Position numbers and translations under genes: made by a program
In this document: positions 1 to 64,000 of the stretch, piece by piece
Layout of the letters: each line of letters starts with the position of its first letter
Numbering within the stretch: the stretch's first letter is position 1
NCBI GenBank assembly: GCA_018816805.1
Contig: JAHIVE010000015.1
Coordinates: 31,104 to 95,103, forward strand
Length of the DNA: 64,000 nt
Source: Patescibacteria group bacterium
GTDB lineage: Bacteria; Patescibacteriota; Gracilibacteria; UBA1369; 2-02-FULL-48-14
Direction: 5' to 3'
The notes under the pieces: generated by a model
Databases searched by the model: none
Seen by the model: only the letters and a program-made list of their open reading frames with translations
What the model was told of the DNA's origin: nothing

Positions 1-9188: not shown

Positions 9189-10079
9189 TTAATCTTGGAT
9201 GCGGCCGATTTTCTCCCAAATTATATGATGAACGTGAGCTGGGGAATCTTCGCCAACTAGGAAGCCATACATTTTAAGGTTTTCCTTTTTGTGGAAGAGG
9301 TAGTTTAGGAATGTGTAGCCGATTACCAGGAATGGAAGCATGAATGAGGTCACGTTCATTTCCAAGAAAATGTTGAAGATTGCGTGGAGGAGCACTGCTA
9401 TGAGAAGGCCTTCGGTTAGTTTTTCAGTGGCGAAGACGCGGTTTTTCTTGAAGTGGGTGCGGTGGAGAAGATTTACGAGTGGGTGGCGTTTTTCTCGGAC
9501 TTTCTCTGCGTAGATTGGGTCGGCAAAGTAGGCGATTCCGTAGAAATATCCATAAATTCCAGAGAACAGAACGTGTGCAAAGGTCGAAAAAAGTGACCTG
9601 AACACAAATGAGATTAGAACCGTATCCGTTCCCTGGAATTCCCATATGTAATAAAAATAAAGTACGTTTTCAATGAAGGCGAACCCGAGAGCGGCCAGGA
9701 TTGAAAATTCAATTGCGTCGTCTATGTTGCGGAAAAAGCCGCGGTCTGTTTGGACGACTACTCGATGTTTTAGGTATTCTTCAATAACTCCCACCAGCAT
9801 GAAGGCTAGAATTGTGCCAACAGGCAGAAACAGAAGTGGGCTGAAGCCGAGTACGTCGGCTTGCATGGTCTCTGTGTAGTTGAAGAAATTGATTTGCGGG
9901 AAATATTGCCAACTCCATTTGTATGCGAGCATGGGTAGAACGGCGAGCATTCCAATTATAAATGTGGCGATTGCTTTTGGTTTGTAGACCGGGTCTTTTT
10001 TGTAAAAGATATAGCCCCACATTAGCGCGGGAATGCTCGCCAGTAATATTGATAATGCTGCTTGCGTGATTTGTGGCAT
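9189..10079 (-). CDS. PrsW-family intramembrane protease-like protein
   Basis: Polytopic membrane protein with 'IEEYLKH', 'FAHVLFSG' and 'LLHAIFNIF' motifs, matching the EExxK / H / HxxxN pattern of the PrsW family. Confidence 0.6.
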   Translation of the reverse strand: MPQITQAALSILLASIPALMWGYIFYKKDPVYKPKAIATFIIGMLAVLPMLAYKWSWQYFPQINFFNYTETMQADVLGFSPLLFLPVGTILAFMLVGVIEEYLKHRVVVQTDRGFFRNIDDAIEFSILAALGFAFIENVLYFYYIWEFQGTDTVLISFVFRSLFSTFAHVLFSGIYGYFYGIAYFADPIYAEKVREKRHPLVNLLHRTHFKKNRVFATEKLTEGLLIAVLLHAIFNIFLEMNVTSFMLPFLVIGYTFLNYLFHKKENLKMYGFLVGEDSPAHVHHIIWEKIGRIQD

Positions 10080-10165
10080 TTTTTTATGGTTCTAATCTGT
10101 TAATTATACCATAAAATGTGTGTGTGTGCAAGGAGCTTGGGTGTTTTTGTGCGGGAAAGTCGCTA

Positions 10166-10750
10166 TTATTCAGTATCTATAACTATACCGGCCCCGATCC
10201 TGACGGCAGCAGTTTTGGAAGATACAACTGCTTCTTCTCTCGGATTCGGGTCGAGTCGTTTTGCCAGTTGCAAATGCATTTCATCCGTGATTGAATCCAA
10301 GACTATTTGTAAAAATTGGAGGGCGGCTGCTTCTGTTACAACTTCTTGCATTGATTCATCGTCGGCGTTGTAAAATTCACCCAAGACGGAGAATGCTACA
10401 TGCGTGTCAATTCTGCCTTGAAGATTTGAGAGATGCCAAAGAATGTTATGAAAATGATGATCGCTTTCAATTTCTCTTACGTTTGTTGTTTCAGTTGCTG
10501 CTCCTATTGAAAATTCGGATGCTAAAAAATTAAGTAGAATATTTTTAGCTTCTTCATCAGTACCACAGATTTTGAATAATTTATTCAATCTTTTTGACAC
10601 AATATTGTCAAATTCCGCTCTGTTAACGTTTAATTCTTGAAAAGGTTCTCCCAGAAATTGTCTGGCTGTGTCAGCTGAAACGTTTAAGCCTGTGGTTTCC
10701 TGATATGTTTTGATTTCCGCCATTTTGTATAATAAAAAATAAGGATTCAT
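10166..10750 (-). CDS. Hypothetical protein (194 aa)
   Basis: Long ORF 30 nt downstream of recF on the same strand. I recognise no motif. Confidence 0.5.
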   Translation of the reverse strand: MNPYFLLYKMAEIKTYQETTGLNVSADTARQFLGEPFQELNVNRAEFDNIVSKRLNKLFKICGTDEEAKNILLNFLASEFSIGAATETTNVREIESDHHFHNILWHLSNLQGRIDTHVAFSVLGEFYNADDESMQEVVTEAAALQFLQIVLDSITDEMHLQLAKRLDPNPREEAVVSSKTAAVRIGAGIVIDTE

Positions 10751-10780
10751 TTTAGCAAATTTGTGGGGGTTGGGTCAATT

Positions 10781-11848
10781 TTATTCGCTAATCCTCCCCC
10801 GCTCCACCCGGAAGATTTTTACTTTTGGGAGGGATTGGACATGGGCGAGTTCCGTGGTTGTGATGATGCTTTGGTAGCCTTTGAGGAGGGTGCCGAGGTG
10901 GGCTTGGCGGGATTCGTCGAGTTCGGAGAAGACGTCATCAAGGAGCAGGAGTGGTTTTTGTTTGGTTTTTTCTTCAATGTAGTGGATTTCTGCGATTTTG
11001 AGGGCGAGGACGGCGGATCTGCATTCTCCACGGGAGCCGGTTTCAGAGAGTCGGCGGGTGTTTAGGCGAATGGTGAAGTCGTCGCGGTGGGGGCCGAGGG
11101 TTGTGGCGCCGTAGCGTATGTCCGATTCACGGCATGCGACTAGGTTTTCTTCAAAGTTTTCCTGGGGTTGGTAGTGGATGGTGAGTTTTTCAGTTGTGCC
11201 TGCAATTTGAGTGTAGAGGTCTGTGATTTTTTCTTGGATGCTTTCGACGAAACGGCGGCGGAAATTCCAGATTTTTTCGGCTTCGGCTATCAAGGCGGCG
11301 TCCCAAAGGTCGAGTTCCCAGAGAGCGGCTTGTTTATGTTGGATTCTTTTGAGGAGGGCGTTTCTTTGTTTGAGGGTGCGTTGGTAGTTTGTGAAGGCTT
11401 CAAGGTAGACGGGGTCGAGTTGGATCAGAAGGCGGTCGAAAAATTGGCGGCGGAGGGAGGGGCTGCCGTCGACCATAAGGAGGGTTTCCGGGGTGAAAAG
11501 GACTACGCGGAAGGTGCCAAGAAAGTCTTTGGGCGGGACGAGTAGGTCGTTTTTTTTGATTTTTTTGGTTTCCGGGTCGCGCTGGAGGAAAATTTCAAGG
11601 TCAGTTTTGCGTTTCTTGTCTGTGAGAGTTGCTCGGATGCGGCCGTGGGGTCTTTCATGATTTAAAGTTTCCAGGTAGCGGCGGGCGCGGAAAGATTTGC
11701 CAAGTGCAAGAAATGCCACGCTCTCAAGCAGGTTGGTTTTGCCCTGGGCGTTTTCACCGACCAGAGCGATTGTTTGGTGGTTTTTGAGGTCGAGGGTGAG
11801 CTGGTCGTAGTTGCGAAAGGACTCGAGATGGAGGGAGGATAGGTGCAT
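10781..11848 (-). CDS. recF: DNA replication/repair protein RecF
   Basis: 'LESFRNY', Walker A 'GENAQGKTNLLE', Walker B 'LLLLDDVFSELD', 355 aa. Confidence 0.95.
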   Translation of the reverse strand: MHLSSLHLESFRNYDQLTLDLKNHQTIALVGENAQGKTNLLESVAFLALGKSFRARRYLETLNHERPHGRIRATLTDKKRKTDLEIFLQRDPETKKIKKNDLLVPPKDFLGTFRVVLFTPETLLMVDGSPSLRRQFFDRLLIQLDPVYLEAFTNYQRTLKQRNALLKRIQHKQAALWELDLWDAALIAEAEKIWNFRRRFVESIQEKITDLYTQIAGTTEKLTIHYQPQENFEENLVACRESDIRYGATTLGPHRDDFTIRLNTRRLSETGSRGECRSAVLALKIAEIHYIEEKTKQKPLLLLDDVFSELDESRQAHLGTLLKGYQSIITTTELAHVQSLPKVKIFRVERGRISE

Positions 11849-11893
11849 GGAGTTAGATTAAAGCTTCCGTTTGTGGCTCACCATAATCAAGGC

Positions 11894-11922
11894 TTGACAA
11901 ATGTGGGTTTTTGGTTTAGAAT
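11894..11922 (+). promoter_or_regulatory. Sigma70-like promoter for the 11944-20572 operon
   Basis: TTGACA (11894-11899), a 17-nt spacer, then TAGAAT (11917-11922), 22 nt upstream of the ATG. Confidence 0.55.
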
Positions 11923-11943
11923 GGCGGCTCGTAATTTTTTCCT

Positions 11944-14900
11944 ATGTCTGAAATTGATGTACCTACTCCTGTCGAGTCTCAAGATGAGGCTCAACTCCCA
12001 ACGCTTAAATTTAAGAAGGTTTTTCAGTCAAAAGAACCGATAGCCGGGAATGCCAAAGATCTTATTGCTGCTGAAAAATGGGGGGAATATACTATTGTTT
12101 TGAGGAAGCCGATATTGTCACCACCGACTCCGATACCAGAACTTGGTGAAAATCCTAGAAATCTACCTAAGCAAGAGCCACTTATAATTATTGATGGTGA
12201 GGGGCGTGAGGTGGTTGATTTTGGATTGATTTCAGGTTTGGAAGTTACGGTTTCAATAAAAGAATATTGTACTTCTTTGAGGAAATCATATGTCTGCGAT
12301 GATGAATATGATGCTACTAAAGATGATATATATGTTAAAACACTCCCAAAGCATTTTCAGAAAAAGGCGCAGGAGGCAATAAATAAGGAAAATAGACATT
12401 GGATCGACGTGAATGATATTTTGGATATAACTTCCAAACTTAGTTCTGATAAAACAGAGATTTCATTATATATGGGTGGAAAATATGTGGTTCTTTTTGA
12501 TCCTTGTGATAAAGGGTGGATTGCATATTTAACTCAAAATGAAGCAGGCGTGAGTCAAATTCCCCGGAACTGGAAGCGTTTTGATGCCGGGGCATTTTAT
12601 GAGATCCCGGAAGAATTATCAGTTCATATCAATAAGCTGAAGGAAGAAACTAAAATAGAGGGCAATGTTGTGGAATTGAGTGGGGAATATGAAGTCAGGG
12701 TTGGAGGAACAAAACTTCAGATTAGACAGGGTCCCAATGTTGTTCATGAAGAAACTTTAGCTGAGGTTGGTGATAATGTTTGTGTGGACCCTTCAAACCC
12801 TTCAATGGTTTATTTTTGTAGAAGTGAAAATCCTGAAGAATTGTATGTGTTGGATATTAGTGAGTCTCTTCCCTGGACTTCCAGACAAGCGCGGTTCCCA
12901 AAACAATATTCGTCCATAAAGAATCTTGGTTTTCATCCTTCAGGGAAATTTTTGACATTTTTGGATGGAAAAAATTTGGTTTTACTGTCAAAAAGCACTT
13001 TGGAGGAGATTGGAAGAATTGAGGGAGGGGCTTTTGCCCAGTGGGATGAGCAAGGGCGCATGCGAACTTTAGATAGTAAGGGGCATTTTATTGTTGTTAA
13101 ATTCAATTTGGACAAAATTGACAACGCTATCCAAGCAAGAAGGGTGGCTGAACTTGCAAGAGGTGTTGATATTGAAGCTATGTTTGAAGGTGTACAAGGG
13201 CCTCAAAGTAATGAGAGTGCCGGTGAGGGTGATGGACAGGAAGATTTTAGTTATTTGGACGAATTTAAAGCAAAAGCGATTGCTGTTGCCAGAAAGAAGC
13301 TTAGTCGAGCGAATGATTTGACGGCTTTAGATGTGATTGGTGGACAAGTTAACGTACTTGAAACGCAACTTGCGGGACAAGGGTTGGATTCGGCTGCTGT
13401 GGCATACGTTAGTGGTGGTGTGATAGAAATGATTGAAAAAAGGAAAACTGAGCTTGCAGAACCTGTTGTACGAGAGGCTTTGGGGCGTGTTCGCGCTATG
13501 CTTGCTTCACTTTCTGTGAGGGCTATTTCAGAGATTCGGGAGGATTTGAGTGAGTTGGATGGGCTTTTGGGAAGTGTTGAGGTTGAGGTGAGGGATGAAG
13601 TTAGGGATGTTCGTGATGGTTTTAGGTTGGAAGTGGCGAGGTTTTTTGAGAAAGAGGCCGGGAAAATTAAATGCCAGGTGAATTCTATGGTTGAAAAGGC
13701 CCGGAATGATTTGGATGGTTTTGAGAGTAAAAGGGATTTTGATGAGTGGCTGCATGATATTTATCCCGCAATGAGGCGGAATTTGGGTGAACTTGAGGCG
13801 GATTGTCCGCTTGAGGCGACTGAGGCGCATGAGGCGATTACTTTGGCTAAAACAACACTGAGAGACCTTGCGGATCAATATGAAAAGAGGTTTGAGATGG
13901 AATATGCGGCTGTTCGTGAACGGGCGGCTGAGCATGTGAAGGCGTCTGCGGATGATTTAAAAAAAGATATTGCTCGCTTTTTGAAGGGTTTAAAACGGAA
14001 GGGATTTAAAAGTCGAACGGATGCTGAGCGTTATATAAATGAAAGTTCAGAGCGTGAGATGATTGAGGATGCAATTGGGGCGCTTGGTAGGCGGAATGAA
14101 GAATTGGCGAATTCGCTTTCCAGACAATTAAAGTCTGATTTGGCGCTTGCGGTTGATGCAATTGAAAGAGGAAAAGCTACAACTGTTGTGGAAAGTGGTG
14201 AACAGATGGTTGATTTGGGAGGAGTTGCTTTCCCTCGTTTTGAGGCGAAGGTAAAACGGAAAGAGATGCCAACTGTTACTCCGACTTTTGTTCGTGATCA
14301 GCGAACAGTTGGGCCGGGTGTTAAACCGGCGGACGTTTACGGGGATATTTGTTTGAGAGTGAAAGATGCGCATGGGAAAGTGAAAGTGATTCGGCTTTTT
14401 GAAGGCAGAAATGATGAGGACGAATGGCGAAATTCGGAGCTGACCGGAATTGAACTTAGAGGTGGCTCTGTAAAGTCTTCATATATGCAGCATGGTGATT
14501 TTGCAGCATTTAGAAAACAATTTTTGGCTTGGGGAACAGAGGATGCGCCCGGGGTGCTTCGTGTTCAGTATGAGGAGAAGCGTGAAGCTGTGAAAGAGTG
14601 TTATGCTCGTCGGCATAAAGTTGGTGAGCGTGGGACTGAGGATGTCCATTGGCAGCTTGAATATAGGCGACTTTTGGAGGAGTATGCGAATTTCTGCAGC
14701 GAAAATAATATTGCGCTTTTGAGGCAAGTGGACAGGCAGCTTGAGGCTGAATGTGCAGTTGATCCAAACGGAAAGGGTGTTGTGCCGGAATGGAAGTCGG
14801 ATTGGACTTCAGACAGTTTGACGGAGGAATATTTGGCGGATATGGCACGGAATTTGAATTTGCAAAGAACAAAGAAAGAAGGACTTTTAATGCTTGCGGG

Positions 14901-15882
14901 GCATGCTGGTACCGGTAAGGACGTTTTGGTCCAGATGTTCTGTAATTTAACTAACAGACCTTACGCCGGATTTAACTGTACAAAGTGGACAACTGAAGCT
15001 GATTTGGTTGAAGATGTGCAGCTTGAATCTGTTGATGGTTCGGTTAGGACCGTGAAAGTACCTTCAATTATTGCCAGAGCAATTCAAACCGATGGTTCGG
15101 TTGTGTATTTGAATGAGTTTAATGCTATGCCGCATACAGCGCAGCTTGCAATTCATTCGCTTTTGGATGCTAAGAGAATTTTAATTCCACCAACGAGTCC
15201 GGATAAACCGGTGAAAGCAGTTGATTCGGTTCTGTTTGTTGCTTCAATGAATGAAGATTATGAGGGAACTGAGGATCCAAACTTTGCAACAAAGAGTCGT
15301 ATGAGTTACACAAGAATTGGATATCCACCTTTGACCAGGCCGGCTGCTAAAGAAGATCCGAATCAGAATCCTTTGTTTGATTCTGCAGAGGCTCTGCGTA
15401 TTGCAAGATGGGTTTCTTCTTTAATTGATTTAACTTGGGAACCGCAGGCGGATAGAAATGCTTTTGTGAAGATGTGGGATAAGTATATAAACGGAACCGG
15501 AGATGGGCAAACCCCTACCCCGGAGCAGAAATTTGACCTTGATGTAATTCTTTCACTCGTGCAGTTTGGTGCGCATTTCAGGGATTCGTTTATTGCAAAA
15601 TTCAATAGGAGTCATGATAGATCCGCTAGAAATCTTCGCAAGAAATTGCCTGTGGAAGGTCCGCTTACAATGCGTGAAATGACTTCCGCTGCGTGGTATT
15701 TAAGTGACTGTATTTCAAGTGAAGAAAAACTTTCCGGCAAATTGAATCCGGAGGAAGTGGCTAAGATGCTTTTAACGAGATACTACATTGTTAAAACCAA
15801 GAGTGAGGCGGATCGCGATACTATGGAGCGGACGCTTGATACTGACGGCGTGTTTGCAATGCAAAAGCGTCTTGAGATTTAA
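11944..15882 (+). CDS. 1312-aa protein with a ~950-aa orphan N-terminal region fused to a C-terminal CbbQ/NorQ/GvpN-type (AAA_5, MoxR-clade) AAA+ module
   Basis: 'LAGHAGTGKD' (Walker A, 14899-14922). 'VVYLNEFNAMPHTAQLAIHSLLDAKRIL' (Walker B region, N-E at 15112-15117). 'LFVASMNE' (sensor 1). 'KSRM' (Arg). No signal peptide or TM segment. Confidence 0.75.
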   Translation: MSEIDVPTPVESQDEAQLPTLKFKKVFQSKEPIAGNAKDLIAAEKWGEYTIVLRKPILSPPTPIPELGENPRNLPKQEPLIIIDGEGREVVDFGLISGLEVTVSIKEYCTSLRKSYVCDDEYDATKDDIYVKTLPKHFQKKAQEAINKENRHWIDVNDILDITSKLSSDKTEISLYMGGKYVVLFDPCDKGWIAYLTQNEAGVSQIPRNWKRFDAGAFYEIPEELSVHINKLKEETKIEGNVVELSGEYEVRVGGTKLQIRQGPNVVHEETLAEVGDNVCVDPSNPSMVYFCRSENPEELYVLDISESLPWTSRQARFPKQYSSIKNLGFHPSGKFLTFLDGKNLVLLSKSTLEEIGRIEGGAFAQWDEQGRMRTLDSKGHFIVVKFNLDKIDNAIQARRVAELARGVDIEAMFEGVQGPQSNESAGEGDGQEDFSYLDEFKAKAIAVARKKLSRANDLTALDVIGGQVNVLETQLAGQGLDSAAVAYVSGGVIEMIEKRKTELAEPVVREALGRVRAMLASLSVRAISEIREDLSELDGLLGSVEVEVRDEVRDVRDGFRLEVARFFEKEAGKIKCQVNSMVEKARNDLDGFESKRDFDEWLHDIYPAMRRNLGELEADCPLEATEAHEAITLAKTTLRDLADQYEKRFEMEYAAVRERAAEHVKASADDLKKDIARFLKGLKRKGFKSRTDAERYINESSEREMIEDAIGALGRRNEELANSLSRQLKSDLALAVDAIERGKATTVVESGEQMVDLGGVAFPRFEAKVKRKEMPTVTPTFVRDQRTVGPGVKPADVYGDICLRVKDAHGKVKVIRLFEGRNDEDEWRNSELTGIELRGGSVKSSYMQHGDFAAFRKQFLAWGTEDAPGVLRVQYEEKREAVKECYARRHKVGERGTEDVHWQLEYRRLLEEYANFCSENNIALLRQVDRQLEAECAVDPNGKGVVPEWKSDWTSDSLTEEYLADMARNLNLQRTKKEGLLMLAGHAGTGKDVLVQMFCNLTNRPYAGFNCTKWTTEADLVEDVQLESVDGSVRTVKVPSIIARAIQTDGSVVYLNEFNAMPHTAQLAIHSLLDAKRILIPPTSPDKPVKAVDSVLFVASMNEDYEGTEDPNFATKSRMSYTRIGYPPLTRPAAKEDPNQNPLFDSAEALRIARWVSSLIDLTWEPQADRNAFVKMWDKYINGTGDGQTPTPEQKFDLDVILSLVQFGAHFRDSFIAKFNRSHDRSARNLRKKLPVEGPLTMREMTSAAWYLSDCISSEEKLSGKLNPEEVAKMLLTRYYIVKTKSEADRDTMERTLDTDGVFAMQKRLEI

Positions 15883-15899
15883 TTTTCTAACCTGGTAAA

Positions 15900-18800
15900 A
15901 TGGCAGAAATTGATCCCAGAAAAGGTGAGAAGATTTCAAGAGAACGACTGCGAGATGTTGTCGCAGTTTCAAGACAGGTAAGTGAAAGCGGGACAAAGGT
16001 TTATCCCGGAGACAGGTGGGCTTTGCATTACACAGAGGATACTGCGGCACGGCAGGAGAAACTTCAGGGCCTTATGGCCGGGAGATATTCAGCTGCGGAT
16101 GTGGCGGCCAGTTTGAAGCCTGATGCACTTTTGTATGATGCTTCTGATTTTGAACGTGAGGATGCGGGTGCGGTTCTGGGGCGGATTCAGGATGAGGTGA
16201 ATAGGATTGATTATTTTGATTATGAGCGGTTTGCGTCGTTTCTTTCACGGATGAGTGTGAGTGGAGTTCCGTTGGATGCTTTGCAGAGAATTTACAGCGG
16301 GATTCAGAAAAATCGAACTCGGAAACAGTTTCATAATGCGTATGGATGGACAGGGAAGAAGAGAGTTGAAGCGATTGTTCGCGCTGAAATGGAAGGACTT
16401 TGTGATCGGTTATCCGGAATGGATGATTGGAGTGCTGTTTGTGCTGCTTTGTCTGCTGATTTTGCGTGTGAGGGACTGGGTTTGATTCGGACAAATGAGC
16501 GTGATGCGATTGTTAGTGGGCTTGATACCGGACAGCGGAAAGTTTTTGAATCTGTGAGGGAGCATGTTCGGTCTTATGTTGAACGTGGGAGTGAGAGGGC
16601 TTTTGAGTCTATCATGGAAAGTTTGAAGGGAGAGGAGCCGCAAAAGGAGCCGTTTGAGCCGAGTGAGGAGATGCAAAAGCTTCAAGAGGAGCTTGAGGAT
16701 TACATTGATGATGTTGGGCCTCCGGGTTCTTCAGAAGATCCGGCTATTCCACCGGATGACTGTGATGAATATAATGATCCGGGTGAACCCGGGCAAAGTG
16801 GCTCGGAGAGTCGTGAAAAGGAAGCTTCTCAAGCGTTTTTTGAAATTGAACCGGCCGGGGTTAGTACAAAGCCGCTTGTTGGATATTACTGCAGCGGTCG
16901 GAAAAGTTATTATGATGTGCCGAGGAAAACTTGGAGCAAAAAGAAGCAATTAACTTCGTATTCCGGGGTTATTGCGGGTGACGAAAGATGGAAAATTTCC
17001 GGGACCATTGAGGGTGATGTGAAGGCGCTGCCAATTCCGAACGGGTATGCGTTGGATATGTCTTCACTTTCCGGCGGTGTTCAGGTTTTCAGAGATCAGA
17101 ATGGGTGTTTTTATGTGCATTCTTCCGTACGAAGTTCATTTTCTGTGGACTTTTTGAAGGATCCAAACATGCATGTGGGAATGCCAATTCAGGAAGATTT
17201 GGCGCAGATTTATAGTGGTTCCTTGTCCGGTGGAAGTGAGGCGGTTTTAAAGCAAATTCAGTCGCTTCCCTCCCCTGCTCAGAAAGCGGATTTGGTGAGG
17301 GAGCATATTTTGGGGTCGCATTTTTATCCGGGTGGTGGAGATTTGAAGGCGGCGCAGGCGCTGCAACATAAGCTAAGGAGCGAGTCGAGTGCTGTGAATT
17401 ATTTGCAAAACCTTGATGCCAGTGAATATTTGGAATGTTATTCTGCGAATACGCTTTTTGTGGCAATGATGAGGAAGGCCGGTGTTCAGGCAAGGCTTGT
17501 TGTTGGGCATATGTTGGATGGTTCAAATGTGCGGGACGGGAAGTCAGTGATTGATCAGTCGACCGGGCATGCTTGGTCTGAAATTTGGGATGGAAGTGCT
17601 TGGGTGCGCTATGATGCTACGCCAAAACCTAAGCCGGAGGATAAGGATCCATCGCAGGATTCTGGGGATTCCGGTGGTCAAGGAGAAATGGAAAATGCGG
17701 ATGATGGGGGTTCGCAAGAGGAAGATGGTCAGCCGCAGGATGGTGGTTCGCAAGAGAGTGGTGAGGCCGGTGATATGACAAAAGATGTTCAAGATCAAGT
17801 TGATCAGCGAGTTGAGGAAGTTGAATCTTCTTCATCTGATTCGTCTGAAGGTATGCCGGAGGCGAGTGATACTGAAATGAGTGAGGCGGAGGCTGGAATG
17901 GAAGAGGCCACGCAGGAGATGGAAGCTATGGAGGAGAAAAAACGGGAAATGGAAAAGCAGGTTAAACAAGTGGAGAAGTTTCAGGATTTGCAGGATTTGA
18001 AGGACCAGCTTGAGAATGAAGACTTGTTTGAAGACATGAAGGATTCAGTTGAGGATTTGATTGATAAAAAGGAAGAGCAGATGAAAGATGAGATTCGGGA
18101 TCGTTTGGAGGACTTGGAGGATGCCGGGTTTGTTGATGAAAAGCGTCGTGAGGAGTTGGAGGATAAATTGGATGAGCTTGATTTGAATGAGCTTGATAAT
18201 TTACTTGAGCAAATTGACAGGGAGAGTGCTTTGTATGAGAAATATGAGGAAATTTGTGAGGAAGTTATGCCTTATGTGGAGGAGTGGTATAGATACATTG
18301 CTGAAAAGTTGCCACGGAAACTTGAACTTGAGCTTGATGAGGAAACTTTGATGCGTCAGGGGAAATTGAATCGGCGCAGTGTGCATAGATATTCAAATTT
18401 GCTATTTGGGACGGTTTACAATCCAAGGGTTTACAGAGCGTCTGTGAAACCAAAATTTTTGGCTTCAATTGTTTTGGATGTTTCCGGATCAATGAGTGGA
18501 GAAAAGCTACAAAATGCGTTGAAGCTTTTGGTTTTTTATTGTGAGCTTTTTAATATGATCAGCGCGAAGTTTGGGTATATTCGGTTTTCAATAAAAATAT
18601 TTGCTGACGGTGTGTGGGAAATTAAGGATTTTGGTCAGGATTATGATTCGTCAACGCGTTATGACTTTATGGACGGAACGAGTTCGACCATAAAAGTGCG
18701 GCTTATGACTGCAGTGCAGGCCGGTGGTGGAACGAATATGCTTGAGGCAATTCAAAAATCGGCTCGGGATATGACTGAGGAAACTTGGGAATATCCGGAT

Positions 18801-19076
18801 TATGCGTCGGCTTTGAATTTTATTGGTGATGGTGGAGACACTTGCGGGAATACAGGTAGAATTCGGCAGTTTATTGAAACTAAGGATGAGGAAGACGGAT
18901 TTGGGAATCATATGCATTTTGCAACTTTCTTGGGTGATGAGGCGCAAAGACAAGTGCTGGCGGATATTTTTGGGGATGAGCACACGTCCGTTGCAAGTGA
19001 CTTTGAAGAGTTGATTGGAGTTAGCATGGAGCAGTTTGGTGATCAGATTGAGGAATATGTTGATAGTATGAGTTAG
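15900..19076 (+). CDS. 1058-aa protein with a transglutaminase-like Cys-His-Asp core, a long D/E-rich region and a C-terminal VWA domain with a complete MIDAS
   Basis: 'ECYSANTLFVAMMRKAGVQARLVVGH' (Cys codon 17436-17438). 'GHAWSEIWDGSAWVRYDATP' (His 17568, Asp 17613). An acidic stretch spans about 17622-18270. MIDAS motifs are 'DVSGSMSG' (18477), 'GGGTN' and 'GDGGDT'. Confidence 0.8.
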   Translation: MAEIDPRKGEKISRERLRDVVAVSRQVSESGTKVYPGDRWALHYTEDTAARQEKLQGLMAGRYSAADVAASLKPDALLYDASDFEREDAGAVLGRIQDEVNRIDYFDYERFASFLSRMSVSGVPLDALQRIYSGIQKNRTRKQFHNAYGWTGKKRVEAIVRAEMEGLCDRLSGMDDWSAVCAALSADFACEGLGLIRTNERDAIVSGLDTGQRKVFESVREHVRSYVERGSERAFESIMESLKGEEPQKEPFEPSEEMQKLQEELEDYIDDVGPPGSSEDPAIPPDDCDEYNDPGEPGQSGSESREKEASQAFFEIEPAGVSTKPLVGYYCSGRKSYYDVPRKTWSKKKQLTSYSGVIAGDERWKISGTIEGDVKALPIPNGYALDMSSLSGGVQVFRDQNGCFYVHSSVRSSFSVDFLKDPNMHVGMPIQEDLAQIYSGSLSGGSEAVLKQIQSLPSPAQKADLVREHILGSHFYPGGGDLKAAQALQHKLRSESSAVNYLQNLDASEYLECYSANTLFVAMMRKAGVQARLVVGHMLDGSNVRDGKSVIDQSTGHAWSEIWDGSAWVRYDATPKPKPEDKDPSQDSGDSGGQGEMENADDGGSQEEDGQPQDGGSQESGEAGDMTKDVQDQVDQRVEEVESSSSDSSEGMPEASDTEMSEAEAGMEEATQEMEAMEEKKREMEKQVKQVEKFQDLQDLKDQLENEDLFEDMKDSVEDLIDKKEEQMKDEIRDRLEDLEDAGFVDEKRREELEDKLDELDLNELDNLLEQIDRESALYEKYEEICEEVMPYVEEWYRYIAEKLPRKLELELDEETLMRQGKLNRRSVHRYSNLLFGTVYNPRVYRASVKPKFLASIVLDVSGSMSGEKLQNALKLLVFYCELFNMISAKFGYIRFSIKIFADGVWEIKDFGQDYDSSTRYDFMDGTSSTIKVRLMTAVQAGGGTNMLEAIQKSARDMTEETWEYPDYASALNFIGDGGDTCGNTGRIRQFIETKDEEDGFGNHMHFATFLGDEAQRQVLADIFGDEHTSVASDFEELIGVSMEQFGDQIEEYVDSMS

Positions 19077-19159
19077 GGCTTTTGTTTAGCGATTTTTCTT
19101 GAGTTCGTTGGTTTTTTCCTATAAAAACACGGCGAACTTCATGCTACTTCACGCAAAAA

Positions 19160-20572
19160 ATGGCAGATGAAAGGATAGATCAGTCAAATCAAGAGGCTGT
19201 GCCCACGGGTACGGGGGCTGGGTCATATGTTGAGAGAGGAACTGAAGTGATTTTAGATGCTGTACAGGATATGATTCGGCGGGCAAAAAATGCTGTTTTG
19301 GGGCCGGGTTTTCATGAGGCACCGACGGAAATTCTTGAAGATGACAAAGTTTCTTCTATGGATCTAGAGGTGGAGTCTGGATGTGATTCTTCAGGTGCTG
19401 TTTCTGGGCCGTCTTCGGGCGGGTTGACTCCAGCTACCGTGGAGGAAATACCAACGGATGGAGAAGAGGTAGTGGAATTGCCCGTTTTTGTATCTTCAGA
19501 TGGAAGTGATGGCACTCCTCCTGCGCCACATCAAGCTGGAGCACATTTGGTTCGGGATGAATATGCAAAGAAGAAAAATTTGTTTAGGTTTGGAAGAGGA
19601 GAAACTGATGCTTCAGAGCATGATAAAAAGGATTATCCTGTTGGACAAAGTAGACGAGAGGTTCACGCAAGAATGAGGCTTATGATTGAAATGTTGGAGC
19701 ATAATTATGGGTCAGAGGCAGTGGAAAGGGTTGGTGTAATAAGGTTGCAAGAATATGTGGATCCAATAACATTTTATATACATGATGACGACCCGATTTT
19801 TGCTGACATGCCGGTAATTTTTGAAATTAAAAAGAAATTGGTGAGTGGCGGTTTAAGCAATGAAGAGGTTGATTACACCGGTGTTGTGGAAACATTTCAG
19901 TATGAGTTTGTAGCCGGCTATGTTGGTAAGCTTTTTAATGATGTGATAGAGCGGATTGATAACATTGTTACTGCATATAAAAGAGATGGAATTGCATATG
20001 TTGCGACTGATTTTGGATATGTTACTCATGAATTTCTGCGTGATTTGGAACATGTTTGTAAACGAATTGTCTCAGATAGCGAGCTTCAAGATGATATTGT
20101 TTTTATTCAGGAAAATTATCAGTCAGTTGGGCGTGAAACGGAGGCTAGCAAGAGGCTTAGGGAGGAACTTTTGGATATTGAAGCTTCACCTGAAAAGTTG
20201 GAAGCGGTTGAGTTTGTAGAAAAAGTAAAGGCGCAAGTTGATGCGTATGAGGAATTTGAGAGTCGTTTAAATCTTAAAAGTATGACTCCGGATGATGCTA
20301 GAGCATTAGGGATTAGGCAGATGCTTTTGTTGAAACTTGTTATTGGTCATATGAACAAACATATTGCCGGGCCAATAATGAAGCTTTTTAATGAAATTGA
20401 ACTTGAGGAAGGAGGTACCGGAAGAGCAATTGATTATTATCGTGAACAAGAACCTGTAGTGGTTTTGGACTATTGTTTAAAAAGTTTTGTGCAACTTTTG
20501 AGAATACAAAAAACCTTAAAGCAATTGCGCGGGCTAATTATTGGGCCGGATTCACTTAGAAGGATTGTCTAG
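19160..20572 (+). CDS. Hypothetical protein (470 aa), third gene of the AAA+/VWA operon
   Basis: Same strand, 83 nt downstream of the VWA gene. The N-terminal ~130 aa look acidic and disordered, followed by a helical region. I recognise no motif. Confidence 0.6.
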   Translation: MADERIDQSNQEAVPTGTGAGSYVERGTEVILDAVQDMIRRAKNAVLGPGFHEAPTEILEDDKVSSMDLEVESGCDSSGAVSGPSSGGLTPATVEEIPTDGEEVVELPVFVSSDGSDGTPPAPHQAGAHLVRDEYAKKKNLFRFGRGETDASEHDKKDYPVGQSRREVHARMRLMIEMLEHNYGSEAVERVGVIRLQEYVDPITFYIHDDDPIFADMPVIFEIKKKLVSGGLSNEEVDYTGVVETFQYEFVAGYVGKLFNDVIERIDNIVTAYKRDGIAYVATDFGYVTHEFLRDLEHVCKRIVSDSELQDDIVFIQENYQSVGRETEASKRLREELLDIEASPEKLEAVEFVEKVKAQVDAYEEFESRLNLKSMTPDDARALGIRQMLLLKLVIGHMNKHIAGPIMKLFNEIELEEGGTGRAIDYYREQEPVVVLDYCLKSFVQLLRIQKTLKQLRGLIIGPDSLRRIV

Positions 20573-20755
20573 TTCCTCCGTGATTCTCTGAAAGGCAGCT
20601 TGAACGTTTTTTCTTGCGTCTATATCAAATAGACCTGCTGCTTCAGCTATTGCGGCAAATCTTGCCTCATCTGCTGGGGTTACTACTATTTCAGCTTGTT
20701 TTGCTGCTTCTGACATTAGGTGAGTGGTTAATGCGACTTCATAATGCACTTCCAA
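20552..20755 (-). CDS. Possible small helical protein (67 aa)
   Basis: The ORF has a plausible composition. Its 3' end overlaps the convergent 470-aa gene by 21 nt. There is no motif support. Confidence 0.3.
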   Translation of the reverse strand: MEVHYEVALTTHLMSEAAKQAEIVVTPADEARFAAIAEAAGLFDIDARKNVQAAFQRITEELDNPSK

Positions 20756-20952
20756 ACCTGTTTTGTCAAGGTTTTGTTTGGGTTTTGACAGTTAAACTCA
20801 TTTATTGCTATGCTAAAAATGATGAAGATCATAAACACAAGTACGACCACTAAAGCCACCTTAAGAGGGTGAGGTCGTTTGTGAATGCAAAACACAATTG
20901 ACTTCACAAGTGAGTCCGATTTTTGCTTTAATTCTTTGTAACCAAGATTTCT

Positions 20953-22734
20953 ATGAATAAAGAAGACAAACTTCATGCAATGAGGCACAGCGCGGCGCAT
21001 GTTTTGGCGCAGGCGGTTTTAGATATGTTTCCCGAGGCTAAACTTGGAATTGGTCCTGTAATTGCCGACGGGTTTTATTATGACTTTGAATTGCCCAGGA
21101 CTCTGATCCCGGAGGATCTTTCAATTTTGGAAAAGAAAATGAAGGAAATAATGAAAGCGAAACAGAGGTTTGAGCGTAAAGTTGAGCCGGCTGAAAAGAC
21201 TTTTGAGTTTTTGAAGGAAGCGAGGCAACCGTTTAAGGAAGAGCTTGCGCGGGAGTTTGCTGCGGAAGGCCAGGAGATTTCATTTTATGAAAATGTGGAC
21301 AAAAACGGGAAGGTAAAGTTTGTGGATATGTGTGAGGGGCCGCATGCGGAGGATACCGGGAAGATTGGAGCTGTGAAACTCATGAAAATTGCCGGAGCTT
21401 ATTGGCGCGGGGATGAGAAAAATCCCCAATTGCAGAGAATTTATGGGGCTTGTTTTGAGACTAAGGAGGATTTGCAGGCACATTTGCAAATGCTTGAAGA
21501 GGCTGAGAAGCGGGATCATAGGAAACTTGGGAGGGAGCTTGAGATTTATATGATGAGTGAGGAAGTTGGGGCCGGGTTGCCGCTTTGGATGCCGAACGGT
21601 GCTGTGATTGCGGAGGAACTTGAAAAATTGGCTAAAGAGGTTGAATACAGCGGAGGGTATGACAGAGTTCGGACGCCGCACATTACAAAGGGCGAGCTAT
21701 ATGAAAAATCCGGTCACCTTCCCTACTACGCGGAAAGTATGTATCCGCCAATGGAAATGGACAATGAGAAATACTATTTGAAGCCAATGAATTGTCCTCA
21801 TCATCATTTGATTTTTGGCGGGAAAATGCGGTCGTACCGGGAGATGCCGGTTAGGTTTGCGGAGTATGGACATTGCTACCGGTTTGAGGACAGCGGGGCA
21901 CTTTTTGGGCTTATGAGGGTTAGGTCAATGTGTATGAATGATGCGCATATTTACTGCACTGAAGAGCAATTTCAGGATGAGTTTTTAGCAGTTATTGATA
22001 TTTACAAAAAATATTTTGAGATTTTCGGGATTGAAAAGTACGAGATGCGGCTTTCTTTGCATGACAAAGAGGGTCTGGGTAAAAAGTATGTGGATGAGGA
22101 GAAGCTTTGGATTCAGACGGAAGAGGATGTTCGAAGAGTCATGAAAAAGTCCGGGGTTAAGTTTAGTGAGGCCGAGGGCGAAGCGGCGTTTTACGGGCCC
22201 AAGATTGATGTTGAAATTTGGTCGGCGATTGGGCGTGAATTTACACTGGCGACGAATCAGCTGGATTTTGCGGTGCCAAAGAGGTTTGGGCTTACTTATG
22301 TGGACAAGGACGGAAAAGATAAAACTCCGCTTTGTATTCACAGAGCACCTTTGTCCACTCATGAGCGGTTTATTGGCTTTTTGATTGAGCATTTTGCGGG
22401 GGCTTTCCCAACTTGGCTGGCGCCTGTGCAAGTAACTGTATTGCCTGTTTCTGATAATTTTATGGATTATGCTCAGGAAGTTGCCGCTGAGCTTAAGGCT
22501 GAAGGGGTGAGAGTTAAAGTGGATGATAATAGCGAGAGTTTGGGGAAGAAGATACGCGGGGCGGAGAAAATGAAAATTCCTTGGATGCTGGTGATTGGGG
22601 AAAAGGAGGTGGCTGAAAAAATGGTTGCCGCTCGGAATTATCACAGCAAAAAACAGGAGGTTTACGGGAAAGATGAGTTTAAGAAAATGGTGCTTAAGGA
22701 AATTTGCGAAAGAAGTTTGCCTGCTAAGTCTTAA
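20953..22734 (+). CDS. thrS: Threonyl-tRNA synthetase, short form without an N-terminal TGS domain
   Basis: 'HSAAHVLAQAV', 'HRKLGRELEIY' and class II core motifs ('FRFEDSGALFGLMRVR'), with a C-terminal anticodon-binding region. 593 aa. Confidence 0.95.
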   Translation: MNKEDKLHAMRHSAAHVLAQAVLDMFPEAKLGIGPVIADGFYYDFELPRTLIPEDLSILEKKMKEIMKAKQRFERKVEPAEKTFEFLKEARQPFKEELAREFAAEGQEISFYENVDKNGKVKFVDMCEGPHAEDTGKIGAVKLMKIAGAYWRGDEKNPQLQRIYGACFETKEDLQAHLQMLEEAEKRDHRKLGRELEIYMMSEEVGAGLPLWMPNGAVIAEELEKLAKEVEYSGGYDRVRTPHITKGELYEKSGHLPYYAESMYPPMEMDNEKYYLKPMNCPHHHLIFGGKMRSYREMPVRFAEYGHCYRFEDSGALFGLMRVRSMCMNDAHIYCTEEQFQDEFLAVIDIYKKYFEIFGIEKYEMRLSLHDKEGLGKKYVDEEKLWIQTEEDVRRVMKKSGVKFSEAEGEAAFYGPKIDVEIWSAIGREFTLATNQLDFAVPKRFGLTYVDKDGKDKTPLCIHRAPLSTHERFIGFLIEHFAGAFPTWLAPVQVTVLPVSDNFMDYAQEVAAELKAEGVRVKVDDNSESLGKKIRGAEKMKIPWMLVIGEKEVAEKMVAARNYHSKKQEVYGKDEFKKMVLKEICERSLPAKS

Positions 22735-25700
22735 GCAGCTTGTTGCTCTTCTCCGGAGCCAAACCAAGAGTTGTTATTTGCCGGGTTTTGTATGCGTTCA
22801 GCATGATCTGGACCAACGTACCATAATGTTTCACCCCAAGGTGGAGGCGTTACTCCGGTGGTTTTCCATGCTTCGTTTTTGTACTTCACTTGTGCTTTTT
22901 TAAGTTTATCCATGTTTTCTTTGGCTCCGTTTTTTGCTTGGTCATCACGGACTTTTTGTAGCATTCGTGAGGCGATTTCCGGATTTTCACTAAATAAGAA
23001 ACGAGTATAAGCACCGGCTGCTTTGTATAGGTCATCTACCGTGTTTATGCTGTCTGTTGCATCTCCAAATATCTTTTTGCCTTCGTATTTTTTCTTTAGA
23101 TTTTCAACAAATTGTTTTACTTGCTCGTTGCTCTTTATGGTGCCGTTGAATAATGGATCAAAGAAATCCGGGTCAAGTTCACGGACGTAAGAGCGGCAAG
23201 TTTCCATGTTTTTGCGAACTGTGTAGTCATTTCCGCGTTTAAACATACTTGTGTATGCTCCAACTGCACGAGGCACTGATTCGTATGCACCGGAACTTCC
23301 CCATCTGAAGAAGGTTTGGTTTTTGTACATGCGTTCTGAGGTGATTGCATCCATGGTGACAAATTGGGAAACGAATCTTACTAGGTCGTCTCTTGTATCA
23401 TCCTTTTTGTCGTATTCGTTGAAAGCAGCGCTGTCCATAAATTGCAAGTGTGCGACGGTCCAGTTTTGCATACCGGTCATAGGGAGTGTGTATCCATTTG
23501 ACTGTTTACGGAGGATTTCTGTTGCGGTGGAGTCGTTGACGTAGGCTAAGAAAGCTGTCGAGTCGTCATGGTCCAGTGTTTGTCCCCCGGTAAACACTTT
23601 ATCAATACGAGTTTGAACACGCTGCAGACGCATTGCCTGTGTCTCAAACCAGTTTAAATACATTGGGCCGGGTTCGTTGTCTTCCCAGTTGAGTGCTGCA
23701 ACCTCACGAATATCTTTTAAGTTTGGTTTTTCACCTCTGGCTGTACTTGAACCAAAATAGTCAATTACAGGATAGTTGTTGATACGTTTTGAGTTAATGG
23801 CGGATCCGCGGTCGGCGCTTAGGAGGCCGGTTGCGATCCCTTGGATGAGATAATAAAGTTTAGCTTCTCCAGTCATTTTTCCGTAGATAATAGAATAATC
23901 GACAGCTTCTTCGTATTCGTGAGGGTCGACTTTTGCTGCTTCACCTTTTTCCTTGTAGCGCTTCAATAAGCCTTTCAAGTGTCTTTGAAGACCTCCAGAA
24001 TATTCGGCGATTCTATTCATTCTTTCTTCATTTTTTTGTTTGCCGCTTTCATAATTTGAGTTGTTTGTGTTGTACCATTCATTAAAGGTGTCGTAGTCCC
24101 AAAGCACACCCACTACTTTTTGGAGGCGGCTCATGAAGCGGCTCATGTCTAATGTTTCTACTGAAATGTCTTCGTCAAAAACAATTTGGTCTTGGAATTT
24201 GTTAAATTGTTTTAGAAGACCGGGGTCATCCCAGCGGATTCTTCCTCTGTCAGCCAACAAATACAAACAAGCTTTCAATTCGTCCTGGTTGTTTGTTGTC
24301 CTAGCGACATCTTGTATTTGCCAGGCGTCTTTGTTCCCGTAAATGTCCTTATAGTGGTTAACTTCCTCTTGCTCCGCTTGTTCTTTCATTTTGTCGAACT
24401 CGTTTGGAAGTGTTTGTACGTAAGGAAGATTTTCTAGTGGTTTTAATACCTTGAATACGGTTTTACCTAAACGCAGATTTTGGTCACGATTATATCTTCT
24501 GGTTGCCCATTCTTTGATTATTTCTCCGGCACGTTTTACGTTTTGAAGTGAAATGAATTGCCATTCGTATCCTGAACCTGGTTCTGGAATATTTTTATAT
24601 AATTCTATGTAACTGGAAATTTTATTTCTTGCGATTTTGATTTCATACATCCCGTTATCTCTGGTCTCATCTAATAATTTGTCGTATTTTTCAAAGGCTT
24701 CGTGGAGTCCATTAGCAAAGCTGATTGTGTCTCCTTTGTCCATTGCTCCGCTTTTTAGGGCATTCAGTTGGAGTCTGAGACCTTGTTGTATTTGGAATTT
24801 GGGCTTGTCACCGGATTTGAAGAGAATTTTTTCTCCTTTTTCGTTCCTGAAATATTCTTCGTCACTAAAAATGTCATCATATATGTTGGAAATGTTGCCC
24901 CAATCTCTAATAATGTTTTTTTGTTTCTCAAGTGTTTCAAGTTCATTCTTTTTATAATCTTCTTCAATGTAGGAATTGTTTTTAATTATTCTTTCAAGTT
25001 CTTCAAGTTCTGAAAGCGTTGCTGCTGCTTCTTGTGACAACTCTTTAGCTTTTGGATCAATATCATTTTTCTTCTTTTCCACAAGCGCTTCGTATTCTCG
25101 TTCCAGCTGATCAATTGAGATTTCGTTGGACCTTGCTTCTTTTGCGTAAGCGTATTGGTCTTCAAGTTTTTTAATTGTTTGATAGACAGCAATGTATTCT
25201 TGGAATGGTTCGTCGTCCGTTAAATTGTTTTTTATTTGTTTGAGAACGGCATCAATTGTGTTTAGGTAATTGTCTTTGAGGTCTTCAAAGTGTTTTGGAG
25301 GCTTAGTTTCCCATCTTTTTTTAAGAAATTTCAAACGTTTGTTGAAGTCCTTGCGCATTTGTTTATAAAGCTCTTTCATTGCTCTATCACGTTGTTTTTC
25401 CATGTCAGCGATTATCTGATCAAGAGCTGCCAACACGTCGTCGCGGGTTTGTAATTTTAGATTGCGAATAGATTTTGGGCTCATATTGAATCCACTTTTA
25501 AAGCGACCGGCATCCATGGCTTGATACATGGATGCGAACTCTTCCTGAAGTCTGTTTATTGGGCCAATCCATCTTAAATCTTCCATTATGTCATCCGGAA
25601 CGTCGGCTTTTTGAAGACGTACTTTCATTTTGTTGAAAGATTTTACGTAGCCATCAAAACCGTGATATTCCGTAAACATTGCATTCCATGTTCTTTCAAT

Positions 25701-26297
25701 ACTTTCACGGTCACCTGACTCAAAGTAGACCGCTTCCGGGCCCGGAATTATTGTTGGCACTTTTTCTTTTGTATTGAAGGCTTCTGAAGTTGGTGGAACT
25801 GAAAGTTCTTCAACGTTGCCTCCTCCAGTTCTTTTCTTTGCCGGGGCTAGAAATTCTGGTGTGACTAATCCACGGTTTCTTGCTTGATCATCCACAATAA
25901 GAAGGAAATAATTGCCTTCTTGCGGTGAGCCGGCCTTTCCTCTGTATCCTCTTAATCTGTGGGTTCCTATGGTTAGTTCCCAGTTCAGATAGTCATATGC
26001 TGCATTAAGTTGTTGATCTGTGGGTGCGTTTTGGGTGATTTCAGTTCCGGGTTGAATCCATGCTTCAATTTCAGTGAGCGGGATTTTTCTGTTGTTTGCG
26101 GAAAGTATGTCTCTTTCCACTTTTAGTTCAACAATGTCGTTGTTTTTTGTTAAAAGCTCATTCTGTCCAAGTGTAGGACCGGATTCATGAGTTCCACCGG
26201 TTCCCGTTGGGCCGCCGTTTGCAAAGACAAGTGATCCTCCCCCTAGAATGAGGTTTTTTTCTGAGTCCTGCTGATTGTGGTATCTGTGTGTTCGCAT
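22731..26297 (-). CDS. Orphan 1188-aa soluble protein with a coiled-coil-rich middle region
   Basis: Uninterrupted ORF with its own upstream promoter. I see no Walker motif, TM segment or signal peptide. Confidence 0.7.
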   Translation of the reverse strand: MRTHRYHNQQDSEKNLILGGGSLVFANGGPTGTGGTHESGPTLGQNELLTKNNDIVELKVERDILSANNRKIPLTEIEAWIQPGTEITQNAPTDQQLNAAYDYLNWELTIGTHRLRGYRGKAGSPQEGNYFLLIVDDQARNRGLVTPEFLAPAKKRTGGGNVEELSVPPTSEAFNTKEKVPTIIPGPEAVYFESGDRESIERTWNAMFTEYHGFDGYVKSFNKMKVRLQKADVPDDIMEDLRWIGPINRLQEEFASMYQAMDAGRFKSGFNMSPKSIRNLKLQTRDDVLAALDQIIADMEKQRDRAMKELYKQMRKDFNKRLKFLKKRWETKPPKHFEDLKDNYLNTIDAVLKQIKNNLTDDEPFQEYIAVYQTIKKLEDQYAYAKEARSNEISIDQLEREYEALVEKKKNDIDPKAKELSQEAAATLSELEELERIIKNNSYIEEDYKKNELETLEKQKNIIRDWGNISNIYDDIFSDEEYFRNEKGEKILFKSGDKPKFQIQQGLRLQLNALKSGAMDKGDTISFANGLHEAFEKYDKLLDETRDNGMYEIKIARNKISSYIELYKNIPEPGSGYEWQFISLQNVKRAGEIIKEWATRRYNRDQNLRLGKTVFKVLKPLENLPYVQTLPNEFDKMKEQAEQEEVNHYKDIYGNKDAWQIQDVARTTNNQDELKACLYLLADRGRIRWDDPGLLKQFNKFQDQIVFDEDISVETLDMSRFMSRLQKVVGVLWDYDTFNEWYNTNNSNYESGKQKNEERMNRIAEYSGGLQRHLKGLLKRYKEKGEAAKVDPHEYEEAVDYSIIYGKMTGEAKLYYLIQGIATGLLSADRGSAINSKRINNYPVIDYFGSSTARGEKPNLKDIREVAALNWEDNEPGPMYLNWFETQAMRLQRVQTRIDKVFTGGQTLDHDDSTAFLAYVNDSTATEILRKQSNGYTLPMTGMQNWTVAHLQFMDSAAFNEYDKKDDTRDDLVRFVSQFVTMDAITSERMYKNQTFFRWGSSGAYESVPRAVGAYTSMFKRGNDYTVRKNMETCRSYVRELDPDFFDPLFNGTIKSNEQVKQFVENLKKKYEGKKIFGDATDSINTVDDLYKAAGAYTRFLFSENPEIASRMLQKVRDDQAKNGAKENMDKLKKAQVKYKNEAWKTTGVTPPPWGETLWYVGPDHAERIQNPANNNSWFGSGEEQQAA

Positions 26298-26422
26298 ATC
26301 AGGTGGGTGATAAGGCTTCCTTTTTGGAAGCGAGAGAGAGGAGTAGCTTAGCTATTTAAGCTAAGCGGACTCTTCCCTCACAATCACCCTGATTGGATCA
26401 CAGATTTGATCGTAGGAGGGTA

Positions 26423-26450
26423 ATTGTATCACGTTGTGTTAATTTGTCAA
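26423..26450 (-). promoter_or_regulatory. Sigma70-like promoter for the 1188-aa gene
   Basis: On the minus strand: TTGACA (26450-26445), a 16-nt spacer, then TACAAT (26428-26423). A leader of about 120 nt follows. Confidence 0.55.
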
Positions 26451-26471
26451 GTTTGGGTTAATTTTGGGTTA

Positions 26472-28391
26472 TTATCCAGGCGCTCCGTCTGCTGGGGGTG
26501 GTGCTGGTGTTGGCGGAGCTGCTGGGGGTGGTGTTGCAGCTGCTGAAGTTCCTTTTCTCAGTGCTCCTTGAACAGTTTCACCTACTTGACCCTGAAAAGG
26601 TCCTTCGTTTTGTAGGATTGTATCAAGTTCTTCAAAGTTCCTATTTCGGCCTGCTTGTTGAACTCTTTCAACGAGGTTCTTTTTATCTTGCTCGCTCATT
26701 TGAGATCTATTTATTGCGTTGGTCATGGCTGCTGTTACCATTGTGATATCTGCGTTTACTATTCCCAAATTAAGGGCGTCACGGAGATATTTAATTGAAT
26801 TTTCTGCAGTGGTTTGTTCGGCGGCGCTGCGTAGTAATTTTTGAGTTTGCCCCTCTTCTAGACCAATCATGCCCATTAGTGCTTGGGTTTGTGCTTCAGT
26901 GTTGGCAAAACCTGAAAGTCCTTGTTGCCAAGGTGTTTCACCTCTTTGGACTTGCTCAATTACTCGTGAAGGTACATTCATGAAAGCTGCAGGAGACCAC
27001 ATTTGTTCTGGTTGACCGGCTGCGGTTCTAACCGGAATAATTGGTAAGAATTTAGGTGATGAAGCTACCCCTTTGGCGATTGTTTCTGAGAATGATTTAA
27101 TTCCGCCGACAATTCCCTCGGCGTAAGTACCTTGGGCGGCTGCAAAGACACCTGTCCAAACCACAACAACACTTGTGATGGCTATCATGATTTGTTGAAG
27201 ATCTGAAATTCCGGTTATTAGGAATTCGCCTTTAAGGATTGCGTCAACTTTTGTGGCTGTAAATGCGGCACTGGCACCTCCCACAACGTTGGATAGGGCG
27301 TCCACCATTAAATATCCTATGGTCATAACCAGTCCAATAACAATTGGGGCTATAAGATGTTTGATTACTTTTTGTGAAACATCTCCGCCGCCACCTCCAA
27401 GCTCTTTGAATTGGGGTACAACGTATGTGAGTACAAGTATTGGAGATAAAGCCAATGCGGTCCAAAGAACAACAACGCGGAAGATTAGCAGAAGACCCAG
27501 TACTACATAAGAAACTGCAAATACCACGTACATTACCAGGGCAAAAATGGAATTAAGCAAAAGCTCTTTGTAATCCGTGACTTCCGAACTTACGTAAGGC
27601 AGTGTTGTGAGAGCTCCCATGTTTGTTGCCATGAGAATTCCAATGTTATTTGTGCTGAGCCTTGAGAAAACACTATTTTGTGCAATTGTACTCAAATTTC
27701 CGGTTGGAACATCCTTCGTTGCTTCTTCCGTCCCAAATTCACAAAACAGGTTGGTTTGAATGGGCAATTTGTCGCCTTTGGAGTAATGGGTGACTTCCTG
27801 AGTTTGTTCGTTATATGATTTGTTACAAACCGACCGTGTAAATGTATCTACGTCTTTGTTGAAGTCGAATTCGTCAGTTTTTGTCAGTTCAAGTGGCAAA
27901 CCAAAGACAGCTGTTGTTGCTATGCTTGAAATGTCAATTATTATCTTTCCTCCCAAGAAAGTGAAGTTTACCAAAATTATACCTATTATAAGTTTTGGCA
28001 GTGCTGTTTTGAGGGCAAGATTACCTTCGTTTCCAAGGCCTAATATGTTGTAAAAGGCAATTGCAATCATTACCAAGACAAAAATTACGTTCACAATGTT
28101 ACGAACCTCCACCCAAATGCCGAGCAACCTTTCTTCCATTCCGGGCCCAATAATTATGTCACTGTCCATCAAGTCGCCTATCATTAAAAGGAAAGGCCAA
28201 AGCAAAACATTCAAGAAATTTATTCCGTATTGGATCAGTGTGCCTAAACTTTCCGTGGTTTTATCTGCGGTTGTCTCTGCGGCGAATGCCATTTTTGGTA
28301 TCAAAACAATGCAGACAGCCAACATCAGGGGAACGATTATTCCTTTTCTTTTCCAGAGAATCTGCGTGATGTTTTTCAGAAAGTTTTTCAT
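26472..28391 (-). CDS. Polytopic membrane protein (639 aa) with an N-terminal signal and a Pro/Ala-rich C-terminal tail
   Basis: Signal-like 'IVPLMLAVCIVLIPKMAFAAE'. Many hydrophobic segments. The tail is 'AAATPPPAAPPTPAPPPADGAPG'. Its start abuts the upstream stop (TAAATG). Confidence 0.75.
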   Translation of the reverse strand: MKNFLKNITQILWKRKGIIVPLMLAVCIVLIPKMAFAAETTADKTTESLGTLIQYGINFLNVLLWPFLLMIGDLMDSDIIIGPGMEERLLGIWVEVRNIVNVIFVLVMIAIAFYNILGLGNEGNLALKTALPKLIIGIILVNFTFLGGKIIIDISSIATTAVFGLPLELTKTDEFDFNKDVDTFTRSVCNKSYNEQTQEVTHYSKGDKLPIQTNLFCEFGTEEATKDVPTGNLSTIAQNSVFSRLSTNNIGILMATNMGALTTLPYVSSEVTDYKELLLNSIFALVMYVVFAVSYVVLGLLLIFRVVVLWTALALSPILVLTYVVPQFKELGGGGGDVSQKVIKHLIAPIVIGLVMTIGYLMVDALSNVVGGASAAFTATKVDAILKGEFLITGISDLQQIMIAITSVVVVWTGVFAAAQGTYAEGIVGGIKSFSETIAKGVASSPKFLPIIPVRTAAGQPEQMWSPAAFMNVPSRVIEQVQRGETPWQQGLSGFANTEAQTQALMGMIGLEEGQTQKLLRSAAEQTTAENSIKYLRDALNLGIVNADITMVTAAMTNAINRSQMSEQDKKNLVERVQQAGRNRNFEELDTILQNEGPFQGQVGETVQGALRKGTSAAATPPPAAPPTPAPPPADGAPG

Positions 28392-29552
28392 TTACATGTT
28401 AACTATCATGCTAATAAAAAGGGGTAGTCCGCCTGCTACAGCTCCGGTTCCGGCAATTATGCCGCCTCCAATTAAGCCTTTTACAAGTGGCTGAGTGACT
28501 TTGTTCTTTGGTTCTTTTGTTTTTTCTTCTTTGCTTTGAGCTGACAGTACTTTTCTTTGTTCTTCTTCTGCTTCTTCATAGCGGGCTTCTTCACGCACTT
28601 GGGCTTCTTCAATTGATTGTCTTTTCCTGGCTACTCTGGCTTTTGCCGCCATAATGTTTGGCAGAGGGATTTGTGTTTCTTCCGGAATTTCCAGCGACGC
28701 GGCCTTGAATGGCGGAATTTCATGCATTGCTTCAACTTTTGGAATTGTGTAAGACATTGCCTCCGCTGCGGCCTGGAATGCTTTTCCGCGAGCTGCTGCG
28801 TTGGATTGTGAGACCTGTTCAAGTACCAACTCTTCTTGAGAAACCGGGCCGGTTCCGGGTTCAATTTGAGATTGTCCAAATTCTTCCGGCAAGAGAGTTT
28901 CTGTAACTTTTCGTGAAACTCCTTGTTGGTTTGTAAAAGTGAATTCAAGCGGTTGGTAAAGTGGCTGAGTTGTGTCTACTGCTACTGAGTAAGAAACATT
29001 TTGAGGGCTTACTGCTTCAATTTTTACCACGTGATTATCAACAACCCCGCTTTTAACTAAAAAGCGTTGATCTACAAGTTTTTTACGGGTTGCAAGGAGA
29101 ATTTGTTGATCAAATATCTCCTGAATGTCCGTTGTGGTGGTAATTAGGGTCGGTGAAAGGAAAATGTATTTTAACGGATCTACATTAGCGGCTTCTTCCG
29201 CTGTCATTATAACCTCAAAAGTAATCCCTTGATTGTTGCTGGCAAGCAATAATTGTCCGCGGAGAGCAAGTTGTCGTTTTTGTCTGGCTTCGTCAGAATT
29301 GCCGGTTACCAGTACATTTATGTCACGTTTGATACTTTCGTCTAACCAGTTTGTGAAATCTTGAGTTTTTTCTTCATCTGAGAGGATGAGAATTGAATTG
29401 CCTTTTTCAGCAACGTAGGAGAGGAATTTCTCCTTGTAGCCGACCGGCATGTTGCTTTTTTCCACAAATTGCATCAGTTCATCCGCGCTTGTGGCTTGCG
29501 GAAGCGATTCTATGAAGTCGAGTTTGAACTGGTTTTGGCTTTGTAAAATCAT
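28392..29552 (-). CDS. Tail-anchored protein of unknown function (386 aa)
   Basis: A single C-terminal hydrophobic segment, 'GLIGGGIIAGTGAVAGGLPLFISMIVNM'. ATGA overlap with the upstream gene. Confidence 0.7.
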   Translation of the reverse strand: MILQSQNQFKLDFIESLPQATSADELMQFVEKSNMPVGYKEKFLSYVAEKGNSILILSDEEKTQDFTNWLDESIKRDINVLVTGNSDEARQKRQLALRGQLLLASNNQGITFEVIMTAEEAANVDPLKYIFLSPTLITTTTDIQEIFDQQILLATRKKLVDQRFLVKSGVVDNHVVKIEAVSPQNVSYSVAVDTTQPLYQPLEFTFTNQQGVSRKVTETLLPEEFGQSQIEPGTGPVSQEELVLEQVSQSNAAARGKAFQAAAEAMSYTIPKVEAMHEIPPFKAASLEIPEETQIPLPNIMAAKARVARKRQSIEEAQVREEARYEEAEEEQRKVLSAQSKEEKTKEPKNKVTQPLVKGLIGGGIIAGTGAVAGGLPLFISMIVNM

Positions 29553-31060
29553 GCTATTTGAGATACACCTTGAGCGTCCAAGGATTCATTTATAAATATT
29601 TTTTGGCTATTGCCGTCTTTTTTACCCATGCCGTTTTCTGTGCGGTATAAGATTGCGGCAATTTGTTTTATTTCAGTTTCAAGTTTTTCTTTTGGAATGT
29701 GGCGGTATTTTTCCGATAGTGATTCGTATTGGATGCCAAGGTCTTCCAGGGTGAAATCCGTGAGCGGTTTGCCGTTTTTTTCATTGCGCTGAACTTGTCC
29801 GGCAATTCTGTCTGCGTTGTGGTAGTAAAATTCCGTTATTGGTCTGTTCAGACTGAGCATTGTAACTGTGTCTGATTCAATTTTGCTTTGCTTTTGTACG
29901 TTTACTTCAGCTGTGAATGCCTTCCCTTGAAGTGCTTCAGAGACTCTTCGCGTTGTAATACCATGTCCAATTCCGCCTGTGTATTCGTCTACAGCTGCAG
30001 CAAATACACCGACTGAACCCCAAAATGCTGGGTTTGCATAATCTCCTTGCAGGACAAGTGGCAGATTTGCTATGCCCGTCCACAGAGCTACGTTTTTAAT
30101 TACAAACCAGCCGACAATACCCTCAACCGAGAGTAATTTCCCGGCGAGATTTTGATGGTAAGCTCGTTGAAGATTTTCAACGGCTTGTTTTCTGATGTCT
30201 GAAAATGTCTTGATGTCCGACTGCATTTTTTCACTTAAAATGCTTTGCATGGCGATTTGGAATTCTCCAGCTCTTTTTGGAAAGCGGGAAATTGCGTCCT
30301 TACAAAGTTGTTCTCCCTGAATTGGTGTTATGTAACGCGTTAGCACCAGATTAGAAATTAGTTTTTGGGCGCCTTGTGTGTCTAAAATTTTTGAAAGTAG
30401 GGTGAGTCTTTGGCTTTCTGAAAGTACGTCCAGGAAGGCAAAAGCTCGGTATGTTTTTATACGTTGGTATGCCTGGGCGGGATTGTCAGAAGAATGTGAA
30501 ATTAATTCTCGCATTTCATTTTCCATACGTGTCCACTCTCCTTGTGTTGGTTCTTTTCCTTCAGACAGTTTACTGATTAATTGGATGTAATCTTTTGGAA
30601 TTTCCCTGCCCAATGATTCGGGTGATATTCCCACGCTTTCAAGTAGTGATGTTGTGTCCAGGTTTTGAAGAAGTTTGAATTGTTTTTCAACAAAAGTGGC
30701 AAGCTCTTCCAGATTGCTGATTTTTTTGTCTTGGTTGCCGGCCATGCTGAGCATGAGGTCAAAACGTAGGATCAGACTGTTCATGAGGGCTTGTTGTTTC
30801 TCCAGATACCACTGAGGTGTTTTTTCAGTGTGTGCCTCTATATCTTTTTTTCGAATTTCTTGCACCAAGTTGTAAACTTCAGCAGATTTTTTCAGAAATA
30901 TACTCTCGAGTGTATTTTTTGTTGATAAACCTCGCTCGTATGTGCCAATGACGATATCTATTCGTTTGTTGATTGAAGTTTTGCCATCTTCCACTGACTT
31001 TTTCAGTTGTTCTTGGAGACTTTTGTCCAGTTTCGGTATTTCAGGGTTTTCGAAAGCCAT
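29549..31060 (-). CDS. Protein of unknown function (503 aa from M24 of the ORF) with a central pair of hydrophobic segments
   Basis: The ATG at 31060 lies 8 nt after the upstream stop. The ORF-track start at 31129 would overlap the upstream gene by 61 nt. Hydrophobic region: 'IVGWFVIKNVALWTGIANLPLVL..FWGSVGVFAAAV'. Confidence 0.65.
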   Translation of the reverse strand: MAFENPEIPKLDKSLQEQLKKSVEDGKTSINKRIDIVIGTYERGLSTKNTLESIFLKKSAEVYNLVQEIRKKDIEAHTEKTPQWYLEKQQALMNSLILRFDLMLSMAGNQDKKISNLEELATFVEKQFKLLQNLDTTSLLESVGISPESLGREIPKDYIQLISKLSEGKEPTQGEWTRMENEMRELISHSSDNPAQAYQRIKTYRAFAFLDVLSESQRLTLLSKILDTQGAQKLISNLVLTRYITPIQGEQLCKDAISRFPKRAGEFQIAMQSILSEKMQSDIKTFSDIRKQAVENLQRAYHQNLAGKLLSVEGIVGWFVIKNVALWTGIANLPLVLQGDYANPAFWGSVGVFAAAVDEYTGGIGHGITTRRVSEALQGKAFTAEVNVQKQSKIESDTVTMLSLNRPITEFYYHNADRIAGQVQRNEKNGKPLTDFTLEDLGIQYESLSEKYRHIPKEKLETEIKQIAAILYRTENGMGKKDGNSQKIFINESLDAQGVSQIA

Positions 31061-31068
31061 GTGGCGAT

Positions 31069-31590
31069 TTAAGCTAAACGTAAAATTCGAATAATAAGAT
31101 CCAAAAATGATTCTTGCTTTCCTTCCCACTCGGGTATTTGAGTGACAAGTAGAGTTCGAATTGGGGATGGATCCAAATTTTGCAGAGGAATTACAATTTC
31201 AGGGTGTGTTTTTCGGTTTGTCAGTAATCTTATTTCGTTTAGGTATGGCGGGTCGTGAAGAATCCAGAATCTCTTTATTTCACTGAATGCCAGTTTTGTT
31301 GAACCGAATTTTATCCCGTACGGAGAAATAATCACTTCAAGCATTTTTGGTTTTTTCCTGTGTTCCAAAACAATCAGGAGAGGCAAAAGTGCAAATACTA
31401 AAATCATTGACCAGGAGTGTGTGTAAAATGCATATGCAAGCAGTCCTGCGTCAATTGTGGCTGCAATAAAAAACCAGATTGGGCCGCGTTCGTAACGGGT
31501 GAATTCAGGACTGTACCACTTCATCCAAACCTGTTCGAATGAATTTTGGGTTTGCTCTGAATTATTTTTATTTTTGGTTTTCCCGGCCAT
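31069..31590 (-). CDS. Small membrane protein (173 aa) with two TM segments and a possible bacterial PH-like C-terminal domain
   Basis: 'PIWFFIAATIDAGLLAYAFY' and 'SMILVFALLPLLIVL', followed by a beta-rich ~90 aa region. It is the first gene after the promoter at 31619-31647. Confidence 0.6.
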   Translation of the reverse strand: MAGKTKNKNNSEQTQNSFEQVWMKWYSPEFTRYERGPIWFFIAATIDAGLLAYAFYTHSWSMILVFALLPLLIVLEHRKKPKMLEVIISPYGIKFGSTKLAFSEIKRFWILHDPPYLNEIRLLTNRKTHPEIVIPLQNLDPSPIRTLLVTQIPEWEGKQESFLDLIIRILRLA

Positions 31591-31618
31591 GCGTGGTTTT
31601 TTATTTTTTTATCTAATA

Positions 31619-31647
31619 ATTCTAGCACAAAACGCCATTTTTTTCAA
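31619..31647 (-). promoter_or_regulatory. Sigma70-like promoter for the 31590-26472 gene string
   Basis: On the minus strand: TTGAAA (31647-31642), a 17-nt spacer, then TAGAAT (31624-31619). Confidence 0.5.
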
Positions 31648-31662
31648 GTAGTCCATGTATGC

Positions 31663-31692
31663 AAAAAAGGCCCCCTCAACGGGGGCCTTTTT
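31663..31692. terminator. Bidirectional intrinsic terminator downstream of rpsR
   Basis: ggccccc (31669-31675), loop tcaac, gggggcc (31681-31687), flanked by an A6 run and a T5 run. Confidence 0.75.
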
Positions 31693-31700
31693 AATAAATT

Positions 31701-31919
31701 CTAGTACTTACGTGTGTATGGGAGCATTCCCATTTCACGCGCTCGTTTTATGGCTAATGCCAGCTGTTTTTGCTGCCTCAGTGAAATCCCAGAATAATAG
31801 TGTGGAACGATCCGTCCGAAAGAAGAAAGATATCCACGAAGGGTTTCAACGTCTTTGTAGTCAATATATTCCGGTAATTCCGGACGAGCTGTTTTTTGTA
31901 GTTTAACTTTTTTTGACAT
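31701..31919 (-). CDS. rpsR: 30S ribosomal protein S18
   Basis: 'IDYKDVETLRGYLSSFGRIVPHYYSGISLRQQKQLALAIKRAREMGMLPY', in the classic rpsF-ssb-rpsR order. Confidence 0.92.
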   Translation of the reverse strand: MSKKVKLQKTARPELPEYIDYKDVETLRGYLSSFGRIVPHYYSGISLRQQKQLALAIKRAREMGMLPYTRKY

Positions 31920-31930
31920 GAGAAAATTTA

Positions 31931-32470
31931 TTAAAACATGTTGTCATCTTCGATGTTTGCAGACAAACCACCGGCTTCGTCCTTGTTTTGGTCGTCAGAA
32001 GCTGAGTCGTCTCCTGTGGTAGGTTCGTCACTGGCTCCATCATCACTAATTGAGCCTGAGCCCATTCTTGGTTCTTCTGTGTGAGATTCTTCGTCAACAC
32101 TGTAGCCATCTTCACCTGTTGGAAGGTATTCGCCTTCGCCTCGTTTTTCAAGCATAATCATGTCTTGCAATACTACTTCTGTGCGGAAACGACGAGTTCC
32201 GTCTTCCATATCCCAAGAACGTGTTTTTAGATAGCCTTCAACATAAACCAACATCCCTTTCTTGAGGTATTTTTGGCAAATTTCTGCTAAACGAGCCCAT
32301 GCTACACATTCATGGAATTCTGCGGAGTCTTTTCTTTCTCCGTTTGATGTTACCCATTGGCGGTTTGTAGCCAAACCGAAGGTAACGATTGATTGACCTG
32401 ATGTGGTCGATTTAAGTTCAGGATCTCGGGTGAGATTCCCGACCAGGATCACTTTGTTGACACTTCGCAT
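31931..32470 (-). CDS. ssb: Single-stranded DNA-binding protein
   Basis: 'VNKVILVGNLTRDPELK..TFGLATNRQW' OB-fold N-terminus, an acidic C-terminal tail ending DDNMF, and synteny. Confidence 0.93.
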   Translation of the reverse strand: MRSVNKVILVGNLTRDPELKSTTSGQSIVTFGLATNRQWVTSNGERKDSAEFHECVAWARLAEICQKYLKKGMLVYVEGYLKTRSWDMEDGTRRFRTEVVLQDMIMLEKRGEGEYLPTGEDGYSVDEESHTEEPRMGSGSISDDGASDEPTTGDDSASDDQNKDEAGGLSANIEDDNMF

Positions 32471-32487
32471 GTGATAAAAGTTATGAA

Positions 32488-32982
32488 TTAAATGTCAATA
32501 TCTGTATCTTCGATGATTGCTTGAAGCTGTTCATCGAGTTTCGTAGATTTTTTTGGTGTTGCTTCTGTTTCCTCTTCAGGTGCAGGTTTTGAGGTCTTTT
32601 TTGCTTTTACTTTTTCATTCAATTCTTCTGCGTGGCGAGATTTAAGTTTTCGCCCGGTAGAAGGCTTTTTTTCAGTGCTGTAACGTGTAATTTTGTAATT
32701 TTCAGGGACTTTGATGAGTAGATAACGTAAAACTTCCGTTTGAATGCGGAGTTCTCTGTGCAGCTCTACCGAACCTTCAGGTTCGCCCTCAAAGTTCATA
32801 ACTACATAATAACCGGAGCTGCGCCCTTTGATTTTGTATGCAAAGTCGCGCTTGCCCCAAACGTCTTCTTCAACCATTTCAAAGCCGTTTTCTTTGATGT
32901 GTGATTTGACCTCATTTAGTGCCTTTTCAAGCTGTTTGTCGGTAAGGCGCGGGTCAAGAATGACCATTAATTCGTATTTCAT
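32488..32982 (-). CDS. rpsF: 30S ribosomal protein S6 with a basic/acidic C-terminal extension
   Basis: 'MKYELMVILDPRL..', 'WGKRDFAYKIKG..GYYVVMNFE', and synteny. Confidence 0.9.
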   Translation of the reverse strand: MKYELMVILDPRLTDKQLEKALNEVKSHIKENGFEMVEEDVWGKRDFAYKIKGRSSGYYVVMNFEGEPEGSVELHRELRIQTEVLRYLLIKVPENYKITRYSTEKKPSTGRKLKSRHAEELNEKVKAKKTSKPAPEEETEATPKKSTKLDEQLQAIIEDTDIDI

Positions 32983-32992
32983 CTGTGTGGGG

Positions 32993-33472
32993 TTAATCCC
33001 TTCGTCCTAAACTTTGACGAAGGACAGACGCGGTGGAATTTAACACAGACTGCACACTTTCGCAAGGAGATTTTGCGCTGTATTCCTCTGGTGGGTAAAT
33101 TTGGTCAAAACCAGGTTGATGGCTGTAGGATGCCAAAACTTCAGGATCGGAGAGGGCTTGGAGAATTTTTTGCATTGTATGGATTCTGTCGTTGATTTTT
33201 GTGTAGATGTGTCTTAATTCACCAATAGAATAATCTACATGTGCTAATTTCAGAAGTATTAGCATTAAGTCCTCCCCTGCGGTTATTGCTTGGATTGCTT
33301 CTTTTCTGAGGTAGAGGCGGTAATTGTTTTCTTCATCCCAGAGTTTTTGTGCATCCCTTGGGTTTGCCAGGTGGACAATATGTACGGCAGCATTTTGGTA
33401 GTGCTCAAGAAAAATGGCTTCTTTGGCTTCAAAATGGATTTCTTCCGGTGATTTTTGGGGGCTTAATTCCAT
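32993..33472 (-). CDS. Hypothetical protein (159 aa)
   Basis: ORF tightly packed (10 nt) upstream of rpsF on the same strand. No motif. Confidence 0.5.
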   Translation of the reverse strand: MELSPQKSPEEIHFEAKEAIFLEHYQNAAVHIVHLANPRDAQKLWDEENNYRLYLRKEAIQAITAGEDLMLILLKLAHVDYSIGELRHIYTKINDRIHTMQKILQALSDPEVLASYSHQPGFDQIYPPEEYSAKSPCESVQSVLNSTASVLRQSLGRRD

Positions 33473-33483
33473 GTTTTTGTGCG

Positions 33484-34026
33484 TTATTTTGCCTTTGCCA
33501 TAACTTCTTCAACAAAAATTGAGCCGCTGTCGTTGCTGGTGATTTCAAAGTGGACATCTTGGTAGTTTGTCTTCATTCGCTCTTGCCAAGATGGAACTTT
33601 TTTGGCATTTTCCGCCTTGGCTTTTTCAATTCTGTCCGGTCCTGTCCAAACTGTACCTCTTGTGTCTATTACGCGGTGCGGGGTCTGGCCCGGCGCAGTG
33701 GGATTTAAATTTACCGAATATTCAAAAACATACGTGTCATTTTCTTTCCGTGCGTTTACTGAAAATTCTGAAAGTGTGAAGGAATTTTTGGGGTTTCTTA
33801 TTTCCTCTTCAATGTGAGCGATGAAGGCCTTGTAGGCATCTTTGTGAAGTTCTGACAGGTTTTGGCCGCGTAGAGTTAGAGTTCTTTTTGGACCTTCGAC
33901 TTTGTATTCTGGCGAAGCGGTTGCGGCGATTGCTTCATTTGCTTGGATTCGCAGATTTTCAATTGTTGGATTGCAAGCCAGAGCGACCGAAAGCGCTAAT
34001 GTTGATAATTTGGGGTATTTTTCCAT
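33484..34026 (-). CDS. Probable lipoprotein (180 aa)
   Basis: N-terminal 'LSTLALSVALAC' is a lipobox-like L-A-C. Confidence 0.55.
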   Translation of the reverse strand: MEKYPKLSTLALSVALACNPTIENLRIQANEAIAATASPEYKVEGPKRTLTLRGQNLSELHKDAYKAFIAHIEEEIRNPKNSFTLSEFSVNARKENDTYVFEYSVNLNPTAPGQTPHRVIDTRGTVWTGPDRIEKAKAENAKKVPSWQERMKTNYQDVHFEITSNDSGSIFVEEVMAKAK

Positions 34027-34153
34027 CTTGAAAAATGAGCTGTATTTTTAACAGATGACGGTTTTTTAGTCAAACTTCTGTAGAACTGCAATTAGGCAAT
34101 CTTGACGTTTGGGTACAGATATTGTATGTTTCACTCTAATTTTATTAAATATA

Positions 34154-35221
34154 ATGACTGAAATTCAAAATAATACACCTGAAGAATCACAAATTCAGGA
34201 TCTCTCAGAAAATCCTGGTTGTTTCCCACAATGGATCCCAAGTTGGGTTCGTAAAACCGTAATTTTTGTTCTTGGTCCGCATTTATTTGAAGCTCCAAAA
34301 CAGCAAAATGTCGCGACGCGTGCTATTTCAGCGCCTTCAAAGAAAGAATCAGAGCGAGAAATTACTTTGGAGGATTTGAAGAGGAAAGTTAAAGAATTGC
34401 TTAATAAATATGCTGATGCAATTGAGAAAGAAGAATATTTTTTACCGGAGTATAAGGAGATTTTTAATGGTGCAGTTGATCGTTTTCTATCTGATTCGCC
34501 GGGATACGAAATGCATTTGGGTGCTTATTTGCCGAAAAATGCAAAAGCTCAATTTTCTTTTGGGCCTACTTTTAATGGATTGAGTGGTTCTGTGAAATTG
34601 CCTGATTCTTTTGATGAACGTCGTGATTGGGATTTGCTTGAATTAATTCATGAGTTGGCACATGGGGATCATGTTTTTGGAAATTATGAAAAACTTGGAC
34701 ATAATGAGTTTGTGCGAAGACATAATGAGGAGTCTCAGCGGTTTGGTGTAAAGGCTGCATTGCTATATTCTGAAGCACGTTCACATATGATCCAATTGTT
34801 GTTGGCGGATATTTTATCTGGCGGTTTATTCCGCGCATATGTTGAGGAGGCAGGACCTGCTCATGCAAGTGGTGGTTTTGAAGCTTCAAATAGGATTGCG
34901 GAAAGATATGTTCCACAAATTGCGGAAAGATTGAATGTCCCTGACAATAGATTTGACATGAACAATGTTGCAAAATTAATGCGGCTTGCGTCTGCTATTT
35001 TCACAAGAGAACCGGATGCAGAAAAACCTTGGCCGGCAAGTTATGTTAGTGAATTAGTAAGAGATTATGCTCGCGTTGGAATTGAGACTTTTATCTACAT
35101 GCCAGCTGATTGTGAACAAATACCTGATGGTGTTATGTATGAATATTTGGAAAGTCCTGCTCGAGCTATTAAATTCATGAATAAAGATGGAGAGGTCGGC
35201 GGAAAGATGATGGATATTTAA
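34154..35221 (+). CDS. Hypothetical protein with an HExxH motif, possibly a zinc metallopeptidase
   Basis: 'LIHELAHGDH'. I prefer the ATG at 34154 over the TTG at 34109 given in the ORF track. Confidence 0.45.
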   Translation: MTEIQNNTPEESQIQDLSENPGCFPQWIPSWVRKTVIFVLGPHLFEAPKQQNVATRAISAPSKKESEREITLEDLKRKVKELLNKYADAIEKEEYFLPEYKEIFNGAVDRFLSDSPGYEMHLGAYLPKNAKAQFSFGPTFNGLSGSVKLPDSFDERRDWDLLELIHELAHGDHVFGNYEKLGHNEFVRRHNEESQRFGVKAALLYSEARSHMIQLLLADILSGGLFRAYVEEAGPAHASGGFEASNRIAERYVPQIAERLNVPDNRFDMNNVAKLMRLASAIFTREPDAEKPWPASYVSELVRDYARVGIETFIYMPADCEQIPDGVMYEYLESPARAIKFMNKDGEVGGKMMDI

Positions 35222-35222
35222 A

Positions 35223-36077
35223 TTAAGCGAATTTTATCTGTTCCAGGAGGTATTGGGTGCCTTCCGGGCCCCAGAGTTTTTTGCCCGTCGAGTCCAGAAC
35301 AGGAAGGGGGTAGACGGATGGTGTTTGGGCACCGACTGTGAAGGAGGTGCCGTAGTCGCCAGAGAGAAATTCGGCGTCATTTTTGCCTTTTTGGGCTTGA
35401 TCGCCTACGACGAGGATGTCTTTTATTGGGATGCGGAGGTGCTCAGACCAGCTTTTGATGGCTTTACCTTTGCCGCTTTCACGTGGGATTATCACGGAAC
35501 CTATGCCGGAGTCTTCAACGGAGAAATCTTTGGAGAGGCCCATTTCGTCTATGATTTTTGTCAGACGTGAGGCGGTTTTTTTTGAGACGTGGTTGATGAA
35601 GCGAGGGAAAATGTAGAACGGGCGAGGAAAGTGAACAATGATTGAATGAGTGCGAATGCTTATTACTGCGTGCCAGCCGAGTCGATCTTTTAAAAAGGCT
35701 TGCATTGCCTCTTGGGTGATTTTTTTGTTTGGCCAGGGGATTTCAAAGAATTTTTTGTATTTTTGGGTTCGGCAGTCGTAAAAAAACCCAATTCCGCCGT
35801 TTTCGCAGAAAATGAACCAACGAGTGCGATGTTCGTTTGTTTGCGGGCCGGCGTCGCAGATGTGTTGGAGACGGGTTTGGACATGTTCAATGTCGCGGCC
35901 GGTGCAAATTGCGAGAGGTACGTGGCCCGGTATGTGAGCCAGGGTTTTTATTAGGTGGCCTGGCATTATAAATTTTCTGATGTCCGTTAGAGTTCCGTCT
36001 ATGTCAAAAGCCGCGGCTTTGAATTTTTTTTTCATTGCGGAGTCGTGTGCTTTTTTTTGAGCCGAGGTGAGTTTCAT
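35223..36077 (-). CDS. HAD-superfamily (Cof-like, IIB) phosphatase
   Basis: Motif I 'AAFDIDGTLT' and motif IV-like 'VVGDQAQKGKNDAEF'. ATGA overlap with mutS. Confidence 0.7.
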   Translation of the reverse strand: MKLTSAQKKAHDSAMKKKFKAAAFDIDGTLTDIRKFIMPGHLIKTLAHIPGHVPLAICTGRDIEHVQTRLQHICDAGPQTNEHRTRWFIFCENGGIGFFYDCRTQKYKKFFEIPWPNKKITQEAMQAFLKDRLGWHAVISIRTHSIIVHFPRPFYIFPRFINHVSKKTASRLTKIIDEMGLSKDFSVEDSGIGSVIIPRESGKGKAIKSWSEHLRIPIKDILVVGDQAQKGKNDAEFLSGDYGTSFTVGAQTPSVYPLPVLDSTGKKLWGPEGTQYLLEQIKFA

Positions 36078-38656
36078 TCGCGGAGGAGCTTGAGTTCGTT
36101 TAGAGTTTGAAGTGCCTCAAGAGGCGTTAATTCATTTATATCAATTCCTTTAAGTTTTTCCAATGCCGGATGCGTTAAATAACCTGGTGTTCGGGCGGCC
36201 TTAAAAGAACTGTTAAAGAGGTTCATTTGGCTTTCCGGAATACTTGCGGATTGGATTTTTTTGGTTTCGAGTTCTTGCAAAATTTCATTTGCACGTTGGA
36301 CCAGGTCCGGTGGCATGCCGGCAATGCGGGCGACTTCAATTCCGTAGCTGCGGTCAATTGGGCCTTCTACAATGCGGTGGAGAAAAAGTACTCCTTTTGC
36401 GGTTTCTTTTACGTCAATTGAATAGTTTTTGGCACGCGGGAGACGGTCTGCGAGGCCTATTAGTTCATGATAATGGGTTGCGAAAAGTGTGAAGGCGCGG
36501 GTTTTTTCATGCAAAAATTCCAGGATTGCCCAGGCAAGGCTGAGGCCGTCGTAAGTGCTGGTGCCACGGCCTACTTCGTCGAGGATGATTAGGGAGCGCG
36601 CGGTGGCGTGATTTAGAATGTATGCGGATTCTTGCATTTCAACCATGAAGGTGGATTGGCCGCGGACCAGGTTGTCGGAGGCGCCAACGCGCGTAAAAAT
36701 TCTGTCAAAAACCGGAAGGGTTGCTGCGCGAGCCGGGACAAAAGAGCCGATTTGGTTTAAAAGTGCAATTAGTGCAATTTGCCTGAGGTATGTTGATTTT
36801 CCTGACATGTTTGGGCCGGTGAGGAGGAGAATTTCAGTTTCGTTAGCGTTGAAATTCGCCGGATTTGGGATGAATTTTTGTTCAAAAGTCATTGATTCCA
36901 CCACTGGATGACGGCCCTCTTCAATTTCCAGTTGGTGCTCTTTGCTCAAGGTTGGGCGGACGTATGAACGGCGCTCAGCCACAATTGCAAAGGACAAAAG
37001 TGCGTCCAGTTCACCGAGAGTTTGTGCGGAAAGTTTGATGTCTTTGACATATTCAAGCGTGAGAGCGCGGATTTCTTGGAAAATTTCGTACTCAAGTTGG
37101 TTGGCTTTTTCACGCGCGGTGAGGACTTTTTCTTCGTATTCTTTTAGTTCGGGGGTGATGTAGCGTTCTGCGTTAACCAGCGTTTGTTTGCGAATGAAAT
37201 AGTCCGGAACTCGGTCGCGGTTTGCATTTGAAACTTCAATGTAGTAGCCAAAAACTTTGTTGTAACTGACTTTCAGTGAAGAAATTCCGGTGTCCTTTCT
37301 TTCCTTTTCTTCAATGTTTTTGAGAGCTGTGCGGCCCGCTTTCATTAGGGAATGAAGTTCGTCCAGTTCAGTGCTGAAACCGGGTGCGACAATCCCGCCT
37401 TCATGCAAGCGTAGCGAAGGTTCTTCCAATATTGCGTTTGAAATTTTTGCGGTAAGCTGAGGGAGTTCTATGAGCTGGTTTTGCAGGGACCTTAGGCAAT
37501 TTGAAGTGGCGTTTGCGAGCAGATTTTTGATTTTTGGGATGATTTTTAGGGACAAGCCAAGCCCAATTAGGTCTCTTGGCGAAGCGGAATTTGAGCTGAG
37601 GCGGCCTAAAAGTCTCTCTAGGTCGCGTAAATTTTTAAGTTCTTCAACAAGGTCGGCGCGAAGGTCTGAGTTTTGGAGTAGTTCTTCGACCGCTTCGTGG
37701 CGAGCGGTGATTTCTTCACTTTTTAAAAGTGGGCAGGTGATCCAACGGCGAAGAGTGCGGCCGCCAACTGAAGTTAAGGTTTCGTCTAAAATTGAAATGA
37801 GGGTCCCCTGCTCCGAATTGCCGATCAATGACCCAAATAGTTCAAGGTTGCGGATGGTGGATTCGTCCAGTTCCATCCAGTTTTCACGGTAGTAAGCGGT
37901 GATGCGGTCCAGGTGGTTGATATCTTCTTTTTGAGTGTCTTTGAGGTAGCGCATGAGGACCGCGGCGGCTTGAATTGCAAATGGTTTGCTGGCGATTCCA
38001 AAGCCTTCCAAACCTGTTACATTGAAGGATTCGAGCAAGAATTTGTAGCCTTCTTCATAGAGGTCTGCCGGTGAGATTGGGGCTTTTGTCAGGCTGATTA
38101 TGAGTGTGCGGATGTCCGGGTCGTTGTAATGGTCACGGGAGAGGACAATTTCTGCCGGGTTTAGGCGGATTAATTCGCTTTTTAGGGTTTCGCGGCCCTG
38201 AATTTGGGCGGAAAGAAATTCTCCGGTTGTGAGGTCCGCAAAGGCCAGACCAAAATAGTCTTTTTGCGGGTAGAGAGCGAGAATGTAGCGGCTCTGTTTT
38301 TTGTCCAGGACTTGGTCTGAAAAAGTGGTGCCGGGAGTGATAATTTTTGTTATTTTTCTTTTGACAATTCCTGGCAGCGAAGGGTCTGAAATTTGTTCGC
38401 AAATGGCGACTTTTTTTCCGGCTTTGGTTAGTTTGGCTATGTAGGATTCCGCGGCGTGATAAGGGACGCCGCACATTGGGATTGGGTCTTTGCTTTTGTT
38501 GCGGGCGGTCAAGGTGATGTCAAGAATTTTTGAGGCTTCAAGTGCGTCCGGGCCAAAAAGTTCATAAAAATCTCCGAGTCTGAAAAAAAGCAGCGCGCCC
38601 GGGCATTCGCTTTTTATGGCGTGATACTGCTGCATCATTGGAGTGAGTTTGGACAT
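36074..38656 (-). CDS. mutS: DNA mismatch repair protein MutS
   Basis: 'TPMMQQYHAIK..LFFRLGDFYELF', Walker A 'GPNMSGKSTYLRQ' and 'LDEVGRGTSTYDG'. 860 aa. Confidence 0.97.
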   Translation of the reverse strand: MSKLTPMMQQYHAIKSECPGALLFFRLGDFYELFGPDALEASKILDITLTARNKSKDPIPMCGVPYHAAESYIAKLTKAGKKVAICEQISDPSLPGIVKRKITKIITPGTTFSDQVLDKKQSRYILALYPQKDYFGLAFADLTTGEFLSAQIQGRETLKSELIRLNPAEIVLSRDHYNDPDIRTLIISLTKAPISPADLYEEGYKFLLESFNVTGLEGFGIASKPFAIQAAAVLMRYLKDTQKEDINHLDRITAYYRENWMELDESTIRNLELFGSLIGNSEQGTLISILDETLTSVGGRTLRRWITCPLLKSEEITARHEAVEELLQNSDLRADLVEELKNLRDLERLLGRLSSNSASPRDLIGLGLSLKIIPKIKNLLANATSNCLRSLQNQLIELPQLTAKISNAILEEPSLRLHEGGIVAPGFSTELDELHSLMKAGRTALKNIEEKERKDTGISSLKVSYNKVFGYYIEVSNANRDRVPDYFIRKQTLVNAERYITPELKEYEEKVLTAREKANQLEYEIFQEIRALTLEYVKDIKLSAQTLGELDALLSFAIVAERRSYVRPTLSKEHQLEIEEGRHPVVESMTFEQKFIPNPANFNANETEILLLTGPNMSGKSTYLRQIALIALLNQIGSFVPARAATLPVFDRIFTRVGASDNLVRGQSTFMVEMQESAYILNHATARSLIILDEVGRGTSTYDGLSLAWAILEFLHEKTRAFTLFATHYHELIGLADRLPRAKNYSIDVKETAKGVLFLHRIVEGPIDRSYGIEVARIAGMPPDLVQRANEILQELETKKIQSASIPESQMNLFNSSFKAARTPGYLTHPALEKLKGIDINELTPLEALQTLNELKLLRE

Positions 38657-38787
38657 TTTGGATTGTGGGGAAATTCAAATTCATCCTAACTTTTGTGCTT
38701 GCGAGATGCAAAAAAACGGGATTGCGGTTAAGTGGGATTTGATATTTTCTATGCTCTCAATTAGAGTTGTGTTCGTCTAAGGACGCT

Positions 38788-38862
38788 GTCCCTGTAGTTC
38801 AATGGATAGAACGAGGCTCTCCTAAGGCTTAAATACAGGTTCGATTCCTGTCGGGGACACCA
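38788..38862 (+). tRNA. tRNA-Arg (anticodon CCU) with an encoded CCA
   Basis: The cloverleaf folds by hand. Acceptor GTCCCTG/CGGGGAC, D-arm GTTC..GAAC, anticodon loop CTCCTAA, T-arm ACAGG-TTCGATT-CCTGT, then A-CCA. Confidence 0.9.
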
Positions 38863-38867
38863 TTTTT

Positions 38868-39752
38868 TTACTCAAACAAATCCGTACTCAGGTACTTTTC
38901 GCCCCTGTCGGGGAGGATTGTGACTATTATGCCGCTTTGAAGTTCTTCTGCGAGGATGGCTGCGCCCCAAAGAGCTGCGCCTGAACTAACTCCAACCAAG
39001 AGGCCGTTTGTTTTTGCAATTTTTCGAGCCATTTCTACGGCGTCGCTACGCATGGCGAGAAGTTTTTTGTCCAGGTAGGATTCGTCAAATATTCCGGGTG
39101 GATTGGGTTCTTGCATAGAACGGAGGCCGTCGATTCTTTCGCCGAGAACGGGTTCGACTCCAATAATTTTGATGTCCAGATTTTTCTCTTTGAAATTAGT
39201 GGAAACGCCGCGGAGAGTGCCAAAAGTGCCCATTCCTCCCACAAAATGGGTGATTTTGGGGACTTGGGAGAGGATTTCTTGGGCGGTGGTGGCGTGGTGG
39301 GCGGCGGGGTTTTCAAGAGTGTTATGTTGGTTTGGCATCCAGTAGGTGTCGGGATTTTCCGCAACTAGTCGGCGGGCTTCTTCAATTGCACCGCCTGTTC
39401 CATTTTCCGGCGGGGTTTGTATGAGTGTGGCGCCGTATGCTTTGAGGATTTTTTTTCGTTCTTCACTCATTGAAGCAGGCATTGTGAGGGTGATTTCGTA
39501 ACCTTTGATGGCTGCGATCATAGCAAGTGCAATGCCCGTGTTACCGCTTGTGGATTCCAGGATTGTTTTTTCTTTGGTGAGTTCGCCTTTCTTTTCTGCT
39601 TGTTCAATCATTTGCTTTGCGATTCTATCTTTTACGCTGCCGCCAATGTTTTGGCCTTCCAGTTTGGCGAAAATTTTCACGTTCGGGTTTGTGGTAAGTC
39701 TTAGGATTTGAACGACCGGAGTGGAACCGATTAAATCTAGAATTTCTAGCAT
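38868..39752 (-). CDS. PLP-dependent cysteine synthase family protein (CysK/CysM-like)
   Basis: 'KLEGQNIGGSVKDRIA' (PLP Lys), 'STSGNTGIALA' and 'GVSSGAA'. 294 aa. Confidence 0.88.
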   Translation of the reverse strand: MLEILDLIGSTPVVQILRLTTNPNVKIFAKLEGQNIGGSVKDRIAKQMIEQAEKKGELTKEKTILESTSGNTGIALAMIAAIKGYEITLTMPASMSEERKKILKAYGATLIQTPPENGTGGAIEEARRLVAENPDTYWMPNQHNTLENPAAHHATTAQEILSQVPKITHFVGGMGTFGTLRGVSTNFKEKNLDIKIIGVEPVLGERIDGLRSMQEPNPPGIFDESYLDKKLLAMRSDAVEMARKIAKTNGLLVGVSSGAALWGAAILAEELQSGIIVTILPDRGEKYLSTDLFE

Positions 39753-39762
39753 TGTTTGGGGG

Positions 39763-40170
39763 TTAAAAAAGTTCTGAAAGGGGAATTAAGATGTCCGGGA
39801 TGATTTCTATTAATGGGGTTTTATCCTCTCCCCAGACATGTTTTGTGGTTTTGTAAGGTAGGAGTTTTGCCAGGAGGCCGCTTTCAACAACGAGCTCCTT
39901 TGAAACTTTTATACCCTCTCTGAACGAGAGAACGGAGATATTGTCGTCAAAAATGTCCAATTCGACGACTGGAATGCGTTTTAGGCCAATTTTTTTGGCG
40001 ATTGTCCACCTGTGATGACCGTCAAGAATGATTTTGTGGGTTTTATCCACGACGATTGGTTTTTTAAGATGCTTGTCTTTGCGGATTATTTGCTCGAGGC
40101 GAATGAGGTAGTCTTGGTCAACTTCCTCATGTGGTGAGATTTTTGAGATTTCAAGATAAATAATGTCCAT
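39763..40170 (-). CDS. ParB/sulfiredoxin-fold domain protein (135 aa)
   Basis: 'ISPHEE' and 'KPIVVDKTHKIILDGHHRWTIAKKIGLKRIPV' (DGHHR motif). It lies 10 nt upstream of the cysteine synthase gene on the same strand. Confidence 0.6.
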   Translation of the reverse strand: MDIIYLEISKISPHEEVDQDYLIRLEQIIRKDKHLKKPIVVDKTHKIILDGHHRWTIAKKIGLKRIPVVELDIFDDNISVLSFREGIKVSKELVVESGLLAKLLPYKTTKHVWGEDKTPLIEIIPDILIPLSELF

Positions 40171-40183
40171 ATTTGTGATATTT

Positions 40184-40211
40184 AAAAAAACCGCCCGTGA
40201 ATGCAGGGCGG
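40184..40211 (-). terminator. Terminator-like hairpin plus U7 in the 5' leader of the ParB-fold/cysteine synthase operon, a possible attenuator
   Basis: On the minus-strand RNA: ccgccc, loop tgcattcac, gggcgg, then ttttttt, ending 13 nt before the ATG at 40170. Confidence 0.45.
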
Positions 40212-40346
40212 CTTTTGGTTTTTTATTAAAGATTCGCTAAATTGCCCTGCAGATTATGCAAGGACAACAATATTTGTTATTTAGGTTTTCTTTCCTCATT
40301 TGTGGTCATTTTAACACTTTCTTTGTGGCTGTCCAGTGAAGAAGTA

Positions 40347-40392
40347 TTGACGGTGAGCGCGCACTCACCTACAATGTGAGCACATACTCACC
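40347..40392 (+). promoter_or_regulatory. lexA promoter with two candidate LexA operators (GTGAG-N6-CTCAC)
   Basis: TTGACG (40347-40352), a 17-nt spacer, then TACAAT (40370-40375). Box 1, GGTGAGCGCGCACTCACC (40352-40369), fills the spacer. Box 2, TGTGAGCACATACTCACC (40375-40392), sits just downstream of the -10. Confidence 0.65.
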
Positions 40393-40402
40393 CTAAAGTC
40401 AC

Positions 40403-41020
40403 ATGGAACCAATTACTGAAAAGCAAGAATCCGTTTTGAAATTTATTGAGGATTACCAATTCAAATTTGGTTCTTCCCCTACCCTGCGTGAAATGCGTGA
40501 GCACTTTAATGTGAGCAGTGATAACAGTATCTTAAAACACTTAAAGGCTCTTCAAGAAAAGGGTTATATAGAGAAGGATGATACACCTCGTGGAATAAAA
40601 CTTTTAAATATTGTTAAGGAAAAGCTTACTGCGGCCTCTAATATTGCTCGCATTCCATTGCTTGGTACTATTCCGGCCGGAGGACCTGTTCTGTCTGAAG
40701 AGTATGTTTTAGACTATTTTGAGGTTGGTCAGGATATGCTTAAGAAGCCGCAGGGTTCTTTTGCGCTTCGAGTTAGCGGACTTAGTATGATTGATGCAGG
40801 TATTTTGGAAGGGGATTTTGTGATTGCAAATAGAGATATTGATCCAAAAGATGGGGATATTGTTGTTGCTTTGGTTGATGGCTCAAATACTGTGAAGCGT
40901 TTTAGGAAAAAAGGTCATCAAGTTTGGCTCCAAGCGGAAAATTCTGATTATTCAGATATTGAACCGGGTGAATACCTTGAAGTACAAGGGGTGGTCACTG
41001 CGGTTATTCGTCAATATTAA
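40403..41020 (+). CDS. lexA: LexA repressor
   Basis: N-terminal wHTH 'LREMREHFNVSSDNSILKHLKALQEKGYIEKD', cleavage site 'IPAGGP', S24 peptidase 'GLSM' and 'TVKRF'. Confidence 0.93.
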   Translation: MEPITEKQESVLKFIEDYQFKFGSSPTLREMREHFNVSSDNSILKHLKALQEKGYIEKDDTPRGIKLLNIVKEKLTAASNIARIPLLGTIPAGGPVLSEEYVLDYFEVGQDMLKKPQGSFALRVSGLSMIDAGILEGDFVIANRDIDPKDGDIVVALVDGSNTVKRFRKKGHQVWLQAENSDYSDIEPGEYLEVQGVVTAVIRQY

Positions 41021-41190
41021 TTTAACCACTCCATACCATGTTTACAAAAAAACCATTAAAACGTTTCCACGTTTCTGCAGAAAAAGTTTATTTACCCGGG
41101 AAAAAAACTATTTTGAGAAGGGCAATTTTATTTTTTAGACCTTACACAAAAAAAACTGCTTATAGGATATCGGGAGGATACTTGTTAGCT

Positions 41191-43199
<2,009 letters not shown>

Positions 43200-43200
43200 A

Positions 43201-43446
43201 AAAATCCCACCTGTCTATCAATGAGAATATTTCACTGAGACGAATGGTGGGATTTTAGTTTGAACGGTGACTACGTTCTGTTTTTGTTTCAAAGCCTTGT
43301 TTTGGTCAGGTTTAGGGCCGGACCGGGGCTGCCCCTGACGTGAATTCCGGAGGTGTGCTAGGCAGGAACCAGAGCGGATTCACGGGGCGGAAGAGGGAGT
43401 CTTATTCCCGTGGGCTGTCGATGTCATACGAGAGCCATCACAAAGC
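43201..43446 (+). ncRNA. Candidate structured RNA element, copy 1 (family unidentified). Its 5' hairpin also looks like the eno terminator.
   Basis: Paralogous to 43612-43878, with conserved blocks plus compensatory changes in at least 3 stems (see findings). Strand assignment is tentative, based on a G-U pair in stem 43395-43409. Confidence 0.5.
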
Positions 43447-43465
43447 GATTGATTGATAACTAAAG

Positions 43466-43544
43466 GAACTTTTTTGTTTTTGATTTTTTGTTATCAAATT
43501 AATGTATCAAGTATATATAATTGGTGCAAGGAATAGGGGTGGAC
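43466..43544 (+). repeat. Repeat module A1, a T-rich tract plus a promoter-like region and a conserved GCAAGGAATAG..GTGGAC
   Basis: Aligns with 44044-44123. It contains TATAAT at about 43515-43520. Confidence 0.5.
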
Positions 43545-43611
43545 GTGTTTGAATCTTTGGCATCTATAAGGTTTGCTGTACAACATTTTTGTTCGTTTTT
43601 TCCTTTAAAAG

Positions 43612-43878
43612 AAAACCGGCTTTGTTCCCTGTCTATCAATGAAATAAATTTCACTGAGACACTTTTGGGAGTAAAGCCGGTTTTGCGAATGGTGACCACA
43701 TCATTCTGTTTTTGTTTCACTGCAATGCTTTGGTCAAGTTTATGGCCGGACCGGGGCTGCCCTTTACGTGATTTTGGTCACTATATCCGGAGACAGGGAG
43801 TGAAAATGCAAAATCACAGAGCGGTATTGAGAGTCTTTCTCTCATGGGTCCTCTGGTCAAAGAGGTCCATCACAAAGC
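43612..43878 (+). ncRNA. Candidate structured RNA element, copy 2 (family unidentified)
   Basis: Shares 'ctgtctatcaatga.ata.atttcactgagac', 'ttctgtttttgtttca', 'ggccggaccggggctgccc', 'cagagcgg' and 'ccatcacaaagc' with copy 1. The stems differ but remain complementary. Confidence 0.5.
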
Positions 43879-44043
43879 AGAAAATGGGCACGAGCTGTTA
43901 GTACGACGGTATCGTACCCACATCCCGCTTTGCGAGCATGGGGCCTCAGAAAATAGATTCTGAGGTGGCCACAGGCGTCTAATTTTGAGACGCTACAACT
44001 GAATGGATGCTCCCTTTCGGTCGTGTGTGGTCGAAATTTCAAA

Positions 44044-44123
44044 GAACTTTTTTTTGTTTTTATTTTTATGTTTCATAACAATGTATCAAATTCAAGATTC
44101 TGGCGCAAGGAATAGTAGTGGAC
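44044..44123 (+). repeat. Repeat module A2, a paralogue of A1 located ~90 nt upstream of sdaAB
   Basis: gaacttttttttgtttttatttttatgtttcataacaatgtatcaaa..tggcgcaaggaatagtagtggac aligns with A1. Confidence 0.5.
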
Positions 44124-44214
44124 TAGCATTGTGTTTATTTTGTGGTTCGATGTATGACAGGTTTAGCTTTACGTTTTCAATTAAGACGTTTAAACTGCAA
44201 TCATAATAATTTAT

Positions 44215-44901
44215 ATGACGACGTTTTCCGTCTTCGATATAGCGGGTCCGGTAATGGTTGGTCCATCCAGCTCTCATACAGCAGGTGCGGCTAAACTGGG
44301 TCAGTTTGCGAGGGCAATTTTTGATTCGACTCCTACAAAAGTGCATTTTTTGCTACATGGTTCTTTTGGAGAAGTTTTTAAGGGTCATGCAACGGATAGG
44401 GCTCTTTTGGCGGGGGTTATGAAATATCCTCCTAATGATCCTGCAATAAAGAATGCTTTTGAAATTGCGCAAAAACAGGGGCTTCACTATAAGTTTGAGG
44501 TTGGGAATTTGGGATATAATGTGCATCCGAATACGGTTTTGATTACAATGGACAACTTTAAGAGAAAAGTTAGTGTGATGGGGTCGAGTATTGGGGGTGG
44601 AAATGTGGAAATTATTAGAATAAATGATTTTGATATTCATCTAACCGGGAATAGCGCGGAGCAGTTTTTTACTCTGGTGGTGGAGAATGAGAATTTGCCG
44701 GGTATGCTTGCAAAAACGACCAGTTATTTAGGAAAAAAGAAAATTCGCATTGTGAATATGCAGAGTTCGTATTTGGCGGGGGAAAATAAGGTTTTGTCTG
44801 TGCTTAGTTTGGAACAGCCGCTAAATTTGGATGAGATTTTGGAACTTGAAAAAGAGGAGGGCATAATTTTTGTTCGTTCGCTTCTTAAATTGACTCAATA
44901 A
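44215..44901 (+). CDS. sdaAB: L-serine dehydratase, iron-sulfur-dependent, beta subunit
   Basis: 'SVFDIAGPVMVGPSSSHTAGAAKLG' with a C-terminal ACT-like region. Confidence 0.9.
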   Translation: MTTFSVFDIAGPVMVGPSSSHTAGAAKLGQFARAIFDSTPTKVHFLLHGSFGEVFKGHATDRALLAGVMKYPPNDPAIKNAFEIAQKQGLHYKFEVGNLGYNVHPNTVLITMDNFKRKVSVMGSSIGGGNVEIIRINDFDIHLTGNSAEQFFTLVVENENLPGMLAKTTSYLGKKKIRIVNMQSSYLAGENKVLSVLSLEQPLNLDEILELEKEEGIIFVRSLLKLTQ

Positions 44902-44902
44902 T

Positions 44903-45832
44903 ATGGCTTCATCTTATGTTTTTAGGAACGGCAAAGAGCTTCTTGACAGGTGCAAGGAGCATAAAATGCCTATTTGGGAAGTTGTATTAAATTATGAGAT
45001 TCAACTTTCCGGGAAAGATAAGGATTATGTTTTTAAAATGCTTGGAGATAGGCTTACGGTTATGATGGAGGGAATTGCCGCTACACTTGATAAACCAGAG
45101 ATGTCGCCTAGCAAAATGGCGGGGAAATCTGCCCCAATTATTCAAAAAGTATTGAAGGATTGGAAAAAGTGGGAAAACAAACTCATGATGAATGAAGATG
45201 CTGTGAAAGCTATGCTTGGGGCTATTGCAACAGGTGAAAATAATGCGAGAATGGGTGTTATTTTGGCTTTCCCAACGGCCGGTGCGGCCGGAGTTTTGCC
45301 GGGTGTGATTTTTGGTTCTCGCGATAAGCTTAAATTGACACAAGATCAGATGGTGAAAATGATGCTTACCGGTGCCGGAATTGGAATTATTGTGGCAAAT
45401 ACTGCAACTCTTTCCGGTGCTGCGGGAGGATGTCAGGCTGAAATTGGAACTGCAACTGCAATGGGTGCTGCTGCTTTGACGGAAGTGCGTGGTGGAAAGC
45501 CGGAGACTTGTTTGCATGCGGCTTCTTTATCTTTGAAAAATATGTTGGGATTGGTTTGTGATCCAATTGGCGGGCTGGTTGAAGTGCCATGTATAAAGAG
45601 AAACGCTTTTGGGGCTATGTATAGTTTTACAGGTTCAGATTTGGCTTTAATGGGTATTGAAAGTTTTGTGCCGTTTGATGAAGTAGTGGTTGCACTTAGG
45701 AGTATTGGAGATATGATGTCACCGAAGCTCCGTGAGACTGCTTTGGGTGGTTTGGCTGTTTCGCCCACAGGGCTTAAGGTGGCAAAAAAAATGGGGTTAA
45801 TTCAAATTAGTACTAACCCCTGTTCAAAATGA
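44903..45832 (+). CDS. sdaAA: L-serine dehydratase, iron-sulfur-dependent, alpha subunit
   Basis: 'GAAGGCQAEIGTA' and 'LVCDPIGGLVEVPCIKRNA'. It starts 1 nt after the sdaAB stop. Confidence 0.9.
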   Translation: MASSYVFRNGKELLDRCKEHKMPIWEVVLNYEIQLSGKDKDYVFKMLGDRLTVMMEGIAATLDKPEMSPSKMAGKSAPIIQKVLKDWKKWENKLMMNEDAVKAMLGAIATGENNARMGVILAFPTAGAAGVLPGVIFGSRDKLKLTQDQMVKMMLTGAGIGIIVANTATLSGAAGGCQAEIGTATAMGAAALTEVRGGKPETCLHAASLSLKNMLGLVCDPIGGLVEVPCIKRNAFGAMYSFTGSDLALMGIESFVPFDEVVVALRSIGDMMSPKLRETALGGLAVSPTGLKVAKKMGLIQISTNPCSK

Positions 45833-46416
45833 TGAAAGTTGTTGTTTTGGCTTCCACGCGAGGTACTGATTTACAGGCTATTTTGGATGAAATGGACGAC
45901 GGGAAAATGCCCGGGATTGAGATTTTGAGGGTTGTTTCTAATGTAGAAGATGCAGGGGCTCTTGAGAAAGCGCGGGCGCACGGAATTGAGGCTGTTTTTG
46001 TGGATCCAAAGCAAGATGATTTTTCTGAAAAGTTAGTGGGGGCAGCTAAGGGTGCGGATTTGGTGTGTTTGATAGGTTATATGAAGATTTTGGATTCAAA
46101 TTTTGTGCGGTTTTTTAAGGGACGAATTATTAATGTTCATCCTTCCCTATTGCCGAAATTTGGAGGGAAGAATTTCTACGGTGATAAAGTTCACAAAGCT
46201 GTATTGGATTCGGGTGATAAAAAAAGCGGTATGACAATTCAATTTGTGGATGAGGGTGTTGACACAGGGCCAATTTTGCTTCAGAAAGAAGTTGTGATTG
46301 AGGATGGAGAGACAGTTGAGAGTTTAAGGCAGAAAGTGCAGGAGCTTGAAAAAAAATGGTATCCTGAAGCTATTCGCATAATTGCTAAACAGCATGAGCA
46401 AAAAATTCAAAATTAG
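45829..46416 (+). CDS. purN: Phosphoribosylglycinamide formyltransferase
   Basis: 'VVLASTRGTDLQAILD' and 'INVHPSLLPKFGG'. ATGA overlap with sdaAA. Confidence 0.9.
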   Translation: MMKVVVLASTRGTDLQAILDEMDDGKMPGIEILRVVSNVEDAGALEKARAHGIEAVFVDPKQDDFSEKLVGAAKGADLVCLIGYMKILDSNFVRFFKGRIINVHPSLLPKFGGKNFYGDKVHKAVLDSGDKKSGMTIQFVDEGVDTGPILLQKEVVIEDGETVESLRQKVQELEKKWYPEAIRIIAKQHEQKIQN

Positions 46417-46654
46417 GCATGATAGAGACGGGTGTATTGGCTGTACTTCCTGTGCAAATATTTGCCCACGATTTTGGCAAATGAACGAGCAAGACGGTCT
46501 TGCGGACTTGCAGGATGCTAAACGTTTGACAAGTGGTGATACGGAATTAACGATTTCCGAGGAAGATTTTGAGGATAATATGGAAGCAGCTGAATCTTGT
46601 CCTGTGAACGTGATTCATCTGGTTGATATTGGTTCCGGGAACGAATTAATTTAG
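46394..46654 (+). CDS. Small ferredoxin with a single Fe-S cluster
   Basis: 'CIGCTSCANICP' and a distal 'CPVNVI'. It overlaps the purN 3' end by 23 nt. The ORF-track start is a TTG at 46382. Confidence 0.7.
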   Translation: MSKKFKIRHDRDGCIGCTSCANICPRFWQMNEQDGLADLQDAKRLTSGDTELTISEEDFEDNMEAAESCPVNVIHLVDIGSGNELI

Positions 46655-47358
46655 CTTTCAGTAGTTTCCTCAGTTGAAGTCTCTTCTTCAGTTTTTGTGG
46701 CTTCAAGTGATTCCAAGAATTGCTTAATTTGAGCTTGTTGTTGCATTTTCTCGGCGTATGCATCAATTTCTTCAAGTTCTGCCATTTTTGCTTTCAATTC
46801 ATCAGGGGTACCAGCGTAAAAATCAAATTCGTATGTTCCTATTACCGCTTCATATTCTTTGCGACATTGCTCAATGTCTTGATCTCCGTCTGGCAGGTGC
46901 AGTTCAAATATTGTTGTTGGGAAACCTTCGCCATTGGTTTGAGCTTCAAAAACACGCATTTCAGGGATGCCGGTTACGGGGTTGTCAAATTGGTAGTCAA
47001 TTCCTGCCGTATAATAACTCTTAAAAGCCCATTCTGTAACTACATATTCTTTTTCAAGTTCATGACCTTGGATTCCAGGGAGAATGTAGCAAGATCCTGA
47101 GTCAAAGTTTTTATTTTCCAGGAGGATTGCTGTTCGCTCTTTTCCGTGGGTTTCTTTAATTTCCCAGATTGATGAGTCGTACTTGAACTTGAAGTGCAAG
47201 TCTGGATCAATCATTGAGTTCATTTTAACAATGTTCAGGACGCTTCCTTCAAGTGGAGGAAGGAGCGAATATGTTTGCATGGATGTGTCGAATGAGGGGT
47301 TGTCGCATCCTATTAAGAGGATTGGGATTAAAATCAAGAGTGAGATTGCTTTTTTCAT
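46651..47358 (-). CDS. Lipoprotein of unknown function
   Basis: 'MKKAISLLILIPILLIGCDNP' is a lipobox L-I-G-C. Confidence 0.7.
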   Translation of the reverse strand: MKKAISLLILIPILLIGCDNPSFDTSMQTYSLLPPLEGSVLNIVKMNSMIDPDLHFKFKYDSSIWEIKETHGKERTAILLENKNFDSGSCYILPGIQGHELEKEYVVTEWAFKSYYTAGIDYQFDNPVTGIPEMRVFEAQTNGEGFPTTIFELHLPDGDQDIEQCRKEYEAVIGTYEFDFYAGTPDELKAKMAELEEIDAYAEKMQQQAQIKQFLESLEATKTEEETSTEETTES

Positions 47359-47368
47359 TTTAAATTGG

Positions 47369-48649
47369 TTAATCCTTTTTTAGGGAGCTCATCATAGCGT
47401 TTCTGGCGGAGGGGTCAAGTGTCTCTCTGTTGTCTTTTATTGTGAGAGTTGTTTCTCCGTATACGAATTTTTGAGGTTCTATGTCTTCTGCTATGGTTAT
47501 TCCTGAGCCAATAAAGGTGCCTGAGCCTATTTTTACGCCCGGCATGAGGCTTGTATTGACGCCAATGCGGATATTGTCGCCTAGGGTTGCGCCAAGTTTG
47601 TTGCGGCTGCTTTCTGCAATTTCTTTTTCATCAAGACGAAGGTTTGCACAGATTGCGCCTGCGCCGAACGAGCAGTTGTCACCTATGACGGAGTCGCCTA
47701 TGTAGTTGGAGTGAAACCAAGTGTCATGGCCAACCAGTGAGCGGGCGACTTCAGTTGAGTAGCCGACGACTGAATTTTGTCCGATTATGGAGGAGCGGAC
47801 CAAGGCATTGTTGGCCACAATTGCATTTTTACCAATGTAGGCCGGGCCTTGGATTACTGCGTGATCAAATATTTTTGCACCGGATTCAATTGTTACCTTG
47901 CCTTTTATGACTGCTGTTTCTGCAATTTGCGCTTCTGGACTGATATTTGTTTGGCATTGGGAAAGAAAGTGGTCCAAAAGTGAGAGCGCATGCCAAGGGA
48001 ATTTTACAGATTGCCAATAGCCTTCAAAGCTAACTGCTTCGACTGTTTTTTCTTGCATTAGTTCGTTTAGGGCGCGTTCGTAGCGGTCGTCGTTTTCTGA
48101 GGAGTGATTTTCAAGTTTTTCAAAGAGGGATTGAGAGTTTTTGTGTATGTGGAGCACCAAATTTATCAGGTCTGAAGGTTCATTTCCCTCCCCCGGCTTT
48201 TCTTGGATGCCGGTGATGCGGTTTCCGTCTAATGTCAGGTAGCCACCTGGAAAATATTCGTGAACGCGATAGGCCAAAATGTATGAATCTGCGCTTCCGG
48301 ATGCGGCTTTGTGCATTAGCTGGAAAGCTTCTGGGTCCACAATGTCGTTCGAACTTACCACAAAAATGTCATCATTTTGTGTGTGAAGTTTTGCGGAAAT
48401 TAGGGCGCCGGCCATGCCTTCGTTTAAATCTTCCTGTTCAATTAGTTTTGTGTTGTGTTTTTTTGCGACTTCCCCGAGGCGTTCCATGTTGTGGGCACCG
48501 CCAATTAATATGATTTCTTCAAAGCCGGCGTTTTGAATGGCTTCAATCTGGTGTTCGATCAGATATTTCCCGCAGAATGAGAGGAAATTTTTGTCTTCTA
48601 TTGGTTTTGCTCGTTTGGAGCGACCGGATGCTAAAAGTAAGACTTTCAT
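47369..48649 (-). CDS. Sugar-phosphate nucleotidyltransferase with a C-terminal left-handed beta-helix (GlmU-like architecture)
   Basis: 'MKVLLLASGRSKRAKP' (the G-x-G-x-R nucleotidyltransferase loop). The C-terminal ~170 aa carry hexapeptide repeats ('IGDNCSFGAGAI', 'IGVNTSLMPGVKIGSG'). Confidence 0.75.
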   Translation of the reverse strand: MKVLLLASGRSKRAKPIEDKNFLSFCGKYLIEHQIEAIQNAGFEEIILIGGAHNMERLGEVAKKHNTKLIEQEDLNEGMAGALISAKLHTQNDDIFVVSSNDIVDPEAFQLMHKAASGSADSYILAYRVHEYFPGGYLTLDGNRITGIQEKPGEGNEPSDLINLVLHIHKNSQSLFEKLENHSSENDDRYERALNELMQEKTVEAVSFEGYWQSVKFPWHALSLLDHFLSQCQTNISPEAQIAETAVIKGKVTIESGAKIFDHAVIQGPAYIGKNAIVANNALVRSSIIGQNSVVGYSTEVARSLVGHDTWFHSNYIGDSVIGDNCSFGAGAICANLRLDEKEIAESSRNKLGATLGDNIRIGVNTSLMPGVKIGSGTFIGSGITIAEDIEPQKFVYGETTLTIKDNRETLDPSARNAMMSSLKKD

Positions 48650-48754
48650 AGGATTGATTAGTGCGGGTATTTTAGATTAAAAGGTAAAAAAAGGCAATGG
48701 AAAGCTTGACATTTGGGGCGTTTTGTGGTTTTATGGCGTCTATTAACAATTTCT

Positions 48755-49123
48755 ATGAAAATTTTAAGAAATTTAGCTTTGGTAGCTGCTTTAACAGGTT
48801 GCGACGGACGTGAGTCCTACCACTGTGAAGTTGAACCAAATGAGGGATCTGAACAGTTATATACTTATGGCGAAGTTGATGGGTATTGCAGAGCAAATCC
48901 CAATGATGTGGTGTCTTGTTTAAGAAGAGAAAGCGGGAGAGGCAGTGCTGCTGCAATTTCCGAGTCAGATAAATGTGATCACATTACTGACGCTATTCAG
49001 TATGGGATTTTTGGAGAAAAAATGCAGCCCGGTTGTAATCAGATTGATGAAATTGTCTGCTATGGTGGCGGTGCAGACTTTTATTGCGAGGACAGCGACT
49101 GGGAGTACGAAAATTGGCACTGA
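48755..49123 (+). CDS. Small Cys-rich lipoprotein
   Basis: 'MKILRNLALVAALTGCDG' lipobox. I prefer the internal ATG at 48755 over the ORF-track start at 48713. Confidence 0.6.
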   Translation: MKILRNLALVAALTGCDGRESYHCEVEPNEGSEQLYTYGEVDGYCRANPNDVVSCLRRESGRGSAAAISESDKCDHITDAIQYGIFGEKMQPGCNQIDEIVCYGGGADFYCEDSDWEYENWH

Positions 49124-49135
49124 TTTAATGCTAAT

Positions 49136-49723
49136 TTAGGCTTCCGGCGGCCTGTTTGGTGCAGTTTGAGTGTTCCTGAGTTCCTTGGCGCGGTTTCTAA
49201 TATTTGAGGACAGGTCTTTTTCGCCGCGTTTTAAATAACCAAGGCCTTTTAATACAATGTCTGAGCCAGGAACAACTACTCCAACCGCGTCAATTAGGAG
49301 TTCAGGTGCATCCAAGACTCCTAAACCAGGCCAGTCGCGCATATTTTGGAGAAGTTCTTCATCAACATCAATAATTCCGTAGCGAGCATTCATGTATATT
49401 GCAGTGTAAAGAGGATTCAGATTTCTTGGATCCATCATTGTGTATTTTTCAACTGCACGCATTAGAACGTTTCTGTCATCCGCTTTTAACGCAGCTTTAA
49501 GCATATTGTCGGTCATCAAATTGTCTGCAATCTTTTGGAGAGCATATGAACTTGGTGATTTTCTGTAAAGATTTACAATTTTTGCGGCTTTGTCTATGAA
49601 CATTGACTCTTCTTCTTCTGATTCAATCTCGGACTGAAGTTGGTTTAGTTCCTCTTTGGACTTTTCGTCCATTTTTTCTCCGAGTTTTCCTGGCTGAGGC
49701 CTTTCCGGTGAATCTTTTAGCAT
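49136..49723 (-). CDS. Hypothetical protein (195 aa)
   Basis: ORF 6 nt downstream of purP on the same strand. No motif. Confidence 0.5.
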   Translation of the reverse strand: MLKDSPERPQPGKLGEKMDEKSKEELNQLQSEIESEEEESMFIDKAAKIVNLYRKSPSSYALQKIADNLMTDNMLKAALKADDRNVLMRAVEKYTMMDPRNLNPLYTAIYMNARYGIIDVDEELLQNMRDWPGLGVLDAPELLIDAVGVVVPGSDIVLKGLGYLKRGEKDLSSNIRNRAKELRNTQTAPNRPPEA

Positions 49724-49729
49724 GGCATG

Positions 49730-50848
49730 TTAGGTTAGGATTTGTGAGAGTAGATTTTTTTCAATTGCGGCGCGGATTTCCATGGCAATTCTTTCACCGT
49801 AGCTTACGGGGCGGCCCCAAAGGTAGGTTGTGTGGGGCGTGAAGCGAGTGCCGGGAGATCCGGGGATGCGCATTGAAACATCAAAAATTACAATTTCCTC
49901 TTTGCCTTTGTCTGCTGCGACTGCGCCTTGAAGCGCGAATGGTCCGATTATGCCGGGATCAGAGTATTCTTTTGTGGTTTGCACGAATTTTTCACCGGCT
50001 TCGAAGGCTTTTTCTAGGATGGATTCTTTTGTTGTGACCGAAAAATGGCCGGTTTCTATCATGCTTGGGCGGTAGCCGGATTTTAAAAGTTCAAGTTGAG
50101 TGCCGGCGTCTAAGCGGAGGAATCCGTCCAAACTGGTTTGGCGACGGGCGTCTGTGCCCATTAATTCAAGTTCATTGTTCACTACTGAGTAGAAAAAGTT
50201 GAAATTGACCTGAGCACCTATTATGAATTCTTCAATTACGGCTTTTTTGAGGCCTTCTTCTGTGATTGTGCCAGCTGCGAGCATAGCTGCAGATTTTTCT
50301 TGGTATTCTTCCGGGGAAGTTGCGACGAAAAATGCTCGTTCGTAAGTGCGAGTGGCTTCGTTCACTTTGACAATTACAGGCTGGTCAATTTGGTCCGGAG
50401 AGTCGTAAAGGCGCGGGAGACGGATACCGGCTTTTTCAAGTAGCCAGTATTGGTTTTGGGGGACGTCGCGTTCCTCAAGGCGGACCATGTGGCGAGTGCC
50501 GTAAATTGGTACAGAAAAGTCGTTTTCAATCTGGTTGAAGTCGCAGTAAACCCAGAAGTAGCGGCTCAAGATGAAGATTGTGTTTTGCTTGCGGAGTTCT
50601 TCTTGGACTTCCGGCGAAACGATGTCTTTGAAGCTATCTACAAGGATTATGTGGTCAATGCAACCGCGGTTTTCACGAGTTTTAAAATATTTTGCGTAGG
50701 TTTGTTCGCGGCCGCGCTGGCAGACTGCAAGAGTTTTGAAGCCCATGCGTTTGGCGCCTTCACATACGTCAAGAGCGCTGTGACCACCGAGCACGCCGAT
50801 TGTGATGTGTGCCGGGTCCAGTGATGCAATTGTTTCTGCTATGTTCAT
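49730..50848 (-). CDS. purP: Archaeal-type FAICAR synthetase (ATP-grasp, formate-dependent), paralogue 1
   Basis: From M67 of the ORF: 'ITIGVLGGHSALDVCEGAKRMGFKTLAVC', 'VIVKVNEA', 'GPFALQGAV' and 'ERIAMEIR'. It is collinear with the second paralogue and with the archaeal PurP layout as I recall it. Confidence 0.8.
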   Translation of the reverse strand: MNIAETIASLDPAHITIGVLGGHSALDVCEGAKRMGFKTLAVCQRGREQTYAKYFKTRENRGCIDHIILVDSFKDIVSPEVQEELRKQNTIFILSRYFWVYCDFNQIENDFSVPIYGTRHMVRLEERDVPQNQYWLLEKAGIRLPRLYDSPDQIDQPVIVKVNEATRTYERAFFVATSPEEYQEKSAAMLAAGTITEEGLKKAVIEEFIIGAQVNFNFFYSVVNNELELMGTDARRQTSLDGFLRLDAGTQLELLKSGYRPSMIETGHFSVTTKESILEKAFEAGEKFVQTTKEYSDPGIIGPFALQGAVAADKGKEEIVIFDVSMRIPGSPGTRFTPHTTYLWGRPVSYGERIAMEIRAAIEKNLLSQILT

Positions 50849-50941
50849 TGGGCTTATCTTAAATGCGAGAGGCGTGAAATGGAAGAGGAATTTTTGCCTT
50901 TCAATGCTTGACGGTGTTTTTTTTCGCTTTATAGTAAAGGT

Positions 50942-51220
50942 ATGGCGATAGGAATTGAAAAAAGTCAGTATAAAATCGAGCTGCAAGAAAGAGTGCTGCG
51001 TGCTTGTGGTAAAACTGCTTTTTATCAGTTGCCATATGATGCGCAAGATCTGATTCGCGGGAGGTTTGCTGAAATTGATTCTTTTGTTGGTGATTCAATG
51101 CGTGCTGATTTTTTGGATAAGGATGTGAAAAAACTCTCAAAGGAAATTCTTAGCATAATTCGGCGCACCAGAGATGAGATTGAATTTACGGAGGCAATGA
51201 AGCCAAGGAAAAGAAGTTAA
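50942..51220 (+). CDS. Small hypothetical protein (92 aa) between the two purP genes
   Basis: The ORF fills the divergent/convergent gap. An upstream TTGACG-17-TATAGT-like promoter lies at about 50910-50938. No motif. Confidence 0.4.
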   Translation: MAIGIEKSQYKIELQERVLRACGKTAFYQLPYDAQDLIRGRFAEIDSFVGDSMRADFLDKDVKKLSKEILSIIRRTRDEIEFTEAMKPRKRS

Positions 51221-52245
51221 CCTAGAAGTTCTTCCAGACGGCCGGATTCAATGCCTTGTTTGATTTCTCTAGCTATGCGGCGGCCGGTGGACATTGGTTC
51301 GGAGTAACGGAGCCAGGTGTAAGGAGAACCGTTTGTGTAGGGGTTGGTGCCGGCGACGATTCTGGCGGAGATTTCAAAAACGCGGAAGTTGAGTTTTGGG
51401 TCTATGACACCTTCAAGGCAAAATGGGCCGTAGAGGCCTTTTGGTGTGTGGTCTAGATTTTTGGAGATTTCAACAACATTATTGCCTATTTCAAAAAACA
51501 TTGGGAGCAGTGATTCACGGACGACGACGGGGACGTTTCCAGTGATGGTATAGCTGGTGTGAATGTCTACGTCTAGCTGGTCACGAGCGGCTATGCGGCC
51601 GATTGAGTCTGCGTTGGATTCGTAGCGTTTGTCAAAGCTCATAATTTCCAGCTCGCCTGTGAGAGATGACTGAAAGTAATGAACGTACATTGGCACACCC
51701 ACAATGTATTCTTGAATAACAAAGTCGTGTTCATCAGGATGATCTTTCATTCTTTCATAGAATTCCTGGGGCGAATGGGCAATGAAGTAACCAAAGCCGC
51801 CTTTTGCGCCATGGAATTTTACAATTACTGCGCGGTCAATTTCCTCCGGAGTTTTGTAGAGTTTTGGAAGGTTAAGGCCTGCTTTTGTGAGCCACTGTCT
51901 TTCTTTTGTGCGGTCTGATTCCCAATCAAGAATGCCTTTGGAGCCGTAGTGCATTGCGCGCATTTCGTTGAAGATTTTTTCAGGACCTATGTATGAAACA
52001 AATGAGCCGTGAGGGATTATTATGGCATTTTTCTCGATTAACTTATTTTCAATTTGGAAATAATCTGTGAAATTTTCCACCTCAATTATTTCATCGGCAA
52101 CGCCGTAACTGTCATATGGTTTGCGGGTTTTTTTTGTGCAAATTGCTATTGTGTGGAAACCTTCATCTTTGGCGCCTTTCAGTATTTGAAGAGCCGTGTG
52201 ACTCCCAAGTGTGGCAATCGCGTAGTCGGAAATTTGATTTGTCAT
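51217..52245 (-). CDS. purP: Archaeal-type FAICAR synthetase (ATP-grasp, formate-dependent), paralogue 2
   Basis: 'YAIATLGSHTALQILKGAKDEGFHTIAIC', 'IIPHGSFVSY', 'VIVKFHGAKGGFGYFIA', 'FDKRYESN', 'ITGNVPVVVRESLLP', 'GPFCLEGV', 'FEISARIVAGTN' and 'GRRIAREIK'. It matches the Methanocaldococcus PurP sequence closely, as I remember it. Confidence 0.88.
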   Translation of the reverse strand: MTNQISDYAIATLGSHTALQILKGAKDEGFHTIAICTKKTRKPYDSYGVADEIIEVENFTDYFQIENKLIEKNAIIIPHGSFVSYIGPEKIFNEMRAMHYGSKGILDWESDRTKERQWLTKAGLNLPKLYKTPEEIDRAVIVKFHGAKGGFGYFIAHSPQEFYERMKDHPDEHDFVIQEYIVGVPMYVHYFQSSLTGELEIMSFDKRYESNADSIGRIAARDQLDVDIHTSYTITGNVPVVVRESLLPMFFEIGNNVVEISKNLDHTPKGLYGPFCLEGVIDPKLNFRVFEISARIVAGTNPYTNGSPYTWLRYSEPMSTGRRIAREIKQGIESGRLEELLG

Positions 52246-52305
52246 AGTGGCTTGCTAATTAATTGTGACTGTAGCAAGTTTTTTTAGGGCTGTCGAGTTG
52301 GTTTT

Positions 52306-53289
52306 TTATGCTTCCGGAATTTGTAGTATGTTCCAGAATATCTTTTTTATAGCTTCAATTTCTTGTGGCTCGTCCGGTTCTGCGTCAATAACTGTTTCTC
52401 TCCAATATTCCGGGACAGAGTTGTCCTCAAATGATTCCGTGGCAATGTTTAAATACTGAATTTTTGCTGCTCGCAAAGTTGCAAGCAATTCATTTCTGTC
52501 AATTTCCACCATTGTTTCTTCACAAAGTATTTTTGTAAGAATTCTTTCAATATTTGCTAAAACATCCAAATAAACGTGCTTATCCTTTTTTTCTACAGTC
52601 TGAAGGCTAGCTAATAATTGCATCAATGCATCCATTGTGTTTGAAGAAATTTCATCAATTGCTGCTAATTGTATGAATTCAAACGGCACATCATCTCGAT
52701 TATATAAACTGTCAATTATTAATGCATTTCCTTCCACAATAGGTTCTAGTGGCTCTTCGGATACTTTCCTGTCCATTTCAGCACATTTTATATAAGCCGA
52801 ATAAGAACAATGCCCTTGAAGTTCATCAAGCAAATGTTCGTTAATTTGGCAGTAGAGTAACCAGCCCGAATAAAAATATGGATATTCCTTTAGCAAAACT
52901 TCGAGCAATTTTTCGCCAAGTTCCATGTCGCTATCTGTTTCGAATTCCATAATTGATTCAGCCAATTCAAACCAGTGAAGAGGATTGATTGGTATTTCAG
53001 CTCTTTGAAGAATTGCGTGAGCGAGTGACCTGCAAAGGCTGTTGTATTTTTCACAAGGGGTTTCTAGAAATTCACAATGATTTGAAAAAAGCACTTCTGC
53101 AACAAGTTCGACTCCATTTTGGTGCTCAACCAATACGCGTGATAAAAAATCAAGTACTTCGTCGGCTTGAGTTGCTTCAAGATCTTCGGACATTTGCGTT
53201 GCAATAGCTTTAGCAGCTGCTTGAATTTCTTCCTGGTTGCTAAAATCAATTGCGGCTAAATCAAGTTCCTTTGCCCCCTCCAATCCCAT
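52306..53289 (-). CDS. Hypothetical acidic helical protein (327 aa)
   Basis: ORF 9 nt downstream of uppP on the same strand. No motif. Confidence 0.5.
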   Translation of the reverse strand: MGLEGAKELDLAAIDFSNQEEIQAAAKAIATQMSEDLEATQADEVLDFLSRVLVEHQNGVELVAEVLFSNHCEFLETPCEKYNSLCRSLAHAILQRAEIPINPLHWFELAESIMEFETDSDMELGEKLLEVLLKEYPYFYSGWLLYCQINEHLLDELQGHCSYSAYIKCAEMDRKVSEEPLEPIVEGNALIIDSLYNRDDVPFEFIQLAAIDEISSNTMDALMQLLASLQTVEKKDKHVYLDVLANIERILTKILCEETMVEIDRNELLATLRAAKIQYLNIATESFEDNSVPEYWRETVIDAEPDEPQEIEAIKKIFWNILQIPEA

Positions 53290-53298
53290 GTTTTGTTG

Positions 53299-54036
53299 TT
53301 ACAGGAGGGAAGTTATAACTGTTATCGCGCCGAGCGTCAATAAATATACACCAAAAATGTAGAGGGGATGTTTCTTTAAAAACTTCATTAACCAAGAAAC
53401 TGCGGCCAATCCGGAAAGAAAAGCTGCAATGAAACCTGCAGATAAAGTTGAAATGCTGAGGGATATTTCTGAGAGGTCAAAGGCAGTTAATAGTCCGGCA
53501 CCCGCAATTGCTATTGAACCAAGCATAAACGAAAATCTGGCGGCTTCTTCGCGCTTTAGACCGAGCATTTTGCCAGTGAAAATTGTTGAGCCGGAGCGGG
53601 AAACGCCGGGAATAAGTGCAACTGCTTGCGCGATTCCTATGGCTAGGACTTTTGGCCAGGTCATTTTTGAGTCTTTGAATGCGAATTTTTCCGGGATCAT
53701 GTAGAGCGCGCCAACGACTATCATTACAATTCCAACGGCTGTTGCGCTTCTAAAAATTGTGTCTATTTGGTCTGCGAGCGTGAACCCCGCAATGGCGGCA
53801 GGAATGGAACCTAAAATCAGCCAGGGCCAATATTTTGGGTTGATGATGTCGCGGCGGAAGTAAATTAAAATTGCAAGCAGGGTTGCTACGTGAAGGACTA
53901 CGTCAAAATCTTTCAGGTCCGCGACTTGTAGCTTAAAGACAGTTTCGGCAAGAACCAAATGGCCGGACGAAGAAATTGGAAGAAATTCCGTAATTCCTTG
54001 AAGGATGCCGAGTAGGATTGCTTGGAGGAGAGACAT
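53299..54036 (-). CDS. uppP: Undecaprenyl-diphosphate phosphatase
   Basis: 'ILLGILQGITEFLPISSSGHL' and 'PGVSRSGSTI'. Polytopic. Confidence 0.93.
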   Translation of the reverse strand: MSLLQAILLGILQGITEFLPISSSGHLVLAETVFKLQVADLKDFDVVLHVATLLAILIYFRRDIINPKYWPWLILGSIPAAIAGFTLADQIDTIFRSATAVGIVMIVVGALYMIPEKFAFKDSKMTWPKVLAIGIAQAVALIPGVSRSGSTIFTGKMLGLKREEAARFSFMLGSIAIAGAGLLTAFDLSEISLSISTLSAGFIAAFLSGLAAVSWLMKFLKKHPLYIFGVYLLTLGAITVITSLL

Positions 54037-55604
54037 TAGTGCTTGAATGAGCGAATTCCGGTGTGGACCATTGCTAAGCCCAGCTCGTCCGCTTTGCGGG
54101 TGACTTCGTCATCACGGATGGAACCGCCGGGTTGGATAATAGCGTGAATGCCGGCTTCACTTGCTTCCACAACCGCGTCCGGGAATGGGAAGAAGGCGTC
54201 TGAGGCCATTACTGAACCGGGGACTCGGTCGCCACCTTTGCGGCGAGCTATCATTACGCTGTCCACTCTGGACATTTGGCCCGCCCCTATTCCGGTTGCG
54301 ACAGAGCCGCCTTTGCTGTGTTTTTTTGCGAACACTACGGCGTTTGATTTGACGTGCTTGACCAGGACGCGGGCAAAAAGCATGGCTTCAATTTCGTCTT
54401 CTGAGGGTTTTTCTTTGGTTACAACTTTTAAGTCATCTTTTGTTACTACGTATTGGTCTGCGGTTTGGATGAGCATGCCTCCTGAAACGGTTTTAATTGA
54501 GCGTTGGTTTGGGTTTTTACGGAGTGGTCCGGTTTCAAGGAGGCGGAGGTTTTCGCGTTTTTTGAGGTTTTTTAGGGCTTCGTCCTCAAATGAGGGCGCA
54601 ATAATTATTTCAACAAAAAGTTTGTTTTTTTGTATGTAATCCGTGATTTCTTTTGTGCATGGCCGGTTTAAGGCAATTACGCAGCCAAAAGCGGAAAGCG
54701 GGTCAACTTCATAAGCCAAGGTGAATGCGTCTGAGATTTTAGAGGCGGTTGCGGCGCCGCATGGGTTTAAGTGTTTTATAACTGCTGCGGCGGGTTTTTC
54801 GTAATCTTTTACAAGTTCGAGCGCCGCGTCTGTGTCCAGGATGTTGTTGAAGGAAAGTTGTTTGCCTTGGAGAACTTTTGCGTTTGTAACGTTTGGAAAA
54901 TGGTCGGCTGGGTCACGGAAGAATGCGGCTTTTTGGTGCGGATTTTCCCCGTAACGAAGAGACATGACTTTTTCATAGTGGAGGTCTAGGAGTTCCACCG
55001 GTTCGCCTTTGTAACGGAGGTAGTCGGCTATTGCGTGGTCATAATTTGAGGTTTTTTCAAAAACGGTGATAGCCAGGCTGCGACGGGTTTCAAAAGAGAT
55101 GCCGCCTTGTTTTAGCTCTTCAATTATTGTTTGGTAGTCGCGAATTGCAGTTACGACGGTGACAAATTGGAAATTTTTGGCTGCGGAGCGGAGCATTGTT
55201 GGGCCGCCAATATCGATTTGTTCGATTGCTTCGTCTTCGGTTACACCTTCCCTGCTGACTGTTTCTTTGAATGGGTAAAGGTTGACCACAACCATGTCTA
55301 TTGGTTTTATGCCGTGTTTTTGGGCTTCTTCTTCATCCTGGCCTCTTCTCATGAGGATACCGCCGTGGACGAGTGGATGGAGAGTTTTTAGTCGTCCTCC
55401 CATCATTTCCTGAAAGCCGGTGAAGTCTGAAATGTCAGTAACAGGTATATTTGCTTCTTTGATAGCTTTTGCCGTGCCGCCTGTTGAAAGAATTTCTGCG
55501 CCGTGTTCATTAAGTGCACGGGCAAGCGGAATAAGATCCGTTTTATCTGAAACGCTTAGAAGTGCGCGCTCAATTTTACGGACGGAAGCTTGGTCCAAGC
55601 TCAT
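54036..55604 (-). CDS. purH: Bifunctional AICAR transformylase / IMP cyclohydrolase
   Basis: '[30 protein letters not shown]', 'LKTLHP.VHGGIL' and '[10 protein letters not shown]'. 522 aa. Confidence 0.97.
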
Positions 55605-55643
55605 GATTTTTAAGGTTAGAGCGTGGAGAGTTTACTCTTAAGT

Positions 55644-55895
55644 TCAAGGCAAATCAATACCTCCCTTGCTCCAGGGGTTGCAACGGATGATTCGCCATAA
55701 GCCTTTTAGTCCGCCTTTAATAAGGCCGTAACGACCGATTGCCGTGTGCGAATAGGCTGAGCAAGAGGGTGTAAAGCGGCAAAATCCACCCGGAAAACGA
55801 TGACGGAGCCAGGAATGGTCCGGGGAAATTGTTTTTTGGTAAAAACGGATTAGGAGTTGGGCTATGCGGCGTGGAAGGTAGAGGAGGTGGTTCAT
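55644..55895 (-). CDS. yidD: Membrane protein insertion efficiency factor YidD
   Basis: 'FYQKTISP..CRFTPSCSAYSHTAIGRYGLIKGGLKGLWRIIRCNPW'. Confidence 0.88.
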   Translation of the reverse strand: MNHLLYLPRRIAQLLIRFYQKTISPDHSWLRHRFPGGFCRFTPSCSAYSHTAIGRYGLIKGGLKGLWRIIRCNPWSKGGIDLP

Positions 55896-55964
55896 AAGTG
55901 TTTAAAAGTAGTTGCTCCCGTTGGTCGCCTTTTTTTTAGGCACCCTCCGCTAACGCTTCGGGTG

Positions 55965-57131
55965 TTACCAAACGCCCATCACTTTCGGGTTGAGCTTTGT
56001 TCCGTTGTAGTGAATTTCAAAGTGAAGGTGAACTCCGGTTCGGCCCCAAACTTGGCCGGTGTTACCCATTGCGGAGATAACTTGACCTTGAACGACAGTT
56101 TCACCGGGGCTGACGTAAAGTGTGTCGCTGTGACCATAAAGAGTTTCGTAACCGTTTCCGTGGTCTATAATAATTTCATTTCCGTAGCCACCGTTCCATC
56201 CGTATGCGGCTTTTGTTACGACTCCGTCCGCAACGGCGTAAATTGGAGTACCTTTTTTGTTTGCAATGTCGTACGCGTAATGACCGCCGTAACAGAGATA
56301 GCCACAGGAAATTATACCTGTTGTTGGGCGTATCCAGCCTAGTTCATTTGGTGGGATTTCGTAGTAAAGTTGAGTTGGTTGTGAGTAAGAGCCGGATGTT
56401 TTAACAGGTTGAGCAATGTAGACTACTTCTGGTCGGCCATCCATTACAAAAAGTTGTTCCCCTGCAATCAACTCACTATCTTCTGAAATGCCGTTGAATT
56501 CAATGGTTTTGTCTAAGTTCCCTTTGTGTTTTTCAACAAGTTTCACCAGTGAATCTCCCTCTTTTATGTCTACATAAATACCATCTTTTGGTGGGATGGT
56601 AAGATCCTGACCTATCTTTAAAAAGTCTGTGAGACCCGTGTTTGCGTATTTAATTGAGTTGACTGAAACTCCGTATCTGTATGCAAGGACTGAAAGTGTT
56701 TCGCCTTTTTGAACTTCATGCGTTACTTTTTCAGTGCGATTTTGGTCGTATATTGCTTCACCTTCAAGAGGCATGGATTTGATAATATAGCCTTCATCGT
56801 CAGTTATTAGTTCTCCCGCAAGGTCTAAAGTTAGATATTCGGCGCCTGCGTCTCCTCCGTAATAATTAGCGTGAGTTACATTGACTGAAGTGAATACCAA
56901 AAGGACCATGCTCCAGATTGAAACTTGTGCGTAAAGGCGTTTTGGCGCCGGAAGATTGTCTAGCGGGTGCATAAAAGCCGAGAAGTGTTTTTTGGATGGC
57001 TTCAGAAAGCGGATTATCTTTACTAAAATTCGCTTAAAATGAAACCATAGCCTTCCCGTGAAGGAGTGAAATTGTCCTTCATACAATTTTTTATGTCGCT
57101 CTTTTTTTGCTTCAATATTAATCTTGCTCAT
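55965..57131 (-). CDS. LysM-domain M23 family peptidoglycan endopeptidase
   Basis: An N-terminal TM anchor, two LysM-like repeats ('HEVQKGETLSVLAYRYGVSVNSIKYAN', 'YVDIKEGDSLVKLVEKH') and the M23 core 'GYGNEIIIDHGNGYETLYGH..GNTG..TGVHLHFEI'. Confidence 0.88.
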   Translation of the reverse strand: MSKINIEAKKERHKKLYEGQFHSFTGRLWFHFKRILVKIIRFLKPSKKHFSAFMHPLDNLPAPKRLYAQVSIWSMVLLVFTSVNVTHANYYGGDAGAEYLTLDLAGELITDDEGYIIKSMPLEGEAIYDQNRTEKVTHEVQKGETLSVLAYRYGVSVNSIKYANTGLTDFLKIGQDLTIPPKDGIYVDIKEGDSLVKLVEKHKGNLDKTIEFNGISEDSELIAGEQLFVMDGRPEVVYIAQPVKTSGSYSQPTQLYYEIPPNELGWIRPTTGIISCGYLCYGGHYAYDIANKKGTPIYAVADGVVTKAAYGWNGGYGNEIIIDHGNGYETLYGHSDTLYVSPGETVVQGQVISAMGNTGQVWGRTGVHLHFEIHYNGTKLNPKVMGVW

Positions 57132-57218
57132 CTTGAGAATGATTGCAGATATTTAATTTAGGGTCAAGGGTCTAGCTAAAAGTTGCACTTGTGGGGAATT
57201 CGCAAGTAGTATGCGCAT

Positions 57219-58922
57219 ATGACTATTAAAATTCTCAGCGACAATTTGATTTCGCAGATTGCGGCCGGAGAAGTGATTGAGAGGCCTGCGTCTGTTGTGA
57301 AAGAGCTTGTGGAAAACAGTATTGATGCGGGAGCAACGCGGGTTTTTTTGGAGATTGAAGATGCGGGAATGAAGAAAATCAGAGTTTCTGACAACGGGTG
57401 TGGGATTGAGGAGGATCAGGTTGGTTTGGCTTTTTCACGGCATGCAACTAGTAAAATTTCTTCAGTGGAGGATTTGTTTAAAATTGGGAGTTTGGGTTTT
57501 AGAGGTGAGGCGCTTTCAAGTATTGCGAGTGTTTCACGTGTGAGAATGGAGACAAAGGCACAAGGAGCTAGAAATGGGTCGCTTTTGGAATTGGATGGGG
57601 GCAAGGAGATTAAGCTTGAAGATGCTGCTGCTAGTGAGGGAACGGATATTTCTGTTCTTGGTCTTTTTCATCACACGCCGGCGCGGAAGAAATTTATGAA
57701 GTCGGAGAGAACGGAATATGGGCGAATTTTTGATATGGTTGCGGGGATTGCTTTGGCGCATCCGGAAGTGGGTTTGAGGTTGGTTAGAGATGGATCTCAA
57801 GTTTTGGAACTTCCTGATGGACAGGATTTGAAGGAGAGAATTCGGTCGCTTTTTGGTGGGTCCGTTGCGGTTGCGCTTGTGCCGGTGCAGTTTCATCAGT
57901 CGAATTTGTTGATTAGTGGTTTTGTTGGGAAACCGGAGGTGGCGCGGTCGTCAAAAAAATATCAATTTGTGTTTGTGAATGGGCGGGCTATTGAAAGTAA
58001 GTTGGTAGCGAGTGCGGTGAAGGAAGCGTTTCATTCGCTTTTGATGCATGAAAAATATCCATGGTTTTTATTAAATATTCAGATAGATCCTCAGTTTGTG
58101 GATGTGAATGTGCATCCACGGAAATTGGAAGTTAAGTTTTTGAATCAGCAGGAGGTTTTTAGGGCAGTTCGCGGTGCTACAGCTGCTGCGCTTGAGAGTG
58201 CGACTTTGAGTCCGATTGTAAAGAGTTCACCGGCTGTTGAAGCACAGGAATTTAGACCTCTTAATATGGAGCTTCAAGCGAGAAGTTTTAATGTCCCTGT
58301 TTTGCCTCAGGGAAGTGCAGAGATTTTTGAAGTGGAAGGAGCGCGTCTTAGGCCGGTTGCGCAAATTGCGGCTTCTTATATTATTGCGGAGGGTGAAGAG
58401 GGTTTGGTTTTGATTGATCAGCATGCGGCGCATGAGCGGGTTAGATATGAGCGACTGATTGCGGATTTGGAGAATGAGTCTTTGAAAAGTCAGGTACTTT
58501 TGGCGCCGCTTGAGATGGATTTGGGAGTGGAGGGAGCTAGGCTTTTGGATGAGTATTTGAAAGATTTTCAGGCGCTTGGATTTGATTTGGAGCCGTTTGG
58601 AGATTCGACTTTTTTACTTAGGGCGGTGCCAGTTGGTCTGGAAAAACGGGATCCTGAGTCTGTTGTTCGGGAGATTGTTGCTGATGTTCAAGAGGAGTGG
58701 GGGCAAAATCATGTTAAAAATGTGCGAGAGGTTGTTTTAACTTATACGGCGTGTCGAGGGGCTGTGAAGTTTGGGGATACACTTACAATGAGTGAGATGG
58801 AGGCATTGGTGAGGGATATGGAAAAAACGGTTAATTCAAGTCATTGTCCGCATGGGCGGCCGGCGGTTGTGACGCTTACTTATGACAAATTGGAGGAGAT
58901 GTTTAAGAGGAGGAATTTTTGA
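57219..58922 (+). CDS. mutL: DNA mismatch repair protein MutL
   Basis: 'IAAGEVIERPASVVKELVENSIDAGA', 'DNGCGI' and 'FRGEAL', with C-terminal 'CPHGRP'. Confidence 0.97.
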   Translation: MTIKILSDNLISQIAAGEVIERPASVVKELVENSIDAGATRVFLEIEDAGMKKIRVSDNGCGIEEDQVGLAFSRHATSKISSVEDLFKIGSLGFRGEALSSIASVSRVRMETKAQGARNGSLLELDGGKEIKLEDAAASEGTDISVLGLFHHTPARKKFMKSERTEYGRIFDMVAGIALAHPEVGLRLVRDGSQVLELPDGQDLKERIRSLFGGSVAVALVPVQFHQSNLLISGFVGKPEVARSSKKYQFVFVNGRAIESKLVASAVKEAFHSLLMHEKYPWFLLNIQIDPQFVDVNVHPRKLEVKFLNQQEVFRAVRGATAAALESATLSPIVKSSPAVEAQEFRPLNMELQARSFNVPVLPQGSAEIFEVEGARLRPVAQIAASYIIAEGEEGLVLIDQHAAHERVRYERLIADLENESLKSQVLLAPLEMDLGVEGARLLDEYLKDFQALGFDLEPFGDSTFLLRAVPVGLEKRDPESVVREIVADVQEEWGQNHVKNVREVVLTYTACRGAVKFGDTLTMSEMEALVRDMEKTVNSSHCPHGRPAVVTLTYDKLEEMFKRRNF

Positions 58923-59007
58923 ATTTGATTGACAAGAGGTAAATTGTTGGAGAGCATCTGACTGAATTATTATCCACGCAAAAATGAATGCGACTGCAGC
59001 GAGATAA

Positions 59008-61104
59008 TTACTTGTACAGCAACTTCAATTCCAAGTTGTTTTTGAATTCACCGTTAAGAGTGTAGTCTGTGCCTTCCCTGTTTTCGGTTGCAAGAGGAGT
59101 TGAAGAGAGCATTAGGTAATCTTCTGCGTTGACTGTTTTTTCGTATCGGATTGCGCGGAGGCCGGGTTGGCGGTACATGCGGAAAATGTATTCATCAAAG
59201 TTTTTGCCGAGTGACCAAGGAAGACCGTAGATGATGGATATTGTTTTGGTTTCGCCGGATTGGACGGTTTGGTCAATGTAGTAGTATTGGATGGCGTTTT
59301 GTGGGTCGTAGAAGAGCTGGATTTCATCACGCAAGATTCCTTTGGTGTCCAGGATGACGGAGCCTTCCGGGACGTAGATGCGGATTCCGGTGTGGGATGG
59401 GCCGGCGCCTAGTACTTTTTCAAGGTGTTCGTCCCATTTTGTGAAGCCGTAGGACGAGAGGACGTTTTTGAGCCAGGCGAGTGTGTCCGGCGTAAATGTG
59501 TTTGTACGAGTTAAAGTGAGGGCGTTTACTATTGTGCCGTCGTGGAAAATTTGGGTTTCATGCTTAAGGTCCGTCTGCATGTAGCGGTCTGTTTTGTTGG
59601 CGCCAATGTTGGTGAAAATTGGCATCAGGAAGTCGTCTTCCAGGGTTGAGAGAGGGGGAATTGTGCCGTCCAAATTCATTGATTCAATGAATTTTTGGGC
59701 GGCGGGGTCTTTGTGGTAAACCAGAACTTGTTTTTTCTTAGCTTCGTCGTAGAGGGCAAAGCCAACTTTGGCAACTAAAGTTTGGTTGTCCAGTTTGGCT
59801 GCGAAAGCGTCAATAATTTCACTCAAAACTTGTTTTGGAGAAGACTGACCGTATGTTTTTGCTTCAACCAAAGTGCTTAAAACCGCCGGCAACGTTTCTG
59901 CGGTGAGTTCTTTTTGTAGCGAAGGTATTTTGATTGGACCGACTGTTTCCAGGAGAGTTTGTGCAGTTGATAAGTTTACTGCAATCACGCCGTCCGCGCT
60001 TGGGCCGCCTTCTTGTTCCAAAAACCAGAGGGCTTTTTGGGCTGAGGATGGGAAGTCCGGGTAAATGTTTGCGTCACGGAGACGCCACTCCGGTGTGAGT
60101 TCTTTCAGTTCATGAATTGGTACTTCTTGGTGCTCAAAGTAGAGGTTGTCCAGTTCATAAACGTCATGGAAGGAGATGTTTTCAATGCGGCCGTCGTTGA
60201 TATCAACTATAAGGTAGCTTCCTGTGAAGCCGCCTCCGGGACGGAGTTCGTCATTGTTTTCTAAGAGAACCAGGTAGCGCTGCGGGTAGCGGTCTCCAAG
60301 TAATGTGAGTAGTGGTTCTTTTGCGCTGATCCAGAGGTCCAGGAGGGTTTGGAGGGCGTTGATTTTGTCTCTAAAAGACATGAAGTCTGATAGGTAGTCG
60401 GTGCCGGTTAGGTCTACTTCATCAAGCAGCGCGTTGATTTGTTTGAGTTTGTCTGAGGCGGGTTCAATTTGACTTTCTGAGACTGAGCGGAGGTAGTCTG
60501 TGAGAGAGCCTTCCTTGGGTAAATTGTTGAAGGAGGTTTTTGCGTTTGCAAGGTGTTGTCCAACTTCTGACATCAGAGAACCTGCTTCCAGGAGATTTCT
60601 GAGAGAGCGAACTTCTTTTGGTTCGGGGAGCCAGTCGGATTCGTTCGCTAAAAGGAAGCGGCCTTTGTTTTCAGCTTCTGCGAATAGTTTGTCAGCCTCA
60701 GTAAACAATAGTGAGTCTGCGCCTTCCTCCCCTGTTAATACGGATTCGCTGGCCGATTTTAAGGAAGTGAAGGCTTCTGAGGCAATGGCTAGGGCGTCAT
60801 TGCCGCGGGATTTTCCAAGGAAAAGTGCCTGGCCAACATTGAGACAAACTATGATTAGAAGTGCAGCGGCGACCATTGGCATGCGGCCAAGGCCTTGTTT
60901 TTCAGCTGAAAGTTCACCGACTATGCAGATTCTGCCGGGAAGTGAGTCTGATTTTGATTTGATTTCATCTTTTATGTTGATTGCGGCTGCGGGTTTTTCT
61001 TTTGGTGCATCCGTTTGGGTTTTCACGTTTAAAACATGTTCGGACAAGCGGTCCTTTGCAAAGGGTTTTTCATTTTCCGGTCCTATGTCTAAGCGAATTA
61101 TCAT
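59008..61104 (-). CDS. Membrane-anchored DUF4012-like protein (698 aa)
   Basis: A single N-terminal TM ('MVAAALLIIVCLNVGQALF'). 'NNDELRPGGGFTGSYLIVDINDG' resembles the conserved DUF4012 core as I remember it. Confidence 0.5.
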   Translation of the reverse strand: MIIRLDIGPENEKPFAKDRLSEHVLNVKTQTDAPKEKPAAAINIKDEIKSKSDSLPGRICIVGELSAEKQGLGRMPMVAAALLIIVCLNVGQALFLGKSRGNDALAIASEAFTSLKSASESVLTGEEGADSLLFTEADKLFAEAENKGRFLLANESDWLPEPKEVRSLRNLLEAGSLMSEVGQHLANAKTSFNNLPKEGSLTDYLRSVSESQIEPASDKLKQINALLDEVDLTGTDYLSDFMSFRDKINALQTLLDLWISAKEPLLTLLGDRYPQRYLVLLENNDELRPGGGFTGSYLIVDINDGRIENISFHDVYELDNLYFEHQEVPIHELKELTPEWRLRDANIYPDFPSSAQKALWFLEQEGGPSADGVIAVNLSTAQTLLETVGPIKIPSLQKELTAETLPAVLSTLVEAKTYGQSSPKQVLSEIIDAFAAKLDNQTLVAKVGFALYDEAKKKQVLVYHKDPAAQKFIESMNLDGTIPPLSTLEDDFLMPIFTNIGANKTDRYMQTDLKHETQIFHDGTIVNALTLTRTNTFTPDTLAWLKNVLSSYGFTKWDEHLEKVLGAGPSHTGIRIYVPEGSVILDTKGILRDEIQLFYDPQNAIQYYYIDQTVQSGETKTISIIYGLPWSLGKNFDEYIFRMYRQPGLRAIRYEKTVNAEDYLMLSSTPLATENREGTDYTLNGEFKNNLELKLLYK

Positions 61105-62252
61105 TTAGCCGGTGTGAAATAATTACGAGAATAAATGCCGTCATCAAAAATTTTGTAGGTGCTTTCCAGGGTGCCAATATCTGTTTTTATAGAGCTGTAT
61201 TTTTCCGCGCCATCGAAAATTCTGTTTTCAGGTGGTGCTGCAGATTGGTCTGTCACAAAAAGTAATTGTTGGTCTTCCGAGGAGTTCCAGCCATACCAGT
61301 ATTCTTCCTTTGGCATGTCTTTTGATTGGTAATTATATTTAAATGCTGTGGCCATGGCTGGGTCGAGCTGCATGAGTACATCATGAATGCGCTCAAGGTC
61401 TTGTGGCAAGTTTTGACCTCCAATTACAAGTTTGTAACCGTCCGGGGCTGTGCTTAAAGCCAAGGCTTGGTATTTGTCAGTGTTTCTTAATATTCCGCCT
61501 TCGTAATTTGACTTGTCTACTGCTAGGAATGATTCCATGTACCATTCGTCTTGGCCAAATTCAATGGTTCCGGCAAGATCCGGGAAAATTTGGAGGACAG
61601 AAGAGAAAATGGGCTGTGGGATTGTTTCAAATCTATTTGAGAGACTGGATTCAGCGTTTTGAAGGTTAAAGTAGAAAAATGCTGAATGTATCCTTGGTAG
61701 TCTGCCTTCAACGTTTATGTAATTTGAGGTTGATGATATTGGTTTGATTTCGCCTTTTTTGACGGATTTGAGCTCTTGTAAGGCTTCCTCTGAGGACGAA
61801 ACGGCAACAATTCGTCCAAAAAATTCAAAATTAAAGTCTGTGTTTTGAAAATATTCCGTTGCGGCTTTTTTGGAGCGAGTCGAAAGGAAATAAACAAAAT
61901 CTTTTTTTGTAAGTGCCACGCCAAAATCCCCCGTAAACCAGTCTAGGTTTTCGAGGTCGAAACCAACGAAATCTTGGATTTTTGCTTTCATTTGAGGAGT
62001 GGAAATTTGCGAGGTGTCCGGAAGAGATTCTGCCGCCTTTGCGTAGTTTGGAACGGAAAGAACCATGAAGCCCAAAGTTGTGTTTTCAGGCAGAAGTTTT
62101 GCCAAGTCCGGAAGTTCATTCAGCTTGGTAAGGAGAATGAGTGCCGAGAGGCTAAAAAAACAAATGACGCTAAGAGCTGCTAGGCTTAGCGAGAGAATTT
62201 TTTCAGGAATGGCGAGTCTTGATTTCTTTTTTGTCATGATTTCAAGGCGCAA
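61101..62252 (-). CDS. Membrane-anchored hypothetical protein (383 aa)
   Basis: N-terminal TM 'ILSLSLAALSVICFFSLSALILL'. ATGA overlap with the downstream DUF4012-like gene. Confidence 0.6.
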   Translation of the reverse strand: MRLEIMTKKKSRLAIPEKILSLSLAALSVICFFSLSALILLTKLNELPDLAKLLPENTTLGFMVLSVPNYAKAAESLPDTSQISTPQMKAKIQDFVGFDLENLDWFTGDFGVALTKKDFVYFLSTRSKKAATEYFQNTDFNFEFFGRIVAVSSSEEALQELKSVKKGEIKPISSTSNYINVEGRLPRIHSAFFYFNLQNAESSLSNRFETIPQPIFSSVLQIFPDLAGTIEFGQDEWYMESFLAVDKSNYEGGILRNTDKYQALALSTAPDGYKLVIGGQNLPQDLERIHDVLMQLDPAMATAFKYNYQSKDMPKEEYWYGWNSSEDQQLLFVTDQSAAPPENRIFDGAEKYSSIKTDIGTLESTYKIFDDGIYSRNYFTPAK

Positions 62253-62342
62253 ACAAAGACATTATACCAGACAAGTGGACAAGTCCAAACCTGTTTGTCT
62301 GGACAGGTTTTACGGGTAGTTCTTGGTTTATTTAGTGACTAG

Positions 62343-63146
62343 TCATGGTATTTTTTGTTTGCTTCTGAAGATTTTATCAATCGCATGTGAAATCTGATGA
62401 TGATCTTTGCACAAAGGTGCAATGTAATACGGATTATGCTGCCCGGTCATTGCAAACCTGTCCTGATGGTGTAAGTTCACAGCCTCCCTTTTACAACCTC
62501 TTACGGCACAATTAGTTCCATGCTCTTTTTGTACAACCCTCTTGGTTTCTACCGGCACATGCCGTGACTGTTTTTCAGGCAAATTAGCGGCGATTTTTTG
62601 CTTTTCTTCTTCAATCTCGTGCTCCCTGCGTTCAAGAAACCCCAAGATCATTTCATTTACATCTATCCCCCTCTCCTGTAAATCTGCCAATCTTCCAGCT
62701 ACCTCCTCAGAAAGTTCTAAAGTGTGCCCGGGCACACTTTTCTCTCCATCTTTTGGCTTGCCTAGGCCATTTCGCATATCATGAATGTAAGTTTCCACAG
62801 CACTTTTTGACAGGGTTTTTACAACCCCAATCAACTCTTCTTCATTCTCAGGGGTCGCAACTGAAGCAACTCGCACCAATTTATTCACGCTACACTCACC
62901 GCTTCGCAAAAGACCCTGTAAAATTGGCGTTTTTTCAAACTTTCCATCTACATTAATAATCCTACGAACCTGTTTCTCACTTAAACCCGCTAACTTAAAC
63001 GCAAATTCAAAAATAGACCCGAAACCCTTTTTTTCATAAAGTCGCCGCTCAAAAACTTCCGGCAACAATCCTTCAAATTTCTGCCGCCACAAAAGTGCCT
63101 GACGGCCGTACTTTTTACAAAGCTTATATAGTTCCGAATCTGTCAT
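62343..63146 (-). CDS. HNH endonuclease domain protein
   Basis: C-terminal 'CAVRGCKREAVNLHHQDRFAMTGQHNPYYIAPLCKDHHQISH' matches the C..C..HH..N..C..HH pattern. Confidence 0.75.
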   Translation of the reverse strand: MTDSELYKLCKKYGRQALLWRQKFEGLLPEVFERRLYEKKGFGSIFEFAFKLAGLSEKQVRRIINVDGKFEKTPILQGLLRSGECSVNKLVRVASVATPENEEELIGVVKTLSKSAVETYIHDMRNGLGKPKDGEKSVPGHTLELSEEVAGRLADLQERGIDVNEMILGFLERREHEIEEEKQKIAANLPEKQSRHVPVETKRVVQKEHGTNCAVRGCKREAVNLHHQDRFAMTGQHNPYYIAPLCKDHHQISHAIDKIFRSKQKIP

Positions 63147-63231
63147 TTTGATGGGATTAGGGACTTATAATTATATCAAAAAACCCGCAGCCCAAAAGCA
63201 AAACTACCCATTTCAGCTGGACATAATCCAT

Positions 63232-63249
63232 GGTGAGTGTGTGCTCACC
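63232..63249. promoter_or_regulatory. Third copy of the candidate LexA operator
   Basis: GGTGAGTGTGTGCTCACC, a perfect GGTGAG-N6-CTCACC palindrome, in the divergent region between the HNH gene and alaS. Confidence 0.5.
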
Positions 63250-63308
63250 TTTTCCCTTTGCAAGAAGCTACTCGACGCCTCACCCGCCCCTGTGATAAAC
63301 TCCGAGTC

Positions 63309-64000
63309 ATGAAAGCAAAAGACTTACGACAACGTTATATTGACTTCTTTGTTAAGAAGCATGGGCATAAGGAGATTCTTGGCGCCAGTTTGATTCCGGA
63401 GAATGATCCAACCGTGCTGTTTACCACCGCGGGGATGCATCCACTGGTGCCTTATTTGATGGGTGAAACGCATCCGGAGGGCAAGAGGCTGGTTGACGTG
63501 CAAAAATGTCTGAGGACGGATGATATTGATGAGGTTGGAGACAATACTCACTGTACTTTTTTTGAGATGCTCGGGAATTGGTCGCTTGGGGATTATTTTA
63601 AGAGAGAGGCAATTGAGATGAGCTATGAGTTTTTGACTACGCCGGTTGAGGACGGCGGACTTGGACTTGATCCGGCGCGGCTTGCCGTGACGTGTTTTGA
63701 AGGTGATGAAGATGCTGCGCGAGATGAGGAGTCTGCGGCGGTTTGGCGAGAGCTTGGATTCCCGGACAAGCGAATTTTCTTCTACGGGAAAAAAGAGAAC
63801 TGGTGGGGGCCGGCCGGGCAGACCGGGCCGTGTGGACCATGTACTGAAATGTTTTATTTTAATTCGGATGATTTGGGAGCAATGTATGACACTGAGCCAG
63901 CGGATAACGACACGCCGTGGGTGGAAATTTGGAATGATGTTTTTATGGAGTTCAATAAGAGGGAGGATGGAAGTTTTGAACCTTTGCACCAAAAAAATGT
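63309..64000 (+). CDS. alaS: Alanyl-tRNA synthetase, 3'-truncated by the window edge
   Basis: Hand translation gives [102 protein letters not shown].., a canonical AlaRS N-terminus. It is absent from the ORF track because it has no stop within the window. Confidence 0.95.

What the first reader, a model, noticed from the sequence alone, without database searches (positions are those of the whole stretch)
11894..20572. Three-gene operon: giant CbbQ/NorQ-type AAA+ fusion, transglutaminase / D/E-rich / MIDAS-VWA protein, and a 470-aa orphan
Seen directly:
- A near-consensus promoter (TTGACA-17-TAGAAT) precedes three same-strand ORFs of 1312, 1058 and 470 aa. The gaps are 17 and 83 nt, and together they cover ~8.6 kb.
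- The last ~330 aa of gene 1 align by eye to the CbbQ/NorQ/GvpN ATPase core. Compare CbbQ 'ICYLDEVVEAR..VIHPLTDHRRIL' with 'VVYLNEFNAMPHTAQLAIHSLLDAKRIL' here. The ~950 aa before it contain nothing I recognise: a beta-rich first third, then a Glu/Arg-rich helical middle.
- Gene 2 carries a transglutaminase-like Cys/His/Asp core (C513, H557, D572), ~200 aa of D/E-rich sequence, and a VWA domain with all MIDAS residues.
- None of the three has a signal peptide or TM segment.

Established knowledge: CbbQ-CbbO and NorQ-NorD are AAA+/VWA remodeller pairs. MoxR-type AAA+ plus VWA/DUF58 plus transglutaminase-like proteins form a recurrent bacterial neighbourhood of unresolved function. vWA-MoxR modules have also been proposed as cores of NTP-dependent conflict systems.

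Inference: this is an enlarged, fused, cytoplasmic variant of that theme with an unknown client or effector. The transglutaminase/protease-like core could be the output. For a compact genome, 8.6 kb is a large investment.
Basis: partly seen in the sequence, partly recalled or inferred. Interest (0 to 1): 0.85.

Follow-up and report, generated by a model that had tools for sequence, protein, structure and literature searches.

The report
Giant ATPase–VWA/transglutaminase pair of Patescibacteria
Two very large adjacent genes, found so far only in the tiny-genome Patescibacteria (CPR), encode an uncharacterised ATP-driven protein-remodelling motor and a partner with a metal-dependent "grip" domain and usually a transglutaminase-like enzyme; the third gene is a species-specific orphan.

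Summary
The three ORFs, the TTGACA-17-TAGAAT promoter, the AAA_5 core, the Cys/His/Asp transglutaminase triad, the D/E-rich stretch and a complete MIDAS-VWA are all present at the stated coordinates.

The conserved unit is two genes, not three.
- Gene 1 (about 1,300 aa, AAA_5 at the C-terminus) and gene 2 (about 1,050 aa) are adjacent, 3-80 nt apart, in all 15 loci examined. Every taxonomically credible label among related records is Patescibacteria.
- The surrounding genes vary and are mostly housekeeping.
- Gene 3 has no homologue in any library tried or in 13 related loci.

By sequence profile and by fold, the ATPase module is closest to CbbQ/NorQ. It is not a member of that family: it is five times longer, has no CbbQ_C domain, and has an invariant altered Mg2+ site (Walker A GK-D, Walker B N-E).

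Gene 1's first 930 aa match only 108 cluster representatives among 1.84 billion, and most of the full-length ones have the same length.

The AlphaFold model of gene 2 shows six parts in order: a helical N-domain, a TgpA-like beta-sandwich plus transglutaminase core, acidic disorder, long helices, and a VWA. One divergent subfamily lacks the transglutaminase, so the core is AAA+ plus N-domain/linker/VWA.

Best reading: a lineage-restricted MoxR-class AAA+/VWA remodeller whose client is unknown. It is a new variant of a known kind.

The parts
11894..11922 (+). Sigma-70-like promoter TTGACA-17-TAGAAT upstream of gene 1
   Evidence: Read directly. It is the best-scoring site (11 of 12) in the 11-23 kb scan. 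This is a consensus match only, and function was not tested.
11944..15882 (+). Gene 1: 1312-aa ATPase subunit with a family-specific N-terminal 950 aa and a C-terminal AAA_5 module
   Evidence: ORF. Orthologues at 23-40% identity stand next to a gene 2 orthologue in every locus examined.
11944..13233 (+). Gene 1 aa 1-430: beta-rich N-terminal region of unknown fold, the least conserved part
   Evidence: No hit in Pfam or PDB profiles. Mean per-column frequency of the commonest residue is 0.15-0.43. The AlphaFold model is below pLDDT 50 here because no alignment could be supplied. The self-repeat test was not significant.
13249..14169 (+). Gene 1 aa 436-742: long charged helices (20% D/E, 17% K/R)
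   Evidence: AlphaFold secondary structure with pLDDT about 60-90. Composition.
14203..14394 (+). Gene 1 aa 754-817: small conserved beta domain ahead of the ATPase
   Evidence: Strands in the model. Invariant residues in the 9-sequence alignment include G752, G759, F763, P764, R817, L818, E820 and G821.
14815..15879 (+). Gene 1 aa 958-1312: AAA+ module (large subdomain plus lid), closest to CbbQ/NorQ
   Evidence: AAA_5 E 1.7e-17. Profile against PDB: CbbQ 1.1e-11 and NorQ 1.6e-9, with nothing else significant. Foldseek: CbbQ2 1e-8 and NorQ 1.8e-8.
14899..14922 (+). Walker A GHAGTGKD (aa 986-993), with Asp where Ser/Thr is canonical
   Evidence: GK-D in all 64 full-length family members; one pattern hit was spurious, and that protein's true motif (GHAGTGKD) is seen in its printed sequence. 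CbbQ has GK-S at the aligned position.
15100..15117 (+). Walker B VVYLNE (aa 1053-1058), with Asn where Asp is canonical and the catalytic Glu kept
   Evidence: N-E in all 64 members: the pattern found it in 62, and it was read by eye in one of the two it missed, P0104. It aligns to the D-E of CbbQ.
15900..19076 (+). Gene 2: 1058-aa partner subunit
   Evidence: ORF. Identity is 46-49% to the seven orthologues and 27-46% to the other loci. It lies directly downstream of gene 1 in all loci. AlphaFold model mean pLDDT 81.
15900..16649 (+). Gene 2 aa 1-250: helical N-terminal domain, no known family
   Evidence: Model helices with pLDDT about 75-89. The domain is retained in the transglutaminase-less variant (E 2e-6). 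No Pfam hit.
16650..16835 (+). Gene 2 aa 251-312: acidic, proline-rich linker with the conserved motif PPGSxEDPAIPPxDxDEY
   Evidence: 33% D/E and 14% Pro. P274, P275, D280, I283, P284, P285, D287, D289 and E290 are invariant in 8 sequences.
16836..17639 (+). Gene 2 aa 313-580: beta-sandwich plus transglutaminase-like core (C513 at 17436, H557 at 17568, D572 at 17613)
   Evidence: Transglut_core in 37 of 37 homologues. The triad is invariant. Foldseek: TgpA periplasmic domain 6g4h, E 6.5e-9 over 287 columns.
17640..18314 (+). Gene 2 aa 581-805: disordered acidic segment (581-655) followed by long, 37% D/E helices (656-805)
   Evidence: pLDDT is below 50 for 587-593 and 607-650. Helices span 657-803. 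Composition.
18315..19073 (+). Gene 2 aa 806-1058: VWA domain with complete MIDAS (D860-x-S862-x-S864 at 18477-18491; T945; D977)
   Evidence: Foldseek probability 1.0 to Rea1/MDN1 MIDAS, integrin I-domains and phage CobT-like VWA proteins. VWA_2 in 34 of 37 homologues. MIDAS residues are at least 90% conserved.
19160..20572 (+). Gene 3: 470-aa orphan ORF, possibly co-transcribed here but not part of the conserved module
   Evidence: No hit in Pfam, NCBIfam, PADLOC, PHROGs or PDB. No relative in 13 related loci. Identical copies occur only on two other contigs with the same arrangement.
20673..20695 (+). Terminator-like hairpin after gene 3
   Evidence: Pattern scan. This is a consensus match only.

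Best explanation
Genes 1 and 2 encode the two subunits of a Patescibacteria-restricted MoxR-class AAA+/VWA protein-remodelling machine.

Shown:
- Gene 1 has a single CbbQ/NorQ-like AAA+ module with Walker A Lys, Walker B Glu, sensor-1 Asn and an Arg finger all conserved.
- Gene 2 has a VWA domain with a complete MIDAS at the end of a long acidic and helical tether. In most members it also has a TgpA-like transglutaminase core with an invariant Cys-His-Asp triad.
- The two genes are always adjacent.

Inferred by analogy with NorQ-NorD, CbbQ-CbbO and midasin:
- Gene 1 assembles through its AAA+ module into a hexameric ring.
- The VWA domain of gene 2 docks on that ring.
- The MIDAS metal captures an acidic side chain of a client protein.
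- ATP turnover pulls or twists gene 2's tether to remodel the client.
- Where the transglutaminase domain is present, the client is presented to it or released from it for cross-linking, deamidation or cleavage.
- The fast-evolving 430-aa N-terminus of gene 1 is the likeliest client- or partner-recognition part.

The client is not encoded next to the pair. Gene 3 is a lineage-specific neighbour with no demonstrated link.
For: AAA+ identity.
- Pfam AAA_5, E 1.7e-17.
- Profile against PDB finds only CbbQ and NorQ at significance, 1.1e-11 to 2.4e-9.
- Foldseek: CbbQ2 and NorQ, 1e-8 to 1e-7.
- Catalytic residues are conserved across 65 sequences.

Partner.
- VWA fold with MIDAS conserved.
- The top VWA hits include Rea1/MDN1 MIDAS and phage CobT-like proteins.
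- The AAA+ of gene 1 hits the CobS-like PHROG 249 at 1.3e-17.
- Transglutaminase triad invariant in 37 of 37; fold match to TgpA at 6.5e-9.

Functional coupling.
- The pair is adjacent on the same strand, with gaps of 3-80 nt, in 15 of 15 loci. Gene 1 identity to the window across these loci falls as low as 23%.
- No other gene is conserved around it in the 10 loci clustered.

Mechanistic precedent. The NorD VWA sits on the NorQ ring with a finger in the pore, and NorQ remodels a NorD linker (PMC13036017).

No TM segment or signal sequence is seen.
Against: - No experiment and no complex prediction was possible, so hexamerisation and VWA docking are inferred.
- The Mg2+ site is non-canonical (GK-D and N-E). 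Hydrolysis could be slow or switch-like rather than motor-like.
- No client is identified, and unlike CbbQO and NorQD no client gene is linked.
- The N-terminal 430 aa of gene 1 remain structurally uninterpreted.
- A transglutaminase-less subfamily exists, so the role of the enzyme domain in the core mechanism is uncertain.
- One homologue (L003) lacks the DxSxS motif.
Confidence: 0.7

Rival explanations
1. It is an NTP-dependent conflict (anti-phage or anti-host) system of the vWA-MoxR kind. The variable N-terminus of gene 1 senses an invader, and the transglutaminase-like thiol peptidase of gene 2 is the effector.
For: vWA-MoxR cores with peptidase effectors, rarely transglutaminase-like ones, are described as conflict systems (PMC7159879). 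The gene 1 N-terminus evolves fastest. The family is small, with 108 clusters.
Against: No significant PADLOC hit; the best is E 0.003 in the coiled-coil regions. Neighbours are mostly housekeeping genes and differ in every locus: uvrA, recF, thrS, the ribosomal protein operon, infB/rbfA-like genes and aminoacyl-tRNA synthetases. There is no third VMAP-like component or conserved effector gene. Architecture and length are uniform, and gene 2 is highly conserved at 46-49% identity, unlike diversifying defence genes.
Confidence: 0.12
2. It is a functional analogue, or a distant relative, of midasin/Rea1. The AAA_5 motor has a helical 'linker', and a separate D/E-rich-MIDAS tail strips assembly factors from a large housekeeping complex such as the ribosome.
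For: The same order of parts is present: AAA_5, then a D/E-rich segment, then a MIDAS-VWA. Rea1/MDN1 MIDAS structures are among the top VWA fold hits, with the longest alignments at about 270 columns. Dynein heavy chains appear among the fold hits for gene 1. Neighbourhoods are housekeeping, including a ribosomal operon in L009.
Against: There is one AAA+ module per chain, not six. The profile search finds CbbQ and NorQ but no midasin or dynein at E<=1. The dynein fold alignments have rmsd of 18-77 A and TM-scores of 0.07 or less, which makes them uninformative. No UBL-domain client is known in bacteria. Acidic linkers before a VWA also occur in CobT and BchD.
Confidence: 0.08
3. It is a metal or cofactor insertase of the CobS-CobT, BchI-BchD or NorQ-NorD type that serves a metalloenzyme.
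For: The nearest sequence and structure relatives are NorQ, CbbQ and the CobS-like PHROG 249. The C-terminal half of gene 2 resembles phage CobT-like proteins.
Against: No chelatase third subunit (CobN/BchH) or metalloenzyme client is encoded nearby in any locus. From my own knowledge, not tested here: Patescibacteria generally lack cobalamin, chlorophyll and denitrification pathways. The extra 950-aa N-terminus and the transglutaminase have no counterpart in chelatases.
Confidence: 0.05
4. Gene 3 is a functional third component, either client or adaptor, of the system in this organism.
For: Same strand, an 83-nt gap with no terminator-like site, and a terminator-like hairpin only after gene 3. 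The arrangement is identical in two other assemblies of the same organism.
Against: Gene 3 is absent from 13 related loci, where tRNAs, rbfA/infB-like genes, a PIF1 helicase or unrelated genes follow gene 2. It has no detectable homologue or domain.
Confidence: 0.15

Closest known systems
NorQ-NorD (nitric oxide reductase maturation) and CbbQ-CbbO (Rubisco activase)
   Same: AAA_5-type MoxR-class ATPase encoded next to a partner built as N-domain, linker and C-terminal VWA with MIDAS. They are the only significant PDB relatives of the ATPase by profile and the best compact fold matches.
   Different: The ATPase is 1312 aa against about 270 aa. It has no CbbQ_C domain. Walker A is GK-D and Walker B is N-E instead of GK-S/T and D-E. 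The partner carries a transglutaminase core and about 220 aa of acidic linker. No norCB or Rubisco client gene lies nearby. The family is restricted to Patescibacteria.
MoxR - DUF58 - TgpA-type transglutaminase operons
   Same: They combine a MoxR-class ATPase, a VWA-like protein and a transglutaminase-like protein. The beta-sandwich plus transglutaminase core of gene 2 superposes on the TgpA periplasmic domain (6g4h, E 6.5e-9).
   Different: Here the transglutaminase and VWA are fused in one cytoplasmic polypeptide with no TM segment. The ATPase is AAA_5, not AAA_3. No DUF58 is present.
Midasin / Rea1 (eukaryotic pre-60S remodeller)
   Same: It has AAA_5-type ATPase modules, a long helical region, a D/E-rich segment and a terminal MIDAS domain. 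Rea1/MDN1 MIDAS structures are among the top VWA fold hits.
   Different: Midasin is a single chain with six AAA+ modules. Here there is one module per chain and the tail is a separate protein. There is no sequence-level link to midasin.
CobS-CobT / BchI-BchD chelatase motors and phage CobS/CobT-like pairs
   Same: AAA+ plus a partner with an acidic linker and a VWA. PHROG 249 (CobS-like) hits the ATPase at 1.3e-17. Phage CobT-like proteins match the gene 2 C-terminal half.
   Different: No CobT or CobS Pfam match, no chelatase third subunit, and extra N-terminal and transglutaminase domains.
vWA-MoxR-VMAP ternary conflict systems (Kaur et al. 2020, PMC7159879)
   Same: A MoxR-class ATPase plus a vWA protein, sometimes with a transglutaminase-like peptidase.
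   Different: No third VMAP component and no defence-island context. The peptidase-like domain is fused to the vWA protein rather than to a VMAP. No significant PADLOC match.

Membership tests
AAA+ ATPases, MoxR class (AAA_5 / CbbQ-NorQ branch) | P-loop AAA+ core with Walker A Lys, Walker B Glu, sensor-1 and Arg finger | tested here: met
   AAA_5 E 1.7e-17. K992, E1058, N1103 and R1119 are at least 90% conserved in 65 sequences. Caveat: Walker A is GK-D and Walker B is N-E.
AAA+ ATPases, MoxR class (AAA_5 / CbbQ-NorQ branch) | Helix-2 insert and pre-sensor-1 beta-hairpin typical of the clade | tested here: inconclusive
   The model has a beta-hairpin at aa 1025-1038 between Walker A and B, and the segment 1071-1096 aligns to the CbbQ pre-sensor-1 region. 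pLDDT is below 50 for 1023-1039, and no structural superposition was inspected.
CbbQ/NorQ family proper | Stand-alone protein of about 260-380 aa with a CbbQ_C lid domain | tested here: not met
   1312 aa. No CbbQ_C hit at E<=0.1. No NCBIfam CbbQ or NorQ model hit.
CbbQ/NorQ family proper | Encoded beside its client (Rubisco/carboxysome genes or norCB) and a CbbO/NorD partner | tested here: not met
   No such genes in any of the loci. The partner is a different architecture.
VWA domain with MIDAS | Rossmann-like VWA fold | tested here: met
   Foldseek probability 1.0 to many I-domains and MIDAS domains. VWA_2 in 34 of 37 homologues. The window protein alone is below Pfam's cut-off (19.2 against 27 bits).
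VWA domain with MIDAS | DxSxS ... T ... D metal-site residues | tested here: met
   D860, S862, S864, T945 and D977 are at least 90% conserved. They are also present in the transglutaminase-less variant.
Transglutaminase-like superfamily (Transglut_core) | Papain-like core with a Cys-His-Asp triad | tested here: met
   PF01841 E 6e-12, above cut-off, and present in 37 of 37 homologues. C513, H557 and D572 are invariant. Fold match to TgpA. Catalytic activity was not tested.
Midasin/Rea1 | Six concatenated AAA+ modules in one chain | tested here: not met
   A single AAA_5 match per protein in all members checked.
Midasin/Rea1 | D/E-rich region followed by a C-terminal MIDAS domain | tested here: met
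   Gene 2 aa 581-805 are 32-37% D/E, followed by the VWA/MIDAS at 806-1058. This lies on a separate polypeptide.
vWA-MoxR conflict systems (VMAP ternary systems) | A third VMAP gene with effector domains; defence-island or multicellular-bacteria context | tested here: not met
   Only genes 1 and 2 are conserved. Neighbours are housekeeping genes. PADLOC shows only weak coiled-coil matches at E 0.003 or worse.
Cobaltochelatase / Mg-chelatase motors (CobS-CobT, BchI-BchD) | Association with a CobN/BchH-type large subunit and a tetrapyrrole pathway | tested here: not met
   None in the window or in any related locus.

The most novel reading that the evidence does not exclude
This may be a Patescibacteria-specific, split midasin-like machine. 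In this reading, a roughly 0.9-MDa ring of gene 1 subunits has a dynein/midasin-style helical lever. It drives a detachable D/E-rich-MIDAS tail (gene 2) that carries its own transglutaminase or protease active site, and it acts on a core cellular assembly such as the ribosome, pilus or envelope machinery of these reduced symbionts. The invariant swap in the Mg2+ site (Walker A Ser/Thr to Asp, Walker B Asp to Asn) would then define a previously unrecognised way of building an AAA+ active site.
Probability: 0.1. Interest if true: 0.85.

Novelty: new variant of a known kind. Interest (0 to 1): 0.55.

Why it matters
Patescibacteria genomes are about 1 Mb; one homologue sits on a 949-kb contig. These organisms nevertheless keep a 7.1-kb gene pair across many of their lineages. 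That suggests an important activity specific to this poorly understood lifestyle.

The pair would also extend the AAA+/VWA remodeller theme (NorQD, CbbQO, chelatases, midasin) in three ways:
- the VWA partner carries an enzyme active site;
- the motor has a 950-aa extension found nowhere else;
- the nucleotide-Mg2+ site has an invariant, apparently compensatory pair of substitutions.

Gene 2 already gives a confident model, and the gene 1 family now has more than 60 full-length sequences. Structural and biochemical tests are therefore practical.

Tried and rejected
Searches that returned little or nothing.
- The search for homologous proteins with full-length gene 1 returned only the query itself, because the candidate list was swamped.
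- A profile of the C-terminal 385 aa returned only fragments. No deep alignment was therefore admissible for the gene 1 N-terminus in structure prediction.
- Both metagenome scans, with gene 3 and with gene 2, found nothing. The tool chose poorly conserved peptides as patterns.
- A look-up of a near-identical strain's ThrS was not on record.

Gene 1 N-terminus.
- AlphaFold on gene 1 aa 1-1200 gave pLDDT below 50 for aa 1-430, so the fold is unknown.
- Pfam and PDB profile searches of aa 1-930 gave only noise. Flg_hook was hit in 6 of 9 members at a best E of 3e-4 and was not pursued.
- A self-HMM comparison for propeller-like repeats was not significant, with probability 1.9%. I do not call the region a beta-propeller.

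Hits I discount.
- Dynein heavy-chain fold hits were rejected as evidence of homology: rmsd 18-77 A and TM-scores of 0.07 or less.
- PADLOC hits to LeoA, MkoC, LmuB and JetC fall in coiled-coil regions at E 0.003 or worse and were rejected.
- The 1508-aa protein upstream in L013 is not a gene 1 paralogue.

Full report
**What is at the coordinates.** Three same-strand ORFs occupy 11944-15882 (1312 aa), 15900-19076 (1058 aa) and 19160-20572 (470 aa), with gaps of 17 and 83 nt. TTGACA-17-TAGAAT starts at 11894 and is the best promoter-like site in the 11-23 kb region. A terminator-like hairpin follows gene 3 at 20673-20695, and none separates genes 2 and 3. The flanking genes are housekeeping: uvrA, a PrsW-like protease, an unknown 194-aa ORF and recF upstream on the minus strand, and thrS downstream.

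**Gene 1.**
- Pfam finds one domain, AAA_5 at aa 982-1120, E 1.7e-17.
- A nine-sequence profile of the last 385 aa finds only CbbQ (1.1e-11), CbbQ2 (1.3e-9) and NorQ (1.6e-9) at significance. RavA, McrB, midasin and dynein are not found at E<=1.
- The AlphaFold model is confident only from about aa 436 onward, because an alignment could be supplied only for the C-terminal part. It shows long helices at 436-742, a small beta domain at 754-817, more helices, and an AAA+ fold at 958-1200.
- Foldseek returns CbbQ2 and NorQ as compact matches. Dynein heavy chains also appear, but with rmsd of 18-77 A, which I treat as uninformative.
- The first 930 aa match nothing in Pfam, NCBIfam, PADLOC, PHROGs or PDB.
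- An exhaustive phmmer search of these 930 aa against 1.84 billion cluster representatives gives only 108 hits, 70 of them at E<=1e-30. Most are full-length proteins of about 1,200-1,400 aa, and the rest are mainly fragments. All seven distant members scanned carry a single AAA_5 match and no other significant domain.
- The N-terminal extension is therefore unique to one narrow family of uniform architecture. The few members with source names are called 'AAA family ATPase [Candidatus Peregrinibacteria]', 'MoxR-like ATPase' or hypothetical.

**An unusual active site.** All 64 full-length members have Walker A GxxGxGK-D, with Asp where Ser/Thr is canonical. All have Walker B hhhhN-E, with Asn where Asp is canonical. 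CbbQ has K-S and D-E at the aligned positions. Walker A Lys, Walker B Glu, sensor-1 N1103 and R1119 are conserved. I read this as an intact but re-wired Mg2+ site. Whether it hydrolyses ATP quickly is untested.

**Gene 2.**
- Transglut_core covers aa 482-573 (E 6e-12), and C513, H557 and D572 are invariant in 37 sequences.
- The VWA is sub-threshold in this protein. It is matched in 34 of 37 homologues, and its MIDAS residues (D860, S862, S864, T945, D977) are conserved.
- The AlphaFold model (mean pLDDT 81) resolves these parts in order:
  - a helical N-domain (1-250);
  - an acidic, proline-rich linker with the conserved PPGSxEDPAIPPxDxDEY motif (251-312);
  - a beta-sandwich (313-420) and the transglutaminase core (440-580);
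  - a disordered acidic stretch (587-650);
  - long helices that are 37% D/E (657-803);
  - the VWA (807-1058).
- Foldseek matches the sandwich plus transglutaminase to the periplasmic domain of P. aeruginosa TgpA (E 6.5e-9 over 287 columns). It matches the VWA to Rea1/MDN1 MIDAS, integrin I-domains and archaeal ArnAB.
- Against viral models the best hits are phage VWA and CobT-like proteins. This fits the hit of gene 1's ATPase to the CobS-like PHROG 249.
- None of the three proteins has a TM-like hydrophobic window.

**Conservation and context.**
- A scan of one genome per species found seven loci. Five are labelled Patescibacteria (Paceibacteria, Parcubacteria, Taylorbacteria, Peribacteria) or simply 'bacterium'. 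Two are labelled proteobacterial but carry loci very similar to the others, so they are probably mis-binned.
- In all seven loci, a gene 2 orthologue (46-49% identity) follows a gene 1 orthologue (34-40%) by about 3-35 nt.
- The same holds for Roizmanbacteria and another MAG. It also holds for the most divergent members I could look up: Peregrinibacteria L012, L013, L015, L014 and a JGI contig.
- Clustering all ORFs of ten loci shows that only genes 1 and 2 are shared.
- Neighbours differ each time and are ordinary genes: ribosomal proteins and rpoA, tRNAs, rbfA/infB-like genes, aminoacyl-tRNA synthetases, a PIF1-type helicase, sortase, PBP and transporters.
- No client gene and no defence genes recur.
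- One locus (L005) has two tandem gene 1 paralogues ahead of one gene 2.

**The transglutaminase is not universal.**
- Next to the divergent gene 1 homologue P0163 (L014), the partner is 886 aa.
- It aligns to the window's gene 2 over the N-domain (E 2e-6) and over the charged helices plus VWA (E 3e-27, MIDAS intact).
- It has no sandwich or transglutaminase segment and no Transglut_core hit.
- P0137's partner (922 aa) also has no Pfam family on record.
- The minimal conserved machine is therefore the AAA+ plus an N-domain/linker/VWA partner, the same plan as NorD and CbbO. The enzyme domain is an insertion present in most members.

**Gene 3.**
- It has no domain or homologue in any library.
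- No relative was found in a metagenome pattern scan.
- No tblastn hit occurs in 13 related loci.
- Identical copies occur only on two short contigs with the same gene order.
- It may be co-transcribed here, but it is not part of the conserved system.

**Mechanism (inference).** In NorQ-NorD, the VWA sits on the concave face of the NorQ hexamer with a finger in the pore, and ATP turnover remodels a NorD linker (PMC13036017). By analogy I propose the following:
- Gene 1 forms a ring through its AAA+ module.
- Gene 2 docks by its VWA. A conserved insertion at aa 910-930 is a candidate finger.
- The MIDAS binds an acidic residue of a client.
- Force is transmitted along the acidic and helical tether to the N-domain and transglutaminase part.
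- The variable gene 1 N-terminus is the best candidate for target recognition.

The client is unknown. The housekeeping, non-mobile-looking contexts and the strong conservation of gene 2 favour a cellular maintenance role over defence, though only weakly.

**Comparison with known systems.** The pair works like, and is related to, the MoxR-class AAA+/VWA pairs. It fails membership tests for:
- CbbQ/NorQ proper (size, CbbQ_C, Walker motifs, client linkage);
- midasin (six AAA+ modules in one chain);
- vWA-MoxR-VMAP conflict systems (no third component, no defence context; PMC7159879);
- chelatases (no CobN/BchH).

Literature searches combining Patescibacteria or CPR with MoxR, vWA, AAA or transglutaminase found no description of this family.

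**Verdict.**
- It is a new, lineage-restricted variant of a known kind of machine, with a family-specific 950-aa extension, a fused enzyme domain and an unusual active-site signature.
- Interest is moderate to good, because the function and the client remain open.

Noticed in passing
window 14899-14922 and 15100-15117 (gene 1 aa 986-993, 1053-1058): There is an invariant paired change in the nucleotide-Mg2+ site. Walker A is GK-D instead of GK-S/T, and Walker B is N-E instead of D-E, in all 64 full-length family members. It looks compensatory.
   Followed up: partly
L014:4271-6928: A divergent subfamily has an 886-aa partner protein. It keeps the N-domain, charged helices and MIDAS-VWA but lacks the beta-sandwich and transglutaminase core.
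   Followed up: yes
L005:4855-8814 and L005:9220-13215: Two tandem gene 1 paralogues precede a single gene 2 in a Peribacteria MAG. This hints at hetero-oligomeric rings.
   Followed up: no
L003:13533-16652: The gene 2 orthologue of Parcubacteria GW2011_GWF2_45_11 lacks the 10 residues DVSGSMAGEK, which contain the MIDAS DxSxS motif. This is either an assembly error or loss of the metal site.
   Followed up: no
window 22731-31129, minus strand: Four consecutive ORFs of 1188, 639, 386 and 526 aa have no Pfam match. The first also has no NCBIfam or PHROG match. Its end overlaps the end of thrS by 4 nt, and the two genes converge.
   Followed up: partly
window 1-64000: GC skew is positive across the whole window apart from one 2-kb bin near zero (24001-26000, -0.012). 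It is 0.25-0.39 over plus-strand genes and mostly positive over minus-strand genes, and the cumulative skew rises almost throughout. This suggests one replichore plus a purine-rich coding bias.
   Followed up: no
L002 and L007: Two MAGs labelled Gammaproteobacteria and Methyloversatilis carry loci whose proteins are very similar to those of the Patescibacteria loci. These contigs are probably mis-binned.
   Followed up: no
P0086 (1680 aa homologue of gene 1): It has an extra N-terminal region of roughly 380-450 aa made of repeated units resembling 'FYDELFW...' ahead of the normal architecture. Pfam sees only AAA_5.
   Followed up: partly
L013:119-4642: A 1508-aa protein with no Pfam family lies directly upstream of the most divergent gene 1-gene 2 pair. 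It is not a gene 1 paralogue by BLASTP.
   Followed up: partly
window 14191-14400 region (gene 1 aa ~750-820) in homologues: Six of nine gene 1 N-terminal sequences give weak Flg_hook (FliK C-terminal domain) matches, with a best E of 3e-4. The location within the protein was not checked.
   Followed up: no

What the first reader, a model, noticed from the sequence alone, without database searches (positions are those of the whole stretch)
43201..43878. Two paralogous ~250-nt non-coding elements with conserved cores and compensatory stem changes between eno and sdaAB
The eno-sdaAB gap is ~1 kb, which is unusually long for this tightly packed window. Copy 1 is 43201-43446 and copy 2 is 43612-43878.

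Blocks shared almost exactly:
- ctgtctatcaatga.ata.atttcactgagac
- ttctgtttttgtttca
- ggccggaccggggctgccc
- cagagcgg
- ccatcacaaagc

The sequences flanking these blocks differ but stay complementary:
1. The outer stem around the first block is aaaatcccacc/ggtgggatttt in copy 1 and aaaaccggcttt/aaagccggtttt in copy 2.
2. The hairpin is GGGAG-tctta-TTCCC (43395-43409) in copy 1 and GAGAG-tcttt-CTCTC (43829-43843) in copy 2.
3. The next hairpin is ggctgtcg..cgagagcc in copy 1 and ggtcctct..agaggtcc in copy 2. Each has one mismatch.
4. gtcagg/cctgac in copy 1 corresponds to gtcaag/ctttac in copy 2, where a G-C pair becomes A-T.

A G-T pair in stem 2 of copy 1 favours the plus strand.

Inference: these are two copies of a structured RNA of a family I cannot name. 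I see no match to the tRNA, tmRNA, RNase P, SRP, 6S, T-box or glycine riboswitch signatures I know.
Basis: seen in the sequence. Interest (0 to 1): 0.72.

Follow-up and report, generated by a model that had tools for sequence, protein, structure and literature searches.

The report
Tandem genes for undescribed structured RNA
The long gap between the enolase and serine dehydratase genes holds two tandem copies of a gene for a highly structured non-coding RNA that matches no catalogued RNA family, is read from the opposite strand to the one proposed, and recurs next to the serine dehydratase operon across an uncultured bacterial phylum (Peregrinibacteria).

Summary
The two repeats are real (BLASTN E 6e-26), but each belongs to a larger unit of about 300 nt (copy 1) or 465 nt (copy 2).

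Each unit looks like a complete gene on the MINUS strand:
- a sigma-70-type promoter (TTGNNN-N17-TANNNT);
- an A/C-rich leader;
- a five-helix core;
- a second (CAAAAA)n tract;
- a small hairpin (P2);
- a long-stem terminator followed by U5-8.

I found 23 further non-redundant units in about 20 Peregrinibacteria/Patescibacteria assemblies. All lie divergent from sdaAB-sdaAA, even where the other neighbour is not eno. Three genomes carry tandem pairs.

Covariation is strong: 31 of 41 core pairs show compensatory changes, and 0 of 500 shuffles reach that. Five lines favour the minus strand: promoter and terminator conservation, G·U versus A·C asymmetry, C(UNCG)G tetraloops, and higher covariance-model scores on held-out homologues.

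No Rfam family, tRNA/tmRNA, phage or plasmid sequence, or paper matches.

Its stem 4 and its strand call do not.

Function is unknown. My best guess is a stand-alone protein- or ligand-binding regulatory RNA co-controlled with serine catabolism.

The parts
43198..43494 (-). Predicted transcript of RNA gene copy 1 (about 297 nt), from the inferred start about 7 nt downstream of the -10 box to the end of the terminator U-run. The 3' end overlaps the eno stop codon (43197-43199).
   Evidence: Sequence read. Promoter and terminator positions fixed by alignment to 20 homologous units. Transcript ends are inferred, not measured.
43501..43529 (-). Promoter of copy 1: -35 TTGCAC (43529-43524), 17-nt spacer, -10 TACATT (43506-43501), with TG at the extended -10 position.
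   Evidence: The same TTGNNN-N17-TANNNT arrangement sits at the aligned position in all 17 units that include this region, and with a 16-18-nt spacer in 5 divergent members.
43453..43497 (-). 5' hairpin of copy 1 (arms 43453-43464 and 43486-43497) enclosing A/C-rich tract 1 (AAAAAAUCAAAAACAAAAAAG, 43469-43490).
   Evidence: Inverted repeat I6, 92% complementary. The tract is conserved across the family.
43290..43449 (-). Structured core of copy 1. Closing helix PA encloses hairpins PB, PC, PD and PE. The near-invariant junction AGCCCCGGUCCGGCCCUAAA lies between PD and PE.
   Evidence: Covariance model R1: 127.5 bits, E 1e-30. Helices.
43276..43291 (-). A/C-rich tract 2 of copy 1 (UGAAACAAAAACAGAA on the minus strand; TTCTGTTTTTGTTTCA on the plus strand).
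   Evidence: (D1). TTCTGTTTTTGTTT is identical in 17 of 18 aligned units; L005b differs.
43262..43278 (-). Hairpin P2 of copy 1 (GAACG/CGUUC), with GUC in the conserved loop.
   Evidence: helix 10; 2 of 5 pairs covary. On the plus strand the simple scan flags it as terminator-like.
43198..43256 (-). P1, the intrinsic terminator of copy 1: stem arms 43246-43256 and 43201-43211, followed by U7 (43204-43198).
   Evidence: I5, 11 bp, 100% complementary. Sequence. U-tail statistics.
43608..44073 (-). Predicted transcript of RNA gene copy 2 (about 465 nt).
   Evidence: Alignment to homologues. Ends are inferred.
44080..44108 (-). Promoter of copy 2: -35 TTGCGC (44108-44103), 17-nt spacer, -10 TACATT (44085-44080).
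44047..44070 (-). A/C-rich tract 1 of copy 2 (CAUAAAAAUAAAAACAAAAAAAAG).
   Evidence: D2.
43886..44046 (-). Insertion of several local hairpins specific to copy 2, at the family's variable site between tract 1 and helix PA.
   Evidence: Absent from copy 1. Other members (L010-L012, L024, L033) carry unrelated insertions at the same site.
43718..43881 (-). Structured core of copy 2 (PA, PB, PC, PD with a C(UCCG)G tetraloop, PE).
   Evidence: R1: 149.5 bits, E 2e-36. Helices.
43704..43719 (-). A/C-rich tract 2 of copy 2.
   Evidence: (D1).
43687..43706 (-). Hairpin P2 of copy 2.
43607..43684 (-). P1, the intrinsic terminator of copy 2: 18-bp stem (43612-43629 and 43667-43684) followed by UUUUCUUUU.
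   Evidence: I2, 89% complementary..
43539..43544 (.). Conserved GTGGAC box just upstream of the copy 1 promoter. A second instance lies at 44118-44123, upstream of the copy 2 promoter. Possible regulator or UP-type site in the control region shared with sdaAB.
   Evidence: D4. The box is conserved in most homologues. Its function was not tested.

Best explanation
**What it is.** The eno-sdaAB spacer holds two tandem, complete genes for a previously undescribed structured non-coding RNA. Both are transcribed from the minus strand, convergent with eno and divergent from sdaAB.

**Anatomy of each gene (supported by sequence and comparative evidence)**
- its own sigma-70-type promoter;
- a 5' hairpin;
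- an A/C-rich (CAAAAA)n tract;
- a variable insertion site;
- a core in which helix PA closes a junction of four hairpins (PB, PC, PD with a UNCG tetraloop, PE);
- a near-invariant strand AGCCCCGGUCCGGCC(A/C)UAAA between PD and PE;
- a second (CAAAAA)n tract;
- hairpin P2;
- a long-stem intrinsic terminator, P1.

**How it works (inferred, roughly 30% sure).** It is a stable stand-alone RNA. The folded junction with its invariant strand binds a specific protein or small ligand. The single-stranded A/C-rich tracts bind a single-strand RNA-binding protein or U-rich RNA. Because the gene is always paired back-to-back with the sdaAB-sdaAA(-purN) operon, it is probably co-regulated with serine-to-pyruvate catabolism, or helps regulate it. 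The tandem copies raise dosage or have begun to diverge.
For: **Family and synteny**
- A pattern scan of GTDB genomes and JGI metagenomes gave 20 non-redundant units.
- Looking up contigs of SdaAB homologues gave 5 more divergent units.
- Model R1 detects all of them: E 3e-19 to 6e-06 for the held-out ones. It finds none in two loci whose spacers are too short.
- Every unit lies on the strand opposite sdaAB. In L031 and L036 the other neighbour is an MS-channel gene rather than eno; in L009 and L033 it is another non-eno ORF.
- Tandem pairs also occur in L005/L020 and L021.

**Structure**
- 18 sequences: 97.5% of cells paired; 30 of 57 pairs with changes on both sides against 14.2±2.0 in shuffles (0/500); slid controls give at most 11.
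- 24 distinct sequences: 31 of 41 core pairs compensatory, 96.5% paired, 0/500.

**Strand**
- Promoter TTGNNN-N17-TANNNT in 17 of 17 units, and with a 16-18-nt spacer in 5 of 5 divergent members.
- The terminator stem is followed by an uninterrupted U5-8 on the minus strand: mean 6.3 U in 8 nt, against 3.6 on the plus strand.
- In the minus-strand model about 100 cells are G·U and 3 are A·C.
- The plus-strand fold loses PA and PD-outer, shows C·A mismatches in PB, and has half the covariation term (-4.82 against -9.55).
- The PD tip is C(UUCG)G or C(UCCG)G in 13 of 18 units.
- With equal information content, the minus model scores held-out members 82.7/77.8/46.2/36.0/31.1 bits. The plus model scores 68.4/61.9/37.3 and misses two.

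**Independence from sdaAB**
- sdaAB has its own TTGCNA-N17-CATA(A/C)T promoter 12-27 nt upstream of its ATG in several genomes.

**Not coding**
- No ORF frame is conserved; insertions and deletions are not multiples of three.
Against: - There are no expression data. Transcript ends, stability and abundance are all inferred.
On the minus strand the matching positions are C opposite A.
- On the plus strand, P2 plus TGTTTTTGTT scores as an intrinsic terminator. Part of the conservation could therefore serve eno termination.
- The simple promoter scan did not flag my promoter in the window (8 of 12 consensus matches). It flagged an overlapping TTGATA-16-AAAAAT instead.
- Nothing here identifies a partner protein or ligand.
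- Conserved synteny with sdaAB could be inherited gene order rather than a functional link.
- The proposed PB-P2 loop-loop contact is not statistically supported.
Confidence: 0.7

Rival explanations
1. A plus-strand cis-regulatory leader, present as a tandem riboswitch-like or attenuator element. It would lie in a long eno-sdaAB read-through transcript or a long sdaAB 5' UTR and control the serine dehydratase operon.
For: - The element is always upstream of sdaAB whatever the other neighbour. This is the classic signature of a cis-regulator.
- Tandem copies recall tandem riboswitches.
- Two helices are fully paired only on the plus strand, through G·U pairs.
- P2 plus a T-tract resembles a plus-strand terminator.
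Against: - No plus-strand promoter lies upstream of the core.
- On the plus strand the terminator-like hairpin comes before the structured core, the wrong order for a riboswitch.
- sdaAB has its own promoter 12-27 nt from its ATG.
- A canonical minus-strand promoter and U-tailed terminator flank every unit.
- PB, PA and PD-outer acquire A·C mismatches on the plus strand.
- The plus-specific helices show no compensatory change.
- The plus-strand covariance model scores held-out members lower.
- No riboswitch or T-box family in Rfam matches.
Confidence: 0.08
2. A DNA- or transcription-level spacer. On this view the hairpins and T/A tracts are bidirectional terminators and insulators separating eno from sdaAB, the conserved boxes are protein-binding sites, and there is no functional RNA product.
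For: - P1 is flanked by an A-run and a partly U-rich tail, so it could act in both directions.
- P2 plus the T-tract is terminator-like on the plus strand.
- In L030 the A/C tract sits directly next to the terminator hairpin.
Against: - Terminators do not need a 160-nt five-helix junction with 31 covarying pairs, or a 16-21-nt strand that is invariant across genera.
- The core is kept even where P2 is lost (L030) and where the upstream gene differs (L031, L033, L036).
- Each unit keeps a dedicated promoter pointing into the structure.
Confidence: 0.05
3. A classical base-pairing small RNA that represses or activates sdaAB by pairing with its translation-initiation region.
For: - The gene is independent and divergent from sdaAB.
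- It has C-rich and anti-SD-like single-stranded motifs: CUCCCUG in the PD internal loop and CGACCUUUCA in the 5' domain.
Against: - RNAduplex of each RNA against its own sdaAB -60..+30 region gives z-scores of -1.4 to +1.6 against shuffles, with no conserved interaction site.
- Its size (215-640 nt), elaborate conserved core and invariant junction are atypical for seed-type small RNAs.
- Other targets were not tested.
Confidence: 0.07
4. Remnants of a recent local duplication of decaying coding sequence, or a small-protein gene.
For: - Mechanical ORFs overlap the region, for example 43521-43901 on the plus strand (126 aa) and 43499-43720 on the minus strand (73 aa).
- An AUG precedes tract 2 in 12 of 18 units.
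Against: - No ORF or reading frame is shared between the two copies or among homologues.
- Insertions and deletions are not multiples of three.
- Substitutions are compensatory within stems.
- The AUG is absent or frame-shifted in W1, W2, L008-L012 and L024.
Confidence: 0.02

Closest known systems
Large or complex orphan bacterial ncRNAs found by comparative genomics (raiA motif RNA, OLE, ROOL, GOLLD, HEARO). Comparison drawn from my own knowledge of these classes.
   Same: - A stand-alone gene.
- A multi-helix structure supported by covariation.
- Extremely conserved junction nucleotides.
- A variable insertion site.
- A restricted phylogenetic range.
- Biochemical function unknown at discovery.
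   Different: - No covariance-model match to any of them.
- A different architecture: a PA-closed four-hairpin junction flanked by two (CAAAAA)n tracts.
- Size 215-640 nt.
- Confined to Peregrinibacteria and related Patescibacteria.
- Fixed divergent pairing with sdaAB.
- Often tandemly duplicated.
CrcZ/CrcY/CrcX of Pseudomonas: protein-sequestering RNAs with A-rich Hfq/Crc-binding motifs (own knowledge).
   Same: - A stand-alone RNA of about 400 nt.
- Repeated A-rich motifs that fit the ARN pattern (AAC AAA AAC AAA).
- A link to control of carbon and amino-acid catabolism.
- Paralogous copies in some genomes.
   Different: - Only two tracts here, against five or six in CrcZ.
- An elaborate conserved folded core that CrcZ lacks.
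- A sigma-70-type rather than a sigma-54-type promoter.
- No evidence that these bacteria encode Hfq or Crc.
- No sequence homology and no Rfam hit.
Tandemly duplicated small RNA genes such as PrrF1/PrrF2 and OmrA/OmrB (own knowledge).
   Same: Adjacent paralogous RNA genes in the same orientation, each with its own promoter and terminator.
   Different: Those are Hfq-dependent base-pairing RNAs of 90-150 nt with simple structures. The copies here are 300-465 nt, only about 78% identical, and share a complex fold.
Tandem riboswitches and tandem T-box leaders, such as the glycine riboswitch (own knowledge).
   Same: Two related structured modules in the spacer upstream of an amino-acid metabolism operon.
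   Different: - Opposite strand to the operon.
- Each module has its own promoter and terminator.
- The operon has its own promoter downstream.
- No match to RF00230, RF00504 or any other riboswitch model.
Divergently transcribed small RNA-gene pairs (micF-ompC, gcvB-gcvA, oxyS-oxyR) (own knowledge).
   Same: The RNA gene sits back-to-back with a protein-coding gene, and they share an intergenic control region that is conserved across species.
   Different: In those pairs the partner is usually a regulator or a co-regulated porin gene, and the RNA is short. Here the partner is a metabolic operon, and no regulatory link has been shown.

Membership tests
Any Rfam 15 family (4227 covariance models) | Bit score at or above the family's gathering threshold | tested here: not met
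   - Whole window at gathering thresholds: only a tRNA at 38788-38859.
- Window 43100-44300 at E<=10: only noise, bantam 18.5 bits and COG3860 12.7 bits.
- Seven homologous loci at E<=5: nothing in the element.
tmRNA / tRNA | tRNA-like acceptor/T-arm domain (plus a tag reading frame for tmRNA) detectable by ARAGORN | tested here: not met
   ARAGORN finds 0 genes in 43000-44400.
6S RNA | A rod-like hairpin of about 180 nt with a large central bubble | tested here: not met
   The covariation-supported fold is a multi-branched junction. Length is 215-640 nt. RF00013 gives no hit.
T-box leader | Stem I with a specifier loop, plus the conserved T-box/antiterminator sequence (UGGN bulge), on the same strand as the regulated gene | tested here: not met
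   The plus-strand box GGTGGAC loosely resembles GGGUGGNACC. It varies to CTCGAC and GTAGAC in homologues and lies upstream of the minus-strand promoter. RF00230 gives no hit.
Cobalamin riboswitch | B12 box (AGYCMGGAGACCKGCC) together with the GCCACUG core | tested here: not met
   AGCCCCGGUCCGGCC shares only part of the B12-box pattern. There is no GCCACUG. RF00174 gives no hit.
Riboswitch or cis-regulatory 5' leader (generic) | Lies in the 5' UTR on the same strand as the regulated gene, with the expression platform downstream of the aptamer | tested here: not met
   Strand evidence favours the opposite strand. sdaAB has its own promoter close to its ATG. On the plus strand the terminator-like hairpin precedes the core.
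Stand-alone bacterial ncRNA gene | Its own promoter at a fixed distance upstream of the conserved RNA | tested here: met
   TTGNNN-N17-TANNNT in 17 of 17 units, and with a 16-18-nt spacer in 5 of 5 divergent members. Window copies checked. This rests on sequence conservation only; no transcript data exist.
Stand-alone bacterial ncRNA gene | Its own intrinsic terminator at the 3' end | tested here: met
   A long G+C-based stem followed by U5-8 on the minus strand in 18 of 18 units and in the divergent members.
Stand-alone bacterial ncRNA gene | A secondary structure conserved through compensatory changes | tested here: met
   30 of 57 pairs and 31 of 41 pairs show changes on both sides; 0 of 500 shuffles reach that.
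Stand-alone bacterial ncRNA gene | A discrete transcript detected experimentally | not testable with these tools
Hfq/Crc-sequestering RNAs (CrcZ type) | Multiple single-stranded A-rich ARN/CA motifs | tested here: inconclusive
   Two (CAAAAA)n tracts per RNA fit the ARN pattern and are conserved across the family. There are only two per RNA, and the CrcZ model gives no hit.
Hfq/Crc-sequestering RNAs (CrcZ type) | A cognate Hfq/Crc protein encoded in the genome and bound by the RNA | not tested
   The genomes were not searched for Hfq or Crc. Binding cannot be tested here.

The most novel reading that the evidence does not exclude
This is a new class of complex-folded RNA specific to the Candidate Phyla Radiation. 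Its invariant junction would form a catalytic or metabolite-sensing site, making it a trans-acting riboswitch-like sensor or a ribonucleoprotein enzyme component. It would be functionally coupled to the serine dehydratase / pyruvate:ferredoxin branch, which is one of the few energy-yielding routes in these reduced genomes.
Probability: 0.15. Interest if true: 0.85.

Novelty: new variant of a known kind. Interest (0 to 1): 0.62.

Why it matters
- **Rarity.** Structured non-coding RNAs with this much covariation, several hundred nucleotides long and with near-invariant junction strands, are rare. In the past they have turned out to be ribozymes, riboswitch-like sensors or ribonucleoprotein scaffolds.
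- **Setting.** This one occurs in uncultured, genome-reduced Peregrinibacteria (Candidate Phyla Radiation), where I found no description of it in Rfam or in the paper library. Genomes of about 1 Mb keep it, often in two copies. It is locked next to the serine-to-pyruvate operon, which suggests it matters for their limited energy metabolism.
- **Practical use.** The covariance model built here can be used to annotate the family and to map its distribution.
- **Lesson.** In G/T-skewed genomes, reading the strand from a single G-T pair is unsafe.

Tried and rejected
1. **Known RNA families.** Rfam at gathering and relaxed thresholds on the window and on 7 homologous loci gave no family. ARAGORN gave none.
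2. **Viral contigs.** A scan with the 18-mer core returned only chance hits in G+C-rich coding DNA. The Opitutaceae (L006), L027 and L029 hits are chance too.
3. **Recalled resemblances.**
   - T-box-like GGTGGAC, B12-box-like AGCCCCGG..CCGGCC, SRP domain IV GGUCCGG and RNase P AGAUGAA...ACAGAA: each fails on conservation or context and has no model hit.
   - C/D-box or K-turn reading of CAATGA...CTGAGAC in the P1 apex: the motif is shared by only a subset (W1, W2, L024, L032, L033), and it forms a plain stem with a G·U pair on the minus strand.
4. **Small ORF starting at the AUG before tract 2.** The frame and the AUG are not conserved.
5. **Pseudoknot scan over all column pairs.** Nothing appears beyond the nested helices.
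6. **Loop-loop contact between PB (U)GAC and P2 GUC(A).** It is attractive: GAU/AUC in L005b and L021b, and both loops lost together in L030. It is not significant.
7. **Antisense pairing with the sdaAB start region.** No signal (a first attempt timed out).
8. **Phage or plasmid origin.** No BLAST match.
9. **Literature.** Nothing on ncRNAs in Peregrinibacteria or the CPR.
10. **G·U versus A·C count restricted to pairs predicted on both strands.** Uninformative (37 against 31), because that intersection excludes the strand-specific pairs and is dominated by the poorly aligned terminator interior.
11. **An earlier guess at an sdaAB promoter (TTGTTT...TAAYCT).** Replaced by the better-conserved TTGCNA-N17-CATAAT next to the ATG.
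Full report
**1. The observation**

The window comes from an ENA metagenome contig of 97 kb (ERZ27247128 k141_1820065). Enolase ends at 43199 and sdaAB starts at 44215, both on the plus strand.

BLASTN of copy 1 against the whole window finds only copy 2 (78% over 148 nt, E 6e-26). The 19-mer GGCCGGACCGGGGCTGCCC occurs exactly twice, with 0 expected. The repeat finder recovers the listed blocks.

- A second repeated module follows each copy (43462-43544 and 44041-44123; D2, D4).
- Copy 2 carries about 160 extra bases (43886-44046).

An HMM and a covariance model of the core find no third copy in the 64 kb.

**2. It is a family, not a local oddity**

A pattern scan of one genome per GTDB species with TTTANGGCCGGACCGGGGCTG returned 12 loci. 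Eleven are MAGs labelled Peregrinibacteria, Peribacteria or Gracilibacteria, and they align over the whole element. One Opitutaceae hit is chance.

A metagenome scan added further members. After removing duplicates there are 20 non-redundant units, 18 of them near-complete.

In all loci with enough flanking sequence, the element lies upstream of sdaAB-sdaAA(-purN) and usually downstream of eno.

Tandem pairs also occur in L005 (a complete 1.3-Mb chromosome, OZ246396.1) and in L021.

To reach members without the exact core, I searched SdaAB homologues and fetched their contigs. The results:

| Locus | SdaAB identity | Element present | Neighbour / note |
|---|---|---|---|
| L032 | 69% | yes | eno |
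| L030 | 63% | yes | eno |
| L033 | 56% | yes | neighbour is not eno |
| L036 | 54% | yes | mechanosensitive-channel gene |
| L031 | 53% | yes | mechanosensitive-channel gene |
| L034 | 53% (Magasanikbacteria) | no | spacer only 127 nt |
| L035 | 55% | no | spacer only 48 nt |

Covariance model R1, built only from the 18 close units, detects the five held-out members at E 3e-19 to 6e-06. The constant partner is therefore sdaAB, not eno.

**3. Structure**

RNAalifold on the minus-strand alignment gives these helices:
- PA, a closing helix;
- PB, hairpin with a UGAC loop;
- PC, hairpin;
- PD, a long hairpin with an outer 5-bp helix, internal loops and a tetraloop;
- PE, a short hairpin;
- outside PA: an A/C-rich tract, hairpin P2 and the long hairpin P1.

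Covariation statistics:

| Alignment | Cells paired | Pairs changed on both sides | Shuffles reaching this | Other control |
|---|---|---|---|---|
| 18 sequences | 97.5% | 30 of 57 (shuffles 14.2±2.0) | 0 of 500 | slid partners give at most 11 |
| 24 distinct sequences, incl. divergent members | 96.5% | 31 of 41 core pairs | 0 of 500 | alignment is model-fitted, which flatters the numbers somewhat |

PE gains compensatory support only from the divergent members: GGUC/GACC becomes GGAA/UUCC in L031 and GGA/UCC in L032.

The strand between PD and PE, AGCCCCGGUCCGGCC(A/C)UAAA, is identical in all 18 close units and partly conserved in the distant ones.

- Stem 1 is P1, stem 2 is PC, stem 3 is PB. 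All three stand.
- Stem 4 does not stand. It competes with PD-outer, which is 100% paired and has 4-5 covarying pairs.

**4. Which strand**

(a) *Promoter.* Read on the minus strand, the second module is a canonical promoter. Its -35 box is one of TTGATA, TTGCAC, TTGACC, TTGCAA or TTGAAA. A 17-nt spacer follows. Its -10 box is one of TATATT, TACATT, TACAAT, TATAAT or TATAGT. It is present at the aligned position in all 17 units that include the region.

The five divergent members have otherwise unalignable flanks, yet each has the same kind of promoter:

| Member | -35 | Spacer | -10 |
|---|---|---|---|
| L030 | TTGCGA | 16 | TATAAT |
| L031 | TTGCGC | 17 | TATAAT |
| L032 | TTGCAA | 16 | TATAAT |
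| L033 | TTGACT | 16 | TACAAT |
| L036 | TTGCGT | 18 | TATAGT |

In the window:

| Copy | -35 | -10 |
|---|---|---|
| 1 | 43529-43524 | 43506-43501 |
| 2 | 44108-44103 | 44085-44080 |

(b) *Terminator.* On the minus strand P1 is followed by an uninterrupted U5-8 in 18 of 18 units. The mean is 6.3 U in 8 nt, against 3.6 interrupted U on the plus strand.

(c) *G·U versus A·C.* In the minus-strand consensus about 100 cells are G·U and 3 are A·C. Several PB stems, L007 for example, form only on the minus strand. The plus-strand fold loses PA and PD-outer, shows C·A mismatches in PB, and has half the covariation term (-4.82 against -9.55).

(d) *Tetraloops.* The tip of PD is C(UUCG)G or C(UCCG)G in 13 of 18 units. 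These are hyper-stable RNA tetraloops (established knowledge). The plus-strand complement, CGAA, has no such status.

(e) *Model comparison.* Two covariance models of equal length and information content were built from the same sequences in the two orientations. Scores on the held-out members:

| Member | Minus model (bits) | Plus model (bits) |
|---|---|---|
| L032 | 82.7 | 68.4 |
| L030 | 77.8 | 61.9 |
| L033 | 46.2 | 37.3 |
| L031 | 36.0 | not found |
| L036 | 31.1 | not found |

Evidence the other way:
- Two helices are fully paired only on the plus strand, through G·U pairs: CUUUGGUC/GACCGGGG and stem 4. They show essentially no compensatory change, and stem 4 breaks in L032.
- The plus strand is G+T-rich, so spurious G·U helices are expected there.
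- P2 followed by TGTTTTTGTT is flagged as terminator-like on the plus strand. It may really help terminate eno, so part of the 3' region may serve two purposes.

I put the minus strand at about 85-90%.

**5. Relation to sdaAB**

sdaAB has its own promoter-like TTGCNA-N17-CATA(A/C)T only 12-27 nt upstream of its ATG in L005, L007, L014, L017 and L022. The element is therefore not in the sdaAB 5' UTR.

The layout is: eno → ← RNA1 ← RNA2 | sdaAB →. The RNA and sdaAB promoters sit back-to-back, about 200 bp apart. Conserved boxes (GTGGAC, AAATTGTTTCA, TTTTAAYCTGA) lie between them.

RNAduplex finds no conserved complementarity between the RNA and the sdaAB start region (z from -1.4 to +1.6).

**6. 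What it is and how it may work**

*Supported by the evidence above:* two tandem stand-alone genes for a structured RNA, with predicted transcripts of about 297 nt (43198-43494) and 465 nt (43608-44073). They belong to a family of 215-640-nt RNAs with a conserved 160-nt junction core, two (CAAAAA)n tracts and a variable insertion site.

*Inferred:* the RNA acts on its own.
- The fold and the invariant junction strand imply a specific protein or ligand partner, as in other complex-folded ncRNAs.
- The A/C tracts fit the ARN pattern bound by Hfq-type proteins. They could equally be flexible linkers.
- The conserved back-to-back pairing with sdaAB suggests co-regulation with serine-to-pyruvate catabolism. 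In these loci the operon is followed by ferredoxin and 2-oxoacid:ferredoxin oxidoreductase genes.

No step of this mechanism has been tested.

**7. Comparison with known systems**

No Rfam family matches on either strand. There is no tRNA or tmRNA, no phage or plasmid similarity and no literature.

By kind, it is closest to the lineage-restricted orphan structured ncRNAs (raiA, OLE, ROOL). Its A-rich tracts and metabolic linkage recall CrcZ. Its tandem arrangement recalls PrrF1/PrrF2. It is a member of none of these. See the membership table.

**8. Verdict**

- The interpretation as a structured RNA of an unnamed family is right.
- The strand, the extent and one stem are wrong.

This is a credible new ncRNA family in a poorly studied phylum, with unusually strong comparative support and no known function. 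Interest 0.62.

Noticed in passing
window 44181-44214; L005, L007, L014, L017, L022 upstream of sdaAB: sdaAB appears to have its own promoter (TTGCNA-N17-CATAAT or CATACT) only 12-27 nt upstream of its ATG, which implies a very short leader. In the window the best match is TTAAGA...CATAAT/AATAAT, ending 5-7 nt before the ATG, so the mRNA may be nearly leaderless. No clear Shine-Dalgarno sequence is visible.
   Followed up: partly
window 43539-43560 and 44118-44140; homologous loci: Between the RNA promoter and the sdaAB promoter lie conserved plus-strand boxes: GTGGAC, AAATTGTTTCA and TTTTAAYCTGA. They may be binding sites for a regulator shared by the two divergent promoters. Copy 1 in the window keeps only GTGGAC.
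   Followed up: no
window 43212-43244 and 43630-43660; L024, L032, L033: The apex of terminator hairpin P1 carries a motif (minus strand: CUCAGUGA...UCAUUGAUAG). It is shared by both window copies and by distant members (L032, L033), while other members have unrelated apices. The stem has a G·U pair on the minus strand, which is A·C on the plus strand. It may be a protein-binding module or an exchanged hairpin tip.
   Followed up: partly
window 43262-43291 and 43687-43719, plus strand: On the plus strand, P2 plus TGTTTTTGTT is scored as an intrinsic terminator. It could terminate eno transcription, so the 3' part of the RNA gene may serve both strands.
   Followed up: partly
L005 755-1790 (OZ246396.1); L021 1-730: Tandem pairs of the RNA gene also exist in two other genomes. 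The sdaAB-proximal copies of L005 and L021 share derived features (AAGAGUAGCCCC..GGCCCUAAA; loops GAU/AUC). This suggests an old duplication with two subtypes rather than independent recent events. The P1 hairpins within a genome are nearly identical, which hints at gene conversion.
   Followed up: partly
window 1-64000: There is a strong positive GC skew on the plus strand over almost the whole window: typically +0.15 to +0.39, G+C about 0.39-0.48. This fits one replichore with most genes co-oriented, and the RNA genes lie on the other strand. A similar strand disparity has been reported for another CPR genome (title of PMC7143001, seen).
   Followed up: no
window 39763-41838 (L001 863-2938): Upstream of eno are a ParB_N-like small protein, a LexA repressor and an MBL-fold hydrolase. 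The MBL hydrolase-eno pairing is conserved in most homologous loci.
   Followed up: no
L030 2125-2500: The shortest family member (about 215 nt) lacks hairpin P2, and its PB loop has no UGAC. The two elements I suspected of forming a loop-loop contact are therefore missing together.
   Followed up: partly
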